Shown: piece after piece, positions 1 to 64,000 of the stretch
Numbering within the stretch: the stretch's first letter is position 1
Layout: the number at the start of each line of letters is the position of its first letter
From: a virus
Taxonomy: Duplodnaviria; Caudoviricetes
Direction: 5' to 3' (one strand)
DNA: 64,000 nt
IMG/VR virus record: IMGVR_UViG_3300049793_000123
Coordinates: 1,919-65,918 of that record
The notes under the pieces: generated by a model
What the model saw: only the letters and a program-made list of their open reading frames with translations
What the model was told of the DNA's origin: nothing
Databases searched by the model: none
Position numbers and translations under genes: made by a program

Positions 1-141
1 CCACTCAACGGGTTTACCGCCGCGTAAAATTGACCATTCGAGGCTTCAACCCATCCGGAATCATGTCTCCGTAAGCGGTCCAGCAAGTCTAAGTTGTTCA
101 TACTCTTGGTTTGGTGTGGCTAGTGTTTTGACTGAACGCGA

Positions 142-354
142 TTAAACGGTTTCCTTGCACATTTTCACCTTGGCCCACAATTGCCGCGCCAAGGGCTTGA
201 TTTCCACCAACGACGTCCTGGCCTGGCGTCTGGTGAATCTCACCGCTTGCTCCCTTCCGCGCATCAGGAACCGCCTTCCAGTTGTGGTGTCGCAAAGATG
301 CATCACGTCGCCGTTTTCCATGCGGGCGGTGATTACGTAGCGGGCGGGTTTCAT
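142..354 (-). CDS. small hypothetical early-type protein
   Basis: ATG at 354 (MKPARYVITARMENGD...), part of a tightly packed leftward run of small ORFs. Confidence 0.5.
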   Translation of the reverse strand: MKPARYVITARMENGDVMHLCDTTTGRRFLMRGREQAVRFTRRQARTSLVEIKPLARQLWAKVKMCKETV

Positions 355-379
355 GTTCAAAGGGTGTTGAGTGTGGCCA

Positions 380-679
380 CTAAAGCCCGACGCTTTGAAG
401 CAACGCGACGACTTCGGCTTGGGTGCGGCCGGGGGTGTCGTTCCAAGTGCTAATCCAATCATGTGGCGGGATGGCGTTCCGCACCTCGGCGCGCGCGATG
501 TCGTATTTGTCATCGTCGCCGGGGAAACATCGGGCCAAGGCACCAAGCAGGCACCATTGGCAAGCGTGCGGACTGTTTCCATCCACCGTGTTATGGTGGC
601 GATCCAAGGCTTCCGCCTTTTGGCACCAAGCGCCCGGCTTCGACAGTAGCGCGCTAGGTTTGAGAGGTTGGGTTTTCAT
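380..679 (-). CDS. hypothetical phage protein (DUF6197-like)
   Basis: Pattern 'GAWCQ...WCLLGAL...WNDTPGRTQAEVVALL' is typical of this small phage family (recognised by eye). Confidence 0.6.
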   Translation of the reverse strand: MKTQPLKPSALLSKPGAWCQKAEALDRHHNTVDGNSPHACQWCLLGALARCFPGDDDKYDIARAEVRNAIPPHDWISTWNDTPGRTQAEVVALLQSVGL

Positions 680-911
680 GGGTTTTGGGGGTTTGCGATT
701 GGTTGGGAGGACAGCTTGGCAATGAGGGCGCTTGCGTGGCAGATAACGCACTTATGCTTTTTCCGGCCGCACCCAAAACCACTGGCAAATCACGGCGCGT
801 GATGCTGATGATTGTGTCATCCGTTGGCGGATGCTCTGATCTGCCCGCCGATCCGCAGATGGTTGCTGTGGATATAATAGCCTCCGCAATTTCAATGGGT
901 TTCATTTTCAA
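654..911 (-). CDS. hypothetical protein
   Basis: ORF in the leftward cluster; no motif. Confidence 0.4.
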   Translation of the reverse strand: MKMKPIEIAEAIISTATICGSAGRSEHPPTDDTIISITRRDLPVVLGAAGKSISALSATQAPSLPSCPPNQSQTPKTHENPTSQT

Positions 912-993
912 AAAAGTTCTGGCCGCGACATCCGATTGCCGCCCGAGGTGCGACTCGCGCCACTGATATGGCTCAGCGCGGTGGAAAAATTAG

Positions 994-1386
994 TCAGTCA
1001 ATGCCAAGAACGCGACGCTCGAATGCGTCTGATGCGGAAGCGTCGGCATGACTCAATCCGTTTTGCACGTCCGCGTCATGGTTTTCGCGGATGATTTGTT
1101 CTTGTTTCGTCCGCCAATTTTTACTCTTGTTCCAAGAAAATGTAGCCGGGTCAATGGGCTTGGTTTGGCGTCTCACCTCCTCGTCGTCTGGCATGGCGGT
1201 GACGAGCACTTTCTCGAACGCCCTGTAAGCGGCAAAGTCGGCGAACACGACGCGCAGCCAGCCCGTCTCGCACTTGAATACGCAGCCCCAAAATCCAGAC
1301 TCATGCGCCATTCCAATTCCAGCACTAACGAAACCGGGTTGGGTTTTGGCAATTGAGGTTATTTGCTCGGCGCGATCTGTTTTCAT
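994..1386 (-). CDS. hypothetical protein
   Basis: ATG at 1386 overlaps the upstream stop (ATGA coupling). Confidence 0.6.
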   Translation of the reverse strand: MKTDRAEQITSIAKTQPGFVSAGIGMAHESGFWGCVFKCETGWLRVVFADFAAYRAFEKVLVTAMPDDEEVRRQTKPIDPATFSWNKSKNWRTKQEQIIRENHDADVQNGLSHADASASDAFERRVLGID

Positions 1387-1604
1387 TTTGTCTGAGTTTT
1401 TGATCTCTCGCCAGTTCCGCTGGCGCACGGGTTTAACCGTTCCCTTGCGCCCCCGGAAAGGAGCGCGGCGCTTGCCTGCAAGCTCACCTCTGGCGTTGGT
1501 TGCTCCGGGCCGTTGGTCCGGCACGGGTAACAGACTGTGCGCTCGTGCGGCGTTTCCGTGATTGTGTCACGCCCGCATTGGGCACATGGCTTGAGTGTTC
1601 TCAT
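1383..1604 (-). CDS. small Zn-ribbon protein
   Basis: CAQC...CYPC; start coupled to the upstream ORF. Confidence 0.5.
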   Translation of the reverse strand: MRTLKPCAQCGRDTITETPHERTVCYPCRTNGPEQPTPEVSLQASAALLSGGARERLNPCASGTGERSKTQTK

Positions 1605-1834
1605 GACAATTTCGTGTAGCTTTTCCAATCGCCCATCTTGCCATCCGGCGTTTGCTCATAGGCGAACCAAGCTTTCTTTTCACGGGACCACACCAGCCAT
1701 TTGCGCTCGCGTGGATTGTAAAAGAAGTGAGGCTTCCCGCCGGTGGTAAAGCTCGCGGCCTTTCGGAAGCCATACGCCGCCAATGCCTTGGTGTTTCCCT
1801 TTTGCGCGAACGCGATTAATTCTTGGGGATTCAT
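1601..1834 (-). CDS. hypothetical protein
   Basis: MNPQELIAFAQKG..., aromatic-rich globular-looking ORF, coupled to the downstream ORF. Confidence 0.55.
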   Translation of the reverse strand: MNPQELIAFAQKGNTKALAAYGFRKAASFTTGGKPHFFYNPRERKWLVWSREKKAWFAYEQTPDGKMGDWKSYTKLS

Positions 1835-1845
1835 TTTTTGACTCG

Positions 1846-2130
1846 TTAAAGCCATGGGCCGATCGCGCTGTAATGGTAACGAGCGAAGCGCACCCATTTG
1901 CCCGCCACGCGCGTTTCAAGATAGCAACCGGCCTTGGACCGAAGTTGCGTCAAGTCTCCGCCAACGGCATTGCAGAGCGCTTCGATTGACTCAATCGCTT
2001 TCACTTGATCTTGCTGATAATAGTGAACCGGCAAGCTGCCAGCCTTGGGCGCAATGCCGAGCCGGGTTAGCCACGAAAAAGCCGCGCGGAGCTTGTTGTC
2101 ATCGGTCCAAATTTCAGGGGACAGATTCAT
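1846..2130 (-). CDS. hypothetical protein
   Basis: First ORF of the leftward cluster after a non-coding region. Confidence 0.55.
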   Translation of the reverse strand: MNLSPEIWTDDNKLRAAFSWLTRLGIAPKAGSLPVHYYQQDQVKAIESIEALCNAVGGDLTQLRSKAGCYLETRVAGKWVRFARYHYSAIGPWL

Positions 2131-2843
2131 GGGAGTTACTTGGTTGAATTTGTTTCGCGAGGTGTTTGATTGTCTTCACACCCTTGTCCCCGCGTGGCTA
2201 CCCGGTTCAATGGAGCGTTTACTAGGTGTCAGGACAGCGGAGGGGGAATTAGGACGCGTCCTAGGGCATTGTGGGAATGCTGAGTGATTCGCCTGGGTTA
2301 CTTTGGATTGAACTGTCAAGCATTCCTTGACGGTTGGAGATAGATGACCGTCTTGTAGCTGCCTAGCCTTGGACATTTGATGTCTAATGGTATGGCGACA
2401 GGATGACTCGTGTGGAATCTGCGTAAACCGTTGGTATTACGTTGTCGCGTCCCATTATCGGACACGGGTAGAGGTGTTAGGTATAACTGCGAGCTTGCTT
2501 CGAGTGATAAAGTCTCTCCTAAAAATGTTAGGCGTGCATATATACTACCCACCTAGTAGATATTCTTTGTTTTTCTCTTGAGACGAGAAACGACTGCGTT
2601 GCCTCCCAAGTCGTTGCAAATAAAGGTGTTGCAAGAGGCCGATTTTTGGCATCATTCAAGCTGTGGTTTGAATGACCCCCGGGGGTATCGCGGGGTCGGC
2701 CCCCTATGCGCCTGCGGTTTCGTATCCCCCCTTGCGCTACTTTTGGCCAAATCCCCTAAAACTTTCCTTGATCTCCACCTATCGCTGAATCTCGTGGATA
2801 TTGCCTATTGGCCTCAGCTTGCCCGTGGAGAGGTTTTCACGAC

Positions 2844-3008
2844 TCAATCCGCACATAGTGGCGGTTTTGCTTGCTGGTGCTCCATGAACTCAATGTTTTC
2901 GCGCAGGTAGGCCACGATCCCGGCCCTGGTTTTGGGGTCGAGCTTTCGATGATGCCGAATCTCGGTTCTGATTTTGGATGGAATCGGATTGGAATAGGCT
3001 TGTTTCAT
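2844..3008 (-). CDS. small hypothetical protein
   Basis: ATG at 3008 coupled to the stop of 3005..3262. Confidence 0.45.
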   Translation of the reverse strand: MKQAYSNPIPSKIRTEIRHHRKLDPKTRAGIVAYLRENIEFMEHQQAKPPLCAD

Positions 3009-3262
3009 TGGGTTTTTGATGGTTTTCGGTCGCGCGACCCCCCGTACTGTACCCTGATTCTTTTGCTCTGCCAAGGCACTATCACCGCCCCCAGCCCGTG
3101 CCTGATCATCTTGCCCAACACTCTCTCGGTGACCCATCCCGCATACCACTCGAAGGGTGGCCTGCAAGGGATCGACTTGAATCCCAGCACCCGGGGATCG
3201 TGCAGCCTGCGCTTGTATTTGGCGTACCGCAGGAGTTTGTGCCGGTGGGATTGTCTTTTCAT
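3005..3262 (-). CDS. small basic hypothetical protein
   Basis: MKRQSHRHKLLRYAKY... Confidence 0.45.
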   Translation of the reverse strand: MKRQSHRHKLLRYAKYKRRLHDPRVLGFKSIPCRPPFEWYAGWVTERVLGKMIRHGLGAVIVPWQSKRIRVQYGGSRDRKPSKTQ

Positions 3263-3855
3263 GGTTCTTGGCCCCGGATCGACCGTCTTTCCCTGCCTGC
3301 TTTCTCCCGCACCCTTCGGGGGTGGGGAGCGCATCTTCGCAGATGCTTGGGAATCGGGGGCCGGAGACATGAGGAGTTGCCGAAAGCACCCGGAGGGAGG
3401 GGAACCGACACCGACCCCCTGCAAAGGTTTGCAAGAGGTGGGTAGTCGGTTGGAAACAAGTGGAGTTGGCCGTGAAGCCGTCGATCAGGTCCGCTTACCA
3501 TATCTCGTCCTCGCCGCGCAGGTGCGGCATCAACCGTGGTCAGTTGTAAATTGATTGGCGAATTCCAAAAGGCGAGACTCCCGGACCCCGGAGGGTCCAC
3601 TGGCGGGTACGTGCATGAATTAGTTCCATGCTCACTGGGTGGCAGCACCATTAATCCCCTCTTAGCCGAATTGCCAAGGACTGCCTTGGGTGTTTTTTAA
3701 TCCTGGAGTCGTATTACCGGCTTTCGCCTGCCTTCGTCTATGCGTTGGCCTACCCGACCAGGTTCCGCGTGTGGTGATGCGCTCGACACGTAGAAACTTA
3801 TGTGCCGCTTATTTCTCACAACCAGAAGGCGAACGCAAGTAATTCTTGAAAAATG

Positions 3856-3883
3856 TTGACCGGAGGCAGGGATATGTCATTGT
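3856..3883 (+). promoter_or_regulatory. candidate sigma70-like promoter for the RNA ligase gene
   Basis: TTGACC-N16-CATTGT, preceded by an A-rich tract; same pattern as at 9085-9113. Confidence 0.35.
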
Positions 3884-3907
3884 CGCGTTGCGTTCGACAC
3901 CTTATGT

Positions 3908-3973
3908 GCCGCCTGCTGATCGAAAACCCGACTCACCCTTGGGCATATCAATCGACAGGCGGCTTTCTTTTTT
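3908..3973 (+). terminator. leader stem-loop with U-tract (terminator/attenuator-like)
   Basis: GCCGCCTG...CAGGCGGC followed by TTTCTTTTTT, 10 nt before the ligase ATG. Confidence 0.45.
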
Positions 3974-3983
3974 ACCATCATCC

Positions 3984-5078
3984 ATGTTTAAGACGATCCA
4001 TCACATCGACGACATCCGTGGCCCGGTAGCCCATAAACCGGAGATCAAGTTTCACCGCCAGCCAAACGGGGTGACCATTGGGTGCTACAACTTCCAGGAC
4101 TCTACCACCTTCAACTGTCCCGAGGCGCTGGAGTGCCGTGGCGTCGCTTTTGACGACGACGGAAAGATTGTGTCCCGGCCGCTGCACAAGTTCTTCAACG
4201 CCGGGGAGCGCGGGGAGATCGCCGCTGTGTTCGAGAAGGTCGATGGCAGCATGATCGCCACCTGCTGGGTGAACAAGGAACTGGGATTCAGGTCCAAGAA
4301 GTCGTTCACCTCCGACGTGGTGGAGTTGACTGAGAAGTTCCTCGCCGATCCCAAGAATCGGAACCTCGTGTCGTTTTGTGAGGAGGTGGCACGCAGTGGC
4401 CACACCGCGATCTTTGAGCTTACTCACCCGTTGGCCCGCATTGTGGTCGAACAGCCGGAGCCGCAACTCCGGTTGCTGCATGTTCGGAACAATGTGACGG
4501 GTGAGTATGTCCTTTTGAACCCGAAGCATCCGCTGCACATGCTGATTCGCTGGCGGAATATTCCGCTGGTGCATCGCTTCACTGGGCTGGCGCTGCGCGA
4601 CCTGTTCGAGTCACTGGAAACGATGCAAGGCCAAGAGGGTTACGTGATCCAGTTCACCGACGGCGACATGGTGAAGGTCAAGTGCTCGTGGTATCTCGAC
4701 CTGCACAAGGCGATCACTTTCCTGCGTGAGCGCGACATCGCTACACTGGCGCTGCACGAGGAGCTGGATGACGTGAAGGCGAAGCTGCGCGAGGCGGGGA
4801 TTGATCTAGCCCAAGTTGAAGCGGTGGAGTCAAGATTGATGGGAATCCTTTCCGGCTTGGTCGATCAGGTTCACTCCACTTACGATCACGACAGCTCGCT
4901 TTCGCGAAAGGACTTCGCGATCAAGTACCAGCACCACCCGCTGCGCAGCATGCTCATGTTGCAGTTTCAGGACCGCGACATCCAGTTGGCGAAGTGGTAC
5001 GAGAAATACCAGCTCAAATCAGATTTCGGGCTGCGCATCCTCGCGGACGGCGCGCGCCGTGAAGCTGTTGAGATTTAA
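3984..5078 (+). CDS. T4 Rnl1 (RnlA)-like RNA ligase
   Basis: ECRG..F, SRPLHKFFN, motif I EKVDGS, EGYVI, KVK - the hallmark motif order of the Rnl1 family; ATG at 3984 preferred to the track's TTG start. Confidence 0.88.
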   Translation: MFKTIHHIDDIRGPVAHKPEIKFHRQPNGVTIGCYNFQDSTTFNCPEALECRGVAFDDDGKIVSRPLHKFFNAGERGEIAAVFEKVDGSMIATCWVNKELGFRSKKSFTSDVVELTEKFLADPKNRNLVSFCEEVARSGHTAIFELTHPLARIVVEQPEPQLRLLHVRNNVTGEYVLLNPKHPLHMLIRWRNIPLVHRFTGLALRDLFESLETMQGQEGYVIQFTDGDMVKVKCSWYLDLHKAITFLRERDIATLALHEELDDVKAKLREAGIDLAQVEAVESRLMGILSGLVDQVHSTYDHDSSLSRKDFAIKYQHHPLRSMLMLQFQDRDIQLAKWYEKYQLKSDFGLRILADGARREAVEI

Positions 5079-5131
5079 TCCCACAGGGGCTTCTAACGCG
5101 CTTCGCCTCGCGCTTGGAGCCCCTCCTCATT

Positions 5132-5278
5132 TCAAACCGGATCAGCGCGCAGCTTTCGGATCGCCTGCTCCAGATTGTCCAACTCCTTGGTGATGCCGGG
5201 TGTCGAGCCAATATTCTCGGTTTTGATAAGCCGCCAGTATTTTTCCAGCAGCGCCTTGATGATCGTGTCGTCTTTCAT
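5132..5278 (-). CDS. 48-aa helical protein (below the ORF-track cutoff)
   Basis: Manual translation: MKDDTIIKALLEKYWRLIKTENIGSTPGITKELDNLEQAIRKLRADPV*. Confidence 0.45.
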   Translation of the reverse strand: MKDDTIIKALLEKYWRLIKTENIGSTPGITKELDNLEQAIRKLRADPV

Positions 5279-5318
5279 TGTTGACAAATCCTAACTGATG
5301 GGTTACTCACTGTCCATC

Positions 5319-5486
5319 ATGGATTGCCCCAAGTGCGGAAAAGACATCAACGTTGGCCGGCTGATCGGCAAGATCACAAGCCGGAAGAAGGCGGCTGCCA
5401 GCCGGGCCAATGGGAAGCGCGGGGGCAGGCCGAAGAAAACCATCAAACCCAATGAGCGAAGAAAACAAAAACAAGGCGCGCTTTGA
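5319..5486 (+). CDS. small basic Zn-finger/GGRP DNA-binding-like protein
   Basis: CPKC plus KKAAASRANGKRGGRPKK; TTGACA at 5281 upstream. Confidence 0.65.
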   Translation: MDCPKCGKDINVGRLIGKITSRKKAAASRANGKRGGRPKKTIKPNERRKQKQGAL

Positions 5487-6048
5487 CTACTGCGGATACA
5501 CGCTTGAATTCAATGAGCGTGAGGAGTCGTGGACGATCTTCGGAGGCGAAGGCGAGTTGACCACACACAAGAATTGCGCGCTGGCCAAGGAGCGTGTGGA
5601 CAAGCCGACGACTTGCTGGCGACTTTGGACAAGATCACACTCCCGACCGAATAACCTCATGACCCCCATAACCCGCCGCTCCTTCACCTCCCGCGTGGTC
5701 GCCGCCCTGGCGGGGTTGTTTGCTGGCCTGCCTGCGATGTGGGCGCGCACGCCAAATCCGTACAGGGGTGTGCTCGACGATGAGGGGCGAGAGTGGCATG
5801 AGTTTGTGGTGCGCCGACATCAAGTAGTTGTGGCCCGTCCAAAGGCCACTGGCATCCGGCCCATGGCCCTGAGAGACTGTCATTTAAGATGCATGGTCTC
5901 CGGCGGTGGAGGGACCGGGGTTGAAGTCCTTTTCTTCGACCAGCCGGGACGTGATGGCGAGGCTATTTGGAGACCGGCATCTGGGTTGAGGATTTACCGC
6001 CTCGAACACGGGCGCGAGGTTTTGTTCTGGCCGAAGGAGGGTGTGTGA
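5452..6048 (+). CDS. hypothetical protein, possibly two fused genes (second ATG at 5659 with a Tat-like TRRSF + hydrophobic stretch)
   Basis: Composition changes at MTPITRRSFTSRVVAALAGLFAGL. Confidence 0.45.
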   Translation: MSEENKNKARFDYCGYTLEFNEREESWTIFGGEGELTTHKNCALAKERVDKPTTCWRLWTRSHSRPNNLMTPITRRSFTSRVVAALAGLFAGLPAMWARTPNPYRGVLDDEGREWHEFVVRRHQVVVARPKATGIRPMALRDCHLRCMVSGGGGTGVEVLFFDQPGRDGEAIWRPASGLRIYRLEHGREVLFWPKEGV

Positions 6049-6377
6049 GCACTGAAAATAAACCAGCCAGCGTGCCGGATAAGCCGGGATATTACTGGCT
6101 TCGCTTCTTCGGTGAAGATGTCGCCGCCAAGGTCAGTATAAGAAATGGCGTACTGAAAGCCAGCTTTGGCGATTTGTCGGCACAGGTCATCACATTCAGC
6201 AATTGGCTTGGTCCAATTCCATCACACGCCGAGTCCAATTCTTGGAAAGAGGCGCTGGAGGCTATTGCGGCGGCCTCACAGGAAAGAACCGGCGTCTATC
6301 CAGATTACGACCTGTTCGCGGATAAAATACTGAACATCGCCAAGAACGCCCTGAGCGCGAAAGGAGAGGGCAATTGA
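6045..6377 (+). CDS. hypothetical protein
   Basis: GTGA coupling; PDKPGYYW...WLGPI motif common in small phage proteins. Confidence 0.6.
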   Translation: MSTENKPASVPDKPGYYWLRFFGEDVAAKVSIRNGVLKASFGDLSAQVITFSNWLGPIPSHAESNSWKEALEAIAAASQERTGVYPDYDLFADKILNIAKNALSAKGEGN

Positions 6378-6661
6378 CCAAAGAGCGACAAGAACAGTTG
6401 GAGACGATTCAGCCGGGCATTAACGCTTACCGCGCGCTGACTGAATGCCTCGACGCCATCCGCCAGCGGGACTCCCAACTCACCGCCGCGCTCGGCCGCG
6501 AGCGGGTGCTGAAAGAGAAGGTGGAACACTGGAAAAATATGGCCATGAAATTTAGCGTGGACGAGGCCGGTCTTTGTCAAAGGTGCTTCAACTGGGATGG
6601 TGAGCACGCCGCCAATTGCGAGACGGGCCAAGCCTTGTCTGAAACGGAGGAAAAGAAGTGA
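6374..6661 (+). CDS. coiled-coil hypothetical protein with C-terminal CxxC..H..C
   Basis: GGAG RBS; start coupled to the upstream stop. Confidence 0.6.
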   Translation: MTKERQEQLETIQPGINAYRALTECLDAIRQRDSQLTAALGRERVLKEKVEHWKNMAMKFSVDEAGLCQRCFNWDGEHAANCETGQALSETEEKK

Positions 6662-6764
6662 CCTCTGAGTGCGACCTCTGCCACGACTATTTCCAAGACT
6701 CCGACCTTGAGTGGTCTGGCACGCAGTGGTTGTGCTCCAAGTGCCGGTGAGTTACCATCCCCTC

Positions 6765-7076
6765 ATGACCATCCAACAACTCCAGCCCCCCCAACTCCTC
6801 CAAGAGAATCGGAATCTCCGCCAACAGGTCGTCGGCCTGATTGCCGAGAACAACCTGCTGCGCGCCCAGGCTGTCCCGCCAGTGGCTCCGGTTCCACTGT
6901 CCATGCGGGAAGGCATACTTCGGAACGATGCCGATTCCAGCGGGCTCCTGTTGCTGGCGATCATGAAGGCGGCGAAGATGCCATCGGACGGGGGGCTCAC
7001 GGCCAAGGATTTGCCCGTGTTCGTGTCCGGGCTGGTGGTGGAATTGGAGAAGTTGCGCAAGAAGGTTAAAAAGTGA
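6765..7076 (+). CDS. coiled-coil hypothetical protein
   Basis: ATG at 6765; heptad-like N-terminus. Confidence 0.5.
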   Translation: MTIQQLQPPQLLQENRNLRQQVVGLIAENNLLRAQAVPPVAPVPLSMREGILRNDADSSGLLLLAIMKAAKMPSDGGLTAKDLPVFVSGLVVELEKLRKKVKK

Positions 7077-7497
7077 GGCGACATTTCTCATTCAGACACC
7101 GGCCAGACATCCACCGCTCGGTGCCCCATGTGTCAAACTCAATGGTAAGCCAGAACGCGCCACACTTGGGGCATTCCTGTTCCGCCTTCCGTGTCATTAG
7201 GTCTGGCTCCATGCCTTGAAGGTGTGGCAACCAAAATGAAGCAGCCTTGGTCATGGCCTCGACATCCGCGCGGAACTCGGCGAGGTATTCGGCCTTTTCC
7301 TTGGCCAGCCGGTCGTCTGGAATGAACTCGCACTTGGGGCACGCGGCCCGGCGCTCTGACATGGTGAATGTGTTGCCGGTCATGAACACGCACGGCACGA
7401 TCTCCGCGCTGCAAACACTGCCGTAGCACACATTGGCCGCGCACCGATACTGATTGGTGCTGGTGAAGTGGCGGCAGTCTTGGGTTTGGTCTCTCAC
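7066..7497 (-). CDS. Cys-rich Zn-binding hypothetical protein
   Basis: GTG coupled to the upstream stop; several CxxC pairs. Confidence 0.5.
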   Translation of the reverse strand: MRDQTQDCRHFTSTNQYRCAANVCYGSVCSAEIVPCVFMTGNTFTMSERRAACPKCEFIPDDRLAKEKAEYLAEFRADVEAMTKAASFWLPHLQGMEPDLMTRKAEQECPKCGAFWLTIEFDTWGTERWMSGRCLNEKCRLTF

Positions 7498-7814
7498 TTG
7501 CCCTCCATTTCCTTGACGTACCGAATGAACCCCTTGGCGAACTCGTAGCCCTCGCGCTGCTTGGCTTCTTTCCACGCATCGGGGTCGGACTTCAGTGTGA
7601 ACCCAATCAGCTTTCCACTCGCGTACATATGCCCCGTGTTGGTGTCCGTGTAGTTGAGTTTTGGATCGAACACCTTCCGCATGTCCATGACGTGATAGCC
7701 CAGCAGTTGGAGGCCGACTCGGGAATCCTCGGTCGCGGATTTGGCGCGCTTCCAAGATAACGCGGAAATGGCCGACGCGGCGGACATCAGGACCACCAAG
7801 ATCGCGAATCTCAC
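7494..7814 (-). CDS. hypothetical protein with N-terminal hydrophobic segment
   Basis: GTG at 7814 with GGAGG RBS; MRFAILVVLMSAASAISA. Confidence 0.55.
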   Translation of the reverse strand: MRFAILVVLMSAASAISALSWKRAKSATEDSRVGLQLLGYHVMDMRKVFDPKLNYTDTNTGHMYASGKLIGFTLKSDPDAWKEAKQREGYEFAKGFIRYVKEMEGK

Positions 7815-8116
7815 TTGGCCACCCTCCAAAACCCCGTCTTCACGTCGAGTATGAGGGTGAGCTTGCGCCCCCACTTGGTGGCCTGCGCGTAGTCGTTGAT
7901 CTGGCCGAGGGTGAGGTCGCAGTCGGCACCGGACTCCAGCTTGGAAATGTGGCCTTGGGTTACGCCCAGAGTCTTGGCGAGTTCCAACTGCTTGTTTCCG
8001 TTCGCAATCCGCATGCACGCCAGCGACGTGCAGACGCGGCTATTGGGCTTCAACCGGTGGAGATCACGCTCGGCAGGGTCGATGATGCGCGCCTTGAGTG
8101 TTGGGGTGGTTTTCAA
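7811..8116 (-). CDS. XRE-family helix-turn-helix regulator
   Basis: KQLELAKTLGVTQGHISKLESG. Confidence 0.8.
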   Translation of the reverse strand: MKTTPTLKARIIDPAERDLHRLKPNSRVCTSLACMRIANGNKQLELAKTLGVTQGHISKLESGADCDLTLGQINDYAQATKWGRKLTLILDVKTGFWRVAK

Positions 8117-8301
8117 AGTCGGATAATGACCGCGATCTGGTTGATGTCGATGTGAAGGATGTTTGGGCCTTCAACACCGTCGAGCTTGTAGCCGTGGAAC
8201 TCGGTGGTCTCGGTGTTGAACTTGCAAGTGCAACTCTCAGCCTTGATGTCGAAGTGAGCACCACCCTTCAGGAAGAACCGCCACTTTTTAAGGTTGTCCA
8301 T
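8113..8301 (-). CDS. small hypothetical protein
   Basis: MDNLKKWRFFLKGG...; coupled to the HTH gene. Confidence 0.55.
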   Translation of the reverse strand: MDNLKKWRFFLKGGAHFDIKAESCTCKFNTETTEFHGYKLDGVEGPNILHIDINQIAVIIRL

Positions 8302-8395
8302 GCGGTGACAGTATTCCACCTCGGAATTTATTCAAGGAAAATGTTTGACTCGATTATTCCAAGGCGTAATGTCGGTGGCGAGACAGAAAGCCATC

Positions 8396-8653
8396 ATGAC
8401 CCTCCTCCACATCATTTGGGAAGACTCCCACCACCGCTCGGGATGGACCGACGAGCGCGAGCCTGCCAAGCCTATGGTGATTCACTCCATCGGCTGGCTG
8501 GTTAGTGAGACGGATACCGCCATCACCCTCAGCGCGAACGTGGAGCACACTGAGTCGCAGTGGTGCTGCGAAATGACAATTCCGAAGCGGTGTGTCATAG
8601 CGCGGCACGAACTGGATCAGCGGCTTCTGAACGGTGCTCCTGGAAGGATTTAA
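8396..8653 (+). CDS. conserved small phage protein (W.D...GW...S.GW family)
   Basis: IIWEDSHHRSGW...HSIGWLV...TIPKRCV; TTGACT-N16-TAATGT upstream at 8345. Confidence 0.7.
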   Translation: MTLLHIIWEDSHHRSGWTDEREPAKPMVIHSIGWLVSETDTAITLSANVEHTESQWCCEMTIPKRCVIARHELDQRLLNGAPGRI

Positions 8654-8695
8654 TAAAATGGTCGAACGCTATCGGTTCACACGACTAACACTTGG

Positions 8696-9034
8696 TTAAA
8701 CGTTCTCCACTTCCAACCCCAAGGCGTGGGCATTGCGAGCCACGAACAAACCCAACGCCGCGTGCGCATCTCGATGCTCCATTTCCGCGTATCCTTTGGG
8801 CTGGCCGTCCAGCCAGAAGTCCACATGAAAGCCTTGAACGCGCGGAGTGAAACGAATCTTGATATGCTGGCGAGTCGCGGACAGCAGCTCGTTGCGCTCT
8901 CGGACGGCCAGCAGGAGACCGCCCACCTGATCGGAAGGGTTGATCTCGCCTGCCTCCCATTGGCGCAGCGTGGCACCAATTTGGGCGGATGGGGTGGGGT
9001 GGGTTTCGGAGGGTGCTACAATTGCTGGTTTCAT
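8696..9034 (-). CDS. hypothetical protein divergent from the XRE gene
   Basis: ATG at 9034. Confidence 0.5.
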   Translation of the reverse strand: MKPAIVAPSETHPTPSAQIGATLRQWEAGEINPSDQVGGLLLAVRERNELLSATRQHIKIRFTPRVQGFHVDFWLDGQPKGYAEMEHRDAHAALGLFVARNAHALGLEVENV

Positions 9035-9084
9035 ATTTTTGAAACGTAATCGCGCGGGGAATGTGTGGCAAGTGAAATTCGTGG

Positions 9085-9113
9085 TTGACAGTTCTTTTAA
9101 CAAAACCCATTGT
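9085..9113 (+). promoter_or_regulatory. candidate sigma70-like promoter (possibly leaderless transcript of the XRE gene)
   Basis: TTGACA-N17-CATTGT ending 7 nt before GTG 9121. Confidence 0.45.
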
Positions 9114-9120
9114 CGGCCAA

Positions 9121-9336
9121 GTGAAGCAGCAATTCCAATTGCAAATCGACATCGGGAACCGGATTGCGACCAAGCGCGGGAAGATCGGCCTGTCGTTTTT
9201 GAATCTGGCCAAGAAGGCTGGCGTATCCAAGGGCACGCTGTCCTGCGTCGAGCGCGGTTTGAGAGCGCCGAACATTCTGACGCTGATCCGCATTGCCAAC
9301 GCGCTGGGGACGACGGTGCAGCGGTTGATTTCGTAA
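9121..9336 (+). CDS. XRE-family (Cro/CI-like) HTH regulator
   Basis: IGNRIATKRGKIGLSFLNLAKKAGVSKGTLSCVERG..PNILTLIRIANALG. Confidence 0.85.
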   Translation: MKQQFQLQIDIGNRIATKRGKIGLSFLNLAKKAGVSKGTLSCVERGLRAPNILTLIRIANALGTTVQRLIS

Positions 9337-9346
9337 TACAAAAATC

Positions 9347-9973
9347 ATGAGCTTGAATCCTTGCAAGTGTGGGTCGGAAAACATCTGTCCACACGCCGGA
9401 CAAAGCTGGCCAGCTGTGTGGCACGCAGTTCAATGCATGTCCTGCGGAAAGACAACTTTGCAACTTCCAAGTGAAGTGGATGCGCAGATATCGTGGAACA
9501 AGGAGAACCCCGCCCCAGAACCCAACTCAACCTGCTGCCAGCGCGGCTGCTCCGACGCGCCCAAGGCCACGCCGTCCACGCCGGTTTGGAATGTGCATCT
9601 GAAGGATGGTCGGGTTGCGAAGGTGGTGGCTCATCACTGCTCATCCGATTCTCACAGCGTGATATTTCTCAATAACCTTGAGGAAGACGTGGCGGAATTC
9701 TGGCCCAAAGACATCGACTTCATCGCGCGCGACGGGGCGGTGGAGATTGTGCCTGCGGACCCAAAATCCGCCCCAGACGTTCAGCCTGGCGGCGGAGAAT
9801 GCTTCGAGAATTTCTGTGCTCGTAACAAGGTTCAGCCTGACATGACGTTCGCGTACCACGCGTGGATCGCGGAGAGGAAGAAGTCCGCCCCGAATCAGGA
9901 TACACTGCCAACGGTTGAGGATGTGCAGAAGATTTACCAAGAAGAAAAGACAGTACCACCTCGACGAACATGA
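9347..9973 (+). CDS. Lar-like Zn-finger domain protein, multi-module
   Basis: N-terminal PCKCG...VQCMSCG...SWN resembles the Lar/ParA restriction-alleviation Zn finger. Confidence 0.55.
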   Translation: MSLNPCKCGSENICPHAGQSWPAVWHAVQCMSCGKTTLQLPSEVDAQISWNKENPAPEPNSTCCQRGCSDAPKATPSTPVWNVHLKDGRVAKVVAHHCSSDSHSVIFLNNLEEDVAEFWPKDIDFIARDGAVEIVPADPKSAPDVQPGGGECFENFCARNKVQPDMTFAYHAWIAERKKSAPNQDTLPTVEDVQKIYQEEKTVPPRRT

Positions 9974-10248
9974 AGGTCTTTATCACCAAGCACGCCTTGA
10001 CAGCCGGTATCGAGGAAGCCGAGGTTGAGGTATCTCCGAGGTCGCCTGATGTGGTGTCATGTGGCGAGGGTTATGACAAGCGATATTACCACAAGCCGGA
10101 TTGGCATAAGGATCGGGATTCGGCGATCAGCCATGCCGAGCAAATTCGCGCATCCAGAGTGGCAGACTTGCTTGGTGAGGTAGCGCGGTTGAAGGCGCTC
10201 AGGTTTTGGCCGGAGCATTGGCGGTTGAAACCCGTCAAACAGTTATGA
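9970..10248 (+). CDS. hypothetical phage protein
   Basis: MKVFITKHALTAGI...; ATGA coupling. Confidence 0.65.
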   Translation: MKVFITKHALTAGIEEAEVEVSPRSPDVVSCGEGYDKRYYHKPDWHKDRDSAISHAEQIRASRVADLLGEVARLKALRFWPEHWRLKPVKQL

Positions 10249-10955
10249 ACATTCGAGAATCCAGAGAAAGAAAAATCGTGTGGTGCGGGTTGGTGGCGCT
10301 GAGCGTGTTATTTTCCGCTTGGGGCTGGATGACCAGAGGGTCTTCCGCCGAGTTTACCAATTGGAATGAATTCGTTGCCTCCATCAAGCCGGATAAGAAT
10401 GGCCATCGCTGGGTGAACCGAGGTCCGACAACGATTGGATTTATCACCACCAACAAAGATGATGCCAGGCCGACCGCCAGCGAGACAATTTTTCTTTCCA
10501 CGAATAAGGCCACTGGAATCACCACCAACACAACCGATGTTGGCACTTGGCAAATTTTCAGCATCGACCTGCTCTCGAACACCAATCGCGTCAATTTCGG
10601 TTTGAATTGGATCAAAGAGGTGTGCTGGGAATTGGAGGGCGTTACGATCACCCGTCCAGTCTGGCTGGTCGAAACCAATTGGGTGACTGTGGCGCATGTG
10701 CAACCTGAGAAGATCACGAGGTTGGATGATCCGATGGCCAACAGGGCAACCGCCGAACTCATGACCGCCAACGCCATTCAAGTGATCCAGCGCGGTGACG
10801 TGTCCTCCAACCTTGTGGCGTGGGTTTACGGCCACGGCGTGACCAATACTGTGCGATTCAAGAGCATCCCGATTCCTGAGTGGTCGAATGAGGAGCGGAG
10901 ATTGTTGGAATATCACCAGAGCCCGTTCATCACACCGGGGTTAATTGGATGGTGA
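10245..10955 (+). CDS. membrane-anchored Thr/Asn-rich protein
   Basis: N-terminal TM segment; many TN dipeptides; VETNW motif shared with 47658..48182. Confidence 0.65.
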   Translation: MNIRESRERKIVWCGLVALSVLFSAWGWMTRGSSAEFTNWNEFVASIKPDKNGHRWVNRGPTTIGFITTNKDDARPTASETIFLSTNKATGITTNTTDVGTWQIFSIDLLSNTNRVNFGLNWIKEVCWELEGVTITRPVWLVETNWVTVAHVQPEKITRLDDPMANRATAELMTANAIQVIQRGDVSSNLVAWVYGHGVTNTVRFKSIPIPEWSNEERRLLEYHQSPFITPGLIGW

Positions 10956-10993
10956 ATCAACTTGCCAAAACGTATTCTGTGTGGTTGGTTTCT

Positions 10994-11069
10994 GACGCAC
11001 CGGCGTAGTGGTGTAGATGCACACGGACTATGACAGTCCGAAGGTGGGGTGTGACTCCCTGATGCGCCT
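10994..11069 (+). tRNA. degenerate tRNA-like element (nominal anticodon TGA)
   Basis: D stem GCGT/ATGC, anticodon stem CGGAC/GTCCG with loop TATGACA, T arm TGGGG-TGTGACT-CCCTG, acceptor stem with 2 mismatches. Confidence 0.4.
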
Positions 11070-11150
11070 TCAGTTTTTGACTGCGAATGCCCATGCGGAC
11101 TACATTTTAACGTTCGTCTGCACAACTTTTGTCGCGGTTATTTTGATTTT

Positions 11151-11236
11151 GGATTCAGCGGTTCACTCCGCAAGATGGCCAGCACTGGCAAGACTACCGC
11201 TAGCACGGTCCCCGGTGGCAACCATTGAGTCCGCCA
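11151..11236 (+). ncRNA. structured RNA ending in GCCA
   Basis: GGATTCAGCGGTT pairs with AACCATTGAGTCC, then GCCA; no canonical D/T arms. Confidence 0.35.
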
Positions 11237-11302
11237 ATAGCGCCTGTGACCTGATTGGCGAAGACGAGCATGGTCCACCCGATCATAAGCAGGCCATTTT
11301 AC

Positions 11303-11408
11303 GCTCGGGTAGCAGACATTGATAAATGCGGCATGGGCGACGGCTCATGTGCTCTGCGGAATCAAGCGCTTGGTTCCAATGATGCCGGTTCAATTCCGGC
11401 CCCTTGCA
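11303..11408 (+). tRNA. tRNA-like RNA with the anticodon arm replaced by a tetraloop hairpin, plus a long variable arm
   Basis: TAGCAGACATTGATAAATGC D arm; GCATGGGC-GACG-GCTCATGT hairpin; GGAATCAAG/CTTGGTTCC arm; GCCGG-TTCAATT-CCGGC T arm. Confidence 0.5.
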
Positions 11409-11414
11409 GAATTT

Positions 11415-11558
11415 GCACCCACGAACAACCCGGTAGGCAAGTAACTCGAACCGTCGTGAGATGATTCTGAATCCGGGACCGGTCACGGTGAAGCTGGACA
11501 GCCCGCGTGCGCGTGGCGCTACCGGCTGAGTGATCGGGAAACAAACTGGCTTGGGTGC
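11415..11558 (+). ncRNA. multi-stem structured RNA
   Basis: GCACCCA/TGGGTGC closing stem, CCGGTAG/CTACCGG inner stem, GAACCGTC-GTGA-GATGATTC GNRA hairpin. Confidence 0.4.
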
Positions 11559-11567
11559 GATCTTTAC

Positions 11568-11662
11568 GGATGAAGTAGCTCAGTCCGGGAGAGCAGGAGC
11601 CGCGAGCCACTTGATTGTGGCTCAACGCCCCAGGTCGCCGGTTCAAATCCGGCCTTCATCCA
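11568..11662 (+). tRNA. tRNA-His-like RNA with an expanded anticodon arm
   Basis: 8-bp acceptor GGATGAAG/CTTCATCC (G-1:C73-like), canonical D and T arms, TTGA-TTGTGGC-TCAA loop with GTG inside a ~19-nt-longer arm. Confidence 0.6.
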
Positions 11663-11668
11663 TGCTTT

Positions 11669-11745
11669 GGGCTCGAATCTGAAGTGCCGAGGAACCCGAC
11701 TGTCGCTCGGGTCGTTAGCGAGTGCGAGTCTCGTCGAGCCCGCCA
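11669..11745 (+). tRNA. tRNA-Asp(GTC)
   Basis: Acceptor GGGCTCG/CGAGCCC, G73 and encoded CCA, anticodon arm CCCGA-CTGTCGC-TCGGG, T arm GCGAG-TGCGAGT-CTCGT; D arm weak. Confidence 0.75.
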
Positions 11746-11780
11746 CGTTCCATCGGGGATCACTGCGCGGTTTAGTGTTT

Positions 11781-11878
11781 GGAACGACCGTGGTGAAACT
11801 AGCAGACACGCCGCAGATGCAAGTCCGGTGACGGGTGAAATCCCCGTTATGCTGGTGCAAGTCCAGCCGGATGTTCCA
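11781..11878 (+). tRNA. class II (Leu-like) tRNA-like RNA with a disrupted anticodon arm
   Basis: D arm GTGAAACTAGCAGACAC, variable arm GACGGG/CCCGTT, T arm GCTGG-TGCAAGT-CCAGC, acceptor stem extended to GGAAC/GTTCC. Confidence 0.5.
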
Positions 11879-11927
11879 AATGCAAGGCCCGGTGTGTGGC
11901 TCCATGCCGACGCCGGGCCGTCTCTTT

Positions 11928-12113
11928 ATGAAGCAAGAACTTAAACCAATCGACTGGCGCGCTGCTGAGGAGGCGTTACGCCGGGTCGCCTGCGGTCTTC
12001 CATCGACCAACAAAGAAAAACCCGCCAGCGAGGCGGGTGAGAAGCGTGGCCGGGTGTTCCGGCCCTGGTTCAAAAAGAGTGGTGAGATTATTGTGGTTGG
12101 GGATCAGCAGTGA
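11928..12113 (+). CDS. small hypothetical protein
   Basis: MKQELKPIDW... follows a GC-rich hairpin. Confidence 0.35.
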   Translation: MKQELKPIDWRAAEEALRRVACGLPSTNKEKPASEAGEKRGRVFRPWFKKSGEIIVVGDQQ

Positions 12114-12303
12114 GGCAGTCGGGGTGTAACGTGTGGGCGCAGGAGTTGCAGCGTTTCTTGGGAATCTCGTTCCCAGAACTGCTGTAGTCCTCGTCGATCA
12201 AATTGCCACCCGTTCCGAAGCGGCGGCATCGCTGAACCGGTTCAAGCTCGAACCAGCCGTTGGTGGAGTGGCACTGTACGCAGGGGGTGGTCTGTTTTGT
12301 CAT
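12088..12303 (-). CDS. small Zn-ribbon protein
   Basis: CVQC...CNSC; ATGA coupling. Confidence 0.55.
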   Translation of the reverse strand: MTKQTTPCVQCHSTNGWFELEPVQRCRRFGTGGNLIDEDYSSSGNEIPKKRCNSCAHTLHPDCLTADPQPQ

Positions 12304-12749
12304 GGCTTCTTGGGTTTGAGTGAATCTTCCACGAGGTTCTGAAAACGGATGCAGCGATCACGCTCGCGCTGGCTCAGGTGGGTTAGGCTGTAGGTAAGGT
12401 GGATTTTGCTGAACATCTTGGATGGGCGAGACCAGAGGCCATAAGTCTCGGATGGGGTTGGCCATCGACCCATGACCTTGCGGAATGAGTCGGCGCGCTC
12501 GTTGATGATTTGAGATGCCACCAGCCATGCCGATTGCGAGTTGCTGGCTCTGGCTCGGATCGCCTTGCTGTGCGTGCATCCAGTCACTTCAGTCCACACT
12601 CGTGGTAAAATCTGAAAGCGAGAGACTTCCCGCGCTCGGCCTACCTTGGTATCGACGCCACCGCTTTCCACTTGGCCCAGCGCGATTCGGATCGCGTTCT
12701 GTTCGATTGGTGAAAGGCTCAACAAGTAGCAGAGGATTGCAGTCTTCAT
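12300..12749 (-). CDS. lysozyme-fold lytic transglycosylase (SLT/destabilase-like)
   Basis: ALGQVESGG (catalytic Glu), GRAREVSRFQI, W..P near the C-terminus; hydrophobic N-terminus. Confidence 0.7.
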   Translation of the reverse strand: MKTAILCYLLSLSPIEQNAIRIALGQVESGGVDTKVGRAREVSRFQILPRVWTEVTGCTHSKAIRARASNSQSAWLVASQIINERADSFRKVMGRWPTPSETYGLWSRPSKMFSKIHLTYSLTHLSQRERDRCIRFQNLVEDSLKPKKP

Positions 12750-12967
12750 GGTTTCTTTTTGGAGAGTCGGCTGTTGAGGATTTCGACGGCCTTCTGTGCG
12801 TCAGGATCGTTGATTGATCTCAGGCCGATGACGCAGGATTTCATGTAATCTTCTTCGAGCTTGGCATGAGGCTTCGCCAAAATCTGCTGCGCGATGGCGA
12901 TCCATGGCCGTTGGTCATTTTCGATGTGTGAAAACTGGATCGCCTTGATTTCTTCGTGCTTACTCAT
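12746..12967 (-). CDS. hypothetical protein
   Basis: Coupled ORF. Confidence 0.6.
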   Translation of the reverse strand: MSKHEEIKAIQFSHIENDQRPWIAIAQQILAKPHAKLEEDYMKSCVIGLRSINDPDAQKAVEILNSRLSKKKP

Positions 12968-13314
12968 GAATCCTGACCGCCACCGATCTCGTGAAGCACG
13001 CTGTTCAGGGCTGCGGTGTAAGATAGTAAATCGACCAAAGTGTCTTCTTTGTATCCGCCCTTCATCCGGCCAAGTTTCACGTCACACAAGCAAGCGGCTT
13101 GGATAGCCCGCTGGCAGACCACCTCAGGAGCTTGGGACTTTTTGATGTGCTCCACCGTCATCTCGTAAAACGGAGCCTGAAACTGTTGCAAGTCCCAGCC
13201 GTCCTTTTGATCGGCTGCGTATTGGGTGGCGCGGTCCTGTAAAATCGCATCGCACTTCGCCAGTGTGGCCAAGGCGAGGGATTGGAATGCGCGTTTGGGT
13301 TTGGGGTCGTTCAT
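12964..13314 (-). CDS. DUF6378-like (all-helical nucleotide-diphosphohydrolase-related) protein
   Basis: ILQDRATQY...VKLGR...EDTLVDLLSY. Confidence 0.6.
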   Translation of the reverse strand: MNDPKPKRAFQSLALATLAKCDAILQDRATQYAADQKDGWDLQQFQAPFYEMTVEHIKKSQAPEVVCQRAIQAACLCDVKLGRMKGGYKEDTLVDLLSYTAALNSVLHEIGGGQDS

Positions 13315-13718
13315 TGGTTGATGATGGTTAGGAATTCTGAGATGGAGCGGACGACGTGATAGCGGCCTTCAAATCCTCTCGCGTCAAGATAACATTTGAA
13401 CGCGAGCTGTTCCGGCCTTAGCTTGGAGTTGGCGCGCTTGGCCTCAATACACCACCAGCGCCCTTGGTCTCCGAAGATGATAAAGTCGGGTTCGCCAATG
13501 GTTCTTCCGGTGGCCTTATCCATTCGTCCGTGACAAGCCATCCAACCACGTCGGCGGCACTCGGCCAGGATTTGGTCGTGCAAAATCGCCTCCCTGTCAA
13601 CTGGTGGATTCGATAGGTGCGTTGGCCTAGCTAAAACTTCTTGTTGAAGCTTCCACAGCTTATCCGTTCTTCCGTTAGCAATACGCGCGTTATGAGCGTC
13701 TGCCTCAGCTTGGGTCAT
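13311..13718 (-). CDS. VRR-NUC domain nuclease
   Basis: E..L...I, GEPDFII, CIEAK, LRPEQ, VVRS. Confidence 0.85.
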   Translation of the reverse strand: MTQAEADAHNARIANGRTDKLWKLQQEVLARPTHLSNPPVDREAILHDQILAECRRRGWMACHGRMDKATGRTIGEPDFIIFGDQGRWWCIEAKRANSKLRPEQLAFKCYLDARGFEGRYHVVRSISEFLTIINQ

Positions 13719-13862
13719 CCTTTGCATAACTTGCCTTTGAAGCATCTCCTTCCTCCGCATCATTATCCACCTCGTCGCGCACAACAAGTGATCCGTCATC
13801 TTGATCGTGAACGCCCGCATCGTGATAGTCCGGCATCTCCCGGCTACTCCAGCGCATTGGCA

Positions 13863-14117
13863 TCACAACAACCTCGCCTGTTCGGGATTTTCCAGCTCCA
13901 CCTCCGCGCGCGGCTCGTAGGTAAGCGGGCAGCCGTGTTCATCATGGGACGGGATGGACATTTCGCACACCAGCTTACGCCCTCCGGGTTTTCCTTCCAG
14001 CTTGAACTCCAGGCTGGCCTTCTTGCGCTTTGACGCCTCCACCTTGGCACCGTGCTCGGTAAACAGCTTGGTGACCAGGAAAGCCGCCTTGGTGGTCAGT
14101 TCATTCTGATCGCTCAT
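13863..14117 (-). CDS. hypothetical protein
   Basis: GAGG/AGG RBS, ATG start. Confidence 0.55.
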   Translation of the reverse strand: MSDQNELTTKAAFLVTKLFTEHGAKVEASKRKKASLEFKLEGKPGGRKLVCEMSIPSHDEHGCPLTYEPRAEVELENPEQARLL

Positions 14118-14580
14118 GCTTCCTCTCCCTCTTGGTTTTGGGTTCCACGTATTGGATGCGCGACCTGAACGCGAGGGCCAGCTTGATCTTGCCGCTCATC
14201 AGCCCACTTACAAGCACAGCCACCACTCCGCCGTGGCCGTGAATTATCTCCGACACGTATCCGCGTTTCCATTTGGACCACTCATCAGTCTGCACTTCGG
14301 TTCCATCCTTCCTGAACGTTCCAGACTCGGCCATAAGTTTGGCCCATCTCACCTGAACCCCGACAATTATCCTTGGGTCGATCACAGGGCACTGAATTGG
14401 ATCAAAGAAGTTCTCAAACTTGGCGAGCTTGCGCACCCCGGAAAGTCGGCATGCTCCAAGGATTCCGCCACCGTCGTTGGGGAACACCTCGGCGACAGTG
14501 TGTGCCTTGAAGGCTGCTGATGGACATGATCTCCACAGCACGCGCTGGCCGACGGTCCAGTAACCGATGAGATATTTCAC
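14101..14580 (-). CDS. hypothetical protein (two SH3/KOW-like repeats?)
   Basis: GTGA coupling; 'VGQRVLW' and 'VGVQVRW' repeats. Confidence 0.5.
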   Translation of the reverse strand: MKYLIGYWTVGQRVLWRSCPSAAFKAHTVAEVFPNDGGGILGACRLSGVRKLAKFENFFDPIQCPVIDPRIIVGVQVRWAKLMAESGTFRKDGTEVQTDEWSKWKRGYVSEIIHGHGGVVAVLVSGLMSGKIKLALAFRSRIQYVEPKTKRERKHERSE

Positions 14581-14783
14581 ACTTCCCCCTGTCTTCGCGG
14601 AAGCTTGATCTTTTGGCGGCGACACAGGCTTCGGACATAATAGCTGGCAACCGCCAGAGAATGCATCCTGCCAGCCCAGTAAGGATTTGACTTCAACTTG
14701 TGCTGATCCTTTGCCTCGGCATGAAGTCTCTGAAAATGTTTCAGTGTTAACAGCGCGAACTTTTGGTTGGTCATGTTTTTCAA
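14577..14783 (-). CDS. small hypothetical protein
   Basis: Coupled to the dnaB stop. Confidence 0.5.
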   Translation of the reverse strand: MKNMTNQKFALLTLKHFQRLHAEAKDQHKLKSNPYWAGRMHSLAVASYYVRSLCRRQKIKLPRRQGEV

Positions 14784-16219
14784 TCCTTCTGATGCGACGG
14801 ATAATCCGCCTGTTCAACTTTCGACGCCGACTCAAACCGCGTCTGCTCGGCGAAGAACGTCAGCATGTCCTTGCCGAGATTGCCCTCCCGGTTCTTGGCT
14901 GTCTTAGCACACACCAAGCGGGACGATTCAGCAGCACGATCCTTGGTGAACAGCAGCACGATCTTGTCGGCGTCCTCTTCGATGTCACCGGACTCTCTCA
15001 GGTTTATCAGGGTCGGCTCCGTATCCTCGTCCTTGGCAGCCTCACGACCAAGCTGGGAAGCCAGCATCACCACAATCCCGAGTTCCAACGCCATCTCGTG
15101 GCAGGCCCAAGAAACCGCGCTCACCTCATTCCGACGATCCCGTGCCGATGGATGACGCACACGCTGGGCATGATCTACCATGGCGATCTTGATCCCGTAA
15201 CGCTTAACCATTTCCCGCATGGTGGAACGCATCATCGAAGTGGTGAACCCGCTGCGCTCGTCAATCCAAATAGGCAGCCGCTTCACCTTTCCGAGGCAGT
15301 TCGTGATGCGGAAAAAGTCTACGTCGTTCCAATTGGTGATCCCGCGCGCGGACATGTTCACCTTGGCCCGGGTTGCGATCACGCGCGAGGTCAGGCTTTT
15401 GCCGGGCATCTCGGTGGACACGATTCCAGTCCCAATCCCGGAGTCAGCCAAGTTGTTGGCGATGTTCATCATGAGCGCCGTTTTGCCAGTGCCAGTGCGA
15501 GCGCCAAGGATCACCAACTCGCCCGGCTTCATGCCGCCCAGCGTACGGTCTAGGTCGGGAAACCCGGTTCTCAGCCCGATGATGCCGTCACCGCCCAGCT
15601 TGTGGACTTCCTCGGCCGCATCCACCACGGGCTGGACGAAGTTGCCGATGGGCTGGACCGATCCCTTGGATTCGATCAGCTTGCTTAATCCAAGCGCGCT
15701 CTCTTGCAGAGAATCTATCAACTCGATGACTGTTCCGGTCAAGCCGGTGTATGCTCGGCCGATCAATTCGCTGGCCTCGTGGATGAATTTTCGGCGCACG
15801 AAGCAATCACGAACAGACTGGGCATAGGTTGGCAAGTTGGCGGCACTGGGCACCCCGTCTATCAGGGAGTTTAAGTAGGCCAGCCCCCCAACTGCCTCCA
15901 ATTGGTCTAATCGTTTCAACGCCGTGGGAAAGGTAATCATGTCAACGGGCACCCTCATCTCCCGCATTCCAAGGATGACCTCGAAGATGGCTCGGTGTCG
16001 CAAGTCGTAGAAGGCTTCGATGGTTCAGAGTTGTTCGAGTAGCAGGTCGGCATTCGTCTCAGGATCAAGTAGGACGCATCCGAGGCACCCTTGCTCGGCC
16101 TCCACGTCATGCGGTGGCAGCCGGTCGAGACGCGCCATGTCCGGGGCCATGCGCGAGGTCTTACGTGGATTAGACGCATTGCGGGCCTCCAAGTCTGCTT
16201 GATCGTCGAGTGAGGACAT
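14780..16219 (-). CDS. dnaB: DnaB-like replicative helicase with an in-frame TGA at 16025-16027
   Basis: N-terminal PPHDVEAEQGCLG and FYDLRHRAIF lie in the same frame on either side of TGA; Walker A GARTGTGKT, STEM, MVDH, SQLGR, LRESGDIEEDAD, KNREG. Confidence 0.9.
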
Positions 16220-17293
16220 TCATTTTATTGGAGCAGGCGTTCCGCCGCCCGCAAGTTGGTCCGCATATTCTCCAACCAGAAACCGAAATGCCATTGCGGC
16301 GCAGAGTGGCACTTGTCCATTTCCAATGGCTGCAAGTCGGTCGCCCCGATTGGCCATCCCATGAACCACTCGACCCACTGCGGGTTCAGCGGACCACCAA
16401 GAAGGGATTTGTAATCCTCCTCCGACAACCGCGCCTTCAGCGCCTTCCGGGAGTTCGATCCTCCGTCCAGACCGTGTCCCATTCCGCTCATTGGGGTTGC
16501 GAGACGAATTGGAATCCGATTCAATGCCGTTGCAAGCCCATCCCCGCTGTGCGCTGACGCTCCTTTGCGGTTGTAATTGCCGTGAACGGTCACAGTTGGA
16601 AGACGTGTCGCATCCTTCCACTTGCCTTTCTGCGCCATTCCCACAAGACTCAATCGAACAGGACTGTGATCTCCGACGCTCTTTTGTTGTGAGTGGCTCC
16701 CTGCGGTCGGCGTTGGGAAGTGTAGCCCCAATCCACATTCGGTTTCGGAAGTGATACAACGTCGGAGGGCCAGCAATCCAGATGGCATCAGAAGCGCCGA
16801 GACAGCACCACTCCGCATCGTACCCCAAGCTGGCAAGATCACCGAGGACCAATGCGAGTCCCTTGGTTCGGAGTCGCGGAGAGTTTTCCACGAACACGAT
16901 TGGAGGCAGAACCTCGGAAACGACGCGCTTGAACTCGGACCAGAGGCCGCTGCGGGGGCCTTCGATTCCAATACCTCTTCCGGCTTGCGAAATATCTTGG
17001 CAAGGAAATCCCCCTGCAACCACATCGGAGAGTCCTTTGAATGGTTTCGCATCGAACGCTTTGATGTCGCCAAAAACTGGATGCCGGTCGAAGACGCCAT
17101 CTTGTTGTCGTTGGAGAAGGACACGCTGGCAGTAGGGGTTGATTTCGACTGATCCAACGGTTCGGTGGCCGAGGATTCGGTCGGCGTATATTCCGCCGCC
17201 AGACCCCGCAAAAAGGTGGAGAGTTCTGAGTCGTCGAAGTTCACGCTTAGCATGATTCCCTCCCTCTGCGTCGGCTAGCGCGTCGATGCTCAT
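16220..17293 (-). CDS. DNA (cytosine-5)-methyltransferase, large (alpha-like) chain
   Basis: Motif I LFAGSGG, IV GGFPCQDIS, VI ENS, VIII HFRNR, X RLAAIGNGQVP; no motif IX in this frame. Confidence 0.9.
   Translation of the reverse strand: MSIDALADAEGGNHAKRELRRLRTLHLFAGSGGGIYADRILGHRTVGSVEINPYCQRVLLQRQQDGVFDRHPVFGDIKAFDAKPFKGLSDVVAGGFPCQDISQAGRGIGIEGPRSGLWSEFKRVVSEVLPPIVFVENSPRLRTKGLALVLGDLASLGYDAEWCCLGASDAIWIAGPPTLYHFRNRMWIGATLPNADRREPLTTKERRRSQSCSIESCGNGAERQVEGCDTSSNCDRSRQLQPQRSVSAQRGWACNGIESDSNSSRNPNERNGTRSGRRIELPEGAEGAVVGGGLQIPSWWSAEPAVGRVVHGMANRGDRLAAIGNGQVPLCAAMAFRFLVGEYADQLAGGGTPAPIK
16225..17025 (-). CDS. overlapping-frame methyltransferase chain (beta-like) carrying the TRD repeats and motif IX
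   Basis: Open frame nested in the MTase gene with FPTPTA/LPTVT/LATP repeats and LNPQWVEWFMGWPIGAT; start could be ATG 17025 or upstream to 17253. Confidence 0.7.
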   Translation of the reverse strand: MWLQGDFLAKIFRKPEEVLESKAPAAASGPSSSASFPRFCLQSCSWKTLRDSEPRDSHWSSVILPAWGTMRSGAVSALLMPSGLLALRRCITSETECGLGLHFPTPTAGSHSQQKSVGDHSPVRLSLVGMAQKGKWKDATRLPTVTVHGNYNRKGASAHSGDGLATALNRIPIRLATPMSGMGHGLDGGSNSRKALKARLSEEDYKSLLGGPLNPQWVEWFMGWPIGATDLQPLEMDKCHSAPQWHFGFWLENMRTNLRAAERLLQ

Positions 17294-17309
17294 TGCTCAC
17301 GGCTGGTCC

Positions 17310-17513
17310 TTACTTGTTATCGTCCAAAAGGCCGCAGTGTTGGAAATGCAGTGGAGTCTCGGGCAGAGGCCCGTAACGGTTCTTGGTGATCTGAACGAAC
17401 GGACCTCCTGAAATCGGAATACAAACCATGCTGGCCATCATGACAGCCTCTTGAGCGTAGTGTTTCATCGAACTGTCTTGGTTGTAATCGCGCGGTTCGA
17501 GAATGATTTTCAC
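17310..17513 (-). CDS. small hypothetical protein
   Basis: GTGA coupling; contains KNRYGP (DnaB C-terminus-like remnant). Confidence 0.45.
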   Translation of the reverse strand: MKIILEPRDYNQDSSMKHYAQEAVMMASMVCIPISGGPFVQITKNRYGPLPETPLHFQHCGLLDDNK

Positions 17514-18073
17514 TTCGATCCCTCCAGTGGCGTGAACACTGCATCCAGTATCTGGCGCTCCTTCTCCAAATCCCGATTCACCGCCTTGTCCTCCGTGAAC
17601 TTCTCGGGATACCGCGCGCGCAGCTTGTCGATGTTACACTGCAACACGGCCTCCGGGCTGATGAGGAACACGTTCATCAGGATCGCGTCATACCACTCGT
17701 CGTCGCCCATCTCCTCCTGGAGGTTCACGGTGTCAACGATGCCGCTGGAGTGGGTGGTGAGCGCGGGCAGCAGGCACTCGATCAATTCGCCGAGTTCGCT
17801 AATCTTACCCAATAGCGCGTGTATAATGCGGAACTGCGCGACGGATGTCATGCCTTTGAACATATCCTCCGGGTTAAATTGAGCGATCACAGTATTCGGC
17901 TCCAGCTTGCCGTAAACAATCCATCGCTTGACCGAGTTCGCGGCAGCCGCAGCCTGTAGCGCGTTTTGCAAGCACGATGCGATTGCGGCCTTTTCATTCC
18001 ACACCCAGTCGGTTTCGCCTTCAGGAATCTTCTCTGTGCGCTGGGCCAGTGGCAGGTATTCAGTTGGGGTCAT
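17510..18073 (-). CDS. MazG-like NTP pyrophosphohydrolase
   Basis: HALLG..SELGEL, EEMGDDEWY, NIDKLRARYPEKF...A.NRD. Confidence 0.85.
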   Translation of the reverse strand: MTPTEYLPLAQRTEKIPEGETDWVWNEKAAIASCLQNALQAAAAANSVKRWIVYGKLEPNTVIAQFNPEDMFKGMTSVAQFRIIHALLGKISELGELIECLLPALTTHSSGIVDTVNLQEEMGDDEWYDAILMNVFLISPEAVLQCNIDKLRARYPEKFTEDKAVNRDLEKERQILDAVFTPLEGSK

Positions 18074-18356
18074 TTTTCGGCGGGGTTGATGGTTCAGGCT
18101 TGTTTTGTTCGGGTGACGAAATTTGGTCGAACAGGGCAATCACTAACGCGCCAAGTCCACACCAAACCGCGACGGAGGTTGTGACGGCAACTGCATTGGA
18201 AAATCCAATGCTGTAGCCTTTGGCTTTGACGGCTTCGTAAACAATGTCGTGGAGAATTTCCATCACCATTATGAATATCCCGCACCCAAGCGCGACCACC
18301 ACGGCAACCCGACAAGCTATACCAAGGCTGTTGATGATGATTTTCAGTATTTTCAT
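18060..18356 (-). CDS. small 2-TM membrane protein
   Basis: Two hydrophobic helices. Confidence 0.6.
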   Translation of the reverse strand: MKILKIIINSLGIACRVAVVVALGCGIFIMVMEILHDIVYEAVKAKGYSIGFSNAVAVTTSVAVWCGLGALVIALFDQISSPEQNKPEPSTPPKNDPN

Positions 18357-18357
18357 T

Positions 18358-18534
18358 TCAATCTTTCCGCGTGTCAATTTCACCGGCGATGAAGGTGCAG
18401 GTGGCGGCTCCCATTATTCCACCAATGATGGCCAGGACTCCCCAGCCAGACATCTGGCGCATTCCCCAGCCGCACAGCACGCAGAAAAGGCAGCAGGAGA
18501 AACCGAGGAGGAAGATGGCGGGGCCTTTGGTCAT
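18358..18534 (-). CDS. small 2-TM membrane protein
   Basis: MTKGPAIFLLGFSCCLFCVLCGW...; ATGA coupling. Confidence 0.55.
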   Translation of the reverse strand: MTKGPAIFLLGFSCCLFCVLCGWGMRQMSGWGVLAIIGGIMGAATCTFIAGEIDTRKD

Positions 18535-18710
18535 GACTTGTTTCTTTCGTCGTAGCAGACTTTGAAGTTGGCGATGGCCACCATGAGGCACGATGTGAAC
18601 ATGACGGCGTAGAACAGATTTCCGGTGGCTGCGTATTTGGAAACGTAAAACGGGATCAAGCAGAGCATGCACAAGCCTTGAACCAGATAACTGAATCGTT
18701 GGAAGCTCAT
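18531..18710 (-). CDS. small 2-TM membrane protein
   Basis: MSFQRFSYLVQGLCMLCLIPFY...; TAATG coupling. Confidence 0.55.
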   Translation of the reverse strand: MSFQRFSYLVQGLCMLCLIPFYVSKYAATGNLFYAVMFTSCLMVAIANFKVCYDERNKS

Positions 18711-18955
18711 TATCTTTTTGGCGTCCAAATCTCGTCCCACAGCCCGAGGTCTTTGGGGAAATGTTGGCGGATGTGATCGGCGGCGGACAGGCGTTGGACC
18801 ATACCCTTGGTCACGCGCAGATGCTTGGCTTCCTCGCCATACTCGTCTCGCAGGCCGTAGTCGCCCATGTAGCCACGAATCAGGCCGCTCTTTTCGCGCA
18901 TCCACTTGACCACGGACAGGTCGTAACCGTTGGGCGGGGAGGTGGTGGCGCTCAT
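18710..18955 (-). CDS. hypothetical protein
   Basis: Coupled ORF. Confidence 0.6.
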   Translation of the reverse strand: MSATTSPPNGYDLSVVKWMREKSGLIRGYMGDYGLRDEYGEEAKHLRVTKGMVQRLSAADHIRQHFPKDLGLWDEIWTPKR

Positions 18956-18956
18956 A

Positions 18957-19373
18957 TCATTCCATCCATGCTAGACAGTCTTTGGTTTCGCAACGCCCGT
19001 GAACATGACCATTATAGGCGGCGTGACTCATGTGAAGCTTGCCTTGGCAGATAGGGCACGTTTCGATGCCTCGCCAGTTCCGGCCTTTGTTCGCGCGCTT
19101 GATCTGACCAATCAGAGGGGTGACTTTGGCAAAACGCTCCATTGATTCAACGATTCGCTTCCGGTCAACATCCAACTCCTCCTTGGTTGGTAATTCCATT
19201 TTTAGACAGGCAGCTTTGCGTGAGGCTACCGTTTGATGCTTGGAGGTGTCTCCAAACAATAGGCATGGCAGCGTGTCCTTGCCTTGCTCCTTGGTGAACT
19301 CGTCATATCGACACCCCGCCTTGCAGGACTCGTTTTGGACGCCGTTAAAATGCTTGCAGGTCGTGTCTTTCAT
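18957..19373 (-). CDS. Cys-rich Zn-binding phage protein
   Basis: CKHFNG...CKAG; CPIC...NGHVHGRCETKDCLAWME. Confidence 0.7.
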   Translation of the reverse strand: MKDTTCKHFNGVQNESCKAGCRYDEFTKEQGKDTLPCLLFGDTSKHQTVASRKAACLKMELPTKEELDVDRKRIVESMERFAKVTPLIGQIKRANKGRNWRGIETCPICQGKLHMSHAAYNGHVHGRCETKDCLAWME

Positions 19374-19843
19374 ATCGGTGTGCTCGCAATCTTGGCCTTC
19401 AGGTCGTCGATGGACTGGCGCATGGCCTTCCACTTCACGCGCACCTCGTCAGGCATGGGGAGGCAGTCCCATTGCTGCGTGAGGCGGTCGTATTCGCTTT
19501 GCTTGGTTTCGAGGAGTTTACGCATCTCCCAAACTGGGGTCACCCGTGGCGCAACCGGCTTATTGCTGGCGACGGGCAAGTCCCGGTCGTCGTAGTAACG
19601 GTGGAAGTTACTCGGCCGAAACAGCGTCGTCGGGTTCAGGAACGTGGCCATGTGATCGTCACACTTCCATAGGGCGCACTGGCGGTCGATCATCTCCTTG
19701 ATCCCGTCAACGTCGTTGTCAACCTCCTCCAGCCGGTGGCGAATGGGAGTGAGGTATGTGGGTATCAGCCGGAACTTGCGCCCAGCCTTGGCATTCAGGT
19801 GCTCGACGATCTCCTGAGCCGCGTAGGAAGAAATTATGCTCAT
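19370..19843 (-). CDS. phage replication-initiator-like protein (conserved phage C-terminal domain)
   Basis: IVEHLNAKAGRKF...RL...W...FLNPTTLF...F..Y; lies upstream of dnaB in the same operon. Confidence 0.75.
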   Translation of the reverse strand: MSIISSYAAQEIVEHLNAKAGRKFRLIPTYLTPIRHRLEEVDNDVDGIKEMIDRQCALWKCDDHMATFLNPTTLFRPSNFHRYYDDRDLPVASNKPVAPRVTPVWEMRKLLETKQSEYDRLTQQWDCLPMPDEVRVKWKAMRQSIDDLKAKIASTPI

Positions 19844-19857
19844 GATCCAAATCCTTG

Positions 19858-19965
19858 ATTGCCGCCAGTTGACGAGGGCCAAGACTCCGGTGCCGGGCGG
19901 CATCGAAAGAAACCCATTTCTGGCGGCAATGAAAGATTCGGATTCATAGTCTTGCGAGTCGTCAA
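19858..19965 (-). promoter_or_regulatory. structured leader with two interleaved inverted repeats before the replication gene
   Basis: ATTGCCGCCAG(19858-68)/CTGGCGGCAAT(19920-30) and TTGACGA-N4-CAAGACT(19869-86)/AGTCTTG-N4-TCGTCAA(19948-65). Confidence 0.55.
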
Positions 19966-20003
19966 ACTCGTTGTTTGGAGTGAAAGGTTGCGGAGGTGGA
20001 AAG

Positions 20004-20231
20004 TCAAGTCAGGAAGGGGAGGCCGTGCTCGTGTCTGCTCTTTTGGTCATCGGGACATCCGCCGCCGTGGTCAAATCGGATTTGCCGCGCGTCAAACTCG
20101 CTTATCTGGGAGTGCGGCAGCCACTTGTCGCCCACCAGGATGTAGCGGATGCAGTCGCCGTTGTCCGTCTTCTTCTGGCTCGTGCGGACGCGCCATAGGT
20201 GGTCTTTGGTAGCGTAAACGAAGTCCGTCAC
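20004..20231 (-). CDS. small hypothetical protein
   Basis: GTGA coupling. Confidence 0.5.
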   Translation of the reverse strand: MTDFVYATKDHLWRVRTSQKKTDNGDCIRYILVGDKWLPHSQISEFDARQIRFDHGGGCPDDQKSRHEHGLPFLT

Positions 20232-20704
20232 TTGCCCCGTCCTTTCCGGTAGTTCTTGAGGCTGCGCGGTATGCCGATCCTGGCCAGCACGTATTTGGCT
20301 TGCGCCTCGCTGAGTCGATAAGCGTCACACAAAACCCTGAATGTGTTTCTCGGATTCGTGGCCAGCGGATATTTCTTGGCCAGAAGTTCGGGGGTCATCC
20401 GTGGCGACCGATTGTGCGGCGGTGGCTGCTTCGTCCGGTAATACGCCACTTGAGCGACCGTGAGGCCCGTGGTCGATTCGATGTCCTTGTTGTAGTGCGT
20501 CCAGTCGATCCGGTCTTTCACGTCCTCGTAGCGCACCATGGTCCGCTTGGTGTTGCGCGGCTTGCAATTGAACCCACGGAGCCGGAGCTTTCGCGCCTTC
20601 TGCGGGACGCTGCGCGGCGTGATCCACACCTTGCGCGCGATGTCCTCGAACGGGGCGTCGGCATTCCACATCTCAATGAATGTTTCGGTATGCGAGAGGA
20701 TCAT
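20228..20704 (-). CDS. HTH-containing basic DNA-binding protein
   Basis: FIEMWN...DIARKV...SV.QKARKLR, followed by further helical repeats. Confidence 0.55.
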   Translation of the reverse strand: MILSHTETFIEMWNADAPFEDIARKVWITPRSVPQKARKLRLRGFNCKPRNTKRTMVRYEDVKDRIDWTHYNKDIESTTGLTVAQVAYYRTKQPPPHNRSPRMTPELLAKKYPLATNPRNTFRVLCDAYRLSEAQAKYVLARIGIPRSLKNYRKGRGK

Positions 20705-20710
20705 TTGGAG

Positions 20711-21637
20711 TTAGCTCATTATATCTTTCGGCATGGACATGGGAGCGTACGACTCCCTCCTCAACACCCAGTCCGGCACGCCCACCTTGACGCACTTCTC
20801 GGGATAGCCGGGCCACTGGCCGGTTGCCACGCACTGGGCGTAACGACGCAGCAGCCGTTGATACTGGCGACGGCCGTAGGCGATGCTAGCCTCGTCCAAC
20901 TCGTAGATCATCACCACGTAAGGCGGATGCTTCTCGACGACTATGAACACGAATCCCTGCTTTGGATTCTCCGGCTCCAGCGCATTGGCGATGTCGAGGT
21001 AGTAGGCCCCCTGGCAGGCGTAGCCGTAGTCGAAGATCGCTTTGCTGAAGGCATCCTCGCTCGCGTCCTCGGTAGTTTTGATGTCAGCGAGGTAGCCGTC
21101 GGCGAGGATGTCGATGAGGCATTTGCGGCGAATTTGAACCGGGGTATCGCATTCGCCGTCGTTCAAATGCAGATCGTGATCCTCGAAACACGCCACCTCA
21201 TGCCTTCCTGAGTCTCTACACACTCTTTGAGCAATCGGATGCCTCAATATGGATTGTGCCATGCCGCAGATATCACTCGATTCCTCGTAAGTCAGAGTCT
21301 CGCGATCCGGTCCAATTTCAGCCAGCCACGCTTTTCCCTCTTTGGTTCTCCCATCGAATCCTTTGGGCTTTTCCACCCACGTCTGCCGAATATCAGGTTG
21401 AAGGACCATCTGGTGCAGTATCGTTCCGAGAATCATCGCCCGGGTCGGCTCCTGTGGCTGCGACATCGCTGAGACGAAGTGGGCCGGTGTGGGCTCCATC
21501 TTCTTCAGCGCGCTCTGGGAGATGCCCGGCGCGGCGCGGTACACCTTCTCGGGCATTCCGACGTGGATGCCTTGTGGGATTGGGTTACTTTGGTCCATAC
21601 GCGGCCCCTCCAAAAGCCTTGTCGTAGTCGCGCTCAT
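20711..21637 (-). CDS. RecE/exonuclease VIII-like PD-(D/E)xK nuclease (DUF3799-like)
   Basis: Y.A..GISQS.LK, GT..H..VL, KCLIDI...DIKTT, YGY..Q.AYY, FVFIVVEK.PPY; adjacent to recT. Confidence 0.85.
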   Translation of the reverse strand: MSATTTRLLEGPRMDQSNPIPQGIHVGMPEKVYRAAPGISQSALKKMEPTPAHFVSAMSQPQEPTRAMILGTILHQMVLQPDIRQTWVEKPKGFDGRTKEGKAWLAEIGPDRETLTYEESSDICGMAQSILRHPIAQRVCRDSGRHEVACFEDHDLHLNDGECDTPVQIRRKCLIDILADGYLADIKTTEDASEDAFSKAIFDYGYACQGAYYLDIANALEPENPKQGFVFIVVEKHPPYVVMIYELDEASIAYGRRQYQRLLRRYAQCVATGQWPGYPEKCVKVGVPDWVLRRESYAPMSMPKDIMS

Positions 21638-21848
21638 TCATCCACTGAACCGGCTCCGCAATCTGGCTCATGTCCCGACCCCACTGGATGAACCAGCCTT
21701 GAAACGCGGGCTGTTCTTCGCCACTAAGGTCGCTGGCCCAGTGAGCGCGATGGATCGTGCCGTCTTTCATTTTCACAATGACCCACTTAGCAGTCTTTGT
21801 GGCGGATGAAATTGGCTGCCATTCGGCAGTCGTTGGCTTGGGGTCCAT
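21585..21848 (-). CDS. DUF551-like small protein
   Basis: WQPISSA...PVQWM. Confidence 0.6.
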   Translation of the reverse strand: MDPKPTTAEWQPISSATKTAKWVIVKMKDGTIHRAHWASDLSGEEQPAFQGWFIQWGRDMSQIAEPVQWMNERDYDKAFGGAAYGPK

Positions 21849-21853
21849 AAAGA

Positions 21854-23134
21854 TCAGGCTCCGTGAGTGGCCGAGACCGCCTCACACATCTCATCCCACC
21901 CGATGAGCATCTTGTTCATCACGGTGGTGTCGCTGAGTCGCGACGCCTGTTCCAAGTTGGCGCAGGACGACGGCAGCAACGGCGCACCGTTCAATCCGCC
22001 CTTGGTGCGGAAATACTCCATGCACTCGTCCTCGGCGATGCCGTCATCGACCAGCAGGCGCTTGATGCGCTCCAACTGGCTCATCTTCTGCTGCTGGCGA
22101 GGAGGAGCCGAGGCTGTAGATGGCGCGGTGGCAGGTGCGCTAACCGGCCCGCTGGGCTGGGCTATCGGCGGAGTTGATGGAGGTGCCACGTTTTCACGTA
22201 CAGCCTCGGCCTGAGTTTGCGGGCCGAGATCGGGGTTGGAGTCGTCATACATGGCGTCCGTGACTTGCTTGTCAGGATCAGCCGTCGATGGCGCGGGAAT
22301 CGTTTGGGGTGTAGGAGTGACTTCGGCCTGCACCTGCTTCGCCGGACCACGGCCGCGACGGGCCACAGGCGCGGCAGCAGGCAGGGCGGCGGGGGCGGGC
22401 GAGTTGAGCATCGCGGCGACTCCGGTGTCGGCGACAGGCGGCGCGTCCACGTCGATGAAGTTCTTATCGTCGGCCTCCAGTGCGAAGTTGAACTCGGGAG
22501 AAATGTCCCACCGCTTCGAGTGGCGCTTGATGACGGTCTTCTTGGCCATCTCGTCGAAGTCAGTCTGCCAAGGGCCTGAGCGGGCCTTGCTGCGCTTCTG
22601 GACCGCTTGCACCTGTTCCGGGGTCATGTACTCCACGTCGGGGATGTTGGAGTCGCGACGGCGGCACCACGAGTAATAGCAAACCACTTCGCCGCGATCC
22701 TTGGCCGGATCGAAAACATGCTTGAAGTGAGGGCCGTTCTCGCCCACCCAACACTCCAAGGTGTCGTTCGAGTAAACGATGCCTGGAAACGCCGACTCCA
22801 AGTATTTATCCAGCGCGAGCTTGTAAATCCCCTTCCAGTCAAACTGGAACTCGCAGGTGCGACCGTAGGGGATCAGGTGGCAATTCCTGCCGTCGAGTTC
22901 GAGGCCGCACGAGAAGGCTTTCTTGATGCAGGACAGCACGGATACCGGGTCGCAGTTCAGCAAGTCCTGAGACTGCTTGCAGTTGAGGATGTACAGCATC
23001 GCCGTGCTGACGAGCCGCGCAACGTCGGTGCCTTTGGGAAGCACCTTGGCGAACTCGTCGAGCACCATTGGCTGGCGAAGTTTCTGGATGATGGCGGGGA
23101 CCTGTGGTTGGGTGGTTTGGACGGATTGGTTCAT
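21854..23134 (-). CDS. recT: RecT-family ssDNA annealing protein with a long Pro/Ala-rich extension
   Basis: L..C...S......GL......HLIPY, KG, GPW.TDFDEMAKKTVIKR. Confidence 0.88.
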   Translation of the reverse strand: MNQSVQTTQPQVPAIIQKLRQPMVLDEFAKVLPKGTDVARLVSTAMLYILNCKQSQDLLNCDPVSVLSCIKKAFSCGLELDGRNCHLIPYGRTCEFQFDWKGIYKLALDKYLESAFPGIVYSNDTLECWVGENGPHFKHVFDPAKDRGEVVCYYSWCRRRDSNIPDVEYMTPEQVQAVQKRSKARSGPWQTDFDEMAKKTVIKRHSKRWDISPEFNFALEADDKNFIDVDAPPVADTGVAAMLNSPAPAALPAAAPVARRGRGPAKQVQAEVTPTPQTIPAPSTADPDKQVTDAMYDDSNPDLGPQTQAEAVRENVAPPSTPPIAQPSGPVSAPATAPSTASAPPRQQQKMSQLERIKRLLVDDGIAEDECMEYFRTKGGLNGAPLLPSSCANLEQASRLSDTTVMNKMLIGWDEMCEAVSATHGA

Positions 23135-23146
23135 GCTGTGGATGAA

Positions 23147-23938
23147 TTAAAGACCGAGTTTGATGGTGGTGAGAATAGGTGAATCGTTGTTGGGCCGATA
23201 GCTATCGGTGGTGATGATCGACTGGAAGTGTTTCTCCAAGACCGAGAAGCCTTTGGAGAAAAGCCCATGGGAAACTATGAGTGTAAGGTGCGCGGGCTTG
23301 ATCTGTTCAGCAATCGCAATGAAGGTCGCGCCGCCGTCGCACAGGTCGTCAATGATGACGCAGTTGCGAAACTCGCACTTTCCAGGCTCCAGCACTTTCA
23401 GGGTGATATTGCCGTTCGACAGGTCACGGACCTTCTGGCAATAGACCACATCGGTGATGTTTGGATTCCACTCCAGATACTTGTCAGCCTTCTTCACCGC
23501 GCCAGCGTCAGGCACGATCAACACGGCGTTTGGCTTGTCGTAGGATTTCACCAACCGGCTGTTGTTGTGGTTCTTCGCGTTGCGAATCAGGAGCGCGGCC
23601 ACATCGCTGTGGGCATCGAACAGATTGACCCGCTCAAAACCGCAGGAGTTCACGGCGTTCGCCACGACCTCCAAATCCACGGAGTCACCCAACTGCATGA
23701 GGCGGTCGAACCGAGCGCCCATTAAGTAAGGGATAACCAACTCCTTTTTCTTGGCCCAAGCGTGATCCAACGCGTTGGCGATTTCCAGCAACTGGACCAA
23801 TTCCTGGCTGGACCGAATTGGGCACACAACGCACACCTCATCACCGGCAGCGATGTCCTGCAACTGAACGTGCGGATGATTATCCGGGAACAGCGTCAGC
23901 TTGATCCGCTCCAGCGTGTAAAGGCTGATGTTTTTCAT
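23147..23938 (-). CDS. PRPP-synthetase-like protein (candidate Adps, ADPR-PP synthase of NARP1)
   Basis: FPD..PH, IPYL.GAR.DR, DAHS, PDAGA, K.RD, IIDDLCDGGATF; coupled to the Nampt-like gene. Confidence 0.85.
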   Translation of the reverse strand: MKNISLYTLERIKLTLFPDNHPHVQLQDIAAGDEVCVVCPIRSSQELVQLLEIANALDHAWAKKKELVIPYLMGARFDRLMQLGDSVDLEVVANAVNSCGFERVNLFDAHSDVAALLIRNAKNHNNSRLVKSYDKPNAVLIVPDAGAVKKADKYLEWNPNITDVVYCQKVRDLSNGNITLKVLEPGKCEFRNCVIIDDLCDGGATFIAIAEQIKPAHLTLIVSHGLFSKGFSVLEKHFQSIITTDSYRPNNDSPILTTIKLGL

Positions 23939-25389
23939 GCGATCAAACGCGCCCGGATTTCAGCCAAGGTGGTCTCGCGGGTGATCTTGCCATCCAAGAA
24001 CACGGTTTGGAGTTCGCCTTGAGCCTCGCCAATGAAACTCACCTTATCCTCCAGCCGGTAACGCCCGCCATCCAAGTGGACGCGCAGCAGGCCGGTGGCG
24101 GATTTCTTTGTTCCGTCGTCCGTGACGGGCTCCTTGAAGATGTCGTGCCGCGTCCCGTCGATGACCACACTGGTGGCCTTCATGGCGGTTCCAAACGTGT
24201 CCCGGGTGTTGTATTGGTAGGTGAAAGAACCGATTCCAAAGACAACCTGCGAGGCGAATCCCTTAGCCTTCAGTTGTTCGCAGATTTGCGTGGCCCGATC
24301 CATCGTGATGCTGTCGCCGTAGATGGCCCCGATGTGCGAATCAAGCAGTTTGTGACCGGTCGCCGTGATGGTTCCACCAAAGACGTTCCACAGAAGCTCC
24401 ACAACGCCTTGGCGAGCCGCCGGATGCGAGGAATCGGGATCGCCGCAGATAATCTTCACCGGGTCACCTGAGTCGGGCCGTATGACCACCTTGCCATTGC
24501 GCGCCATGATCTCAGCTTTCAACGCCGGAAGGAACTCGGTGCAGACTTTCCACAAGTCCCATGTGTCCGAGACGATGGACACAATTCCGGCCGGGTAGAT
24601 GCGCGTGATGAGTCGTCGAAAGGTTTCAAGCTCGCCATCCTTGTGGCCGCTGCACATCACACTGTGCTCGGTGGCTGGGACACTTCCGCCAATCAATTCC
24701 TTCTCACAGTTCGCGCCATAATATTGCTCCAACGCGTCGATGGCCGGGATGGAATCGGTGCCGGTAAACGACAACAGGTGGCCCATTCCGGAAACGAAAG
24801 CGCTCTCCAGTGAACTCATTCCGCGAAAGCTGAAGTCGTGTCCCTGCCACTGCACAAACTCCTTGGCCATACCGGTTTCAGCCGCGTAGCGATCCAGAAT
24901 CTTGCGGTATTCGTAGGCGATGGTGGCAGACGTGCAGGCTTTCCAGATCGCCGTGGAGAGGATGGTCTCGATGAAGTTGGTGAGCCAGTAAAACTCCGGC
25001 AGCGTGTTGATGATGGTGAGGCACGGCACCCGCATCGGGACTCGCGATCCCTCTGGCAGCGCCTTGATCTTGATCGGCAGGAAGCCGAGGTCATGTAACG
25101 CCTCAAGGTGGGAGTAGCTCGGCAAGTCACCGCCAAGCGAGGTTGTGATCCGGCGCTTGTATTCCGCCATCACCTCGGCCTTTGGGCGGTGGAAGAAGTT
25201 GGCGTTGAAATACTCCAGCAAGTACGCCTTCATGAAATACTGAAGGCCAAAGAACACCATCTCATCAACCCCGGGTATGCGCGACTTTCGAGGCGTGAGG
25301 TTGGAGTAAACAAACTCGGTCTTGTCTGGATACTGAAAAACGTGGGCGACCTTGTAAAAATCGGTGAGTAGGAATGGGTTTATTTTCAT
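23935..25389 (-). CDS. nicotinamide phosphoribosyltransferase-like protein (candidate Namat of NARP1)
   Basis: LLTDFYK..H..QYP, HDFSFRG, SVPATEHSVM, SIVSDTWD, IRPDSGDP, IYGDSIT, FGIGSFTYQ..TRDT. Confidence 0.92.
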   Translation of the reverse strand: MKINPFLLTDFYKVAHVFQYPDKTEFVYSNLTPRKSRIPGVDEMVFFGLQYFMKAYLLEYFNANFFHRPKAEVMAEYKRRITTSLGGDLPSYSHLEALHDLGFLPIKIKALPEGSRVPMRVPCLTIINTLPEFYWLTNFIETILSTAIWKACTSATIAYEYRKILDRYAAETGMAKEFVQWQGHDFSFRGMSSLESAFVSGMGHLLSFTGTDSIPAIDALEQYYGANCEKELIGGSVPATEHSVMCSGHKDGELETFRRLITRIYPAGIVSIVSDTWDLWKVCTEFLPALKAEIMARNGKVVIRPDSGDPVKIICGDPDSSHPAARQGVVELLWNVFGGTITATGHKLLDSHIGAIYGDSITMDRATQICEQLKAKGFASQVVFGIGSFTYQYNTRDTFGTAMKATSVVIDGTRHDIFKEPVTDDGTKKSATGLLRVHLDGGRYRLEDKVSFIGEAQGELQTVFLDGKITRETTLAEIRARLIA

Positions 25390-25423
25390 GTGATGGATGA
25401 AATTGGAATGAGTCGGATTTTGA

Positions 25424-25630
25424 TTATTCCGGTCCCATCAAAAGGTTGTCGATTGCGAAACGCGCGACCTCGCTGACGGAATACGGATGGTGGATTCTGC
25501 GACCATTCTTGCGGGCGTTTCGAGTCATCTCCGCCGCCTTGTCTTTCAGGAGGCCCTTGATGCCGGGTCGAACCCGGATCAGCACGATGTCTGGAAACTC
25601 GCCTTGGGGCTTCTTTTTGGTGCGCTTCAT
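25424..25630 (-). CDS. ribbon-helix-helix-like small regulator
   Basis: IVLIRVRPGIKGLL...SVSEVARFAI; first gene of the leftward operon. Confidence 0.55.
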   Translation of the reverse strand: MKRTKKKPQGEFPDIVLIRVRPGIKGLLKDKAAEMTRNARKNGRRIHHPYSVSEVARFAIDNLLMGPE

Positions 25631-25640
25631 TTGACTGAAT

Positions 25641-25672
25641 GTGTTGTAATACAGTTGTATTCGCGGATCAAT
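25641..25672 (-). promoter_or_regulatory. promoter with an embedded palindromic operator
   Basis: Minus strand TTGATC-N17-TACAAC; the spacer holds AATACA-N2-TGTATT (25648-25661). Confidence 0.5.
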
Positions 25673-25692
25673 CTTTTTCTTTCAAAATCTTT

Positions 25693-26208
25693 TCAAGGAG
25701 CCAAATCCACCACCTGTCGCGGCTCCGGCGTGGGCTGGTTCACGTTGACCACAACCTGCGGCGTGACTTGCTGGCGGGGTTCGGCCATGGGGACGAGAGC
25801 CGCTGTGGCGTCACTGACCGCCTTGTCCACGCAGGACTTCATCATGGTGCCGATGGCGTGGGTTTCGTTGGCCATCAAATCCTTTTGCACTGCGCGCAAT
25901 TGAGCCCTGATCTCAGGGTCTTTGCAGTCGTCCACATCCTTTTCCAAATCACGCTGGAGATCGCTGATTTTGTCGATGTTGCGCAGGATATACAACCTCG
26001 CGATTTTCATGACCCCTTCTTGGTCAAGAAAGGCTCCCATCCTCGCTGCTGCTCGCACCTTCTTGATGCGTAAACCGACCATGCCGCAATCACGCGCCGC
26101 CTGAGCCGCCTCAGCATCGGTGACCTTGACGTTGGCGCTGTATTTTGAAACCGGGAGATCGCTCTCGACGGGTTCCTCGGAGATGGAGACGGAGCCGGTG
26201 TCACTCAT
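25693..26208 (-). CDS. helical hypothetical protein (possible terminase small subunit)
   Basis: Last gene of the terL operon; HTH-like N-terminus, coiled middle; assignment by position only. Confidence 0.3.
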   Translation of the reverse strand: MSDTGSVSISEEPVESDLPVSKYSANVKVTDAEAAQAARDCGMVGLRIKKVRAAARMGAFLDQEGVMKIARLYILRNIDKISDLQRDLEKDVDDCKDPEIRAQLRAVQKDLMANETHAIGTMMKSCVDKAVSDATAALVPMAEPRQQVTPQVVVNVNQPTPEPRQVVDLAP

Positions 26209-26711
26209 TTTGTTCCGGGATTGTAGAACTCTTGATGGAGTTTCTTTGCCATTCTCACGTAGGCGGCGTGAGCGGATTTTGGGTCGCTGTAGGAGCCTAG
26301 AAAAAACTCCTTGTTTTTGTGTTGAACTCTTGCCACGTATTTCTCTCTATGCCGACACCAAGAGACTCCCCTGTAGCCGGTTAATCCAATTCTTCGACGT
26401 GAATTATTCGAGTTGTTTTGTGATGATGTTGCAACGCGGAGATTGCATCTCCTGTTATCAAGCCGGTTCCCGTTTATGTGGTCCGCTTGTAATCCTTTGC
26501 CGGGTTTGATTATCAGGCGGTGCATGTAGATATTTGTTCGCTTGGTTTGTGGCTGTCCCAGTTGTGATGTGATAGCGTATCCGTCGCTGTGAATCCTCCA
26601 CTTAAGATGGCACACAAGGTGAAAGTCTTCAGCATCGACGAGCGCAAATTCACCACTTGGCCTCCAAAGCTTTCGTAGTGGAACTTTTCGGACGCCCACC
26701 AAGTTTTCCAT
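26205..26711 (-). CDS. HNH endonuclease with AP2 domain
   Basis: ALVDAEDF, YMHRLI, DHINGNRLDNRRCNLR, GYRGV...Y.ARV...LGSY....AH.AY. Confidence 0.9.
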   Translation of the reverse strand: MENLVGVRKVPLRKLWRPSGEFALVDAEDFHLVCHLKWRIHSDGYAITSQLGQPQTKRTNIYMHRLIIKPGKGLQADHINGNRLDNRRCNLRVATSSQNNSNNSRRRIGLTGYRGVSWCRHREKYVARVQHKNKEFFLGSYSDPKSAHAAYVRMAKKLHQEFYNPGTK

Positions 26712-26808
26712 TTGCGATTGAAGCCCGCTTCCGCGCTGGCGATGTGTGTCCTCGCGCGAGCTTTCCAAGCGCGACGGCGTGTGGGTTTTTCTCTTTGATG
26801 GTTTGCAT
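26650..26808 (-). CDS. 52-aa basic peptide (below the track cutoff), similar to 5319..5486
   Basis: Manual translation: MQTIKEKNPHAVALGKLARGHTSPARKRASIANGKLGGRPKSSTTKALEAKW*. Confidence 0.6.
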   Translation of the reverse strand: MQTIKEKNPHAVALGKLARGHTSPARKRASIANGKLGGRPKSSTTKALEAKW

Positions 26809-26841
26809 AAGGTTTTCATTCCCCGCACCATACCTTGGTGC

Positions 26842-27291
26842 CTAGGTTTTGTCAAACGGACGAAGATCGGCTTCCCAGCCATGGTATCCGTCAATCTCCA
26901 GATCATTGACCGCTAGCCAGCAATCCTTCTGCGGGTGAAAGCTGGCAACGTTGATCGGGCACGCGCAGCCCAATTGCTCCCTCACTCCCGGCTCCGGCTC
27001 CCACATCTGGCACGGCGTCCCGCAGGTGCTCAAGTTCCAGTCGAACAGCGGGCATTGGTGGCAAGCTGACATTCTCCGGTTCCTGAACTCCATCTTCTTC
27101 GGATTCAGGACCGCTGATGGCCAATGTCGGGTCAGAATATCGCAATTGAGTGTCAGGTTGTGGATTAGCCATTTTGCGAACGCGACCTTTCCCAACTGCG
27201 CGGCAGAACATCTGACCGAGGCCGTTGCGGCCCGAATCCAGCGCCGCGAATTCGCAAGCAGCGCGGTCGCACCAAGAACTGAGGACTTCAT
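26842..27291 (-). CDS. Cys-rich protein (R..R...C..CP...C...GC.C....CW)
   Basis: Conserved-looking Cys pattern; overlaps the 3' end of 26903..28141. Confidence 0.5.
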   Translation of the reverse strand: MKSSVLGATALLANSRRWIRAATASVRCSAAQLGKVAFAKWLIHNLTLNCDILTRHWPSAVLNPKKMEFRNRRMSACHQCPLFDWNLSTCGTPCQMWEPEPGVREQLGCACPINVASFHPQKDCWLAVNDLEIDGYHGWEADLRPFDKT

Positions 27292-28141
27292 AAATTGAGG
27301 ATGATGTGCTGCGTATGAGTTGACTCCAGCGGTGGACGTAATTCACCGGACCCTGTGCAGCCAGTTGCCTGGTTTCGTGAGTTTTCACCCATTCCAGCCA
27401 CGATTTTGTGGGAACCGCCTCGATGGTCCAACCGATCACACCGGCGTTGGGATCGAACTCGATCATGTCCGTGGACCTGAGCCGGGCACCGATGGTCATT
27501 GAGGCCAATGCGGCGGCACGCTCGGCCTTTGGAAGCTTCATCACAGAGATTAACTCCGGGAATTCAGAGATCATCTTAGCCTTCCAAGTTGCTCGGAATG
27601 GCACCGCGTGCAGCACACAGAAACCCATATCAAGAGGCTTCCTGCTTTGGTAGAGATAGCGCGCCGCCTCGGTTTGAATCACAGCCCAAATGACCTTCAA
27701 TTGAGGTAACGTCACAAGGCCAGTTTCCGCCACGCGCCTAAGAAATCGCTCCGGTTCTTTGCCCGGCTTGAAATCCACATTTTCGCCATCCGGCAGCGTC
27801 TCCACCGGCACAAACACCTCGCGGCACGGGTTGGCCTTCACGCCGGGCCACTTGAGGTAAATCTCCGCCGTGATCCCGGGCGCTTGCGTGGCCAGTTTTT
27901 CGACGGTGCCGGGCTTGACCACCCAGTAAACGCCGAAATCGTCGAGCGCAAACTCCTTGAGGATGGGATTCAGCATCGCGTATTGCGGGCCGTTGAGCAC
28001 CACAGCCGCCGCGACGTATTCGCCCTTTCGGCCGTCAGGCATCGAGCAGGGCGCGGTATGAATCGGGATAGCCCAGTCGCCGCGCGCAATGATCCACAAC
28101 TGCCGGTCGCGATCCAAGGTAATGGTTGGCCTGAGGCTCAT
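26903..28141 (-). CDS. hypothetical protein
   Basis: ATG coupled to the terL stop; long ORF. Confidence 0.65.
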   Translation of the reverse strand: MSLRPTITLDRDRQLWIIARGDWAIPIHTAPCSMPDGRKGEYVAAAVVLNGPQYAMLNPILKEFALDDFGVYWVVKPGTVEKLATQAPGITAEIYLKWPGVKANPCREVFVPVETLPDGENVDFKPGKEPERFLRRVAETGLVTLPQLKVIWAVIQTEAARYLYQSRKPLDMGFCVLHAVPFRATWKAKMISEFPELISVMKLPKAERAAALASMTIGARLRSTDMIEFDPNAGVIGWTIEAVPTKSWLEWVKTHETRQLAAQGPVNYVHRWSQLIRSTSSSIYEVLSSWCDRAACEFAALDSGRNGLGQMFCRAVGKGRVRKMANPQPDTQLRYSDPTLAISGPESEEDGVQEPENVSLPPMPAVRLELEHLRDAVPDVGAGAGSEGAIGLRVPDQRCQLSPAEGLLASGQ

Positions 28142-29673
28142 GCGGGGATGGAGACTATGTGATTGGTGGCAGGTTTCAAGCGCGTGGCGAGGTCGTGAGG
28201 GCACTCCATGCCCAGCAGGTAGGTGCAGGCATCGAAGGCGTGCTTGTATTCCGAGTCAGGCTCGATCACTTGGCCTCTGGCTTTTGCGGGTTTCATTTTC
28301 GACAACGATTCGATCAAATGAGGACACCTCGCGGAGATGTGAACCCGATCCTCGAACAGCATTTTGCGCAGCATGTTCTTCCGCAACTTAATCGAGTCGC
28401 GGCCCTTGGTCGATGGCCGAAGTTGAATTCGGTTGGCTGAAGCCTGCTGGACGATCATGTAGTCGAACGTGTCCAACCCTGCGCGGTAACGGTTGAACGC
28501 CGTGTCGTCGGACCAGTGCTTCCACTGCACCTTCGCCGTGCCGTAGTTGGTCTTCACGTAGTCCTCCCAGAAGTCCATGACCTCCATGACGGCCTCCACG
28601 ATGTCGGCGGTCTTAATCATCTGCTGCTTGTAAACCACCTCATCGATAAAGTCCCACGACGCAGCCGAGCCTCCGAACTCGCGTTTCACCGCGAACTCGA
28701 TGGCGTTGTTCTTGTCGCCCAAGTCCCATCCAGAATAGAACTCGAAGCAGTTCTCGGTGGGCACGATAAACTCCCAATCCTCCTCGCGCCCATGCGTGTG
28801 GCCGATGATGTGCCTCTGCGGGAAGAAAGCGCCCTTGAACAGTGTGTTGGAAAGGTCGCGCACCCACTTGCCAAGAATCCACCGGTCGTACAGGTTAGGA
28901 TCGTAGCGGCAGCTATTCTCCAATTCCCGGCGCTCGTTGGGATCGAGCTTCGTGTTGTCATCCAGAGTGAAGCCAATCCGGTGATAGTCCAGTTGATCGA
29001 CCGTGCGCTCACTGTCCGGCTTGTCCACCGCGTTCTCAACCCAGAACAGACCGTAAATCCAGTGCTGCTCCCCCTCCTCGGGCGGGTTGCAGTCGATAAT
29101 CATCTGGTGATCCGCGAAGGCCCAACTCTCGCCCGGCGCGGGAGGGCCGAGCATCCGCAACTGCTGGGATAGGATAGTGAACACATTCCGGCTATCCCAC
29201 TGGTCAGCCTCCGAGAGGTAAACCATGGAGAACCGCATCGACTTGAACTTGGCCTCGGCCTCCTGCGTGTGTTCGATGCTGTGGAGCTGTATCTCGGACT
29301 CGCCGTAATGCGTCTGACCATCCTCCCCACGGTAAGGCCGCGAGCGAATTCGGATGTAGGTCATCTTGGTGTCCGGGGCCATCGTGGACGGCTTTGTAAC
29401 CATAAACCCGGTGCCCGCCTTCTCCCATTTTGGAAGAACAAACCGCAGCAAGTCCTCCCAGATGCCCGACTTGGCGTTCCGCGTGGTCTTTGTGACGATG
29501 GCTACCCGCGCGCCGGGAAACTCGAAAGCGTGGCGGACGACCTTGTGGAGATTGGAGATTGTCTTGGCGGATTTGCGCGGCCCATCCACAAGCACGTATC
29601 GCTTGTAGCAGTTGTATATCTGGTAGCCTTTGGGGACCAAATCTGGAGCCCAAGGAGCGCGCTTTTCCGGCAT
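28138..29673 (-). CDS. terL: terminase large subunit
   Basis: Walker A DGPRKSAKT, Walker B VYLSE, coupling motif DCNP, ILGKW, nuclease GWDLG and KHAFDACTY. Confidence 0.88.
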   Translation of the reverse strand: MPEKRAPWAPDLVPKGYQIYNCYKRYVLVDGPRKSAKTISNLHKVVRHAFEFPGARVAIVTKTTRNAKSGIWEDLLRFVLPKWEKAGTGFMVTKPSTMAPDTKMTYIRIRSRPYRGEDGQTHYGESEIQLHSIEHTQEAEAKFKSMRFSMVYLSEADQWDSRNVFTILSQQLRMLGPPAPGESWAFADHQMIIDCNPPEEGEQHWIYGLFWVENAVDKPDSERTVDQLDYHRIGFTLDDNTKLDPNERRELENSCRYDPNLYDRWILGKWVRDLSNTLFKGAFFPQRHIIGHTHGREEDWEFIVPTENCFEFYSGWDLGDKNNAIEFAVKREFGGSAASWDFIDEVVYKQQMIKTADIVEAVMEVMDFWEDYVKTNYGTAKVQWKHWSDDTAFNRYRAGLDTFDYMIVQQASANRIQLRPSTKGRDSIKLRKNMLRKMLFEDRVHISARCPHLIESLSKMKPAKARGQVIEPDSEYKHAFDACTYLLGMECPHDLATRLKPATNHIVSIPA

Positions 29674-29793
29674 GGCGTGTGATGGTTCGCGGAGCATACC
29701 TAAGTATCCTTATAGGGATACTCATGATTGCCCTTGCGGAACAGTGGCACACCTGTATTCTGTATGCAACCACCTTCGTTGGTGGAGCCTTTT

Positions 29794-30063
29794 ATGATTA
29801 CCATTGATACGACCAATCCCGAGGTGGCCAAGTTGTTCGAGGACTGCGAGCCCGGGGATTCCAAGACGCTTACTTTCACCGTCAAAGGCAAGACTCCAAC
29901 GTCCGTCCAAGGCGAGATTGAGACCGTGGAGGGCTACGGGGATGACAGTGGTGGGGAAGGTGAGTCTGCGGAGTCCGAAGCGCCGCACCGTGGCCTGCCC
30001 AACAAGATCGGCGACAAGATGCCGCCCGGCGTGATGGTGATCCTGCATGGCCGGGGCAAATAA
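29794..30063 (+). CDS. small acidic hypothetical protein
   Basis: GGAG RBS; first gene of the rightward morphogenesis operon. Confidence 0.6.
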   Translation: MITIDTTNPEVAKLFEDCEPGDSKTLTFTVKGKTPTSVQGEIETVEGYGDDSGGEGESAESEAPHRGLPNKIGDKMPPGVMVILHGRGK

Positions 30064-30349
30064 AGTCACGGTCGAGTTCACGCCGTCCGCCAAACCCGGC
30101 TGCCAAGACGTGGTGATCCGCGCAACGGGATGCAGGCTGGTGGCCGACCGGTCAGCCCGAAAATACGTGGCACTGGATGTCTCCCAAGGCGCTGGAGTGA
30201 AATTCGACTGCGACGGAACACTGGTTGAGCCACGATTGATCGTGAAGATATTCTGCCAAATCAAACCCCAACACCTCCGCCGCCACCTGCTGCGCCGGGG
30301 TTTGAAGCGCATTAACGAACAGAAATCCAAGGTGATCGACATCTCGTGA
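30047..30349 (+). CDS. hypothetical protein
   Basis: Packed ORF before the portal gene. Confidence 0.55.
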   Translation: MAGANKVTVEFTPSAKPGCQDVVIRATGCRLVADRSARKYVALDVSQGAGVKFDCDGTLVEPRLIVKIFCQIKPQHLRRHLLRRGLKRINEQKSKVIDIS

Positions 30350-30350
30350 T

Positions 30351-32858
30351 ATGTGGGACTTAAATCACCTCAAATCGGTCGGGGGCACTCCCGAGAAGTT
30401 GAAGGAGAAGTTCGAGAAGGATGTGCTCTCGGACAAAAACGCCAAGTTTCGCGACCTCTGCTGGTCCCGCATTCGCACCGGGCTCCAACGCTCCTGTTCC
30501 CGCGCGCGATACTACTACGCCATTGACACGGCTTTCGACGCGGCACAGGCCCAAACCACGATCACTCTGGTTCGCGGATTGATCGACAAGAATTTCTCGA
30601 CTGACAAGGTGCTGTCTGCCGCGATGGAGTTTGGTCTCCAGTCGTGCTTGGTGCCGGTGGTGGGGGCCAATGGACTTCAGATGCCGTTGCCAGCCGGTTG
30701 TCCCAACGTGTGTGGTGACGGCAAGCTCTACAAGCTCGACCTCCCGACGTTCTTCCAAGTTTTCATCCCACTCACTGCCGCCTACGTCAAAATCCGGTGG
30801 GCCAAGCTGTTCAACGACCGAAATGTCTATCCGCTCTACAAGTACGCGCCGCTGACCCTCACGGCGGACAACCGGATGAAGTGCGACATCGTTACTGCCC
30901 GCGTCAACCAGATGACGGAGCAGATGAATTACCGGGAGAACGACAAGCAGTCCATCCTGCAAGAACTCCTGTACGGGAAGTGCTTCAACTTCCCCACTGA
31001 GAGCTGGTATCGCGAGGAGCAGGTGATTGACGGCAAGAAAGAGGTGGTCAAGGAGGGTATTCGATATGCCATCCCGCATCCGACCCGCTGCTTCTTTGAT
31101 GATTCCTATCAGGCTTCGACGTTCAACGCCGACATCGGCTGCACGTTCAGCGGTTACTGGGACTTGCAGAAATACGGCGAGGTGAAGGCGCAGTCACACC
31201 TGTGGAACAAGGACAAGATCACTTTCGGCGGTGGCATGGAGTTCTTTGCCAGCCCGGCGTGGAGCGTTTACCAGATGCTCTACCCGTGTGTCATCAGCTT
31301 CCCGAATTCGATGGTGATGAGCCCGGGAATCGGTGTGAACGACCGGACCAACAACGCGTTCACCTACCAGTCCGACCAATATGACGCTGCGGTGGTGGTC
31401 ACCAGCCTGTTCATGAAGGTGGTGCCCAAGGAGTGGGACTTGTTCGACTACGAGTATCCGGTGTGGATGCGCGTCCAGATGGCGAACGACCTGACGATCA
31501 CCTACATGGAGCCGCTGGGATACAATCCCAACTGCCTGTTCCAGTATGACGCGGATCAGAACCGGGAGATGACCACCTCATTGGCTCTGGAGACCGTGCC
31601 GTTTCAGGACATGCTTTCCAACTTGGTCACGCAGAAGATTCTGTCGGTGAAGCAGAACTTGGCCAAGGCGGTGTTCTTTAATACCGACCAACTTTCTGAT
31701 GAGGATGTTTCCCAGGTCAAAAACCTCGGTGAAAAGATATACCGCACCTTGACTTTTCTTGGCTACTCCGCAACACGGAACGCGCAGATCGGCCAAGTCG
31801 GTGGTGCCAACGCTTTCTCGATGGTCAACTTTCCGCAGGTGCCAGTGGATCAAATCGAGGGAGCTATCATCAGCCTTCTGGGCCTCATGGAGCGCGTGCT
31901 AGGATTCTCCCCGCAAGAGCTTGGCGGGGCTGCCAGCCACGAGCAATCGGCCACGGAGACCCAGATCATCGCCGCGAACAACTCCGTGCGCCTGGAGTTC
32001 ACCGGGGCATCCGTGGACGCGGGCCAGAACGCGCGCAAGCAGATGATCTATGACGGTCTCCTGAATTACTCCAAGGACGAATTCTGGGTGGAGGTCGCGG
32101 AGCTGAGTGGCCAAGACAAGAAGACTTTGGAGCGCCTCGGGTTTGATGTGGAGGATGGCAAGGATGGGCTGCTGGGTGGTCGCATCAAGGCGCAGGTGAA
32201 GAAGCTCCGGCTCGATGGCTTCTCATCGCAGCGTGAGGGTGCCAATCGAATCCAGGATTCCAAGATCGCCCAAGCGATGCTGCAAGCGTGGCAGGTGGCG
32301 TTCTCCAATCCATTGATCGTCGAGCAGGTCGGCGTGAAGCAGATGGTCGAGACGTTCAACCAGATGCTGGTTTACGCCGGTTTGCCGCCCGACTTCAAGT
32401 TGAAGATTCGCGACAAATCCCCCGAGGAACAGGCTTCCGCGCAGCAGGCCCAAGCGCAGGCCGAGCAGGACAAGCTTCAGATCGCCCAAGCCATTTCCCA
32501 GCTTCAGCAGGGCCAGCAACAGATTGCGCAACAAATGCAGCAGCAGGGCCAAGCGTTGGCGCAAGGCGCACAGCAAATGATCGAGCAGAATATCGCCCAA
32601 TTCGGCCATAATTTAACCCAAGAGGTGATCGCGCCGATCAACCAAAAGACGAACGAGATCGCGCAGGTCACGGCGCAGATCGCTTCCGAGGTTGGCAAGA
32701 TTAACCAGACCGACGTGCAGCAGGCCCAAGCTATTTCAACTTTGGCGACCAGACTCCAGCAATTGGTGGCCATAGCCGCCAGTCCATCACCCGAACCTCC
32801 GTATGCTCCAGCCAGCCAAATACCCCCTCCCGCAGGACCAGTTGGTCCAGTTGTCTAA
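30351..32858 (+). CDS. portal protein (with long Gln-rich C-terminal barrel)
   Basis: Size and position; Q.SATE motif; Q-rich helical tail as in P22-like portals. Confidence 0.7.
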   Translation: MWDLNHLKSVGGTPEKLKEKFEKDVLSDKNAKFRDLCWSRIRTGLQRSCSRARYYYAIDTAFDAAQAQTTITLVRGLIDKNFSTDKVLSAAMEFGLQSCLVPVVGANGLQMPLPAGCPNVCGDGKLYKLDLPTFFQVFIPLTAAYVKIRWAKLFNDRNVYPLYKYAPLTLTADNRMKCDIVTARVNQMTEQMNYRENDKQSILQELLYGKCFNFPTESWYREEQVIDGKKEVVKEGIRYAIPHPTRCFFDDSYQASTFNADIGCTFSGYWDLQKYGEVKAQSHLWNKDKITFGGGMEFFASPAWSVYQMLYPCVISFPNSMVMSPGIGVNDRTNNAFTYQSDQYDAAVVVTSLFMKVVPKEWDLFDYEYPVWMRVQMANDLTITYMEPLGYNPNCLFQYDADQNREMTTSLALETVPFQDMLSNLVTQKILSVKQNLAKAVFFNTDQLSDEDVSQVKNLGEKIYRTLTFLGYSATRNAQIGQVGGANAFSMVNFPQVPVDQIEGAIISLLGLMERVLGFSPQELGGAASHEQSATETQIIAANNSVRLEFTGASVDAGQNARKQMIYDGLLNYSKDEFWVEVAELSGQDKKTLERLGFDVEDGKDGLLGGRIKAQVKKLRLDGFSSQREGANRIQDSKIAQAMLQAWQVAFSNPLIVEQVGVKQMVETFNQMLVYAGLPPDFKLKIRDKSPEEQASAQQAQAQAEQDKLQIAQAISQLQQGQQQIAQQMQQQGQALAQGAQQMIEQNIAQFGHNLTQEVIAPINQKTNEIAQVTAQIASEVGKINQTDVQQAQAISTLATRLQQLVAIAASPSPEPPYAPASQIPPPAGPVGPVV

Positions 32859-33108
32859 ATGGCTCGCCTCCACTGAAACCAACCTGTTTTGCGAGTGCAT
32901 CGAGCACGAGATCGCGGCCAAGCAGGCTGAGATCGGTGCCTTGATGTCCAAAACCAGCGTGTTGGGAGGCACCATCCCCGCGCCTGTGGGCGATCCTGCC
33001 CGAGCCATTGTGCGTGTGAAGGAATTGGAGGCGTTTCTGGAGATCATCAAGTCATTCCGCGAGGGGAGATACACACCATCCCGATTCACTTTCGAGGTCA
33101 AACACTAA
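32803..33108 (+). CDS. small helical protein after the portal
   Basis: Typical portal-adjacent small ORF. Confidence 0.55.
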   Translation: MLQPAKYPLPQDQLVQLSKWLASTETNLFCECIEHEIAAKQAEIGALMSKTSVLGGTIPAPVGDPARAIVRVKELEAFLEIIKSFREGRYTPSRFTFEVKH

Positions 33109-33120
33109 ACATCCATCATC

Positions 33121-34569
33121 ATGCGAGATTCAATGCCCAGCTTGGACATGCCCAAGCCCCCAACCCCACCCAACCTGACACCGCAGGCTGACCCCGCGCC
33201 TCCACCAGCACCGAAACCCGAGGCCAAGCCTGAGCCACCCGCCAAAAACTCGGGCGTAATGGACGAAGCGCGCGAGAAGCTGCGCAAGGAGGCCATCGCG
33301 ACGATCTTGACGGTGCCAAAGCCAGCGAAACCGGAGTCAAAGAAGGCCCCGGAGGCTGCCGCGCCTGCGCCGGAAACCGCTACCCCGACTCCCGCTGACG
33401 ATACGCCCGCACCGGAGGCCCGAAAGCCGCGCCGCGTGGCCCCCCGGCCGGACATTGATGTCGCCGATATTGCCTCCAAGGCGGCAGCAGGTGCCACCAA
33501 GACTGTCTTGGACTCAATGCGCGCCAAAGACGCTCCTGCGGCACCGCCAGAGGCCAAGAAAGAGGATTTGAGCGGGCTCCCGGAGGATGTGCGCCGCAAG
33601 ATTCCCGTGCTGAAGAAGATGGCTGAGTTGAACCCGGACAAGTACGGCGGCATCGTGGACGAAATCAAGGCGTACACCGCCAAGGAGGAGTCCTACGTCA
33701 GCCAATGGGAGAAGGAGCACCCAGGCCAGGAATTTGACGCCGAGGACGAGGCGCATGACTCGTGGTATGCCAAAAACAAGCCGGAATACAGCTCAGATGA
33801 CTACGAGGACGCCCGGGTGGAGATCAGGATGGAGCCGAAGCTGAAGAAGTTGGCCGATGAAAACCAGTCCTACCGGCAAAAGATCGAGGCGGCTGAAAAG
33901 CAGGCCCAGTTGAAGCCGATGGTGGAGAGTCTGGCGGCTGATGCGACCAAGCAAATTGCAACGGCTATCAATGCGGAATTCACGAGCCCGGAAAAGCTCC
34001 AGTCGGACCCGCTGGCCCATGACATCGTTCAAAACGTCGCCCGCTCCGCCGCCGACCACATCGGAACGCTGGCCGGGCTGATGACCAGTGCCGTGCAATA
34101 CAACGATGCGGACCCCAAGCACCGCTATCTCTACGATTTTGCCGTGGATTTGGACCAGCGCATCAAATCGCTCCCGGCAGCCGAGACCTCCAACGACGGC
34201 AAGCGGTTCGCCACGCAGGATGAATGGGCTCAGATGAGCGAATCCCAGCGCCGGAGTCACTGGAAGCTTGGCGTTCCAGAAATCGCCTCCGCCTTGACCA
34301 ATCGCTTCGCCTCACAGGCCGCTGAACACCACGCGCAGGAGACAAAAAAGATGGAGGAGATGGTGAAGCGCCTCGGCTACGTCAAAAACGGCGCGCATGT
34401 TCCTGCACCAAAGCAGGCCGCTGCTCCATCTCCAAAACCGGCTGATAACACGCCGTCACCAACGCCTTCCCCGAGCCATGTTCCGGGTGCCGTGTCAACC
34501 AGTGGCGCGCCATCGGTGGCTTCCAATCAGCCTCCGTGGATGAAAGGTATCCTGACTGGAAAGTTCTGA
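33121..34569 (+). CDS. capsid scaffolding-like protein
   Basis: Pro/Ala/Lys-rich disordered ends with a charged helical core; between portal and capsid genes. Confidence 0.6.
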   Translation: MRDSMPSLDMPKPPTPPNLTPQADPAPPPAPKPEAKPEPPAKNSGVMDEAREKLRKEAIATILTVPKPAKPESKKAPEAAAPAPETATPTPADDTPAPEARKPRRVAPRPDIDVADIASKAAAGATKTVLDSMRAKDAPAAPPEAKKEDLSGLPEDVRRKIPVLKKMAELNPDKYGGIVDEIKAYTAKEESYVSQWEKEHPGQEFDAEDEAHDSWYAKNKPEYSSDDYEDARVEIRMEPKLKKLADENQSYRQKIEAAEKQAQLKPMVESLAADATKQIATAINAEFTSPEKLQSDPLAHDIVQNVARSAADHIGTLAGLMTSAVQYNDADPKHRYLYDFAVDLDQRIKSLPAAETSNDGKRFATQDEWAQMSESQRRSHWKLGVPEIASALTNRFASQAAEHHAQETKKMEEMVKRLGYVKNGAHVPAPKQAAAPSPKPADNTPSPTPSPSHVPGAVSTSGAPSVASNQPPWMKGILTGKF

Positions 34570-34622
34570 TTTAATAAGGGGTGAACAGGGCTTGGCTCGA
34601 AGCCGGTCCAAATCACAACCTT

Positions 34623-36353
34623 ATGGCAGCTTCAATCAGTCAGAGCATCTTTGAGAAATGCGCTGCGGTGGCCTCGACGGACATCGAGCACTGTGGTGGC
34701 CCCACACTTTGTCAAGTCTCCCCCACCACGGCAGACGAGTTGGCCTCAATCTATCAGGACGATAATGAGCGTTTTCGCGCCCTGTCGCAACTGGTCAACA
34801 TCGACTTCATGGGCGCGGCTTGCCAGCGCAAGCGGCTCGGGATGTATGATTTCCTGCGGGCCACGTCGCGCTTCATTTCGCCGAAGAAAATCCAGCGCAA
34901 CCGCCTGAGCACCGGCTTGATGGAGGCCCAGCCCTTCGTGATGATGGGCTCCAAGCAGCCGCTCAACGAGGAGTATTGGTCGATTTCCAACGGTGTGGCG
35001 GGTGACGGAACCGCCCCAAACGGCGACGCCTACACCCACCTGGTGGACGTGCAGAGTCAGAGCGGGCTCGAAGCCAATGTGAGCTGGTGGCCCGCGAAGC
35101 AGCGCGTGTTCATCGACTCGCGCACCACGGGTGGAACGACCACCCATACCGCGTGGCGCATCGTGGACGCGGCCATTCAGGGCAGCAACGTGCGGCTCTA
35201 TTTGGTGTCTGAGAACGGCAACTCCTTCCTGCCCGCCAGCGCCCTCACCTTCCCTACCACCTACGGCCTGCTCACTCGCGGCACCGCAAACATCGCGGAC
35301 CCCGAAACGTTTTGCTCGCAAGACCCGGCGATCAACACGAACAACAACGTGCCGTTCTGGACGGAGACCAGCCGTTACACGTTGTGCGAGGACCAACTGA
35401 CCATCGACTTCATGGCGGCGGTTATGGAGAACAACCCGTATTACAAGAGGTTTCTCTACGTGCCGCAGGTGGAGTGGAACCGCCAGATCATTGACGGCTA
35501 CCAGAAGCGCACCGCGTGCCAGGCGTTCTTCGGCAAGGCGTTGCCGAATCAGACGCTCAACCTGTGGCCGAACCTGGAGCAGATTACCTTCCCCGAGTCC
35601 GACATCGAGACTGGTTACGAGGGGGTTTGCATCGGGCGCAAAGCCAACGCCATCGGTCTGTTGGAATTGATGGCCGAGTGCGACCGGGTGCGCGACTTGC
35701 AGGGCAACGTGCTGAACCTCCCTGAGTTGTTTGACGACATCTACGAGATGATGCGGATGCGTCAGTCCATTGGCAGCCCGATGGATCGCGTGTTCGAGTT
35801 GTGGATGCCCTCCCGCTTCCGCCCGACCATCTGGGAAGGGTTCCTGCGCTACTTCAAGGATCGCGCCCAAGACATGCTGCGCCTCAACATGGACATCAAT
35901 CCCAAGTTGGAGCAAGCGCCGTTCGGGTTCGCGTTCACTCGGTTCCAACTGGATTACCCGGCGGTGGAAATCCGCTTGGTCACCCACGATGCCTTGGACG
36001 ACTACTCCGACGCCATGCGCCGGGCCGCGCCGGTATCCTCGGGGGCCTCGCCGCTGGAGAACCAATCCAACTTCATCTGGATTTTCGACTGGAGCGTCAC
36101 CTACATGGGGGCGATCAACTCGAACGCCGTCACGAACCGAACAGGCACGCTCGCCGAACAGGCCGCTGTCAACCCGGGACTCATGTGCGTCATGCAGGTG
36201 CCGAGCAAGACCCGCAAGCTGGTTTCGATCACCACGACCAACGTTGTGGAGTGCGCCAAGACCGGCCTGCTGATCTTCGGTATCCCGGATGAGGTGCCCG
36301 AGTTCCGCGCTCGCTCCGGCAACTACTACGATCTGTACGGTTTCGCGTCGTAA
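34623..36353 (+). CDS. major capsid protein (putative, ~576 aa)
   Basis: Position after the scaffold gene, strongly C-ending codon bias, followed by a terminator. Confidence 0.65.
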   Translation: MAASISQSIFEKCAAVASTDIEHCGGPTLCQVSPTTADELASIYQDDNERFRALSQLVNIDFMGAACQRKRLGMYDFLRATSRFISPKKIQRNRLSTGLMEAQPFVMMGSKQPLNEEYWSISNGVAGDGTAPNGDAYTHLVDVQSQSGLEANVSWWPAKQRVFIDSRTTGGTTTHTAWRIVDAAIQGSNVRLYLVSENGNSFLPASALTFPTTYGLLTRGTANIADPETFCSQDPAINTNNNVPFWTETSRYTLCEDQLTIDFMAAVMENNPYYKRFLYVPQVEWNRQIIDGYQKRTACQAFFGKALPNQTLNLWPNLEQITFPESDIETGYEGVCIGRKANAIGLLELMAECDRVRDLQGNVLNLPELFDDIYEMMRMRQSIGSPMDRVFELWMPSRFRPTIWEGFLRYFKDRAQDMLRLNMDINPKLEQAPFGFAFTRFQLDYPAVEIRLVTHDALDDYSDAMRRAAPVSSGASPLENQSNFIWIFDWSVTYMGAINSNAVTNRTGTLAEQAAVNPGLMCVMQVPSKTRKLVSITTTNVVECAKTGLLIFGIPDEVPEFRARSGNYYDLYGFAS

Positions 36354-36379
36354 GGCCCGCGAAGGATCGACAACGCTTT

Positions 36380-36411
36380 GGCGGGGGTGGCTCACGTCAT
36401 CCCCGCCTTTT
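36380..36411 (+). terminator. intrinsic terminator after the capsid gene
   Basis: GGCGGGGGTGG...TCATCCCCGCC followed by TTTT. Confidence 0.65.
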
Positions 36412-36434
36412 CACAACAACCAGCATACCATCAC

Positions 36435-36929
36435 ATGCGCTACTTCAAAAAAGAGATTGTCAGCCGCCCGATCAACGCGAGTTGGGGTGGTCGTATTCAA
36501 TGGCAGGACATCGGCGGGGATGTCGGGGTCTTGCAAACCGATGACGAGCGATTGATCCACGAACTCTCCCAAGCGGCCCAGAATGGTCGCGGCGGGGTGG
36601 TTGAGATCGACGAGGTCACAATGGAGGGCTTAAAAAAAAATCCCCCACAGTCCCGTCGGTCGCGCAGCGAGTCCGTCGCAGGCAGACATTGGGCTCCGCC
36701 CCAGCCAAGCCAAAAACCGGCCGTTGCTGCGGTCGTTAAGGCGGGCGGGATTCCGAACTATCTGCCGCCGAATCCTGGCAGCGACACGCCGTTGGAGATT
36801 CCCAAAGCCAGCGATTTCATCGCACCTCCACGCCCGCCAACGGGTCGTCGTAGTGGTGTGATCGCGAAGTCTGGCACGGTTCCGGCCATCGTTGAGCCGG
36901 TTAGCATGGTGTCAGCCAAAGTTGCCTGA
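36435..36929 (+). CDS. hypothetical protein with an A9 run in the middle
   Basis: Globular N-half and Pro-rich C-half separated by TTA AAA AAA AAT. Confidence 0.6.
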   Translation: MRYFKKEIVSRPINASWGGRIQWQDIGGDVGVLQTDDERLIHELSQAAQNGRGGVVEIDEVTMEGLKKNPPQSRRSRSESVAGRHWAPPQPSQKPAVAAVVKAGGIPNYLPPNPGSDTPLEIPKASDFIAPPRPPTGRRSGVIAKSGTVPAIVEPVSMVSAKVA

Positions 36930-37741
36930 TGACATTCGCAGCATTCAGCGCGCTGGTCCGAAGGCGATGCTTCCCGGAAGGCGAGGCTGAAGAACTGGTT
37001 GACCGTCACGAGGACACGATCAAGAACGGGTTGATCGACCTGCAATACCGGGTCAAGCGCCTTCAGGTGAACCATACCACCGTGACGGCTGGCGAGGACA
37101 CATTCTTCCATTGCGGAGCCACGCGGATCGACGCGCCGGACGGTAACATCTTGCAGAAGGGTGTTTGGGTGTATCCCAACGACGAGCCCTGCAAACGGGT
37201 GGATTATTATCCCATCACCTGGCCGGAGATGGACTGCAAGATCGACGTTGCCAATGCTCAGTGCTGGTGCGGCACCTACAACGCGCCCTACTCGGAATAC
37301 GATGTGGGTGACTACACCTACTACTATCCGGTCGGGCCTGAGCTTGGCGACGAGTACATGAACGCTGGGGCCAACAAGCCAGCGCGCGCACGCCAAGGGT
37401 TCGTGGCTTTGAACCGTGGATCGCTCTACCTGTTCCCGAGCGTCCAGACGACCGAGAACGTGGTGATCCTTTGGGACGGCATCAAGAAGGATTGGGCTGA
37501 CGCTGACACATCGGAAATTCTGGACTTCTTGGATGTGCGCGAGGCGATTGAGAATTACCTCACAGGCAACGCGACCATGGATGACGATGATGATCCGAAG
37601 CGGGCCGAGGTTTATTTCAGCGACAACTGGCCGAACGCCGGTCGTTACCAGAAGAACGCGCGCGACATGATTGTGCGTTGCCGCGAGAAGCAGCAGTTAC
37701 CCCAACCAACGCGGTATTGCTTTTTGTGCAGAACACTTTGA
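36929..37741 (+). CDS. head-tail adaptor-like protein (putative)
   Basis: MTF..F...VR N-terminus and LYLFP motif; position. Confidence 0.5.
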   Translation: MTFAAFSALVRRRCFPEGEAEELVDRHEDTIKNGLIDLQYRVKRLQVNHTTVTAGEDTFFHCGATRIDAPDGNILQKGVWVYPNDEPCKRVDYYPITWPEMDCKIDVANAQCWCGTYNAPYSEYDVGDYTYYYPVGPELGDEYMNAGANKPARARQGFVALNRGSLYLFPSVQTTENVVILWDGIKKDWADADTSEILDFLDVREAIENYLTGNATMDDDDDPKRAEVYFSDNWPNAGRYQKNARDMIVRCREKQQLPQPTRYCFLCRTL

Positions 37742-37827
37742 CCGGTGCCCGTGGATGCGTGGGCTGGAGACGTGATGGACTCCGGTTTTTGGGGTTATCC
37801 CGGGTGCCGGTCTTTACTTGAACGAAT

Positions 37828-38460
37828 ATGGCAACTCCCTCTCCGATAACAGCAGTCGATTTTCAGCCAGTGAATTTCGAGGGGGACATTTGTGCCCAAC
37901 TCAGGTCGCTGCTCCAGACCAATGACAAGCTGAATCTGTTTTTTTCGTGGATGCTGAATGCTGACGGAACAATCAGCAACACCTTCAAGCAACAGTTCAC
38001 GTCGCTGTTCTTGCCGGTTGGGTCCATCATTTGGATGCCGGTTAACTTGGTTCCAGACGGATATTTGGTGGCAAATGGGCAAGAAGTTTCAAAAACCACC
38101 TACGCCAATCTGTTCTCGATTTATGCGACCAACTTCGGGGTGGCTTCAAACCCCACGGACAACTTCAAACTGCCGGACATGCAAGGGCGCTTCCCGATTG
38201 GTCAAGGCGGCTCCTATCCGTTTTACACACCAGGCGGGGAGGCAACCCATATCCTGACCATTGGCGAGATGCCTTCACACACCCACACTGCATCCCCGTC
38301 TTTCAGGACTCTCCAAGGATTCGACCCGACTCTCGCGGGAGCGAGGGACTTGGGCGCGGGCAATGACACTGGCGACATGACCATCGACAACACTGGTGGT
38401 GGATTGGCCCACAATAACGTGCCGCCATACCTTGCTGGTTACTGGCTGGTGAAATTCTAA
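37828..38460 (+). CDS. phage tail collar domain protein
   Basis: PVGSII.W....P.GYL.ANGQ.VS...YA.LF, FKLPDMQGRFP, GGEATH.LT..EMPSHTH, HNNVPPY. Confidence 0.9.
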   Translation: MATPSPITAVDFQPVNFEGDICAQLRSLLQTNDKLNLFFSWMLNADGTISNTFKQQFTSLFLPVGSIIWMPVNLVPDGYLVANGQEVSKTTYANLFSIYATNFGVASNPTDNFKLPDMQGRFPIGQGGSYPFYTPGGEATHILTIGEMPSHTHTASPSFRTLQGFDPTLAGARDLGAGNDTGDMTIDNTGGGLAHNNVPPYLAGYWLVKF

Positions 38461-40955
38461 TGGCACTGCGCGACTTCAACCTTGCACCGCTCAACGGCCC
38501 GTTCGATGTCAGATCGGCCGATGGCGAGATGTTGCCCAACGCCTTCCGCATCGTCCTCAACATGGACATGGCGAATTTCGGGAAGCGATGCCGTTTGGGT
38601 GGCTGGCGCAAGTTTGGAACCGAAAGCCCATACGGTTTCTTCAATCAAGACCTCCACAGCCAGTTGACGGACTGCCTGAGCTATCAGGACCACATCACCG
38701 AGGAGCAGGTTGACTACTATGGCATTGAGACCGACTACACCTACTGCACCGGACCAGAGCAATTCCGTGACGGCTGCACCGAGTCGATCACGATGCTTCA
38801 GGAGGTGGTCACCATATCCAAGAAGCGAATCCTGTTGGCGGGAACCAAGAGCCGAATCTACGCGCTGAACGAGCGGTTTGGAAACTGGCAGATCGTGGCG
38901 GACGGGCTGGGTGGGCACTATGACGCCGACGACAACTGCGCGTGCAGCTCCATCCGCACTCAAGTCTGCCAGATCGGTAACCTCGTATTTTTCTCGAACA
39001 ACGTTGACCCGGTGCTCTATTGGTCGATTGACGATGGTGGCCCACTGCAAGGTGTGGCGCAGTGCAACCAATGGGTGGCCCAGTATTTGACCGACCTGAC
39101 GGCGCTGGGCATCGTGCGCGTCGGTGTCATCGCTGTCTGGCAGGGGTTCCTGTTCTGCGGCAACGTCATAAAGGAAGGTCAGTTTCAAACGTCTTCGATC
39201 TACTGGAGCGATTTCAACAACCCGTTGAGCTTCATCCCTGGAGGCGAATCGGCGGCGGGATTCATCGACCTTGGACGTGGCGAGCGCATTGTGGCCATGG
39301 CTCCGTTGGGCGGCTACCTCATGGTTTACACCTCACGCGGAACTGAGAAAGTGATTTACCGCGTGTCCCAAGTGGGTGGTGACGAGATTTTCAACTTCAA
39401 CGAGATTTACCGTGGGCCTGACGGCATCGAGTTTCAATACTCGCTGGTGAATTTGGGTGGCGCTCACTGGTGGATCGGTGCGGCAGGAATCTTCGCTCTT
39501 GGCGAATACGACGGCACGCCCCAGCGGCCTCAGTGGGTCCACTTGGCAAGTGGTGTGGTCGATCAAGGAGTTCGTTCCGAATGGCTCTCCGACTTCGATG
39601 GTCTGGATTCGTTCGGCCCGGTGAACAAGTCCAAGTGCGATCTCGTGGTGGGTGGCTACAACTCCTCACGCAAGACACTGTGGTTCTCGTGGCCCACCCA
39701 AAACAGCGAGTGCAACAACATGTCGCTGATCCTCAATTTGGAGTATGGCGGGGCCAGTTTGGTGGACAAGGGGTTCATGTGCTTCACCATGCACCGGCCC
39801 GACTACTCGCCCTCCTTGCGGGATGTCCTGTCCGAGCTTGGAATTTGCACGGTGCCCGAGTTGCTGAACAACAAGGAAGGCATCGCCTATGGCATGGATT
39901 GGAGTTCGGGTGTGGCTCCAACACCCGGAACGCAGACTCAAGTGTGGCAATATGACCGCGCGTCAAGCTGGCCGGGAAGGCCGTGTGCTGACTCACAGAT
40001 CGCCGGGTTTTCAAGCAACTATTACTGGGGGCTTCTCTCCGATCAGAACCCGAACGACTTCCTGACTGGTGGCCAAGTTGGATTCTCGGTGGCGCTTTTC
40101 CTGAACGAGATCGCGCTGGCGAATCCGGGCGTTGTGCTTGGCCCAATCTATTGGGATTGGTTGAACATCACCAACGGGCTTTCGGCGAACATCAAGTGGC
40201 TGTCTGGCATCACCGATCCCGAGAACCCGGACGGCAATGTAAATATCCTGTTCAATGGCGCGGCAATGCTGGCCGTGGAGTTCTGCCCTCCGGGCTCTGG
40301 TGGGGGTGGCACTGCGAACCCGCCGAAATACATCGTCAACGCCACGGAAGACCCAAACCTGCCATCTGATCCAGACTCAGTGTGCGCCCGATTTGAGGGC
40401 CGCTACCTCGATGACTACTGTGCCCGTTGCGAGGGTGATTCGCTGTTCCTCATGTCGGACGCGGATGACCTGACGATCAAGCAGTTCTCCCCGCAAGACT
40501 TCCTGCGTGAGCGTTACGCGGGCACCGAGTTCGCCTACGGCTGCCCCTACAGCGACCCGGGCGAGTATGACAATGGCGGCTACTACTCCATGATGCAGCT
40601 TGGAGCCAACAACTTTGGACCCCAGCAGGAAAAGTTCATCAACAGCCTGCTCATGGTATTCGACCCGGTGGCCCAGACGATTCCGAACCTGCTGCATGTC
40701 CAGATTGGTTCAGGGCAGCAGCCGTCATGCATCACATGGTCGGACACGGAGCCCCAAGAATTCGCGTGCCTGACGAACAAGACAGCAGCCGAGGCGGCGG
40801 CACAGAACACGCGGCCCAGCCGGTATGCCAGCTTCCCGACCTATCGCGCGGGCGCTTGGATCACTTGGCGGTTCTTCCTGAACGGCACTGGTGGTGGAGG
40901 CTGCTTTGACTCCGTGACGAGCAAGCTCCGGCTGAAGCAGGGGAGGTGGGCATGA
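38460..40955 (+). CDS. tail nozzle/stabilisation protein (P22 gp10/T7 gp12-like, putative)
   Basis: Beta-propeller-like composition, IYWSDFNNP motif, size and position. Confidence 0.6.
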   Translation: MALRDFNLAPLNGPFDVRSADGEMLPNAFRIVLNMDMANFGKRCRLGGWRKFGTESPYGFFNQDLHSQLTDCLSYQDHITEEQVDYYGIETDYTYCTGPEQFRDGCTESITMLQEVVTISKKRILLAGTKSRIYALNERFGNWQIVADGLGGHYDADDNCACSSIRTQVCQIGNLVFFSNNVDPVLYWSIDDGGPLQGVAQCNQWVAQYLTDLTALGIVRVGVIAVWQGFLFCGNVIKEGQFQTSSIYWSDFNNPLSFIPGGESAAGFIDLGRGERIVAMAPLGGYLMVYTSRGTEKVIYRVSQVGGDEIFNFNEIYRGPDGIEFQYSLVNLGGAHWWIGAAGIFALGEYDGTPQRPQWVHLASGVVDQGVRSEWLSDFDGLDSFGPVNKSKCDLVVGGYNSSRKTLWFSWPTQNSECNNMSLILNLEYGGASLVDKGFMCFTMHRPDYSPSLRDVLSELGICTVPELLNNKEGIAYGMDWSSGVAPTPGTQTQVWQYDRASSWPGRPCADSQIAGFSSNYYWGLLSDQNPNDFLTGGQVGFSVALFLNEIALANPGVVLGPIYWDWLNITNGLSANIKWLSGITDPENPDGNVNILFNGAAMLAVEFCPPGSGGGGTANPPKYIVNATEDPNLPSDPDSVCARFEGRYLDDYCARCEGDSLFLMSDADDLTIKQFSPQDFLRERYAGTEFAYGCPYSDPGEYDNGGYYSMMQLGANNFGPQQEKFINSLLMVFDPVAQTIPNLLHVQIGSGQQPSCITWSDTEPQEFACLTNKTAAEAAAQNTRPSRYASFPTYRAGAWITWRFFLNGTGGGGCFDSVTSKLRLKQGRWA

Positions 40956-41149
40956 ACGCGAATGTTCAGCGGCTCGCGACCAACAGCAAGTCGGCCAAGA
41001 CTTTGGTGGTGCCGCCAGTGACACCACTTCCCTCCGATGTGTTGAAACGCTTCCCATCGCTGGCTGGATGGCAGGCAGCCGAGGAGCAACGCCGCGCGAA
41101 TTTCCAGACACTCCTTAACGATTCCTTGCTGGCGTTGGCCAAGGAATAG
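40952..41149 (+). CDS. small hypothetical protein
   Basis: GGAGG RBS; ATGA coupling. Confidence 0.55.
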   Translation: MNANVQRLATNSKSAKTLVVPPVTPLPSDVLKRFPSLAGWQAAEEQRRANFQTLLNDSLLALAKE

Positions 41150-41150
41150 C

Positions 41151-41173
41151 TTATTGCAAATGATTTGCATTAA
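41151..41173. promoter_or_regulatory. 7-1-7 palindromic operator-like site
   Basis: TTAT-TGCAAAT-G-ATTTGCA-TTAA in an AT-rich intergenic gap. Confidence 0.5.
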
Positions 41174-41211
41174 CGTAAAAATGACCGGGCTGAATTTGAG
41201 AAAGAGATTTT

Positions 41212-42114
41212 ATGCCTATTGGCGTTGAAAGTGCGGCTGGTGCAATAGCATCTCTATTCACCGACCCGGACAAGATCAACAAGATTTACAAGAACGACGC
41301 GCTCAATGCGGGTGTCAACGAGCAGGCGGCGTTGCTGTCGCAGGCATCCCGCGACAATCAGAAGTCCTTGGCGGATTTCAATGCTGCCATGGGCTATTAC
41401 CAGCCTGCGGTTCGGCAGGCGGCTCTGAGTGACATCGGCGCATTGGGTGGCGTGGTCAGCAACAACCTGAACTACGACCCGCTGGCGACCTACGAGCGGC
41501 TGCGCACGGGCAATCTGAAGGCTTTTGGAGATGTGGCTGGGAGCATCGCTGATCGCGGCGCTCTGGCCGACCGGATGGCACTGGCTGCGCGCGGGTATGG
41601 TGGGCGTGGTGGTGGCTCCTACGAGCAAATCCTGCGCAACGACCGGGTGGCTAAGGGGCTTTCGCCGGTTTTGCAATCAATCTTCGGCGGCCTTGGTTCG
41701 GACACTGGGGCGATCACGTCTGGACGGAACTCCAACTTCGCCCAAATCCTCGCGGCGATCCAAGGGCGTCAGGCGATCCCGCAGCAGGCACTCAACTTTG
41801 AATACTCCCCCATCGCCGCCCGGAACTCGGCGCTGCTTGGTCAAGGCAGTGTGCTGAACTCGTTGGCTGACACCACGAACCGAAACTTTGGTGGGTTCCA
41901 AGTCGAGGAGGACAAGTGGAAGACCTTCGCCAAGGGCTTAGGTGCTGGTGTGGACCAAGCGGCTGATGCCTACCTTAGCATGTACGGCGGAGGCATGATG
42001 AAAGGTGCTGGAGGTGGCGGCGGAGGCGGTGGTGGTGGTGCCTACTCAAACCCGGCGTTCGATAGTTACGTGGGTGGCACTGGCTCTCGATTAAACTCCT
42101 CATTCTCTTACTAA
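41212..42114 (+). CDS. internal virion/ejection-like protein
   Basis: Ala/Gly/Gln-rich and helical, with a Gly-rich C-terminus. Confidence 0.5.
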   Translation: MPIGVESAAGAIASLFTDPDKINKIYKNDALNAGVNEQAALLSQASRDNQKSLADFNAAMGYYQPAVRQAALSDIGALGGVVSNNLNYDPLATYERLRTGNLKAFGDVAGSIADRGALADRMALAARGYGGRGGGSYEQILRNDRVAKGLSPVLQSIFGGLGSDTGAITSGRNSNFAQILAAIQGRQAIPQQALNFEYSPIAARNSALLGQGSVLNSLADTTNRNFGGFQVEEDKWKTFAKGLGAGVDQAADAYLSMYGGGMMKGAGGGGGGGGGGAYSNPAFDSYVGGTGSRLNSSFSY

Positions 42115-42132
42115 TTTCAACACAGAATTGCT

Positions 42133-42537
42133 ATGAACACAGGTCTTACCGCAGGGCTTTACGAGAAGCCAGTTATCGTTTCAGTGACACTGGCAGCGCC
42201 GGGGGTGCAGCGGCTCCCCGATCTCCAAGGTTGTCGCAGGCTCACTTTTTTCCCGCACAAAGCCCCGCGCACCGTGAACGCCGGGCGTGTGTGGATCATG
42301 GCCCGAAACAAGGTTTTCGATCCAGCTACAGGATTGTGGTCTGGTGGTGCCGATCCTGTATCTGGTGGCGCTGGTTTTCCCGTGGACACCTACGACCTGT
42401 TGGGAACCATCCCAGCCTATCCCTACGCGCTTCAATGGCTGTCCCCAGAAAGTGCCAGCCACAACATCAACCTCTCGGATTACTGGCTGGAAACCGAAAT
42501 CGCGGGCGACGGCATTGAAGTCTCAGTCAACTACTGA
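42133..42537 (+). CDS. hypothetical virion-associated protein
   Basis: Beta-rich small ORF in the tail region. Confidence 0.55.
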   Translation: MNTGLTAGLYEKPVIVSVTLAAPGVQRLPDLQGCRRLTFFPHKAPRTVNAGRVWIMARNKVFDPATGLWSGGADPVSGGAGFPVDTYDLLGTIPAYPYALQWLSPESASHNINLSDYWLETEIAGDGIEVSVNY

Positions 42538-42543
42538 CCCACA

Positions 42544-44517
42544 ATGAAGAAGATCATTCCAATCCTGCTACTCCTGTTCGTTGGTGTCGTGTTTGGGCAA
42601 GTTATTCCACCTCCGCAGCCACCAAGTGGCGGCTCCCAGACAAACTCATACCGGTTCAACAACACCCAGTTCTTGACTGCAAATGTCACGAACATTTCGA
42701 TCTTGAACGGGGCGTTGCTGACGAATGTGGTGCTGAAGACACCAGCCAACACGTCGTTCACCAACTTAGGGGCGTTGCTGTTCACAAATCGTGGTGGGTT
42801 GGCCAACTACGTGGCGACCTACGACAACAATCAGGTGCTCACCAACACTTGGGTGTCGACGACCAATCTCTCGGACTCGGTTCAGGCGACCACCAACTTT
42901 TTCAGCGTCAGCAACGGGGTGTCTTACATCCTGATCGGCAGCCCGTTCGCGTCATCGGGTGCCGCGCAGCAATACACCAACGGAAGTTACACCGGGTGGG
43001 GTGGCTGGATCGGCGCTCCACAGTGGATTGACCGGATCACGTTTTATGTCTGCCAGTGGGATGGCAGCAGTCCGATTACCACCGTCTCGGCGCGGTTGAG
43101 GAAGGATGGGCCGTTTGGCTCAATCATTTCCTCTAACTCCACTTCGGTCACGCCTGTCACCGGAACTCCGCTGGGCGTTTCACTTGATCTCGGGCAGACG
43201 CTCTACAACGCCGAACAGGCCAACCTGTGGCTGGAGTTCACTTGCAACGGAAAGAGCGGGTTCTACGGAAAATCCACAGGCACATACGATTTTCCGAGTT
43301 ACCCGATTGGCAGATACTACACGGTGCTGACTCCCGGCGCACCCGGAAACAGCTTGCGACTTGGGGCCACCACGAACTGCAACATGTTCGTCACTTATGA
43401 ACGCAGTCTTGGCACTGGCAGCACCCTGCTGACATCCGCAGCGGAATTGTTGGTGCAAGGCGCGGGCGCGAAGTTGACTGGAGCGACAAACCTCATCTTC
43501 CCGGAAGTGTCAGTTTACTTGCCGTTGACCAATTACTTCACCCCCGGCAGCCAGGGGAATTTGTTTTACAAAAACTTCATACGATCAACGGTGCCGTTGG
43601 AAAGTCTTGAGATTCTGCTTACGTGCTCAAAGGGAAGCGTGTTGGACGACAATTGGACCTATACTCCAACGCAGGCGGAGGTTGGGACGTATCAGATGAA
43701 TTTCGAGGTCAAGTGGAATGGCATGTCGCTCTACAACCGGCCAAGCTGGGTCAAGGTGGCGTCCACGAACGCCGGGATCGCGGTTAACCGAAAGGTGCTC
43801 ATTATCGGGGACTCGCTGACCGCAAACGCGATTTGGCCAGCCTACTTGGCTACCAACTTCGCCAACCTGCCGATGGACATCACCTTCATCGGAACGCAGG
43901 GACCAGTGGGCCAAAAGACGGAAGGCTACAGCGGCTACCGGTGGAATACTTTTGCGACCAATTCCAGCTCGCCTTTCGTGTTTGGTGGCGTGTTCAACTT
44001 CGCGACATACCTAGCGACCAACAGTTTCACGATGGCCTCCGGGGACTGGGTATTGTTTGAGATTGGCATCAATGACGTGTTCACGGAAACCAGCGACGCC
44101 AACGCGTTGCTGAACACACAGGCGGCGATGGCATACAGCCAAATGATGGTGAGCAACATTACCGCGACGGTCTCGGGCATTCGTATCGGCTTCCTTGGCA
44201 TCACGCCATTTGCGAGCCAGACGGCTTTCGGGCTCAATTACGGCACCCGTTCGCAAAAGCAATCACTGCGCAACCGGGACATCTATCAGGCCAACATGCT
44301 GGCCAACTGGGAGAACGGTTGCCCAAACAATCTTGGGGTGTGGGCTGGAACATCAGGCCAGCTCGACGGCCAGCACAACATGCAATGGCAGACTTTCCGG
44401 CCAAACGCCAACAATCCACAGATGGTGTACCAACAGATCGACGCCGTTCATCCTGATGAACCCGGCTACATCGACATGGCCGATGCCGTCCGTAACTTCC
44501 TCATTGGACAAGAATAA
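42544..44517 (+). CDS. signal-peptide-bearing protein with a C-terminal SGNH/GDSL hydrolase
   Basis: [18 protein letters not shown]|Q; IGDSLT, EGYSG, IGIND, DAVHP. Confidence 0.85.
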
Positions 44518-44519
44518 CC

Positions 44520-46724
44520 ATGAAGACACTGCTCAAAATCCTTTTCTTTCTGGCGCTAGTTTTGCGCGTTTCAGCCAACCAATCCTGGCCGATTCTCAAC
44601 TACAACCCGACGAACGACTGGAACTTCCATCGCTCCACCAAGCCCGTCATTTTCGATATCCAAGGCGGATCACCGCTATTGCTCACACCGAGCGGGGTTC
44701 GACCCATCGGGCTGTCTCCATCCTCGGTGGTGTTTACGTCCTCGGACACGAATTTGACCACTACTGGAAGCATATCGGTTACAAACGGGGGCACGGGCCG
44801 GACTACCGCCATGTCAGCTTCAGGTGTCGTATTCCCAGACAGCAATGGGGCCTTGGCGAATGCGCCGACAAAGTTTGTTTACGACCCGACGAACTTCTTT
44901 GTTGGAATCGGACTTGGAAACCCTTCTTCGGCGCTTGATGTGCGCGTTAGTGGAGGCGCTCCATCCGCAACCTTTGGTCAGAAGACATCCTCCGGCACTG
45001 TCGGGGCTATCGGGTTGTTTGGAGGGCTTGATCTTGCGATTGTCCATTATTATCGCGACGGCACCAAGCTGGGCGGCATCACAACCAACACCGCCGACGT
45101 TACCGGACCTGGAAATATCGTCGTTTGGAACCACGAAACACTTGGGGTCGAGATGCCTCAGACCCTCACAGTCACCGGCAACATCACCAACACCGCCCTG
45201 ACGACAACGAGGCTGACCTACGCGACGACCGGCGGGAGATTGACGGCCAGCCCGCTCGCCACCGACGGCACGAGCATTGGATGGGGCACAGCCAGCCCAG
45301 TTGCACCGATTCACATTCTGTCGGGCGGAGCCACCCCGGCGTTTGTGGTGGGCACCCCAACCGGCACCGGCACGTCGAGTTCCATGCAAGTGGCCGGAGG
45401 TGTCAGGCGCGCGACATGGGCCTACCGGGATGGCACCCAGTATTCCTATTGGACCACGAATACTTTGGATCACACGGGCGCGGGCACGATGCTCCAATTG
45501 AACCATGTCACCTTGGGCGTGGAGGCTCCGAATACGTTGACCGTGACAGGGAACTTCACGAACACCGCTGTCACCGCCAGCCTTCCGGCCAAGTTTGGAA
45601 GCGGCAAGCAACTCACCAGCGGTGCCATCAACCTGAGTGGCTCCGAGGTCACTGGAAACCTGCCGGTTGGCAACCTCAACTCAGGCACCTCTGCAAGCTC
45701 ATCTACGTTTTGGCGCGGAGATGGGACTTGGGCTGCGCCCGCCGGAACTTTCAGCGGAACGCAGTTTGGATTGGCTTATTATCCAACCACGACCACGCTT
45801 GGGAGCACGGCGGCTGGCACCACCTCACAAGTGCTCATTGGAAACGCTTCAGGGGCTCCGACGTGGGGAGCAGTGCCAACTGCGGCCCTTCCAACCGTAA
45901 CAGAGGCGAAAGGTGGAACCGGCATTGACACTTCCTCCGTCACTCAAGGCCGTATTTTTTTCCAAAGCGGGGCCAGCACATTTGATTGGGACACCTACTT
46001 AAACTACAGCAAGTCAACCACCACGTTTTCAGTTGGGAATCCGAACGGGGATTTGACCAAGCAAACCCCGGGTTACTTCAAGAGTTATGTGTCAACGGAT
46101 TTTGACTACATGATTTCTCTGTTTAACACGAACACTGCAAGCTCAACATTGCATCAAGTGGGTGAGGCGGCGTATTTCGCCACCACGGCTGCGTGGAACG
46201 CGATTGAGGCCGGTGGAATAATTTACTCCAAGGAGCAGGAATGGACCGGCACCGCTTCCACGCAGGACGCGAAAATCATGTTCAGAGCAGCCAGAGATGG
46301 AAATCCGGTGACGCCAATGACGATATATGGATCAACAGGGAAGGTGGAGGTGGCTGCGGAGTTGAATGCAGCTACCGTAGTGGCGACTACCAGCATCACA
46401 TCGAATGGGGCTCTTAATGGCGGTGCGATCACAGCAACAGACCACATCACGATTAGCACAGCCGGAAAAGGATTGCGCATCAAGATGGGTGCGAACGCAA
46501 AAATGGGTCAGGCGATTTTAACCGGTGGAACCGTTACCATTAGCACAACCGCCATCACCGCATCTTCCTTGGTATTTCTTTCCAACGGACAGGCCGGAGG
46601 CGTTCCTGGAGTGTTGTCCGAGGACGCGGCATCGCGTGTGGCTGGCACATCCTTCAAGGTGGACTCCACTTCCGCTGCTGATGCGAGCGGAGTGAATTGG
46701 TTGATTATTGAGCCCGCCCCATGA
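44520..46724 (+). CDS. signal-peptide-bearing tail-fibre-like protein
   Basis: [19 protein letters not shown]|N; fibre motifs [18 protein letters not shown]...P...LDV; internal ~130-aa repeat. Confidence 0.7.
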
Positions 46725-46727
46725 TCT

Positions 46728-47003
46728 ATGACCGAAGAAACCGAGATGCTCCAAAGAGCGGCGGTGACCGAGGCGGGGATTCCGGGCGATCCTCCGCAGA
46801 CGACCGTGGCGACATCAACCACGCATCCGATGCCCGAGTCCCACATCTGCGGCATTACGATCCGCGCATGGCTGGCTGTGATGGTAGTGGCAACCATGTG
46901 CATTATTGCCCTGTACCAGGTGTGGAAAACCGGGGTGATAGACGAGTCCTTCAAGGTGGCCTACGGGTTGGTGATTGGCCTTTATTTTGGGCAAAAGAAA
47001 TGA
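46728..47003 (+). CDS. holin-like 2-TM protein
   Basis: Two TM helices; C-terminal GLYFGQKK. Confidence 0.6.
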   Translation: MTEETEMLQRAAVTEAGIPGDPPQTTVATSTTHPMPESHICGITIRAWLAVMVVATMCIIALYQVWKTGVIDESFKVAYGLVIGLYFGQKK

Positions 47004-47036
47004 ATCATTACCGCTGTCCGTATGAAGCGTTCAAAC

Positions 47037-47273
47037 ATGAAATCCCAAGTTGAGTTTGCTGGCAAGATAGTCGGCCTGATATTGACTTTGGGAGGTCTGG
47101 TTTGGACTTCGGCGACCGCCTATGGATCGCTGGACGCGCGATCCAGGGCCACGGAAAAGGCGGTGGAAGTGCTACAATCTTTTCGAGCAGCCGACCACGA
47201 AGCATTGGTGCGGATCGAGGAGCAGTTGAAGATCGTCCGGCACATCCTTGAGGCCCGGCGTGATTCGCCTTGA
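47037..47273 (+). CDS. single-TM coiled-coil protein (lysis-associated?)
   Basis: N-terminal TM; LVRIEEQL motif. Confidence 0.55.
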   Translation: MKSQVEFAGKIVGLILTLGGLVWTSATAYGSLDARSRATEKAVEVLQSFRAADHEALVRIEEQLKIVRHILEARRDSP

Positions 47274-47330
47274 AATAGGCGGCTGGGCGTGGTTCATTGT
47301 GGGGGTTGAAGTAAAGAACGACATCCATCT

Positions 47331-47639
47331 ATGAAACGATCCATCCTAACCCTAATCGCCGCACTGGCTCTTGCCACGTCCGGCTGTACGAACCTGTCCC
47401 ACACCATCACCTCCAAGGATGGGACTCAAACCTCGCTCAAGATCACTGGGTTCATGAGCAACAAGGCGGTCGCCACGCTGTCCAACGGTGGCGGCACGGA
47501 GAAGTCTCAAGGCCGGTTGAAGATTGGCTCCATCAACGACGACGTGACGAGCCCGATGGCGCAGTTCACCGAGTTGCTCAAGGTGATGGGTGAGATCACT
47601 GCCAAGGGTGCCACCAAAGCTATCGTGCCGGCCCCGTAA
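47331..47639 (+). CDS. lipoprotein
   Basis: MKR + hydrophobic stretch + lipobox TSGC. Confidence 0.75.
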   Translation: MKRSILTLIAALALATSGCTNLSHTITSKDGTQTSLKITGFMSNKAVATLSNGGGTEKSQGRLKIGSINDDVTSPMAQFTELLKVMGEITAKGATKAIVPAP

Positions 47640-47657
47640 TCCAGCGCCTACCACGCC

Positions 47658-48182
47658 ATGAAACCCTTCATCATTTTCCTGATCGCCTCCATCACACTGG
47701 CGATTGCGGCTGAACCACCAAAGAACAGTCCAAAGGCACCCTCCAACATTGAAACCAGAGGCCCTAGCGGACCTGAATCAGTTGGAGTATCGACTGGTTA
47801 TCGAGATGGAACAAACACCATTGTAACCATTCCGGCGCGCGCGACCGAATGGCCAACCAACGGGGTCCATTGGACTCAGCTTTCCACCAAGCTCTCCGGT
47901 TTCTCGCCTGACATTGTTTACTACGAACTCAAAGGCACAAACTACGGCCTGAGTTTCAAGGTCGAAACCAACTGGTTCACCTCGCGCCGGGTGACCATTG
48001 AGGAGGCTAATCGCCCTCCGTCCATCGTGGACCGGCTGGACGGCCATGTGGAAACCAATCTCTATCTCGCGTTCACTTACAAGGGTCGCGAGTTCACCGC
48101 CATCATCGACACGTTGCCGTGTACCAATTGCCCGGCCTTTTACCGGGAAGTCAGTCAAAATCCATCCCCCACACCAAAGTAA
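47658..48182 (+). CDS. secreted Thr/Asn-rich protein
   Basis: Signal peptide MKPFIIFLIASITLAIAA; VETNW motif. Confidence 0.7.
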   Translation: MKPFIIFLIASITLAIAAEPPKNSPKAPSNIETRGPSGPESVGVSTGYRDGTNTIVTIPARATEWPTNGVHWTQLSTKLSGFSPDIVYYELKGTNYGLSFKVETNWFTSRRVTIEEANRPPSIVDRLDGHVETNLYLAFTYKGREFTAIIDTLPCTNCPAFYREVSQNPSPTPK

Positions 48183-48184
48183 CC

Positions 48185-48673
48185 ATGCCCATCGCCCCTC
48201 CCACTGGAACCAATACCACCACACCGGCCCCCGCCGGAGCCAACGTGATTCCATCCGCCGCCGACACGGCTGCCATGTTTGGCAACAACACCTCACCGCT
48301 GCCGCCTGGCCCCGGCGAAGGCGATCCCAACGCCGTGTTTACAAACCTGTTGGAGCAGCAGAAGGCTGCGGCTGATGCGAAGGCCGCTGCCGACAACGCC
48401 AAAGCCGCCAACGAGGAGCAGCGCCTCAAGGATGAGCGGCAGGCGCAGTTGACCGCCGAGCAGTTGGAGCGGCAATCTCGGTTCAAGGCAAACTCCGTGG
48501 CTCACCCGCTGTTTTTCGTCTTTTGGCAGACCGCTAAATTCCAACAAGATATGCTGGACGCAATGGCTGACTTGGTTCCGGCGGATAACGTGCGCGGCCG
48601 GAACGCCTACAAGTTGATGGCCACTACCTTCGCGGTTCATCAGAAGGCGCTGGAAGACCTCTCAACCCTTTAA
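48185..48673 (+). CDS. hypothetical coiled-coil protein
   Basis: ATG at 48185 just after the upstream stop. Confidence 0.6.
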   Translation: MPIAPPTGTNTTTPAPAGANVIPSAADTAAMFGNNTSPLPPGPGEGDPNAVFTNLLEQQKAAADAKAAADNAKAANEEQRLKDERQAQLTAEQLERQSRFKANSVAHPLFFVFWQTAKFQQDMLDAMADLVPADNVRGRNAYKLMATTFAVHQKALEDLSTL

Positions 48674-48678
48674 CCCCT

Positions 48679-49755
48679 ATGGCTGGCTCCACATTCTACG
48701 GAACGACCCTGACCGACCTTCAGGGCGGAAGAACCGCGCAAGACCGTATGGATGCGGAGCGCCAGCAGTTGGCTCAACGGCTGTTCGCTCAGGCCGCGCA
48801 AGGCATGGCTGAGCGAATGGCCGCGCAGCAGAAGGCGCAGCAGGATCGCGAATACCAAAGATACGCGTTGGAGCAGCAGGACCGTCAGGCGGCTGCTGAT
48901 CGCGGTTTGAGAGGGCAACAGCTAACCATGCAAGGTCAGGCTGAGATCGAGCGCCAGAAGGCCGAGCAGGCGCGCACGGCTGCCATCCTTGAGGCGGAGC
49001 GCATCCGCAACCAAGGCATTTCAATTCAGTATCCTCAGGGCCGACTCGACCCCAAGATGATGGAGCAAATCCAGAAGCAGAATGACGCGGCGGCGCAGAG
49101 TAATGCGATTGCCGAGGCAGCAGCACGGGAAGCCAATGCGCTTCTCTCCCAAACGGTCCGTGGGGCAACCGATGTGGCTGTGGACGCTGGAAAGCCATTG
49201 ACCAACAATGACGAATTCCACTGGTACAAGCCTTGGGGGTGGAGTTTGCCATCCACAACCGCCAAGAACGACGCAACAGCTCAAAAGGCCATCGGAAACA
49301 CCTATCGCGACACTCTGGCCAAGAGCGTTGATGCCATTCGGCTGAAGCTTGGGGACAAGGCCCAGTACCTGAACTTCAACGGCCGCTCTTTCGAGCCTCT
49401 GAAGCTGCCTATCCACGAGCTTCCTTCGCGGCAGTCATTCCCTGGCACTGAGGTTCCGAGCGCAGGCGGGTTCGATACCGATCTGTCTGGCCGGGTTGGC
49501 GTGGATGTGCCGGTTGTGAACCGAGTGTTTCCGGGCACGGCCCCGGTCATCCACGCCGTTCCGGCTGGCACCAACCAATTCCAACTTATCAATCCCGCCA
49601 TTAACCAGCCGCCCGCGCGCAATGCAGTTCCCAATTTCAGATTCGATAGCAATGGCAATTTGATCCCGATCAAAGTTGGCGCAATTGACGAAGCACCGGA
49701 AGACCCTTATTCGGACATCCAGCGCAGGAACCAATACTTCGCCAGCCTGTACTGA
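48679..49755 (+). CDS. internal virion/ejection-like protein
   Basis: Q/A/R-rich coiled-coil N-half; precedes the giant gene. Confidence 0.55.
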   Translation: MAGSTFYGTTLTDLQGGRTAQDRMDAERQQLAQRLFAQAAQGMAERMAAQQKAQQDREYQRYALEQQDRQAAADRGLRGQQLTMQGQAEIERQKAEQARTAAILEAERIRNQGISIQYPQGRLDPKMMEQIQKQNDAAAQSNAIAEAAAREANALLSQTVRGATDVAVDAGKPLTNNDEFHWYKPWGWSLPSTTAKNDATAQKAIGNTYRDTLAKSVDAIRLKLGDKAQYLNFNGRSFEPLKLPIHELPSRQSFPGTEVPSAGGFDTDLSGRVGVDVPVVNRVFPGTAPVIHAVPAGTNQFQLINPAINQPPARNAVPNFRFDSNGNLIPIKVGAIDEAPEDPYSDIQRRNQYFASLY

Positions 49756-49771
49756 TGGCCATGCCTGAACC

Positions 49772-52700
49772 ATGCCACAAATTGCAGAGATCGAAGGGAT
49801 TGGAAACGTCGAATTTGACGACAGTTTCACACCGGACCAAATAGCCGACAAGGTTAAGAACGAGGTCATCCCGCAGTTTCAAAGGCGCAAGGCGCGGCTT
49901 TCCCAGCTTACTGCCGAGCGGGCTCAATTCGAGAACGAACAGGCCACAAGGAGTCCATCACTCAGCGACAGGATGGGTGCGGCCACCATCGCGGCACTGG
50001 ATCAAGGTCCGTCTGAATTCCTGCGACAGGGCTATTCGATTCTGGAGGCTGGATCACGCCCATTCAGCGCGTCAGACAGCCAAATCTTCGCACGCAAGGC
50101 TCAAGCCGCGAGGGCAGACGTTCAGCGCGCCGCCGAGGAGGCCCAGACACTTGATCCTTCAGCGACTGGCCGGGTCGCTCAAACCGTTGCCTCTACGGCC
50201 ACATCCTCCGCGCCACTGATGGCAGCCTCGGTCGTGGCCCCCATATTGGCTGGCCCAGCGTTGGCCGTGAAGGCTGCCGTGGGCGCAAGCGCATTGGCCG
50301 GTGCTGGACAATCCTTTGGCGCGGTCTTCAACGACGCCAAGAACACCTACATGGAGCAGGGTTTGTCGGAGGACGAGGCCGCCCGGAGATCATACGTGCC
50401 CGCCATTGCGTCCGGGGCGTGGACTGGCGCTCTGACATCAGCCTTCGGTGCCACGGGTATTCAGGCCATCGCGAAAGGATTCGGCAAAGAGTCGGCCAAG
50501 GCCACATTCATTGGTATCCTCAGAAACGCCGCGCCCGAGGCTGTCCACGAGATGAGCGAGGAGGGTTTGGACCAGCTTGGCCAAGGCTTTGTCGAGCGCC
50601 TCACCTTCAACCCCAAGAAGACCATCGCCGACATCGCGGAGGAGACGCTCATGGCGGGACTGGCTGGCGGTTTGCTAGGTGGCGGGGCCAATGTTGGGTT
50701 TGGGTTGGCTGGAAAGGCTTCAGAAGCCGTGGATGCCGGTCGCACCGCATTCGACCAACGCCGATTAGCAACCGCGTTCCAAAATGAGGAGGCTGCCACG
50801 GATCAAGCGAGTGCGGCCCGCGCTCTGCGAATGTCAGACCGTTCGGCGGTGCAGGCGTTGGACCCCAATCGTTCCGCGCAATACTTCGCACCGAGGCAAA
50901 CTCCAGTTCCGGGGAATTCGGTCGAGACGCAGCGGAATTTCGCACAGCCCGGTCCAGCGAGCGCACCACCTTCTCAAGGCCAGATGTCCTTCGTCCTTCC
51001 CGACGAGGTTCGAGCGCAGATGGCACAGCAGCTTCAGACGCCTAATTTGGTGGCTGAGATTGCGCCGCCGCCAGTTGTCATGGAATCCTTGGTTGCCGCC
51101 GCTCCAACTACCGAGCAATCCTCGGCAGTTGCCCCACCAATTGCACAACCATCAACTGAAACTGCCGCCGTCCCGGTCGCGGAGACGGCGACCACAACCC
51201 CAACCCAAACTGCCATCGCTAATGATCTCCAAGACATCTCAGGGCTACGAAGTGAAATCCAGCCAAGGTCGACCACTCAGCAAGAAGAACCTGTCGCTCA
51301 AACAAGCCAAGAAGCGGCTCCAAATCGTGGAATTTTTCAAGCACAAGAAGCAGTCCAAACACCGCCCGCTGTAGCCAATGGTGTGTTCTACCGATCTGGA
51401 ATCACATCATCGCGTGAGGGGGTTACCTATGTGGCTGATGATCCAACAGTTGCTGCATTGTTCGCAGAAGGTGGTGAGTTTGGGAGGCCGGGAGCAAAGC
51501 TTGAAACACTGCGTGGTAACCTGAAGATTTTCGACAGCCGATCCGCATCACCGGAGGAAACTTTGCACATATTGGGCCGCAAAGCCCTTAAATATGTGGA
51601 GCCTGATGGGTTGTTGAATTTCACCGGTTTCGAGGGTGACCCATCCATTCGCCAAAGATTGCAAGAAAGCGGTTACGACGCGATCCGAATATCGGAGGGT
51701 TCAAATGGAAATTCAATCGCGGTTTTGAATGAGAGTTTTCCAAAGCTTTCATCTGGATCAAATCCGCCCGTTGTAACCACCGAACAGCCACACGGATTCG
51801 TCTCTCTGGTGGATTTCAATTCCAGCGCGTTGAACCCAAAGGTTGGAACGGCATTCGATGTCGATCTCCCAGATGTTTCCACGCCCGGAAACATGGTAGC
51901 GCTGGAGCAACGACTGTTAACTGGCGCACGTCAATCATCGGCACAAGGCTCAAAACGCAGCATCACGCACAAGTTCCTCGCGGTGGTCGATAACAACGAT
52001 GGGCAGGTTTATTTGCTTCCGGTTTATGAGGACACCAAGAGTGGATTCGCCAACACAGTCGCCCCAAATGCGGCTGGCGAGCCTCGTGGCCAGAGGTTGA
52101 GCCGTGTGCTTGGTGAGAAAAGCGCGGGAGACATCAGCGAGCCACGCTACGAGGTCTTGGAAGGCGTCCGCCTCAAGAATCCGGCGCGCACATTCCCGCG
52201 CACGTTCACCCGCGAGGAGTGGAGCCAGATTCGCAGCGACGCTTTGGCTGAACAGGAGGCCACGACCAACAAGCTGGTTGGAGATGTGGAACCCGCCGAA
52301 GGATTGATCGACACACCGACTGCTGCGGTGGTTGAGGCGGTGATCCCGCCGGGCCACTTGGCCGAGCACGATCTGCGCGAGATTTTCCGACTGTATCAAC
52401 AGAATCCTGAACTGAAGGAATTCGCCACGGCGGCATCGCCAATCATTCAAGCCATCGAGCGCGAGGAGCGCACGGTTTGGGAGCCTGCCACATTCGCTCA
52501 GCAATTGAACGCTGTGCTGAACGCGAGGCCGCAGACATTCGACCAGTTTTACGACACGTTTGACCCGAGTGGTTACGCGGAATGGAAGGAGCGAACGATT
52601 CGCAGCAACCGGTCCAAATATGCGGGTGGACCTCCGGTTTCTGGCACAGCGATTCCGCAGACTCCCGGGCTTCCGACCACCTTCGCCACACCACAAGAGG

Positions 52701-55700
52701 CCATCGACTTTCTCACCGCGCCCGGCTCGCCCGTGGCCAGCAACGTAGGCAACGTTCTGGTGGCTGCATTAACCGATCCTGCGCTCCAAAAATCGCTGGG
52801 GGCACTTGGCTTCAAACTGTCGGTTCAAAACGCGGCTGTGAGCCTTGCAGAAGGCGCAACCACCGGTCGCCATGCCGCCTATGATCCTGTTACTGGCACG
52901 GTCTTGTTGGCGCTGGGTATCCGTGATGCCGAGGCTGGTCCGCACGAGTTGGCTCACCATCTGGAGACGTTGTTGCCACAAGCCGACCGGAAAGCCTTGG
53001 ACAATGCTCGTCAATCAGCGATCTCCAAGGAGCTTCGGCGTGCTGATCTTACTGCCGAACAGCGCGCTTTCCTTGAGGCGCTTCGGGCCGGTCAGAAATC
53101 CTCCGCTTGGTTCGATTCCCAGTTCCAATCCATTGGTCCAGCCATTGAGGAGTTCTACCCGCTGATTAACACCAGTGAGTTCTTCGCCAAAGGATTCTCG
53201 GAGCGGTATCTGAACCGGATCAACGCGACGCATCAAGAGCGCGGCCTGTGGGGGCGCATCAAGGAGATGCTGAAGCGGGTCTATGCGTGGCTGAAGGACC
53301 GCGTTGGACTGACCAGCGCGCAGGATGCCGCGTTCCAACGGCTGATCTCTGGTGATTTTGAGGTCACGGCTCGGAATGGGATGCTGTTTGACGATGGCGG
53401 GTTGTCTGGGTCGGCGTCCCACGTCTTCACTTCCTCGCAAGAAGTGGCTGACCGTGCGGGGGCCGTTGACCTCACGCCGGATCAGGTGGCTGGAATCTCG
53501 CGGGTGGCTCAGGCCCAGACCTCCATCGTTCCACAGGCTTTCACCGCGCAGCTGGATGCCCTGAATTCCGATACCTCCACGCCGGAAGGAGTGGCCAAGC
53601 GAGAACTGGGATACCTGTCGGATATTGGCAGCATCAATGCGGGTGTTCCGACGCCGCAGCAGTTGGCCACCATGCCAGCCAACACGGAGCAAGAGCTTCT
53701 GGAACGGGAATCGGCTGCTGACGCCGCGATCAGGCATTACCAAACGGTGGATGATATTCGCAGCGGTCTGTCCAATAAGATGCAGAAGGCATCGGAGGAA
53801 CTGGCCAAGGCGGTGAAGAAGATTCCGGCGCGCAACAAGGCGGAGGCTCAGGAAGCCATGCTGGCGGCTATGAGCGACCGGCTGTTGACTGGTTACAAGC
53901 AATACTTGGCGGATCAGGCGGCGTTGACGGCTCCCAATTCAACGATCCAAGGACAACGGAACGCGCTGTTGGAGGCGATGCAGCGTCGGGTGGCCGATGC
54001 CGAGATCACGCCGTCGTCCATCCGCAAGGCTCTTGAGGCGATCAGTCTTCACATCCCGGATGTTGTGCTGAATGCGGCCAAAGACCCGCACGACATTCTG
54101 GTGTGGGTTCAACAGAACCCCAACTTGCTCAATGGGGTTATATCCCAATCGGTGCAGGACTTCCTGACTGACACCATGGGCGGTCCCACGGGGCTCCAGT
54201 TTCAAGGCTTGGCGAATCCGACCAATCCATTTGGATCGCAGCAATACTTCATCACCAAGTCCCCCCTTGAATTCAAAGGCATCATCGAGCAGTTGAAAGG
54301 TATGCGCGCCTTGCGCCAACAGCAGGACGCCACGCTGAACTCGGTCAAGAATTTCAAGAGTTGGTTTTCCGGTGGTGGCAGGCCGACCGTAGTTGGCTCG
54401 GACGCCTTCGCCCGCGCCTACTACCGATACCGCTCCAAGCAAGAGAAGGCCGCTGCCATTGTATCGGCCATCGACAAGGACATCGCGCATTGGGACAACG
54501 AGATTCGCGGCCTGCTGCTTGCGGAGCAGCATTTGGACGCGCTGCGATCCACGCCTGAGTGGCAGGCTGGGCTGACACTGGCCTCCAATCTTGGTGACGT
54601 GATGATGCGGGATGTGGAGCGCGCCGACCCACGTACTGGTGTCACTGAATACATCGGTCCAATCACTGGCGAAAAATTCTACGTCAACCTGTCCCCGGAC
54701 GCCGATGTGGAAAACGAGAACATGACATCGCTCATGAAGCTCGTTGCTGAATTTGACCAATTCGCTGCTGACCCAAATTCGGACCCGGTGCGCAAGCGAG
54801 ATGCGGCGAAAAGAAGCGCATATTTGAAGCAGTACAAACTGCGCCCCGACTTCAACCCGGATGCCGGGACCATGGTGAATTACTGGGATGTTGGCCCTGG
54901 AGTGCAGGTGAAGATTGATCCCATTGGCACGTTTCGTCGTGTCCTTGGTGGCTTGCCATCGACCATGAACCACGAGCTGCGTTCGTTGGCAGGTCGTGCC
55001 GCCACCGACGCGCTGCAAGTGGCCCAGCAGGCCGATCAGATCGAGCAGTATTTGGAGACGCTCCAGAACAACGCGGATCACGGTGGTAAGGCCATCAACA
55101 TCGCGTCGGTTCAGGCGGCTCAGGCGCACGGTTACCAAGGCAACAAGGGTGTGTTGCTGTGGGAGCGAGACGTGCTCAACCCAATCCTTGCTTCAGGGCA
55201 GTCGTTTGGCTCTCCGGTGCTGAAGGTCGGAATGACCCTCCCCACATCGGGTAAAGTGGTTATCCAGTCCGACATTGATGCCATCGAGAAGATGAAGGCG
55301 TGGAACCGTGACGTGCTGAAGACTGCGCAAGGCGCTCCCGAGAGCCGCACCGCGCGATACTTCAACCCGGTCCAAGTGGTGGACGAGACTGGCAAGGTGA
55401 ACCGGAACGCTGTTGGTAGTGGAGTTTACACCATGGCTCGCGCTCCATCCCGGTGGGGTTTTGAATTCAGCCAAGAGTGGAAACGTGCTGGCAACGATCT
55501 CCAGCGTGTCGGGCTGCTGCGTGACCCGGTGAATTTTCAGCAAGCTGTCCTTGGCCGCATCGCTGAACAATCTTCCGAGTTCAACCAAGGCCGATTGGGT
55601 CCAGTGTTCGCGCAGATGGCGTCGGAGATGAAGAAGGGCCGTCGTTACAACACGATGGACGACGTGCTGGACGACATGGCTAACCGTATGGTTGCCGCGA

Positions 55701-58279
55701 GAATGGCACCCAATTACGCCACGGCGTTGAACGAGGCCAAGCGTGACTTGTTCTCGGCCATAAACAGCGATGTGGCAGCCATCGACAAAGTGTTTGGCGA
55801 TGCCAATAACAGCCACGACCGGAACCGACCTGACAGCCTGATCGACGTGGTGACCGCTGATAATTCTTTCACCAAGCCTCGCCAAGGATTGGTGGCCCCA
55901 TCCACCTATTTCGACTACTCGATGGCCCAGAATGGGCGCAGGGCTCAATTCACCAATAGCCTGCGCAATGTCATGCGGCTGCGCGAGGTCGAGGCCATGC
56001 AGGGCGTGCTGGCCCAATTCCGTTCAGCCAAGCTCGACTTCGACAACCGGATCAAGGCTTTGGAGATGCAGGGCAAGACGCCTGCGCAGGCACGTAAACA
56101 GGTGGGCAACGAGTCACGCGCAGAGCAACTGGCTGGCAAGCGCCATGTGGACCTCTACGAGTTGGAGAAGACCATCAAGTCGCTGGAGAGAATCTTGAGC
56201 GAGACGGAGCGCATCGCCTCCCTGCGTGATGACCATTTCGATGGGGCCTTGATCCAAGGACTGAACAAGACCCGCGCATTTCTTGGAACGAGCTTGCTGG
56301 CTACCGCTGGATCGTCGGCTCGTAACACCTTCGGGTCTGGATTGGTGCAGGCGACACTGAGCCGGATTCTGGGTCGTTCGTGGCACGAAATCCTGCGCAA
56401 TGTGGCGACGTTCGGAAGGCATATTGGAAAATCCTTGGCCCTGCAACTGACTCACGCTACCGTCGGAAATCCCAATCTTCATCGGATGCTCACACGGAAC
56501 GCCCCATTGCTCGCCAAGGTGACCAGCGGGATTGCGCAGTGGGCCAATCAATGGGAGAAGATTCAGGCGCAGATGGATGAGATCGGAGTGTCGCCAAACA
56601 CGCAGATCATGCAGGCCGTGAAGCTGCGCGGGATGCTGCCGGAGACCGGTGGAAAAATCACCACAGTTGAGCCGGGCGCGATTGCGAATCTGGCCACGGC
56701 CATTACCACGCTTCCAGGAATCAGAAAGTTCTCAGTAGGTGGAAGGGTGATTGGCGAAGGTGCTAAGGCCATCTTCCCGGGCTTCTTCGACCGCGCCATC
56801 AACGCTGGGGCAATGGCTTTCTGGAATGGCGAGGAGGCTGCGCTGAAGGCCAAGGCTTTTGAGGCTTTCGCGCGCAAGGAATCCATCAACGGCCCGGGCT
56901 GGGATGACCTGACCAGGGGTGACAACTTGCTCCAGCCGTCGGACCTTGGAACCAACCACCTCGGGATGAAGCAATGGCGCGACAACTTCGCCTCTGTTGG
57001 CCTGATGGATCGCGTGCTTTTGGACTGGTATAACAAAGTGAAGAACCTGCCTCCCGATCAGCGCGCCGCAGTGCCTATCCTCGCGCCCGAGGAAGAGGCT
57101 CAGGTTGCATTGGAGCATCTCAAGACCGTCAACGTCGGCACCGAGACCAATCGGCCCACGTTCAGCAAGGGTAGTGGAATTGGTGGAACGGTGCGCCAAG
57201 CACTGGGCCAATTCACCGGTTTCCCGTCCGAAATCCTGAACCTCATCAGCAGGCTGGAAAAGCGTGGAGGAAAGGACTCTGGAAACGCTGGTCGTTATGC
57301 CCTGCACATGGCTGTCCTGACGCTGCTGGCCATCATCATTGGTGGCGCAGGAAATGAGTTGGCCAAGTGGCTGAACCGGGCGACCACTGGCGAGGCAACG
57401 TCGGCGGTCGGGCTGGAGAACATCACGGACGCCAACACGGCGCTCCGCTGGCTGGCCACGGCGCTTGGAACGGTGGTGCCTGGCGTTGGTGAACCGCTCT
57501 CGCGCGTGCTTGGTGGCACGTCCAACAAGCCGCTGATGGACATCACCCAGTTGACCCCGTTGTTTGGTGCCACGGCGGACGCGGCGATGGCGTTGCAGAA
57601 GATCGCGCAGACACACGAGTTCGTTTACCCGGTGGCTGATTTTGTTCGGAGATGGGTGCCGTTGGCCAAGCCCGCGTTACTGTTGATTCCGGGAGCACTG
57701 GGAGACCAAGCCGCACGCAACGCCAACCGTGCCGTCACCGCCGCAGTGCCTCCTGAAATGGAACCGCGCAAGCAATCTGGAGGTGGAGCGCCGACGCAAA
57801 CTCCGATGACTCCAATTCTGCGCGATCTGATGGCCGCAGCCTACGCTGGAGATCAGCAACGTGTCGCCAGCCTGTATCAAGCGGCGGTGGAGGAGAAGCG
57901 CCACCAAGGCTCACCCGATCCAGAAGGCTCGGTCCTGTCGTCGATCCAGTCTCAAGTTCCGACCAGAAAAGTCTTAGGCCGAGTGCCAACCGCTGCCGAG
58001 GAGGCAACCATTCTATCGCGCATGTCAGGAACACAGCGGGCAGACTTTGAAAAGTCTCGCCGAGCGTTCGCGCTGCTTGAGCAAACTGTCGGCAAGTCGA
58101 TTGCATTTACGAAGCGAATTCGGCCGACGGCTACACGCGCTCGTTCGCGAGGCTTGTTGGGTGGCGGTCGGTCTGTGCTGGGGCGGCGTCGCCAATCGTT
58201 TCCACGGCTTCGGCTGGGATCAGGCCGGTCCCGGCGCACAGTGGGCACGGGACGGAAGAAGCGGCGGGAGTTGGTGTGA
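49772..58279 (+). CDS. giant (2835 aa) internal virion / polyvalent-type protein with ART-like and HExxH modules
   Basis: N-terminal IEGIGNVEF.D; G/A-rich helical region; FYRS...YVADD...GYDAI segment; HELAHH...SEFFA segment. Confidence 0.7.
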   Translation: MPQIAEIEGIGNVEFDDSFTPDQIADKVKNEVIPQFQRRKARLSQLTAERAQFENEQATRSPSLSDRMGAATIAALDQGPSEFLRQGYSILEAGSRPFSASDSQIFARKAQAARADVQRAAEEAQTLDPSATGRVAQTVASTATSSAPLMAASVVAPILAGPALAVKAAVGASALAGAGQSFGAVFNDAKNTYMEQGLSEDEAARRSYVPAIASGAWTGALTSAFGATGIQAIAKGFGKESAKATFIGILRNAAPEAVHEMSEEGLDQLGQGFVERLTFNPKKTIADIAEETLMAGLAGGLLGGGANVGFGLAGKASEAVDAGRTAFDQRRLATAFQNEEAATDQASAARALRMSDRSAVQALDPNRSAQYFAPRQTPVPGNSVETQRNFAQPGPASAPPSQGQMSFVLPDEVRAQMAQQLQTPNLVAEIAPPPVVMESLVAAAPTTEQSSAVAPPIAQPSTETAAVPVAETATTTPTQTAIANDLQDISGLRSEIQPRSTTQQEEPVAQTSQEAAPNRGIFQAQEAVQTPPAVANGVFYRSGITSSREGVTYVADDPTVAALFAEGGEFGRPGAKLETLRGNLKIFDSRSASPEETLHILGRKALKYVEPDGLLNFTGFEGDPSIRQRLQESGYDAIRISEGSNGNSIAVLNESFPKLSSGSNPPVVTTEQPHGFVSLVDFNSSALNPKVGTAFDVDLPDVSTPGNMVALEQRLLTGARQSSAQGSKRSITHKFLAVVDNNDGQVYLLPVYEDTKSGFANTVAPNAAGEPRGQRLSRVLGEKSAGDISEPRYEVLEGVRLKNPARTFPRTFTREEWSQIRSDALAEQEATTNKLVGDVEPAEGLIDTPTAAVVEAVIPPGHLAEHDLREIFRLYQQNPELKEFATAASPIIQAIEREERTVWEPATFAQQLNAVLNARPQTFDQFYDTFDPSGYAEWKERTIRSNRSKYAGGPPVSGTAIPQTPGLPTTFATPQEAIDFLTAPGSPVASNVGNVLVAALTDPALQKSLGALGFKLSVQNAAVSLAEGATTGRHAAYDPVTGTVLLALGIRDAEAGPHELAHHLETLLPQADRKALDNARQSAISKELRRADLTAEQRAFLEALRAGQKSSAWFDSQFQSIGPAIEEFYPLINTSEFFAKGFSERYLNRINATHQERGLWGRIKEMLKRVYAWLKDRVGLTSAQDAAFQRLISGDFEVTARNGMLFDDGGLSGSASHVFTSSQEVADRAGAVDLTPDQVAGISRVAQAQTSIVPQAFTAQLDALNSDTSTPEGVAKRELGYLSDIGSINAGVPTPQQLATMPANTEQELLERESAADAAIRHYQTVDDIRSGLSNKMQKASEELAKAVKKIPARNKAEAQEAMLAAMSDRLLTGYKQYLADQAALTAPNSTIQGQRNALLEAMQRRVADAEITPSSIRKALEAISLHIPDVVLNAAKDPHDILVWVQQNPNLLNGVISQSVQDFLTDTMGGPTGLQFQGLANPTNPFGSQQYFITKSPLEFKGIIEQLKGMRALRQQQDATLNSVKNFKSWFSGGGRPTVVGSDAFARAYYRYRSKQEKAAAIVSAIDKDIAHWDNEIRGLLLAEQHLDALRSTPEWQAGLTLASNLGDVMMRDVERADPRTGVTEYIGPITGEKFYVNLSPDADVENENMTSLMKLVAEFDQFAADPNSDPVRKRDAAKRSAYLKQYKLRPDFNPDAGTMVNYWDVGPGVQVKIDPIGTFRRVLGGLPSTMNHELRSLAGRAATDALQVAQQADQIEQYLETLQNNADHGGKAINIASVQAAQAHGYQGNKGVLLWERDVLNPILASGQSFGSPVLKVGMTLPTSGKVVIQSDIDAIEKMKAWNRDVLKTAQGAPESRTARYFNPVQVVDETGKVNRNAVGSGVYTMARAPSRWGFEFSQEWKRAGNDLQRVGLLRDPVNFQQAVLGRIAEQSSEFNQGRLGPVFAQMASEMKKGRRYNTMDDVLDDMANRMVAARMAPNYATALNEAKRDLFSAINSDVAAIDKVFGDANNSHDRNRPDSLIDVVTADNSFTKPRQGLVAPSTYFDYSMAQNGRRAQFTNSLRNVMRLREVEAMQGVLAQFRSAKLDFDNRIKALEMQGKTPAQARKQVGNESRAEQLAGKRHVDLYELEKTIKSLERILSETERIASLRDDHFDGALIQGLNKTRAFLGTSLLATAGSSARNTFGSGLVQATLSRILGRSWHEILRNVATFGRHIGKSLALQLTHATVGNPNLHRMLTRNAPLLAKVTSGIAQWANQWEKIQAQMDEIGVSPNTQIMQAVKLRGMLPETGGKITTVEPGAIANLATAITTLPGIRKFSVGGRVIGEGAKAIFPGFFDRAINAGAMAFWNGEEAALKAKAFEAFARKESINGPGWDDLTRGDNLLQPSDLGTNHLGMKQWRDNFASVGLMDRVLLDWYNKVKNLPPDQRAAVPILAPEEEAQVALEHLKTVNVGTETNRPTFSKGSGIGGTVRQALGQFTGFPSEILNLISRLEKRGGKDSGNAGRYALHMAVLTLLAIIIGGAGNELAKWLNRATTGEATSAVGLENITDANTALRWLATALGTVVPGVGEPLSRVLGGTSNKPLMDITQLTPLFGATADAAMALQKIAQTHEFVYPVADFVRRWVPLAKPALLLIPGALGDQAARNANRAVTAAVPPEMEPRKQSGGGAPTQTPMTPILRDLMAAAYAGDQQRVASLYQAAVEEKRHQGSPDPEGSVLSSIQSQVPTRKVLGRVPTAAEEATILSRMSGTQRADFEKSRRAFALLEQTVGKSIAFTKRIRPTATRARSRGLLGGGRSVLGRRRQSFPRLRLGSGRSRRTVGTGRKKRRELV

Positions 58280-58559
58280 TGAGCCACCGGCGTTCAGCCT
58301 CACGACGCAACGCCTCGTAAGCAGGGCCGAACACGCCAACCTTATCGCACTCAGCCATCGTGCGCAGGATGGCAGTCTCCTCGTCGGTGAGCGTTGGTGG
58401 TTCGGTCTCAACGCGGAATTCATCCTCGTGGCAGTCATACCGCCACCCATGACGGTCGGCGATTAACCATCCGTTTCGACTTCTGGCGCACACGCGGCCA
58501 GATTTTCCATACATCCCGGACAGCACGACGGAATACCACTTACCTATTTCGATTGTCAT
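58131..58559 (-). CDS. hypothetical protein
   Basis: Last ORF of the leftward block; 3' end overlaps the giant gene antisense. Confidence 0.45.
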   Translation of the reverse strand: MTIEIGKWYSVVLSGMYGKSGRVCARSRNGWLIADRHGWRYDCHEDEFRVETEPPTLTDEETAILRTMAECDKVGVFGPAYEALRREAERRWLITPTPAASSVPCPLCAGTGLIPAEAVETIGDAAPAQTDRHPTSLANERV

Positions 58560-58761
58560 ATTCAGGGCGGTAAACATTTGAGGTCATGTGCCACATCCCG
58601 CAGTCGTCGCATTTGTAGGCCCCCAATTCGCCGCCGGGTTGAATAACCTTCCCGGCGGCGATCAACGCTTGGGTGTGCGACTGAAATTTCACCTTGCCAC
58701 TGTCCTCGCAACGCCTTGGTGTGGGCTTGTCGCGCGTGGCGTGGTTGCGTTTTTGGCGCAT
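58540..58761 (-). CDS. small Zn-finger protein
   Basis: C...GK.KF.S...A; AYKCDDCGMWHMTS. Confidence 0.7.
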   Translation of the reverse strand: MRQKRNHATRDKPTPRRCEDSGKVKFQSHTQALIAAGKVIQPGGELGAYKCDDCGMWHMTSNVYRPEYDNRNR

Positions 58762-58775
58762 GGTGAAACACGGCT

Positions 58776-59669
58776 CTATTGGATGGGGAACGGAAGCGTT
58801 TGACACACAAAGCCGCACGCTCCACGGTGGCCACCACCGCCATGCTTCTTAGCGATCTCGGAGAGGTCCAAATCCTTGCGGTGGTTGGCATGGTAAAGTG
58901 ACACCATCCACTTCTTTCCGTCGAACCTGAAACCCAGCAGCGCATCGTGTCCGGTCTCCGGGTTGTCCTTGGCAGCGAACAGGAGCGAGTTGAATCGAGC
59001 GTGATTGACGCACAGGAATTTCAACCCCTCCCACTCCATCACCCAAGTGAGGTCATTGCAAATCCCAGCATCAACCGCCTTGGCGTAACGCTGGGCAATG
59101 CGACCGCTTTCGATCACCCCATAAACCACATCCTTGGTCAGAAGCAGAGTGCCGAGCAGTGAAGGATCATCCAATTCTTCAGCCTTCAGTCCGTATTGGA
59201 ATGTCTCGGCGTCCGGGTCGCGCTTGTCCCAAATGTCGTACTCGCCAGCCAACCGGATTGCGTGCGGCTCAGACACCTTGCGATCAATGAAGTCCTGCTT
59301 GCCGGGCAGTGGAACCTGAAGTTGCTCGTTGGTTCGGTTCTGCGCGTTGTGCTCGCCAATGGAGAACCACTGCCACGCTAGCCGACAAGCGGCCACGCCG
59401 TCAATTTGGTAGCCGTGCAGGCTCGGGAACTGGTCAATACTGGTGGCGTGATGGTCGATCCATACGATGTTGTGAAGGGACCGCCCGGTGATGCAGGTTG
59501 GTGGCAAGTCCATCACCACCACATGATCGTAACCAGAGGCGTCGATTTGAGGCTGTCCAAAGTTCCACCCGATCAAGGTGGCATTGGGAAGAAATTTTGA
59601 GGCGACCTCTCGACAGAAGATGCCATCGTAGTCCGCGCTGTGATAAACCGCGAGTGTTTTTGGGGTCAT
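58776..59669 (-). CDS. DHH/DHHA1-family phosphoesterase
   Basis: YHSADYDG, WIDHH, YDIW, SLY, GGGGHRGACGF. Confidence 0.88.
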   Translation of the reverse strand: MTPKTLAVYHSADYDGIFCREVASKFLPNATLIGWNFGQPQIDASGYDHVVVMDLPPTCITGRSLHNIVWIDHHATSIDQFPSLHGYQIDGVAACRLAWQWFSIGEHNAQNRTNEQLQVPLPGKQDFIDRKVSEPHAIRLAGEYDIWDKRDPDAETFQYGLKAEELDDPSLLGTLLLTKDVVYGVIESGRIAQRYAKAVDAGICNDLTWVMEWEGLKFLCVNHARFNSLLFAAKDNPETGHDALLGFRFDGKKWMVSLYHANHRKDLDLSEIAKKHGGGGHRGACGFVCQTLPFPIQ

Positions 59670-59682
59670 ATTTGTTGTGATT

Positions 59683-59948
59683 TCAGATGGGTTTGCGACC
59701 AACGAAAAGAATACTGTAATCCCGAATCTGATCGCCATTCTTACCAACCCCGTGCGCGCAGTCGGTCAGCTCGTCCTTCAGCACCTCAAGGCCGAGGCCA
59801 GGGGCGTAGGTGGACAGCTCGCCCACGTAGCCCTCGTGCCGGTGCGCGCAGTTCGGTGGCTGGCCTTTGCGCAGGGCCTCGCGCCAGAGGCCGCGACGTG
59901 GCTGCCGAGGAACCCGGCGATGCCGGTGATGAGAACGGTTTTGCTCAT
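59683..59948 (-). pseudogene. chimeric remnant: NAD-dependent epimerase N-terminus joined out of frame to another gene's C-terminus
   Basis: MSKTVLITGIAGFLGSHVA (TGxxGxxG) ends at ~59890; another frame reads LWREALRKG...GLEVLKDE...YSILFVGRKPI*. Confidence 0.6.
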
Positions 59949-60142
59949 GGTGTGTTCAAGGCTGTGATTGAAGCGTCGGCAATCGCCTTGGCCTCTTGAA
60001 TCGTGGTCTCGTAATCGCCGTATGCCGTTCCAGCCATCAGCAGCCCTTGGAGGGCTTGCGCGAATAGCCACTCGCGCTTGGTGAGCCCGTAGGCAGTTGT
60101 GGCATAAACCGGATCACCCGGTCTGGTTGGTGTGACATTCAT
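59945..60142 (-). CDS. small phage protein of the 'G(M/L)T.R(D/E)..A' family
   Basis: YGLTKREWLFAQALQGL...A.AIADA.I.AL. Confidence 0.7.
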   Translation of the reverse strand: MNVTPTRPGDPVYATTAYGLTKREWLFAQALQGLLMAGTAYGDYETTIQEAKAIADASITALNTP

Positions 60143-62529
60143 GTTTTCTCGTGGATTAATGGCAGATATTTTTCACTCCAGAAAGGATAGACAGCGCCCT
60201 CGAAAGCCAGTTCAAGGTTGCGGATCGAGAACTGCTTAACCAGTTCGGAGTCCCCATCTTGGTGGAGGTGGACATGTTGAGGATAGAACCATTCACTCTC
60301 CACCAGCGCAATATCCTTCAAGCATGGCAGGCAGATGTCTTGGGCGTGCGGGAAGTTCACCACGACAACGCACTTGCAACCAACCGCCGTGGCAATGTGC
60401 ATGGGGCCGCTCATGATGCCGATGAACCACTCGCACTGTTCCAACTCGACCACCAGAGACGCCACCGATGCGCGCGGTGCCGTGGCATTGCGGACGCCTC
60501 GAAGGCCGCTGGGCTTGCGACCAACCTCAACGAACTCCATGTCGTAGCCGTGGCGGCTAATGAACTCCTGAATCACGGCCATGTGGGTGGAATAAATCTG
60601 GCGTGCCCGGCAGTGCAGATTGTCACGCTGCCAATCAGCGAACCGGCCAGCCTCCAAATGGATGGCGCATCGGCCACGCTTCCGGCGTGACGGGTTGTGG
60701 GCGATGTGCGGGGATGGAACTAAACTGGGATTCAATCCAAAGGCCCGCTGCAACCGCTGGGTGAAATGGCCATTCCCCATGTCGAAGGTGGTCTGCAAGT
60801 AATCAGCGGACACCAGCGGCTCGCCCGAATAGGTCTTGTTCCACCCATTGATGGAGCAAATCTCGCCGAAGATCGTGGACGGGTGCCACGTCGAGCGTGA
60901 CACTCCATCCGCCCGAGCCGCCTCTTGCTGCGCCGTGAGGATGGCAATATCTCCGAGGCCAAGCGCGTTGTTGCTCAGGGCGTGCTTCGAGAAGTCTATC
61001 AGGGCGTGCTTTTGCGCGCGTTGCAGCCGCCGGTAATGGCGCAAGATCAAATCCTCAACCCCAACCGGAGTCGCCCGGATCATAATAGCTGGCGCGGCGG
61101 CAGCCAGTGGCTTGTTGTGGCTCGCCGTGTTGGTAGAAGACGGGTGGCACTCGTGGTAAATCAACCCGTCAAACCGCGCCTTTGGCTCAAAAGCCTCCAT
61201 GATCCGGCGCAGCACACGGTCCCACTCCACGTCGCCCACGATAAAGTCAGGCACTTGGTCGCGATGGCCCAGCCACCACGCTTTGGTGCAGCAGAACAGG
61301 TCGCACCCGTCGTACGGGATTCCAGTCTCAACAGCATCCCGAATCCGCATGGTTGGGACTGGTGCCATGAAATCCCGACGGAACGAATAGAGGCAGTCCT
61401 GCGCCGCCAAGGTCTGCGCAATCTTGGTGGCCGTGTCCGAGCAAAACGCCACGTCCGAATTGCTGTAAACGATTACATCGTCGTCGCCGCACATGGCTGC
61501 GGCTTGATCGAAGATGTCGCGCAGGAATGGTTTCCCTGCGACGCTTCGCTCTGGCTTCAACTCCAGCTTCAACCACGCCTGGTGCTTGTGAGACTTTGGC
61601 CATGTCTGCCACGCGCGGCGGTGGCGCTCGACTTCCCGCTGGTCATCTGGTGTGTGGCACGGGGTAGCGTGAGCGAAGATGCGCGGCCTGATAATCCGAC
61701 TTACAACCTTATTGATCCACGCCAGATCAATCGCACGCTTGTAAGGCTGCTTCCAAACCACGTTGCAGCGCGTCTCCGTGCCGCTCCACGGCGGGTAAAG
61801 ATCGGAGATGAACGCCACCACCGGAACCTGCGAGGCGACTGCCAAGTGAAGCGTGGAGGTGTCCACGGTGATTAACAGGTCGGCACTGTCCATTAGCCCG
61901 AGCAGGTCGATCACCGTGCGAGCCCTAATAAGCGTCAGGTTGACCAGATTCACGCCACCGCAAATGCATTTCACCAAGGTTGTAAGTTCGTCGGACTTCT
62001 CAAATGGAGACGAATGGCTGGCAATGGCCAAGAGGACGTTTGGACAGTTCGGCTGGATGTGTTTTGAGACCAGCGCGGACTCGGCCCACGACAGGCGTTT
62101 GTCCAGCACGAGCGGCAGCTTGCCCCACAGCCCGAGGTAACCCGCCGCCCGCCACGACTCCATTGCGAAGCTGGTGGTCTGCCGGTCCAACATGTGGTCC
62201 TTGGCGGCAGGCTGCGTCACGAACACTTGATTAAACCGCGCCTCGGCCCAGCGCACAGCGGGCTTCACCACGTCATACGGCCCATCCCAAACCAGCAGGT
62301 TGTAGTAGCTGGCCCAAAGCTCAATGTCCTTGAACTGCTTCGCCACAAGCAGGCTTGGTTTGATGCCGGTGGTGTCGAACCAGTACTTCAGGATGGGCAG
62401 CAAGTTCAGAATGTCGCCATAGCGGCCAAGCTGCACAAAGCAGACCTCGTTATAGCGCACTGGAGGCAACGATGGAGCGGGCTGTATCGGGGTGACGGTT
62501 TGCGGGATCATGATTGAATTGTGGCCCAA
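60139..62529 (-). CDS. multidomain glycosyltransferase (GT9-like + GT-A-like + GT9-like)
   Basis: LGRYGDILNLLP...ITVDTSTLHLA; P.LRDI...YSNSDV; GLGDIA...FIGIMSGPMHIATAVG. Confidence 0.75.
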   Translation of the reverse strand: MGHNSIMIPQTVTPIQPAPSLPPVRYNEVCFVQLGRYGDILNLLPILKYWFDTTGIKPSLLVAKQFKDIELWASYYNLLVWDGPYDVVKPAVRWAEARFNQVFVTQPAAKDHMLDRQTTSFAMESWRAAGYLGLWGKLPLVLDKRLSWAESALVSKHIQPNCPNVLLAIASHSSPFEKSDELTTLVKCICGGVNLVNLTLIRARTVIDLLGLMDSADLLITVDTSTLHLAVASQVPVVAFISDLYPPWSGTETRCNVVWKQPYKRAIDLAWINKVVSRIIRPRIFAHATPCHTPDDQREVERHRRAWQTWPKSHKHQAWLKLELKPERSVAGKPFLRDIFDQAAAMCGDDDVIVYSNSDVAFCSDTATKIAQTLAAQDCLYSFRRDFMAPVPTMRIRDAVETGIPYDGCDLFCCTKAWWLGHRDQVPDFIVGDVEWDRVLRRIMEAFEPKARFDGLIYHECHPSSTNTASHNKPLAAAAPAIMIRATPVGVEDLILRHYRRLQRAQKHALIDFSKHALSNNALGLGDIAILTAQQEAARADGVSRSTWHPSTIFGEICSINGWNKTYSGEPLVSADYLQTTFDMGNGHFTQRLQRAFGLNPSLVPSPHIAHNPSRRKRGRCAIHLEAGRFADWQRDNLHCRARQIYSTHMAVIQEFISRHGYDMEFVEVGRKPSGLRGVRNATAPRASVASLVVELEQCEWFIGIMSGPMHIATAVGCKCVVVVNFPHAQDICLPCLKDIALVESEWFYPQHVHLHQDGDSELVKQFSIRNLELAFEGAVYPFWSEKYLPLIHEKT

Positions 62530-63290
62530 TCCTTTTTCAAATCCTCCGGGTTTCGATCAACCGTTCCAAGGTAATTCAGCCACCGCGTCTTGAGCTTGGC
62601 CTGATTCCGCAGGATGATCCAGCCGATGTCCGGGATGTCTTTAATGGTGGCAGAGCGAAGGTGATTGATTTCCAACTCGACCTGACGGATCGACCAGCCT
62701 TGGGCGCGCACCCGAAACGACAGGTCGGTGTCCTCGCAGCAGACCAATTCAAAACAGGTGGCGAATAGTGGCTCGCCCGCAGGAATCGCCTTGCGGCGCA
62801 CCATGAGGCAAGCGCCGTCGATATATTCGATGAACTCCCCGGCGTAGCCAATGAGCGCGCATTGCCCCACAGTGCCATCTTGATTGATGACCGGCTCCTG
62901 CACAGCGATTGAGCATGGTGAGCCTTCCACCCCGGTTATGGCGCACAGGTGGTCCTTCAGGAATGGTTCTTCCATCGCCTTCAGCCATCCCTCTGGCACC
63001 TCGGTGTCGTTGTTCAGGGCGATGAAGTATTGGCCCTGAGAATCCGCGAAGGCTTGGTTGTGGCCTTTGACGAACCCAATGTTTTCGAGATGGGTGAAAA
63101 CTACGATGCGCGTGGTATTTGGTGAGCGCAGATTCAGGAAGTATTCCACGGTGCCGTCTCGCGCCCCGTTGCTCGTCAGGAACAACTCGAACTCGCCGGG
63201 CGGGGAGTGGCGCAAGACGGACTCGACGCAACGCTTGGTCATTTCGAGGCCGTTCATAGCCAATATGCTGATGGAGTATTTGGTGGTCAT
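62508..63290 (-). CDS. glycosyltransferase family 2
   Basis: SISIL..N....T.RC.ES, NG..DGT, NIGF...NQ, LNNDT, GACLMVRR, EDTDLS.R. Confidence 0.9.
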   Translation of the reverse strand: MTTKYSISILAMNGLEMTKRCVESVLRHSPPGEFELFLTSNGARDGTVEYFLNLRSPNTTRIVVFTHLENIGFVKGHNQAFADSQGQYFIALNNDTEVPEGWLKAMEEPFLKDHLCAITGVEGSPCSIAVQEPVINQDGTVGQCALIGYAGEFIEYIDGACLMVRRKAIPAGEPLFATCFELVCCEDTDLSFRVRAQGWSIRQVELEINHLRSATIKDIPDIGWIILRNQAKLKTRWLNYLGTVDRNPEDLKKDWATIQS

Positions 63291-63294
63291 TTAG

Positions 63295-64000
63295 TTACGT
63301 CAATTGTGCCGGTTGCCAAATTTCCTTGCCCTTCACCAACCCACCCGCCCTCCAGTTGATCGCCTCTTGCACGGTCTTGCAGGAGGGATGGACGCCCTCC
63401 ATGTGCCACACGCCGATGCTCGGGTTGAGCATCTTGAGGTAACGGGCGTCGGGAACTTGATCTGAAAGGCGGACGCTCAGGAGTTCGTAGTCTCCTTTCT
63501 TGTTCAGGCGCTTGTTCGGCAGCACGTGCAACATGCGCTCAATCCCAACCCGGCGCAGCAACTCGCGGCGTTGCTCCACGTTCTCGACCGTCAGGACTTT
63601 CGATGGGTCGATTTCCTCCGCGCGAGTCTCGATCATCCACGGCTCCAGCCTCACGCCGTTCGTCGCGTAGATGCTCCAGCCATCTGGATAGGCCAATGCC
63701 GCGCCGGTTTCGCAGTGCAGTTGGCCTGCGGTGTTTCTGTTGAGCACGTTGTGACGTTCGGAAACGAAGCACCAGTGTTCGTGTGGCAAGAACCATCCGG
63801 CGGATTGGGCGAGTTCGGTTAGTGGGAGAAGTGGCGCTGTGATTTCGTCGAGGCCGCACACCACGCGAAAGAAGTCGTAGAACGACAGCCAATTAGAATC
63901 GTGCTGTCCGTAACCAGATTGCCAGTAAATATCCCTGACCTGATCCCCGACCTGAGCCCCGACCTGAGCCCAGACCTGAGCCCTGACCTGAGCCCCGACC
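63295..64000 (-). CDS. DUF6745-like protein, 5'-truncated by the window end
   Basis: Frame open to 63999: (V[GRW][AD]Q)n...GQHD..WLSFYDFF...LH.E.G.AL.YPDGW.IY..NGV...N.E.RR. Confidence 0.75.
   Translation of the reverse strand, partial: VGAQVRAQVWAQVGAQVGDQVRDIYWQSGYGQHDSNWLSFYDFFRVVCGLDEITAPLLPLTELAQSAGWFLPHEHWCFVSERHNVLNRNTAGQLHCETGAALAYPDGWSIYATNGVRLEPWMIETRAEEIDPSKVLTVENVEQRRELLRRVGIERMLHVLPNKRLNKKGDYELLSVRLSDQVPDARYLKMLNPSIGVWHMEGVHPSCKTVQEAINWRAGGLVKGKEIWQPAQLT
63933..64000 (-). repeat. 12-bp tandem repeat GTC-NGG-GMT-CAG
   Basis: At least 5.5 units; continues past the window end. Confidence 0.9.

What the first reader, a model, noticed from the sequence alone, without database searches (positions are those of the whole stretch)
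11568..11662. tRNA-His-like RNA carrying its own anti-anticodon
Seen: an 8-bp acceptor stem (G-1:C73, the His identity element) and a His-type loop TTGA-TTGTGGC-TCAA with GTG at 11617-11619. Immediately 5' is a tandem insert GAGCCGC-GAGCCAC; GAGCCAC (11604-11610) is the exact complement of GTGGCTC (11617-11623). The RNA therefore has two mutually exclusive folds, one hiding and one exposing the anticodon. Inference: a conformational switch, a nuclease-protected HisRS substrate or decoy, or a precursor needing cleavage and ligation.
Basis: partly seen in the sequence, partly recalled or inferred. Interest (0 to 1): 0.72.

Follow-up and report, generated by a model that had tools for sequence, protein, structure and literature searches.

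The report
Phage histidine tRNA with locked anticodon
A soil phage carries a gene that is plainly derived from a histidine tRNA but has its anticodon buried in an extra hairpin built from a duplicated piece of the tRNA itself, so it almost certainly cannot read codons; it lies among three other odd tRNA-like genes, and whether they are working tRNA mimics or wrecks cannot yet be decided.

Summary
11568-11662 is a perfect tRNA body (Rfam tRNA 47.1 bits) with the histidine marks G-1:C73. It holds an anticodon arm, CTTGA-TTGTGGC-TCAA, whose 15-nt core is the tRNA-His arm in 18 of 23 bacterial loci fetched with it. Against those tRNAs it has 14 extra bases before the arm and 5 after it. The 14-base insert looks like a slipped duplication of the D-stem 3' strand and supplies GAGCCAC, the exact complement of GTGGCTC.

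It is not a two-state switch. The masked fold is 17 kcal/mol better than the exposed one, and GUG is paired with probability about 1. It is not a clean intron either: 0 of 94 single deletions restores a canonical arm.

The gene is the second of four tRNA-derived elements in one 760-nt gap. The others are e0 with no anticodon loop, e2 Asp-like, and e3 Cys-like with an 8-nt loop. e2 and e3 carry TGC for TTC in the T loop.

No relative could be fetched and no RNA data exist. My best reading is a non-decoding tRNA mimic like the T5 tRNA-like stable RNAs (0.42), against an inert relic (0.36).

Earlier agents of this scan noted hairpin inserts in phage tRNAs on other DNA; that model does not fit here.

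The parts
11568..11662 (+). e1: tRNA-His-derived gene, 95 nt, no CCA encoded (C73 is followed by ATG)
   Evidence: Rfam RF00005 47.1 bits against a cut-off of 29; ARAGORN; 28 of 29 pairs in its five helices
11568..11575 (+). Acceptor 5' strand including G-1; pairs with 11654-11661, where C73 = 11661
   Evidence: 8 of 8 Watson-Crick pairs; register fixed by U8 and A9 in the Rfam alignment
11578..11594 (+). D arm GCTC/GAGC with a canonical D loop (A14, G18, G19, A21)
11596..11609 (+). 14-nt 5' insert GGAGCCGCGAGCCA, absent from natural tRNA-His, lying between positions 26 and 27. It holds two more copies of the D-stem strand GAGC and is flanked by the direct repeat GAGCA (11591-95) / GAGCCA (11604-09)
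   Evidence: comparison with 18 natural tRNA-His genes and alignment of 14 of them
11604..11610 (+). Anti-anticodon GAGCCAC; pairs 7 of 7 with 11617-11623
11610..11626 (+). Native His anticodon arm C-TTGA-TTGTGGC-TCAA-C (GTG 11617-19). C27.C43 is a mismatch because G43 of the natural genes is C here
   Evidence: the 15-nt core is the arm of an ARAGORN tRNA-His(gtg) in 18 of 23 genome loci
11627..11631 (+). 5-nt 3' insert GCCCC; pairs 4 of 5 with GGAGC (11596-600) to form the stalk under the hairpin
11637..11653 (+). T arm GCCGG-TTCAAAT-CCGGC (canonical TTC)
11331..11408 (+). e0: tRNA-like element. Acceptor 6 of 7; T arm 17 of 18 identical to that of e1; an 8-bp hairpin with a GCGC tetraloop where the anticodon arm should be; A73; no CCA
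   Evidence: my T-arm and acceptor scan; Rfam tRNA-Sec 17.3 bits, E 1.6, below cut-off; ARAGORN -ps80; blastn self-match E 0.005
11669..11745 (+). e2: Asp-type tRNA-like gene. Acceptor 7 of 7; arm CCCGA-CTGTCGC-TCGGG (GTC); G73 and CCA encoded; T loop TGCGAGT; D loop without GG
   Evidence: found only by ARAGORN's mitochondrial mode; no Rfam tRNA match even at E 10; resembles the annotated tRNA-Asp of Rhizobium phage RHph_I1_18
11784..11878 (+). e3: 95-nt tRNA-like gene with a long extra arm, the 8-nt loop GATGCAAG (GCA), T73 and CCA encoded, T loop TGCAAGT
   Evidence: Rfam tRNA-Sec 13.7 bits, E 1.9, below cut-off
11077..11106 (+). Promoter-like site that could drive the four elements (inference only)
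   Evidence: consensus scan, 9 of 12
11886..11919 (+). GC-rich hairpin followed by a T-rich stretch; possible end of the + strand unit (inference)
   Evidence: inverted repeat I5; sequence
12020..12038 (-). Intrinsic terminator of the converging minus-strand genes. It shows that 11323-12019 is non-coding and that ORF 11564-12073 is spurious
   Evidence: the ORF has no relative and is not itself in the protein collection

Best explanation
e1 is a histidine tRNA gene turned into a non-decoding tRNA mimic.

A slipped duplication of the D-stem 3' strand (GAGC plus positions 26 and 27) put 14 bases in front of the intact His anticodon arm, and 5 bases were added behind it. In the transcript the new strand GAGCCAC zips onto GUGGCUC, that is, the anticodon, positions 37-38 and the first two bases of the 3' stem. 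GGAGC pairs with GCCCC beneath it. The result is a normal acceptor, D and T body carrying a closed arm about 15 layers long: 5 pairs, a 3x3 internal loop, 7 pairs and the hexaloop UUGAUU.

Shown: the anatomy, the descent from tRNA-His, the strong bias to the masked fold, and the lack of an intron-type solution.

Inferred:
- It is transcribed with three other tRNA-derived genes at the end of the early rightward genes.
- RNase P leaves G-1, as in natural tRNA-His.
- The host adds CCA.
- HisRS can still charge it through G-1:C73.
- It cannot reach a codon.

I take it to be kept as a stable tRNA-shaped RNA of the kind phage T5 makes (RNA1, RNA2). Its likeliest job is to engage tRNA-binding host factors, such as tRNA-directed defence nucleases or HisRS, without entering translation. 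That last step is the weakest.
For: 1. Descent from tRNA-His.
- G-1:C73 is present; the identity rule comes from PMC9976931 Table 1.
- The 15-nt arm core is the arm of a called tRNA-His in 18 of 23 genome loci. 16 of those 18 have C27 and G43, and 5 of 18 have the same AGGTC variable loop.

2. The body is flawless.
- 47.1 bits despite a 25-nt insertion.
- 28 of 29 pairs.
- U8, A14, G18, G19, A21, the G15-C48 pair and the TTC T loop are all present.
- Meanwhile the anticodon arm took at least three changes.

3. The anticodon is locked.
- Masked fold -43.0 kcal/mol against -26.2 for the His arm on the stalk and -24.8 without the stalk.
- GUG is paired with p 0.999-1.0, and a second copy masks if the first is blocked.

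4. Company.
- My scan for a T arm next to a pairing acceptor finds hits only in 11331-11874 across 128 kb of both strands: 5 rows, 4 elements. 20 shuffles average 1.1 hits.
- e0, whose T arm is 17 of 18 identical to that of e1, also has a closed 8-bp hairpin in the anticodon position.
- e2 and e3 both carry TGC for TTC in the T loop and lack the GG of the D loop. Staphylococcal tRNA-Gly species that stay out of translation have the same substitution (PMC7826273, passages).
- In e1, e2 and e3 the discriminator matches the anticodon type: C73 with GUG, G73 with GUC, U73 with GCA. One search supports His and Cys; the Asp rule is recalled.

5. Precedent. The T5 record annotates 'tRNA-like stable RNA with unknown functions' inside its tRNA cluster. 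RNA1 and RNA2 fold with a tRNA-type acceptor and T arm and a long arm where the anticodon arm should be.

6. A 760-nt non-coding tract is kept in a compact phage genome.
Against: - No relative of the element was found anywhere, so there is no conservation or covariation evidence.
- The 14-nt insert is flanked by direct repeats, the mark of an accident, not a design.
- e0 shows plain decay: a T.T mismatch in the acceptor, a weak D stem, and G-1 facing A73.
- The fold energies of e0, e2 and e3 are not better than shuffles: z -1.52, -0.88 and -0.46. Their helices were picked by eye or by a relaxed ARAGORN, so the pair counts are biased upward.
- My scan required a T arm and an acceptor, so 'all four keep them' is partly ascertainment.
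- None of the 65 ORFs scanned against Pfam matched an aminoacyl-tRNA transferase family or any other family that binds tRNA, apart from the Rnl1-type RNA ligase.
- There is no sequence similarity to the T5 RNAs (searches returned no T5 record).
- If the host belongs to the alphaproteobacterial group whose HisRS ignores G-1:C73 (recalled), e1 would not be charged. The ligase's best named relatives are Bradyrhizobium.
Confidence: 0.42

Rival explanations
1. Inert relic. The phage's ancestor had a small tRNA operon (His, Asp, Cys and another) that is no longer needed. Replication slippage, or template switching at the natural quasi-palindrome of tRNA-His, wrecked the anticodon arm of e1 recently. 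The neighbours are older wrecks. The RNA may be made, but nothing selects for it.
For: - Direct repeats GAGCA/GAGCCA flank the 14-nt insert, and GAGC occurs three times in tandem.
- Natural tRNA-His already reads GAGC-N-C before the arm, 6 of the 7 bases of the anti-anticodon. One added C makes the palindrome perfect.
- L049 from a metagenome shows GAGCCAC arising from the D-stem strand plus positions 26-28 next to a His loop.
- e0 has lost its anticodon loop and its acceptor is imperfect.
- e2 and e3 fail the Rfam tRNA model altogether.
- The fold z-scores of e0, e2 and e3 are unremarkable.
- No second instance of the masked architecture: 0 of 16 pattern hits in IMG/VR and JGI metagenomes has an Rfam tRNA match.
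Against: - The e1 body has no defect at all, although the arm took at least three separate changes.
- e2 and e3 share the same rare U55-to-G and position-59 G states with different stems.
- The stems of e2 and e3 pair well (20 of 21 and 25 of 27), while the invariant tertiary bases are the ones that changed.
- A phage would be expected to shed 760 nt of junk.
Confidence: 0.36
2. Precursor. The extra pieces are cut out and the ends rejoined, for instance by a double-strand RNA nuclease and the phage Rnl1-type ligase (3846-5078), giving a working tRNA-His. This would resemble the hairpin mini-introns suggested for other phage tRNAs.
For: - The phage encodes a T4 Rnl1-family ligase (PF09511 7.9e-23, PHROG 562 1.3e-69).
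- 'Enigmatic' introns are reported in Lak phage tRNAs (PMC6784885, passages).
- Removing the 14 nt alone would leave a His arm next to position 26 with a 10-nt variable region.
Against: - 0 of 94 single deletions of 17-22 nt gives at least 4 of 5 pairs with U33 and a purine at 37.
- Two separate excisions are needed for a standard tRNA.
- The internal loop is 3x3, not bulge-helix-bulge.
- No ribozyme or intron family matches.
- The cut sites would lie in direct repeats.
- No end-healing kinase/phosphatase was seen among the 65 ORFs scanned against Pfam or the 51 scanned against PHROGs. The contig is only 76% complete.
- The ligase is 6.5 kb away across the immunity region, and its nearest relatives are bacterial chromosomal genes at 53-59% identity.
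Confidence: 0.07
3. Switchable or directly decoding tRNA-His. A protein, a modification or ribosome binding opens the hairpin, the two inserts loop out at the hinge like a variable arm, and the RNA reads CAC and CAU.
For: - The His arm sequence is fully intact.
- The third GAGC copy could instead pair with the D-stem strand GCTC and free the anticodon (sequence; MAFFT chose that register).
- Long variable arms are tolerated at the same hinge in class II tRNAs (general knowledge).
Against: - A 17 kcal/mol penalty, and a second masking copy upstream.
- The 5' arm of the hairpin is transcribed first, so folding during transcription also favours masking (inference).
- No tRNA with an insert between positions 26 and 27 is known to me (recalled; no literature search was made on this point).
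- No opener is encoded nearby.
Confidence: 0.05

Closest known systems
tRNA-like stable RNAs of phage T5 (RNA1, RNA2, RNA3; GenBank AY543070, annotated 'tRNA-like stable RNA with unknown functions')
   Same: They lie inside a phage tRNA gene cluster, some directly beside tRNA-His, tRNA-Asp, tRNA-Asn and tRNA-Cys. RNA1 and RNA2 fold with a tRNA-type acceptor stem and T arm and a long arm where the anticodon arm should be. Their function is unknown.
   Different: There is no sequence similarity (searches returned no T5 record). The T5 RNAs are 125-144 nt with branched arms, whereas e1 is 95 nt and still holds a complete His anticodon arm that is merely masked. The T5 RNAs are recorded as stable RNAs; expression of e1 is untested.
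Ordinary bacterial tRNA-His (18 genes in loci L002-L022; Planctomycetota, Omnitrophota, Acidobacteriota, Cloacimonadota, Chloroflexota and others)
   Same: G-1:C73, the GCTC/GAGC D stem, an identical 15-nt anticodon arm core, C27, and in 5 of 18 the same AGGTC variable loop.
   Different: e1 has 14 nt between positions 26 and 27 and 5 nt between 43 and 44, C for G at 43, and no CCA. Its anticodon is predicted to be paired.
Non-proteogenic tRNA-Gly of staphylococci (PMC7826273, passages read)
   Same: These are tRNAs kept out of translation but still charged. Their genes have TGC or TGT for TTC in the T loop and lack G19, as do e2 and e3 here.
   Different: e1 itself keeps TTC. The staphylococcal tRNAs have normal anticodon arms and known partner enzymes (FmhB, FemA, FemB). 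None of the 65 ORFs scanned against Pfam matched a Fem-type or other aminoacyl-tRNA transferase family.
'Enigmatic' introns in Lak megaphage tRNAs (PMC6784885, passages) and hairpin mini-introns noted earlier in this scan
   Same: A phage tRNA gene that is longer than normal because of a hairpin-forming insert in the anticodon region. A phage RNA ligase is present.
   Different: Those inserts sit inside the anticodon loop and can be removed as one piece to restore a tRNA. Here the loop is intact, the extra bases flank the arm in two pieces, and no single excision works.
Phage tRNAs with altered anticodon loops that escape host anticodon nucleases (PMC10264068; search listing and start of abstract only)
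   Same: A phage-encoded tRNA whose anticodon region is changed in a way that would block nucleases that need an open loop.
   Different: Those tRNAs still decode. e1 cannot in its predicted fold.

Membership tests
Canonical decoding tRNA-His (bacterial) | Cloverleaf above the Rfam tRNA gathering score | tested here: met
   47.1 bits against 29
Canonical decoding tRNA-His (bacterial) | G-1 paired with C73 | tested here: met
   G11568:C11661; rule from PMC9976931 Table 1
Canonical decoding tRNA-His (bacterial) | GUG in an open 7-nt loop on a 5-bp stem joined directly to positions 26 and 44 | tested here: not met
   The loop sequence is present, but it is separated from the body by 14 and 5 nt and is paired with p about 1
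Canonical decoding tRNA-His (bacterial) | Charged by HisRS and used on the ribosome | not testable with these tools
   No RNA run is listed; it needs bench work
Intron-bearing tRNA (group I, bulge-helix-bulge, or phage hairpin mini-intron) | One contiguous insert whose removal restores a canonical anticodon arm | tested here: not met
   0 of 94 deletions of 17-22 nt gives at least 4 of 5 pairs with U33 and a purine at 37. ARAGORN's intron mode gives an Asn(att) arm with G33
Intron-bearing tRNA (group I, bulge-helix-bulge, or phage hairpin mini-intron) | Ribozyme core or bulge-helix-bulge motif | tested here: not met
   No Rfam intron or ribozyme match. The fold shows a symmetric 3x3 internal loop
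T5-type phage tRNA-like stable RNA | Located in a phage tRNA cluster, with a tRNA-type acceptor and T arm and an enlarged arm in place of the anticodon arm | tested here: met
T5-type phage tRNA-like stable RNA | Sequence relatedness to the T5 RNAs | tested here: not met
   blastn of e1 and of e2-e3 against 50,697 phage records returned no T5-group record
T5-type phage tRNA-like stable RNA | Accumulates as a stable RNA; conserved among related phages | not testable with these tools
   No RNA holder. The single relative (P0122) lies on a contig that I could not fetch
Non-proteogenic tRNA (staphylococcal type) | TGC or TGT in place of TTC in the T loop | tested here: not met
   e1 has TTCAAAT. 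e2 (TGCGAGT) and e3 (TGCAAGT) do meet it (PMC7826273)
Non-proteogenic tRNA (staphylococcal type) | A partner aminoacyl-tRNA transferase | tested here: inconclusive
   None of the 65 ORFs scanned matched such a Pfam family. Many ORFs have no family, the contig is 76% complete, and a host enzyme could serve

The most novel reading that the evidence does not exclude
The 760-nt gap encodes an operon of four purpose-built tRNA mimics. Each keeps the end that enzymes recognise, namely the acceptor, the T arm and an identity set of the His, Asp or Cys type. Each has its decoding function disabled in a different way: a hairpin closing the anticodon arm (e0, e1), an 8-nt loop (e3), or a TGC elbow like the staphylococcal non-proteogenic tRNAs (e2, e3). 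The phage would use them either as decoys that soak up tRNA-directed defence nucleases or toxins, or as charged amino-acid donors that stay off the ribosome. That would give a first functional handle on the long-unexplained tRNA-like stable RNAs of phages such as T5.
Probability: 0.2. Interest if true: 0.75.

Novelty: new variant of a known kind. Interest (0 to 1): 0.4.

Why it matters
Phage tRNA clusters have long been known to hold tRNA-like RNAs of unknown function; the T5 record lists eight stable RNAs, three of them called tRNA-like. Here the origin of one such element can be read base by base. It is a normal tRNA-His whose own D-stem strand was duplicated and now locks the anticodon.

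If the element is kept by selection, it is a simple, testable model of how a phage turns a tRNA into a non-decoding mimic. It would bear on how phages deal with tRNA-targeting immunity. If it is a wreck, it is a clear example of quasi-palindrome or slippage mutation killing a tRNA gene, and a warning for annotation, since ARAGORN calls it tRNA-Arg.

Tried and rejected
Searches for relatives, all empty or uninformative:
- Exact 20-mer of the hairpin in IMG/VR.
- Acceptor and D-arm pattern in IMG/VR.
- T-loop and acceptor 22-mer in JGI metagenomes.
- e3 T-arm 20-mer and an e2/tRNA-Asp pattern in IMG/VR.
- Protein-anchored loci for the ligase, the helicase and P0122 in IMG/VR.
- megablast of 9000-15000, and blastn of e1 and of e2-e3, against 50,697 phage records. 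These gave only T-arm pieces and one 31-nt match to a Rhizobium phage tRNA-Asp.
- The terminase matches only haloarchaeal viruses, at 27-28%.

Test for recurrence of the architecture: the pattern GAGCCAC, 0-10 nt, TTGTGGCTC, 8-30 nt, GGTTC gave 5 IMG/VR and 11 metagenome loci. 0 of these 16 has an Rfam match. Relaxed ARAGORN calls there were not convincing.

Other attempts:
- I tried to recover the relative's sequence through a spurious ORF across the tRNA region (169 aa). It has no relative and is not itself in the collection.
- No RNA holder is listed for the stretch; one DNA run of soil, possibly the source.
- A mismatch-tolerant search for the e2 arm in five bacterial genomes gave only noise, equal to the reversed-pattern control.
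- DNA search of the cluster in those genomes found only T-arm pieces.

Considered and dropped:
- ARAGORN's Arg(gcg) and Asn(att) readings.
- tRNA-Sec or a suppressor (no U33 in any UCA register).
- A kissing pair between the e0 and e1 loops. The 7-nt complementarity follows from the 3' arm of e0 resembling the 5' stem of the e1 arm.
- Local duplicated fragments D4, D5 and D8 (E above 1).
- GOLLD, ROOL or other large RNAs (no Rfam match).

Full report
SETTING

The window is 64 kb of a 65,918-nt IMG/VR virus record rated 76% complete. One soil DNA run holds it. A Logan contig of that run, 11,930 nt long, covers 10500-12500 without a difference. The odd tRNA is therefore not an assembler artefact, although the run may be the source sample.

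The genes are those of a tailed phage:
- large terminase, tail collar and fibre proteins;
- RecT, a PDDEXK exonuclease, a DnaB-type helicase, a C5 methylase, MazG;
- nicotinamide phosphoribosyltransferase next to a PRPP-synthetase-like gene;
- two HTH repressor-like genes facing each other;
- a T4 Rnl1-family RNA ligase at 3846-5078.

ARAGORN and Rfam each find one tRNA in the window, at 11568-11662.

THE OBSERVATION

All the stated bases are there.
- The acceptor has 8 of 8 pairs. The Rfam alignment puts position 1 at 11569, with U8 and A9 in register. G11568 is therefore G-1, pairing with C73 (11661).
- The D arm, the T arm and the AGGTC variable loop are canonical.
- The model's 7-nt anticodon loop is replaced by 26 nt.
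- The minimum-energy fold is -43 kcal/mol (z -3.77). It has GGAGC/GCCCC (4 of 5 pairs), a 3x3 internal loop, the 7-bp hairpin GAGCCAC/GUGGCUC and the hexaloop UUGAUU.
- In shuffles of the 42 nt between the D and T stems, a perfect hairpin of 7 or more pairs turns up in 649 of 20000. A His-type stem-loop turns up in 57 of 200000.

WHAT IT DERIVES FROM

I scanned one genome per prokaryotic species for the 15-nt arm core followed by a T loop. This gave 23 loci. ARAGORN calls tRNA-His(gtg) across the match in 18 of them.

Those genes read GAGC, position 26, C, TTGA-TTGTGGC-TCAA, G, variable loop, T arm, with G-1 and C73. 16 of the 18 have C27 and G43, and 5 of the 18 have AGGTC.

Laid beside them (14 of the 18 were aligned), e1 is the same molecule with three changes:
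- GGAGCCGCGAGCCA added between positions 26 and 27;
- GCCCC added after the arm;
- C in place of G43.

The anticodon loop itself is untouched, so ARAGORN's Arg(gcg) and Asn(att)-with-intron readings are wrong.

The 14-nt insert holds two more copies of the D-stem strand GAGC and is bounded by the direct repeat GAGCA/GAGCCA. MAFFT even aligns its 3' part to the natural D arm.

Natural tRNA-His already reads GAGC-N-C just before the arm. That is six of the seven bases complementary to GUGGCUC, because the D-stem strand GCUC recurs at positions 37-40. The 'anti-anticodon' is thus a duplicated D-stem strand with one more C. Slippage or template switching at a quasi-palindrome would produce this; that mechanism is recalled, and I read no paper on it.

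NOT A SWITCH, NOT A CLEAN INTRON

- Energies: masked fold -43.0 kcal/mol; His arm on the stalk -26.2; His arm without the stalk -24.8.
- 11617-11623 are paired with p 0.99-1.0.
- With 11604-11610 blocked, the upstream copy masks instead, at -37.9.
- The 5' arm of the hairpin is transcribed first, so folding kinetics should agree (inference).
- Of 94 single deletions of 17-22 nt, none gives at least 4 of 5 stem pairs together with U33 and a purine at 37.
- There is no T in 11595-11610 that could serve as U33.
- The internal loop is not a bulge-helix-bulge, and no ribozyme family matches.
- In either fold the arm is at least 5 pairs too long to place an anticodon on the ribosome (inference from tRNA geometry).

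THE NEIGHBOURHOOD

The + strand genes end at 11322. The converging minus-strand genes end at an intrinsic terminator at 12038-12020. The 169-aa ORF over the tRNA has no relative and is not itself in the protein collection. So 11323-12019 is non-coding.

I scanned both strands of the window for a 5-bp stem with a T-loop-like 7-nt loop followed by a 7-mer that pairs 40-84 nt upstream. Hits occur only at four places, all on the + strand between 11331 and 11874. 20 shuffles average 1.1 hits.

- e0 (11331-11408) shares 17 of 18 T-arm bases with e1. It has an 8-bp hairpin with a tetraloop where the anticodon arm belongs, a T.T mismatch in the acceptor, and A73.
- e2 (11669-11745) starts 7 nt after e1. 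It has a 7 of 7 acceptor, a 5 of 5 arm with loop CTGTCGC (GUC), G73 and CCA, but a weak D arm without GG and the T loop TGCGAGT. Only ARAGORN's mitochondrial mode calls it, and Rfam gives nothing at E 10. It resembles the annotated tRNA-Asp of Rhizobium phage RHph_I1_18, including an identical T stem.
- e3 (11784-11878) has an acceptor with one A.A mismatch, the 8-nt loop GATGCAAG (GCA), a 7-bp extra arm, the T loop TGCAAGT, T73 and CCA.

Pair counts are 22 of 24, 28 of 29, 20 of 21 and 25 of 27 for e0 to e3.

Discriminator and anticodon agree for His, Asp and Cys. One search supports His and Cys; the Asp rule is recalled.

Against reading much into this: the fold energies of e0, e2 and e3 are no better than shuffles. 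Their helices were also chosen by eye or with relaxed settings.

KNOWN PARALLELS

- The TGC-for-TTC change shared by e2 and e3 is the change reported for the staphylococcal tRNA-Gly species that bind EF-Tu and ribosomes poorly and feed cell-wall synthesis (PMC7826273, passages). None of the 65 ORFs scanned against Pfam matched a transferase family of that kind.
- The T5 GenBank record annotates RNA1 and RNA2 ('tRNA-like stable RNA with unknown functions') and RNA3 inside its tRNA cluster. RNA1 and RNA2 fold with a tRNA-type acceptor and T arm and a long arm in the anticodon position.
- Lak phage tRNAs carry unexplained introns (PMC6784885, passages). Earlier agents of this scan proposed cut-and-rejoin hairpin mini-introns in other phages. 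I tested that model here and it does not fit.
- HisRS charges helices that carry only G-1:C73 (PMC9976931), so e1 could be charged without its anticodon.

RELATIVES

None could be fetched. The helicase has one close relative, P0122, 87% identical, on a Logan contig. All others are 32-39% identical. The listed ligase relatives are 53-59% identical; the few that carry an organism name are mostly Bradyrhizobium.

Nine pattern scans (on the public collections; on five bacterial genomes) and three protein-anchored scans found no second copy. The masked-His pattern found 16 loci, none of them a tRNA. There is thus no conservation or covariation evidence for or against function.

VERDICT

- Shown: a real tRNA-His-derived gene, the origin of its anti-anticodon, a locked anticodon, and its place in a cluster of four aberrant tRNA-like genes.
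- Not shown: expression, processing, charging, or any role.

I put 0.42 on a retained non-decoding tRNA mimic of the T5 kind, 0.36 on an inert relic, 0.07 on a spliced precursor and 0.05 on a switch or decoder.

Interest is moderate. The anatomy is unusually legible and touches an old open question, but it is a singleton without comparative or expression support.

Noticed in passing
window 11331-11408, 11669-11745, 11784-11878: Three more tRNA-derived elements flank the reported one. Standard ARAGORN and Rfam thresholds miss all three. e2 (Asp-type) and e3 (Cys-type, 8-nt loop, long extra arm) both have TGC instead of TTC in the T loop and encode CCA. e0 has a closed hairpin in place of the anticodon arm.
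   Followed up: partly
window 11409-11567: The 159-nt spacer between e0 and e1 folds better than shuffles (-60.2 kcal/mol, z -2.52), with a 9-bp closing stem. It has no Rfam match and may be another structured RNA or tRNA remnant.
   Followed up: no
window 23147-25389 (-): A nicotinamide phosphoribosyltransferase gene next to a PRPP-synthetase-like gene. The pair recalls NAD-restoring counter-defence modules of phages; that link is recalled and was not checked.
   Followed up: no
window 3846-5078 (+): A T4 Rnl1-family RNA ligase whose listed relatives are 53-59% identical; the few that carry an organism name are mostly Bradyrhizobium, the rest are unnamed metagenome proteins. No end-healing kinase/phosphatase was seen. 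About 1.7 kb upstream (2150-3845) has only unconvincing ORFs.
   Followed up: partly
window 49772-58279 (+): A single 2,835-aa ORF with no Pfam or PHROG match, lying among virion genes.
   Followed up: no
window 28138-29697 (-): The large terminase finds only haloarchaeal tailed viruses among 50,697 phage records, at 27-28% identity. The rest of the gene set looks bacterial (DnaB, RecT, a heptosyltransferase-like gene). The lineage has no cultured relative.
   Followed up: no
window 7811-8116 (-) and 9085-9336 (+): Two divergent HTH_3 genes look like a repressor/Cro pair. No integrase was seen in the window.
   Followed up: no
L061 (phage T5, AY543070) 3207-3645 and 5960-7622: In T5 the annotated tRNA-like or stable RNAs sit directly beside tRNA-His (RNAIII, RNAI, RNA1) and near tRNA-Asp, tRNA-Asn and tRNA-Cys (RNA2, RNA3). 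The aberrant elements here mimic three of those four amino-acid types (His, Asp, Cys). This may be coincidence.
   Followed up: no
L049 and L058 (metagenome contigs): Partial tRNA-His 3' portions without a matching 5' acceptor strand. In L049 the D-stem strand plus positions 26-28 already spells the exact complement of the anticodon region. These are probably integration-site remnants.
   Followed up: no
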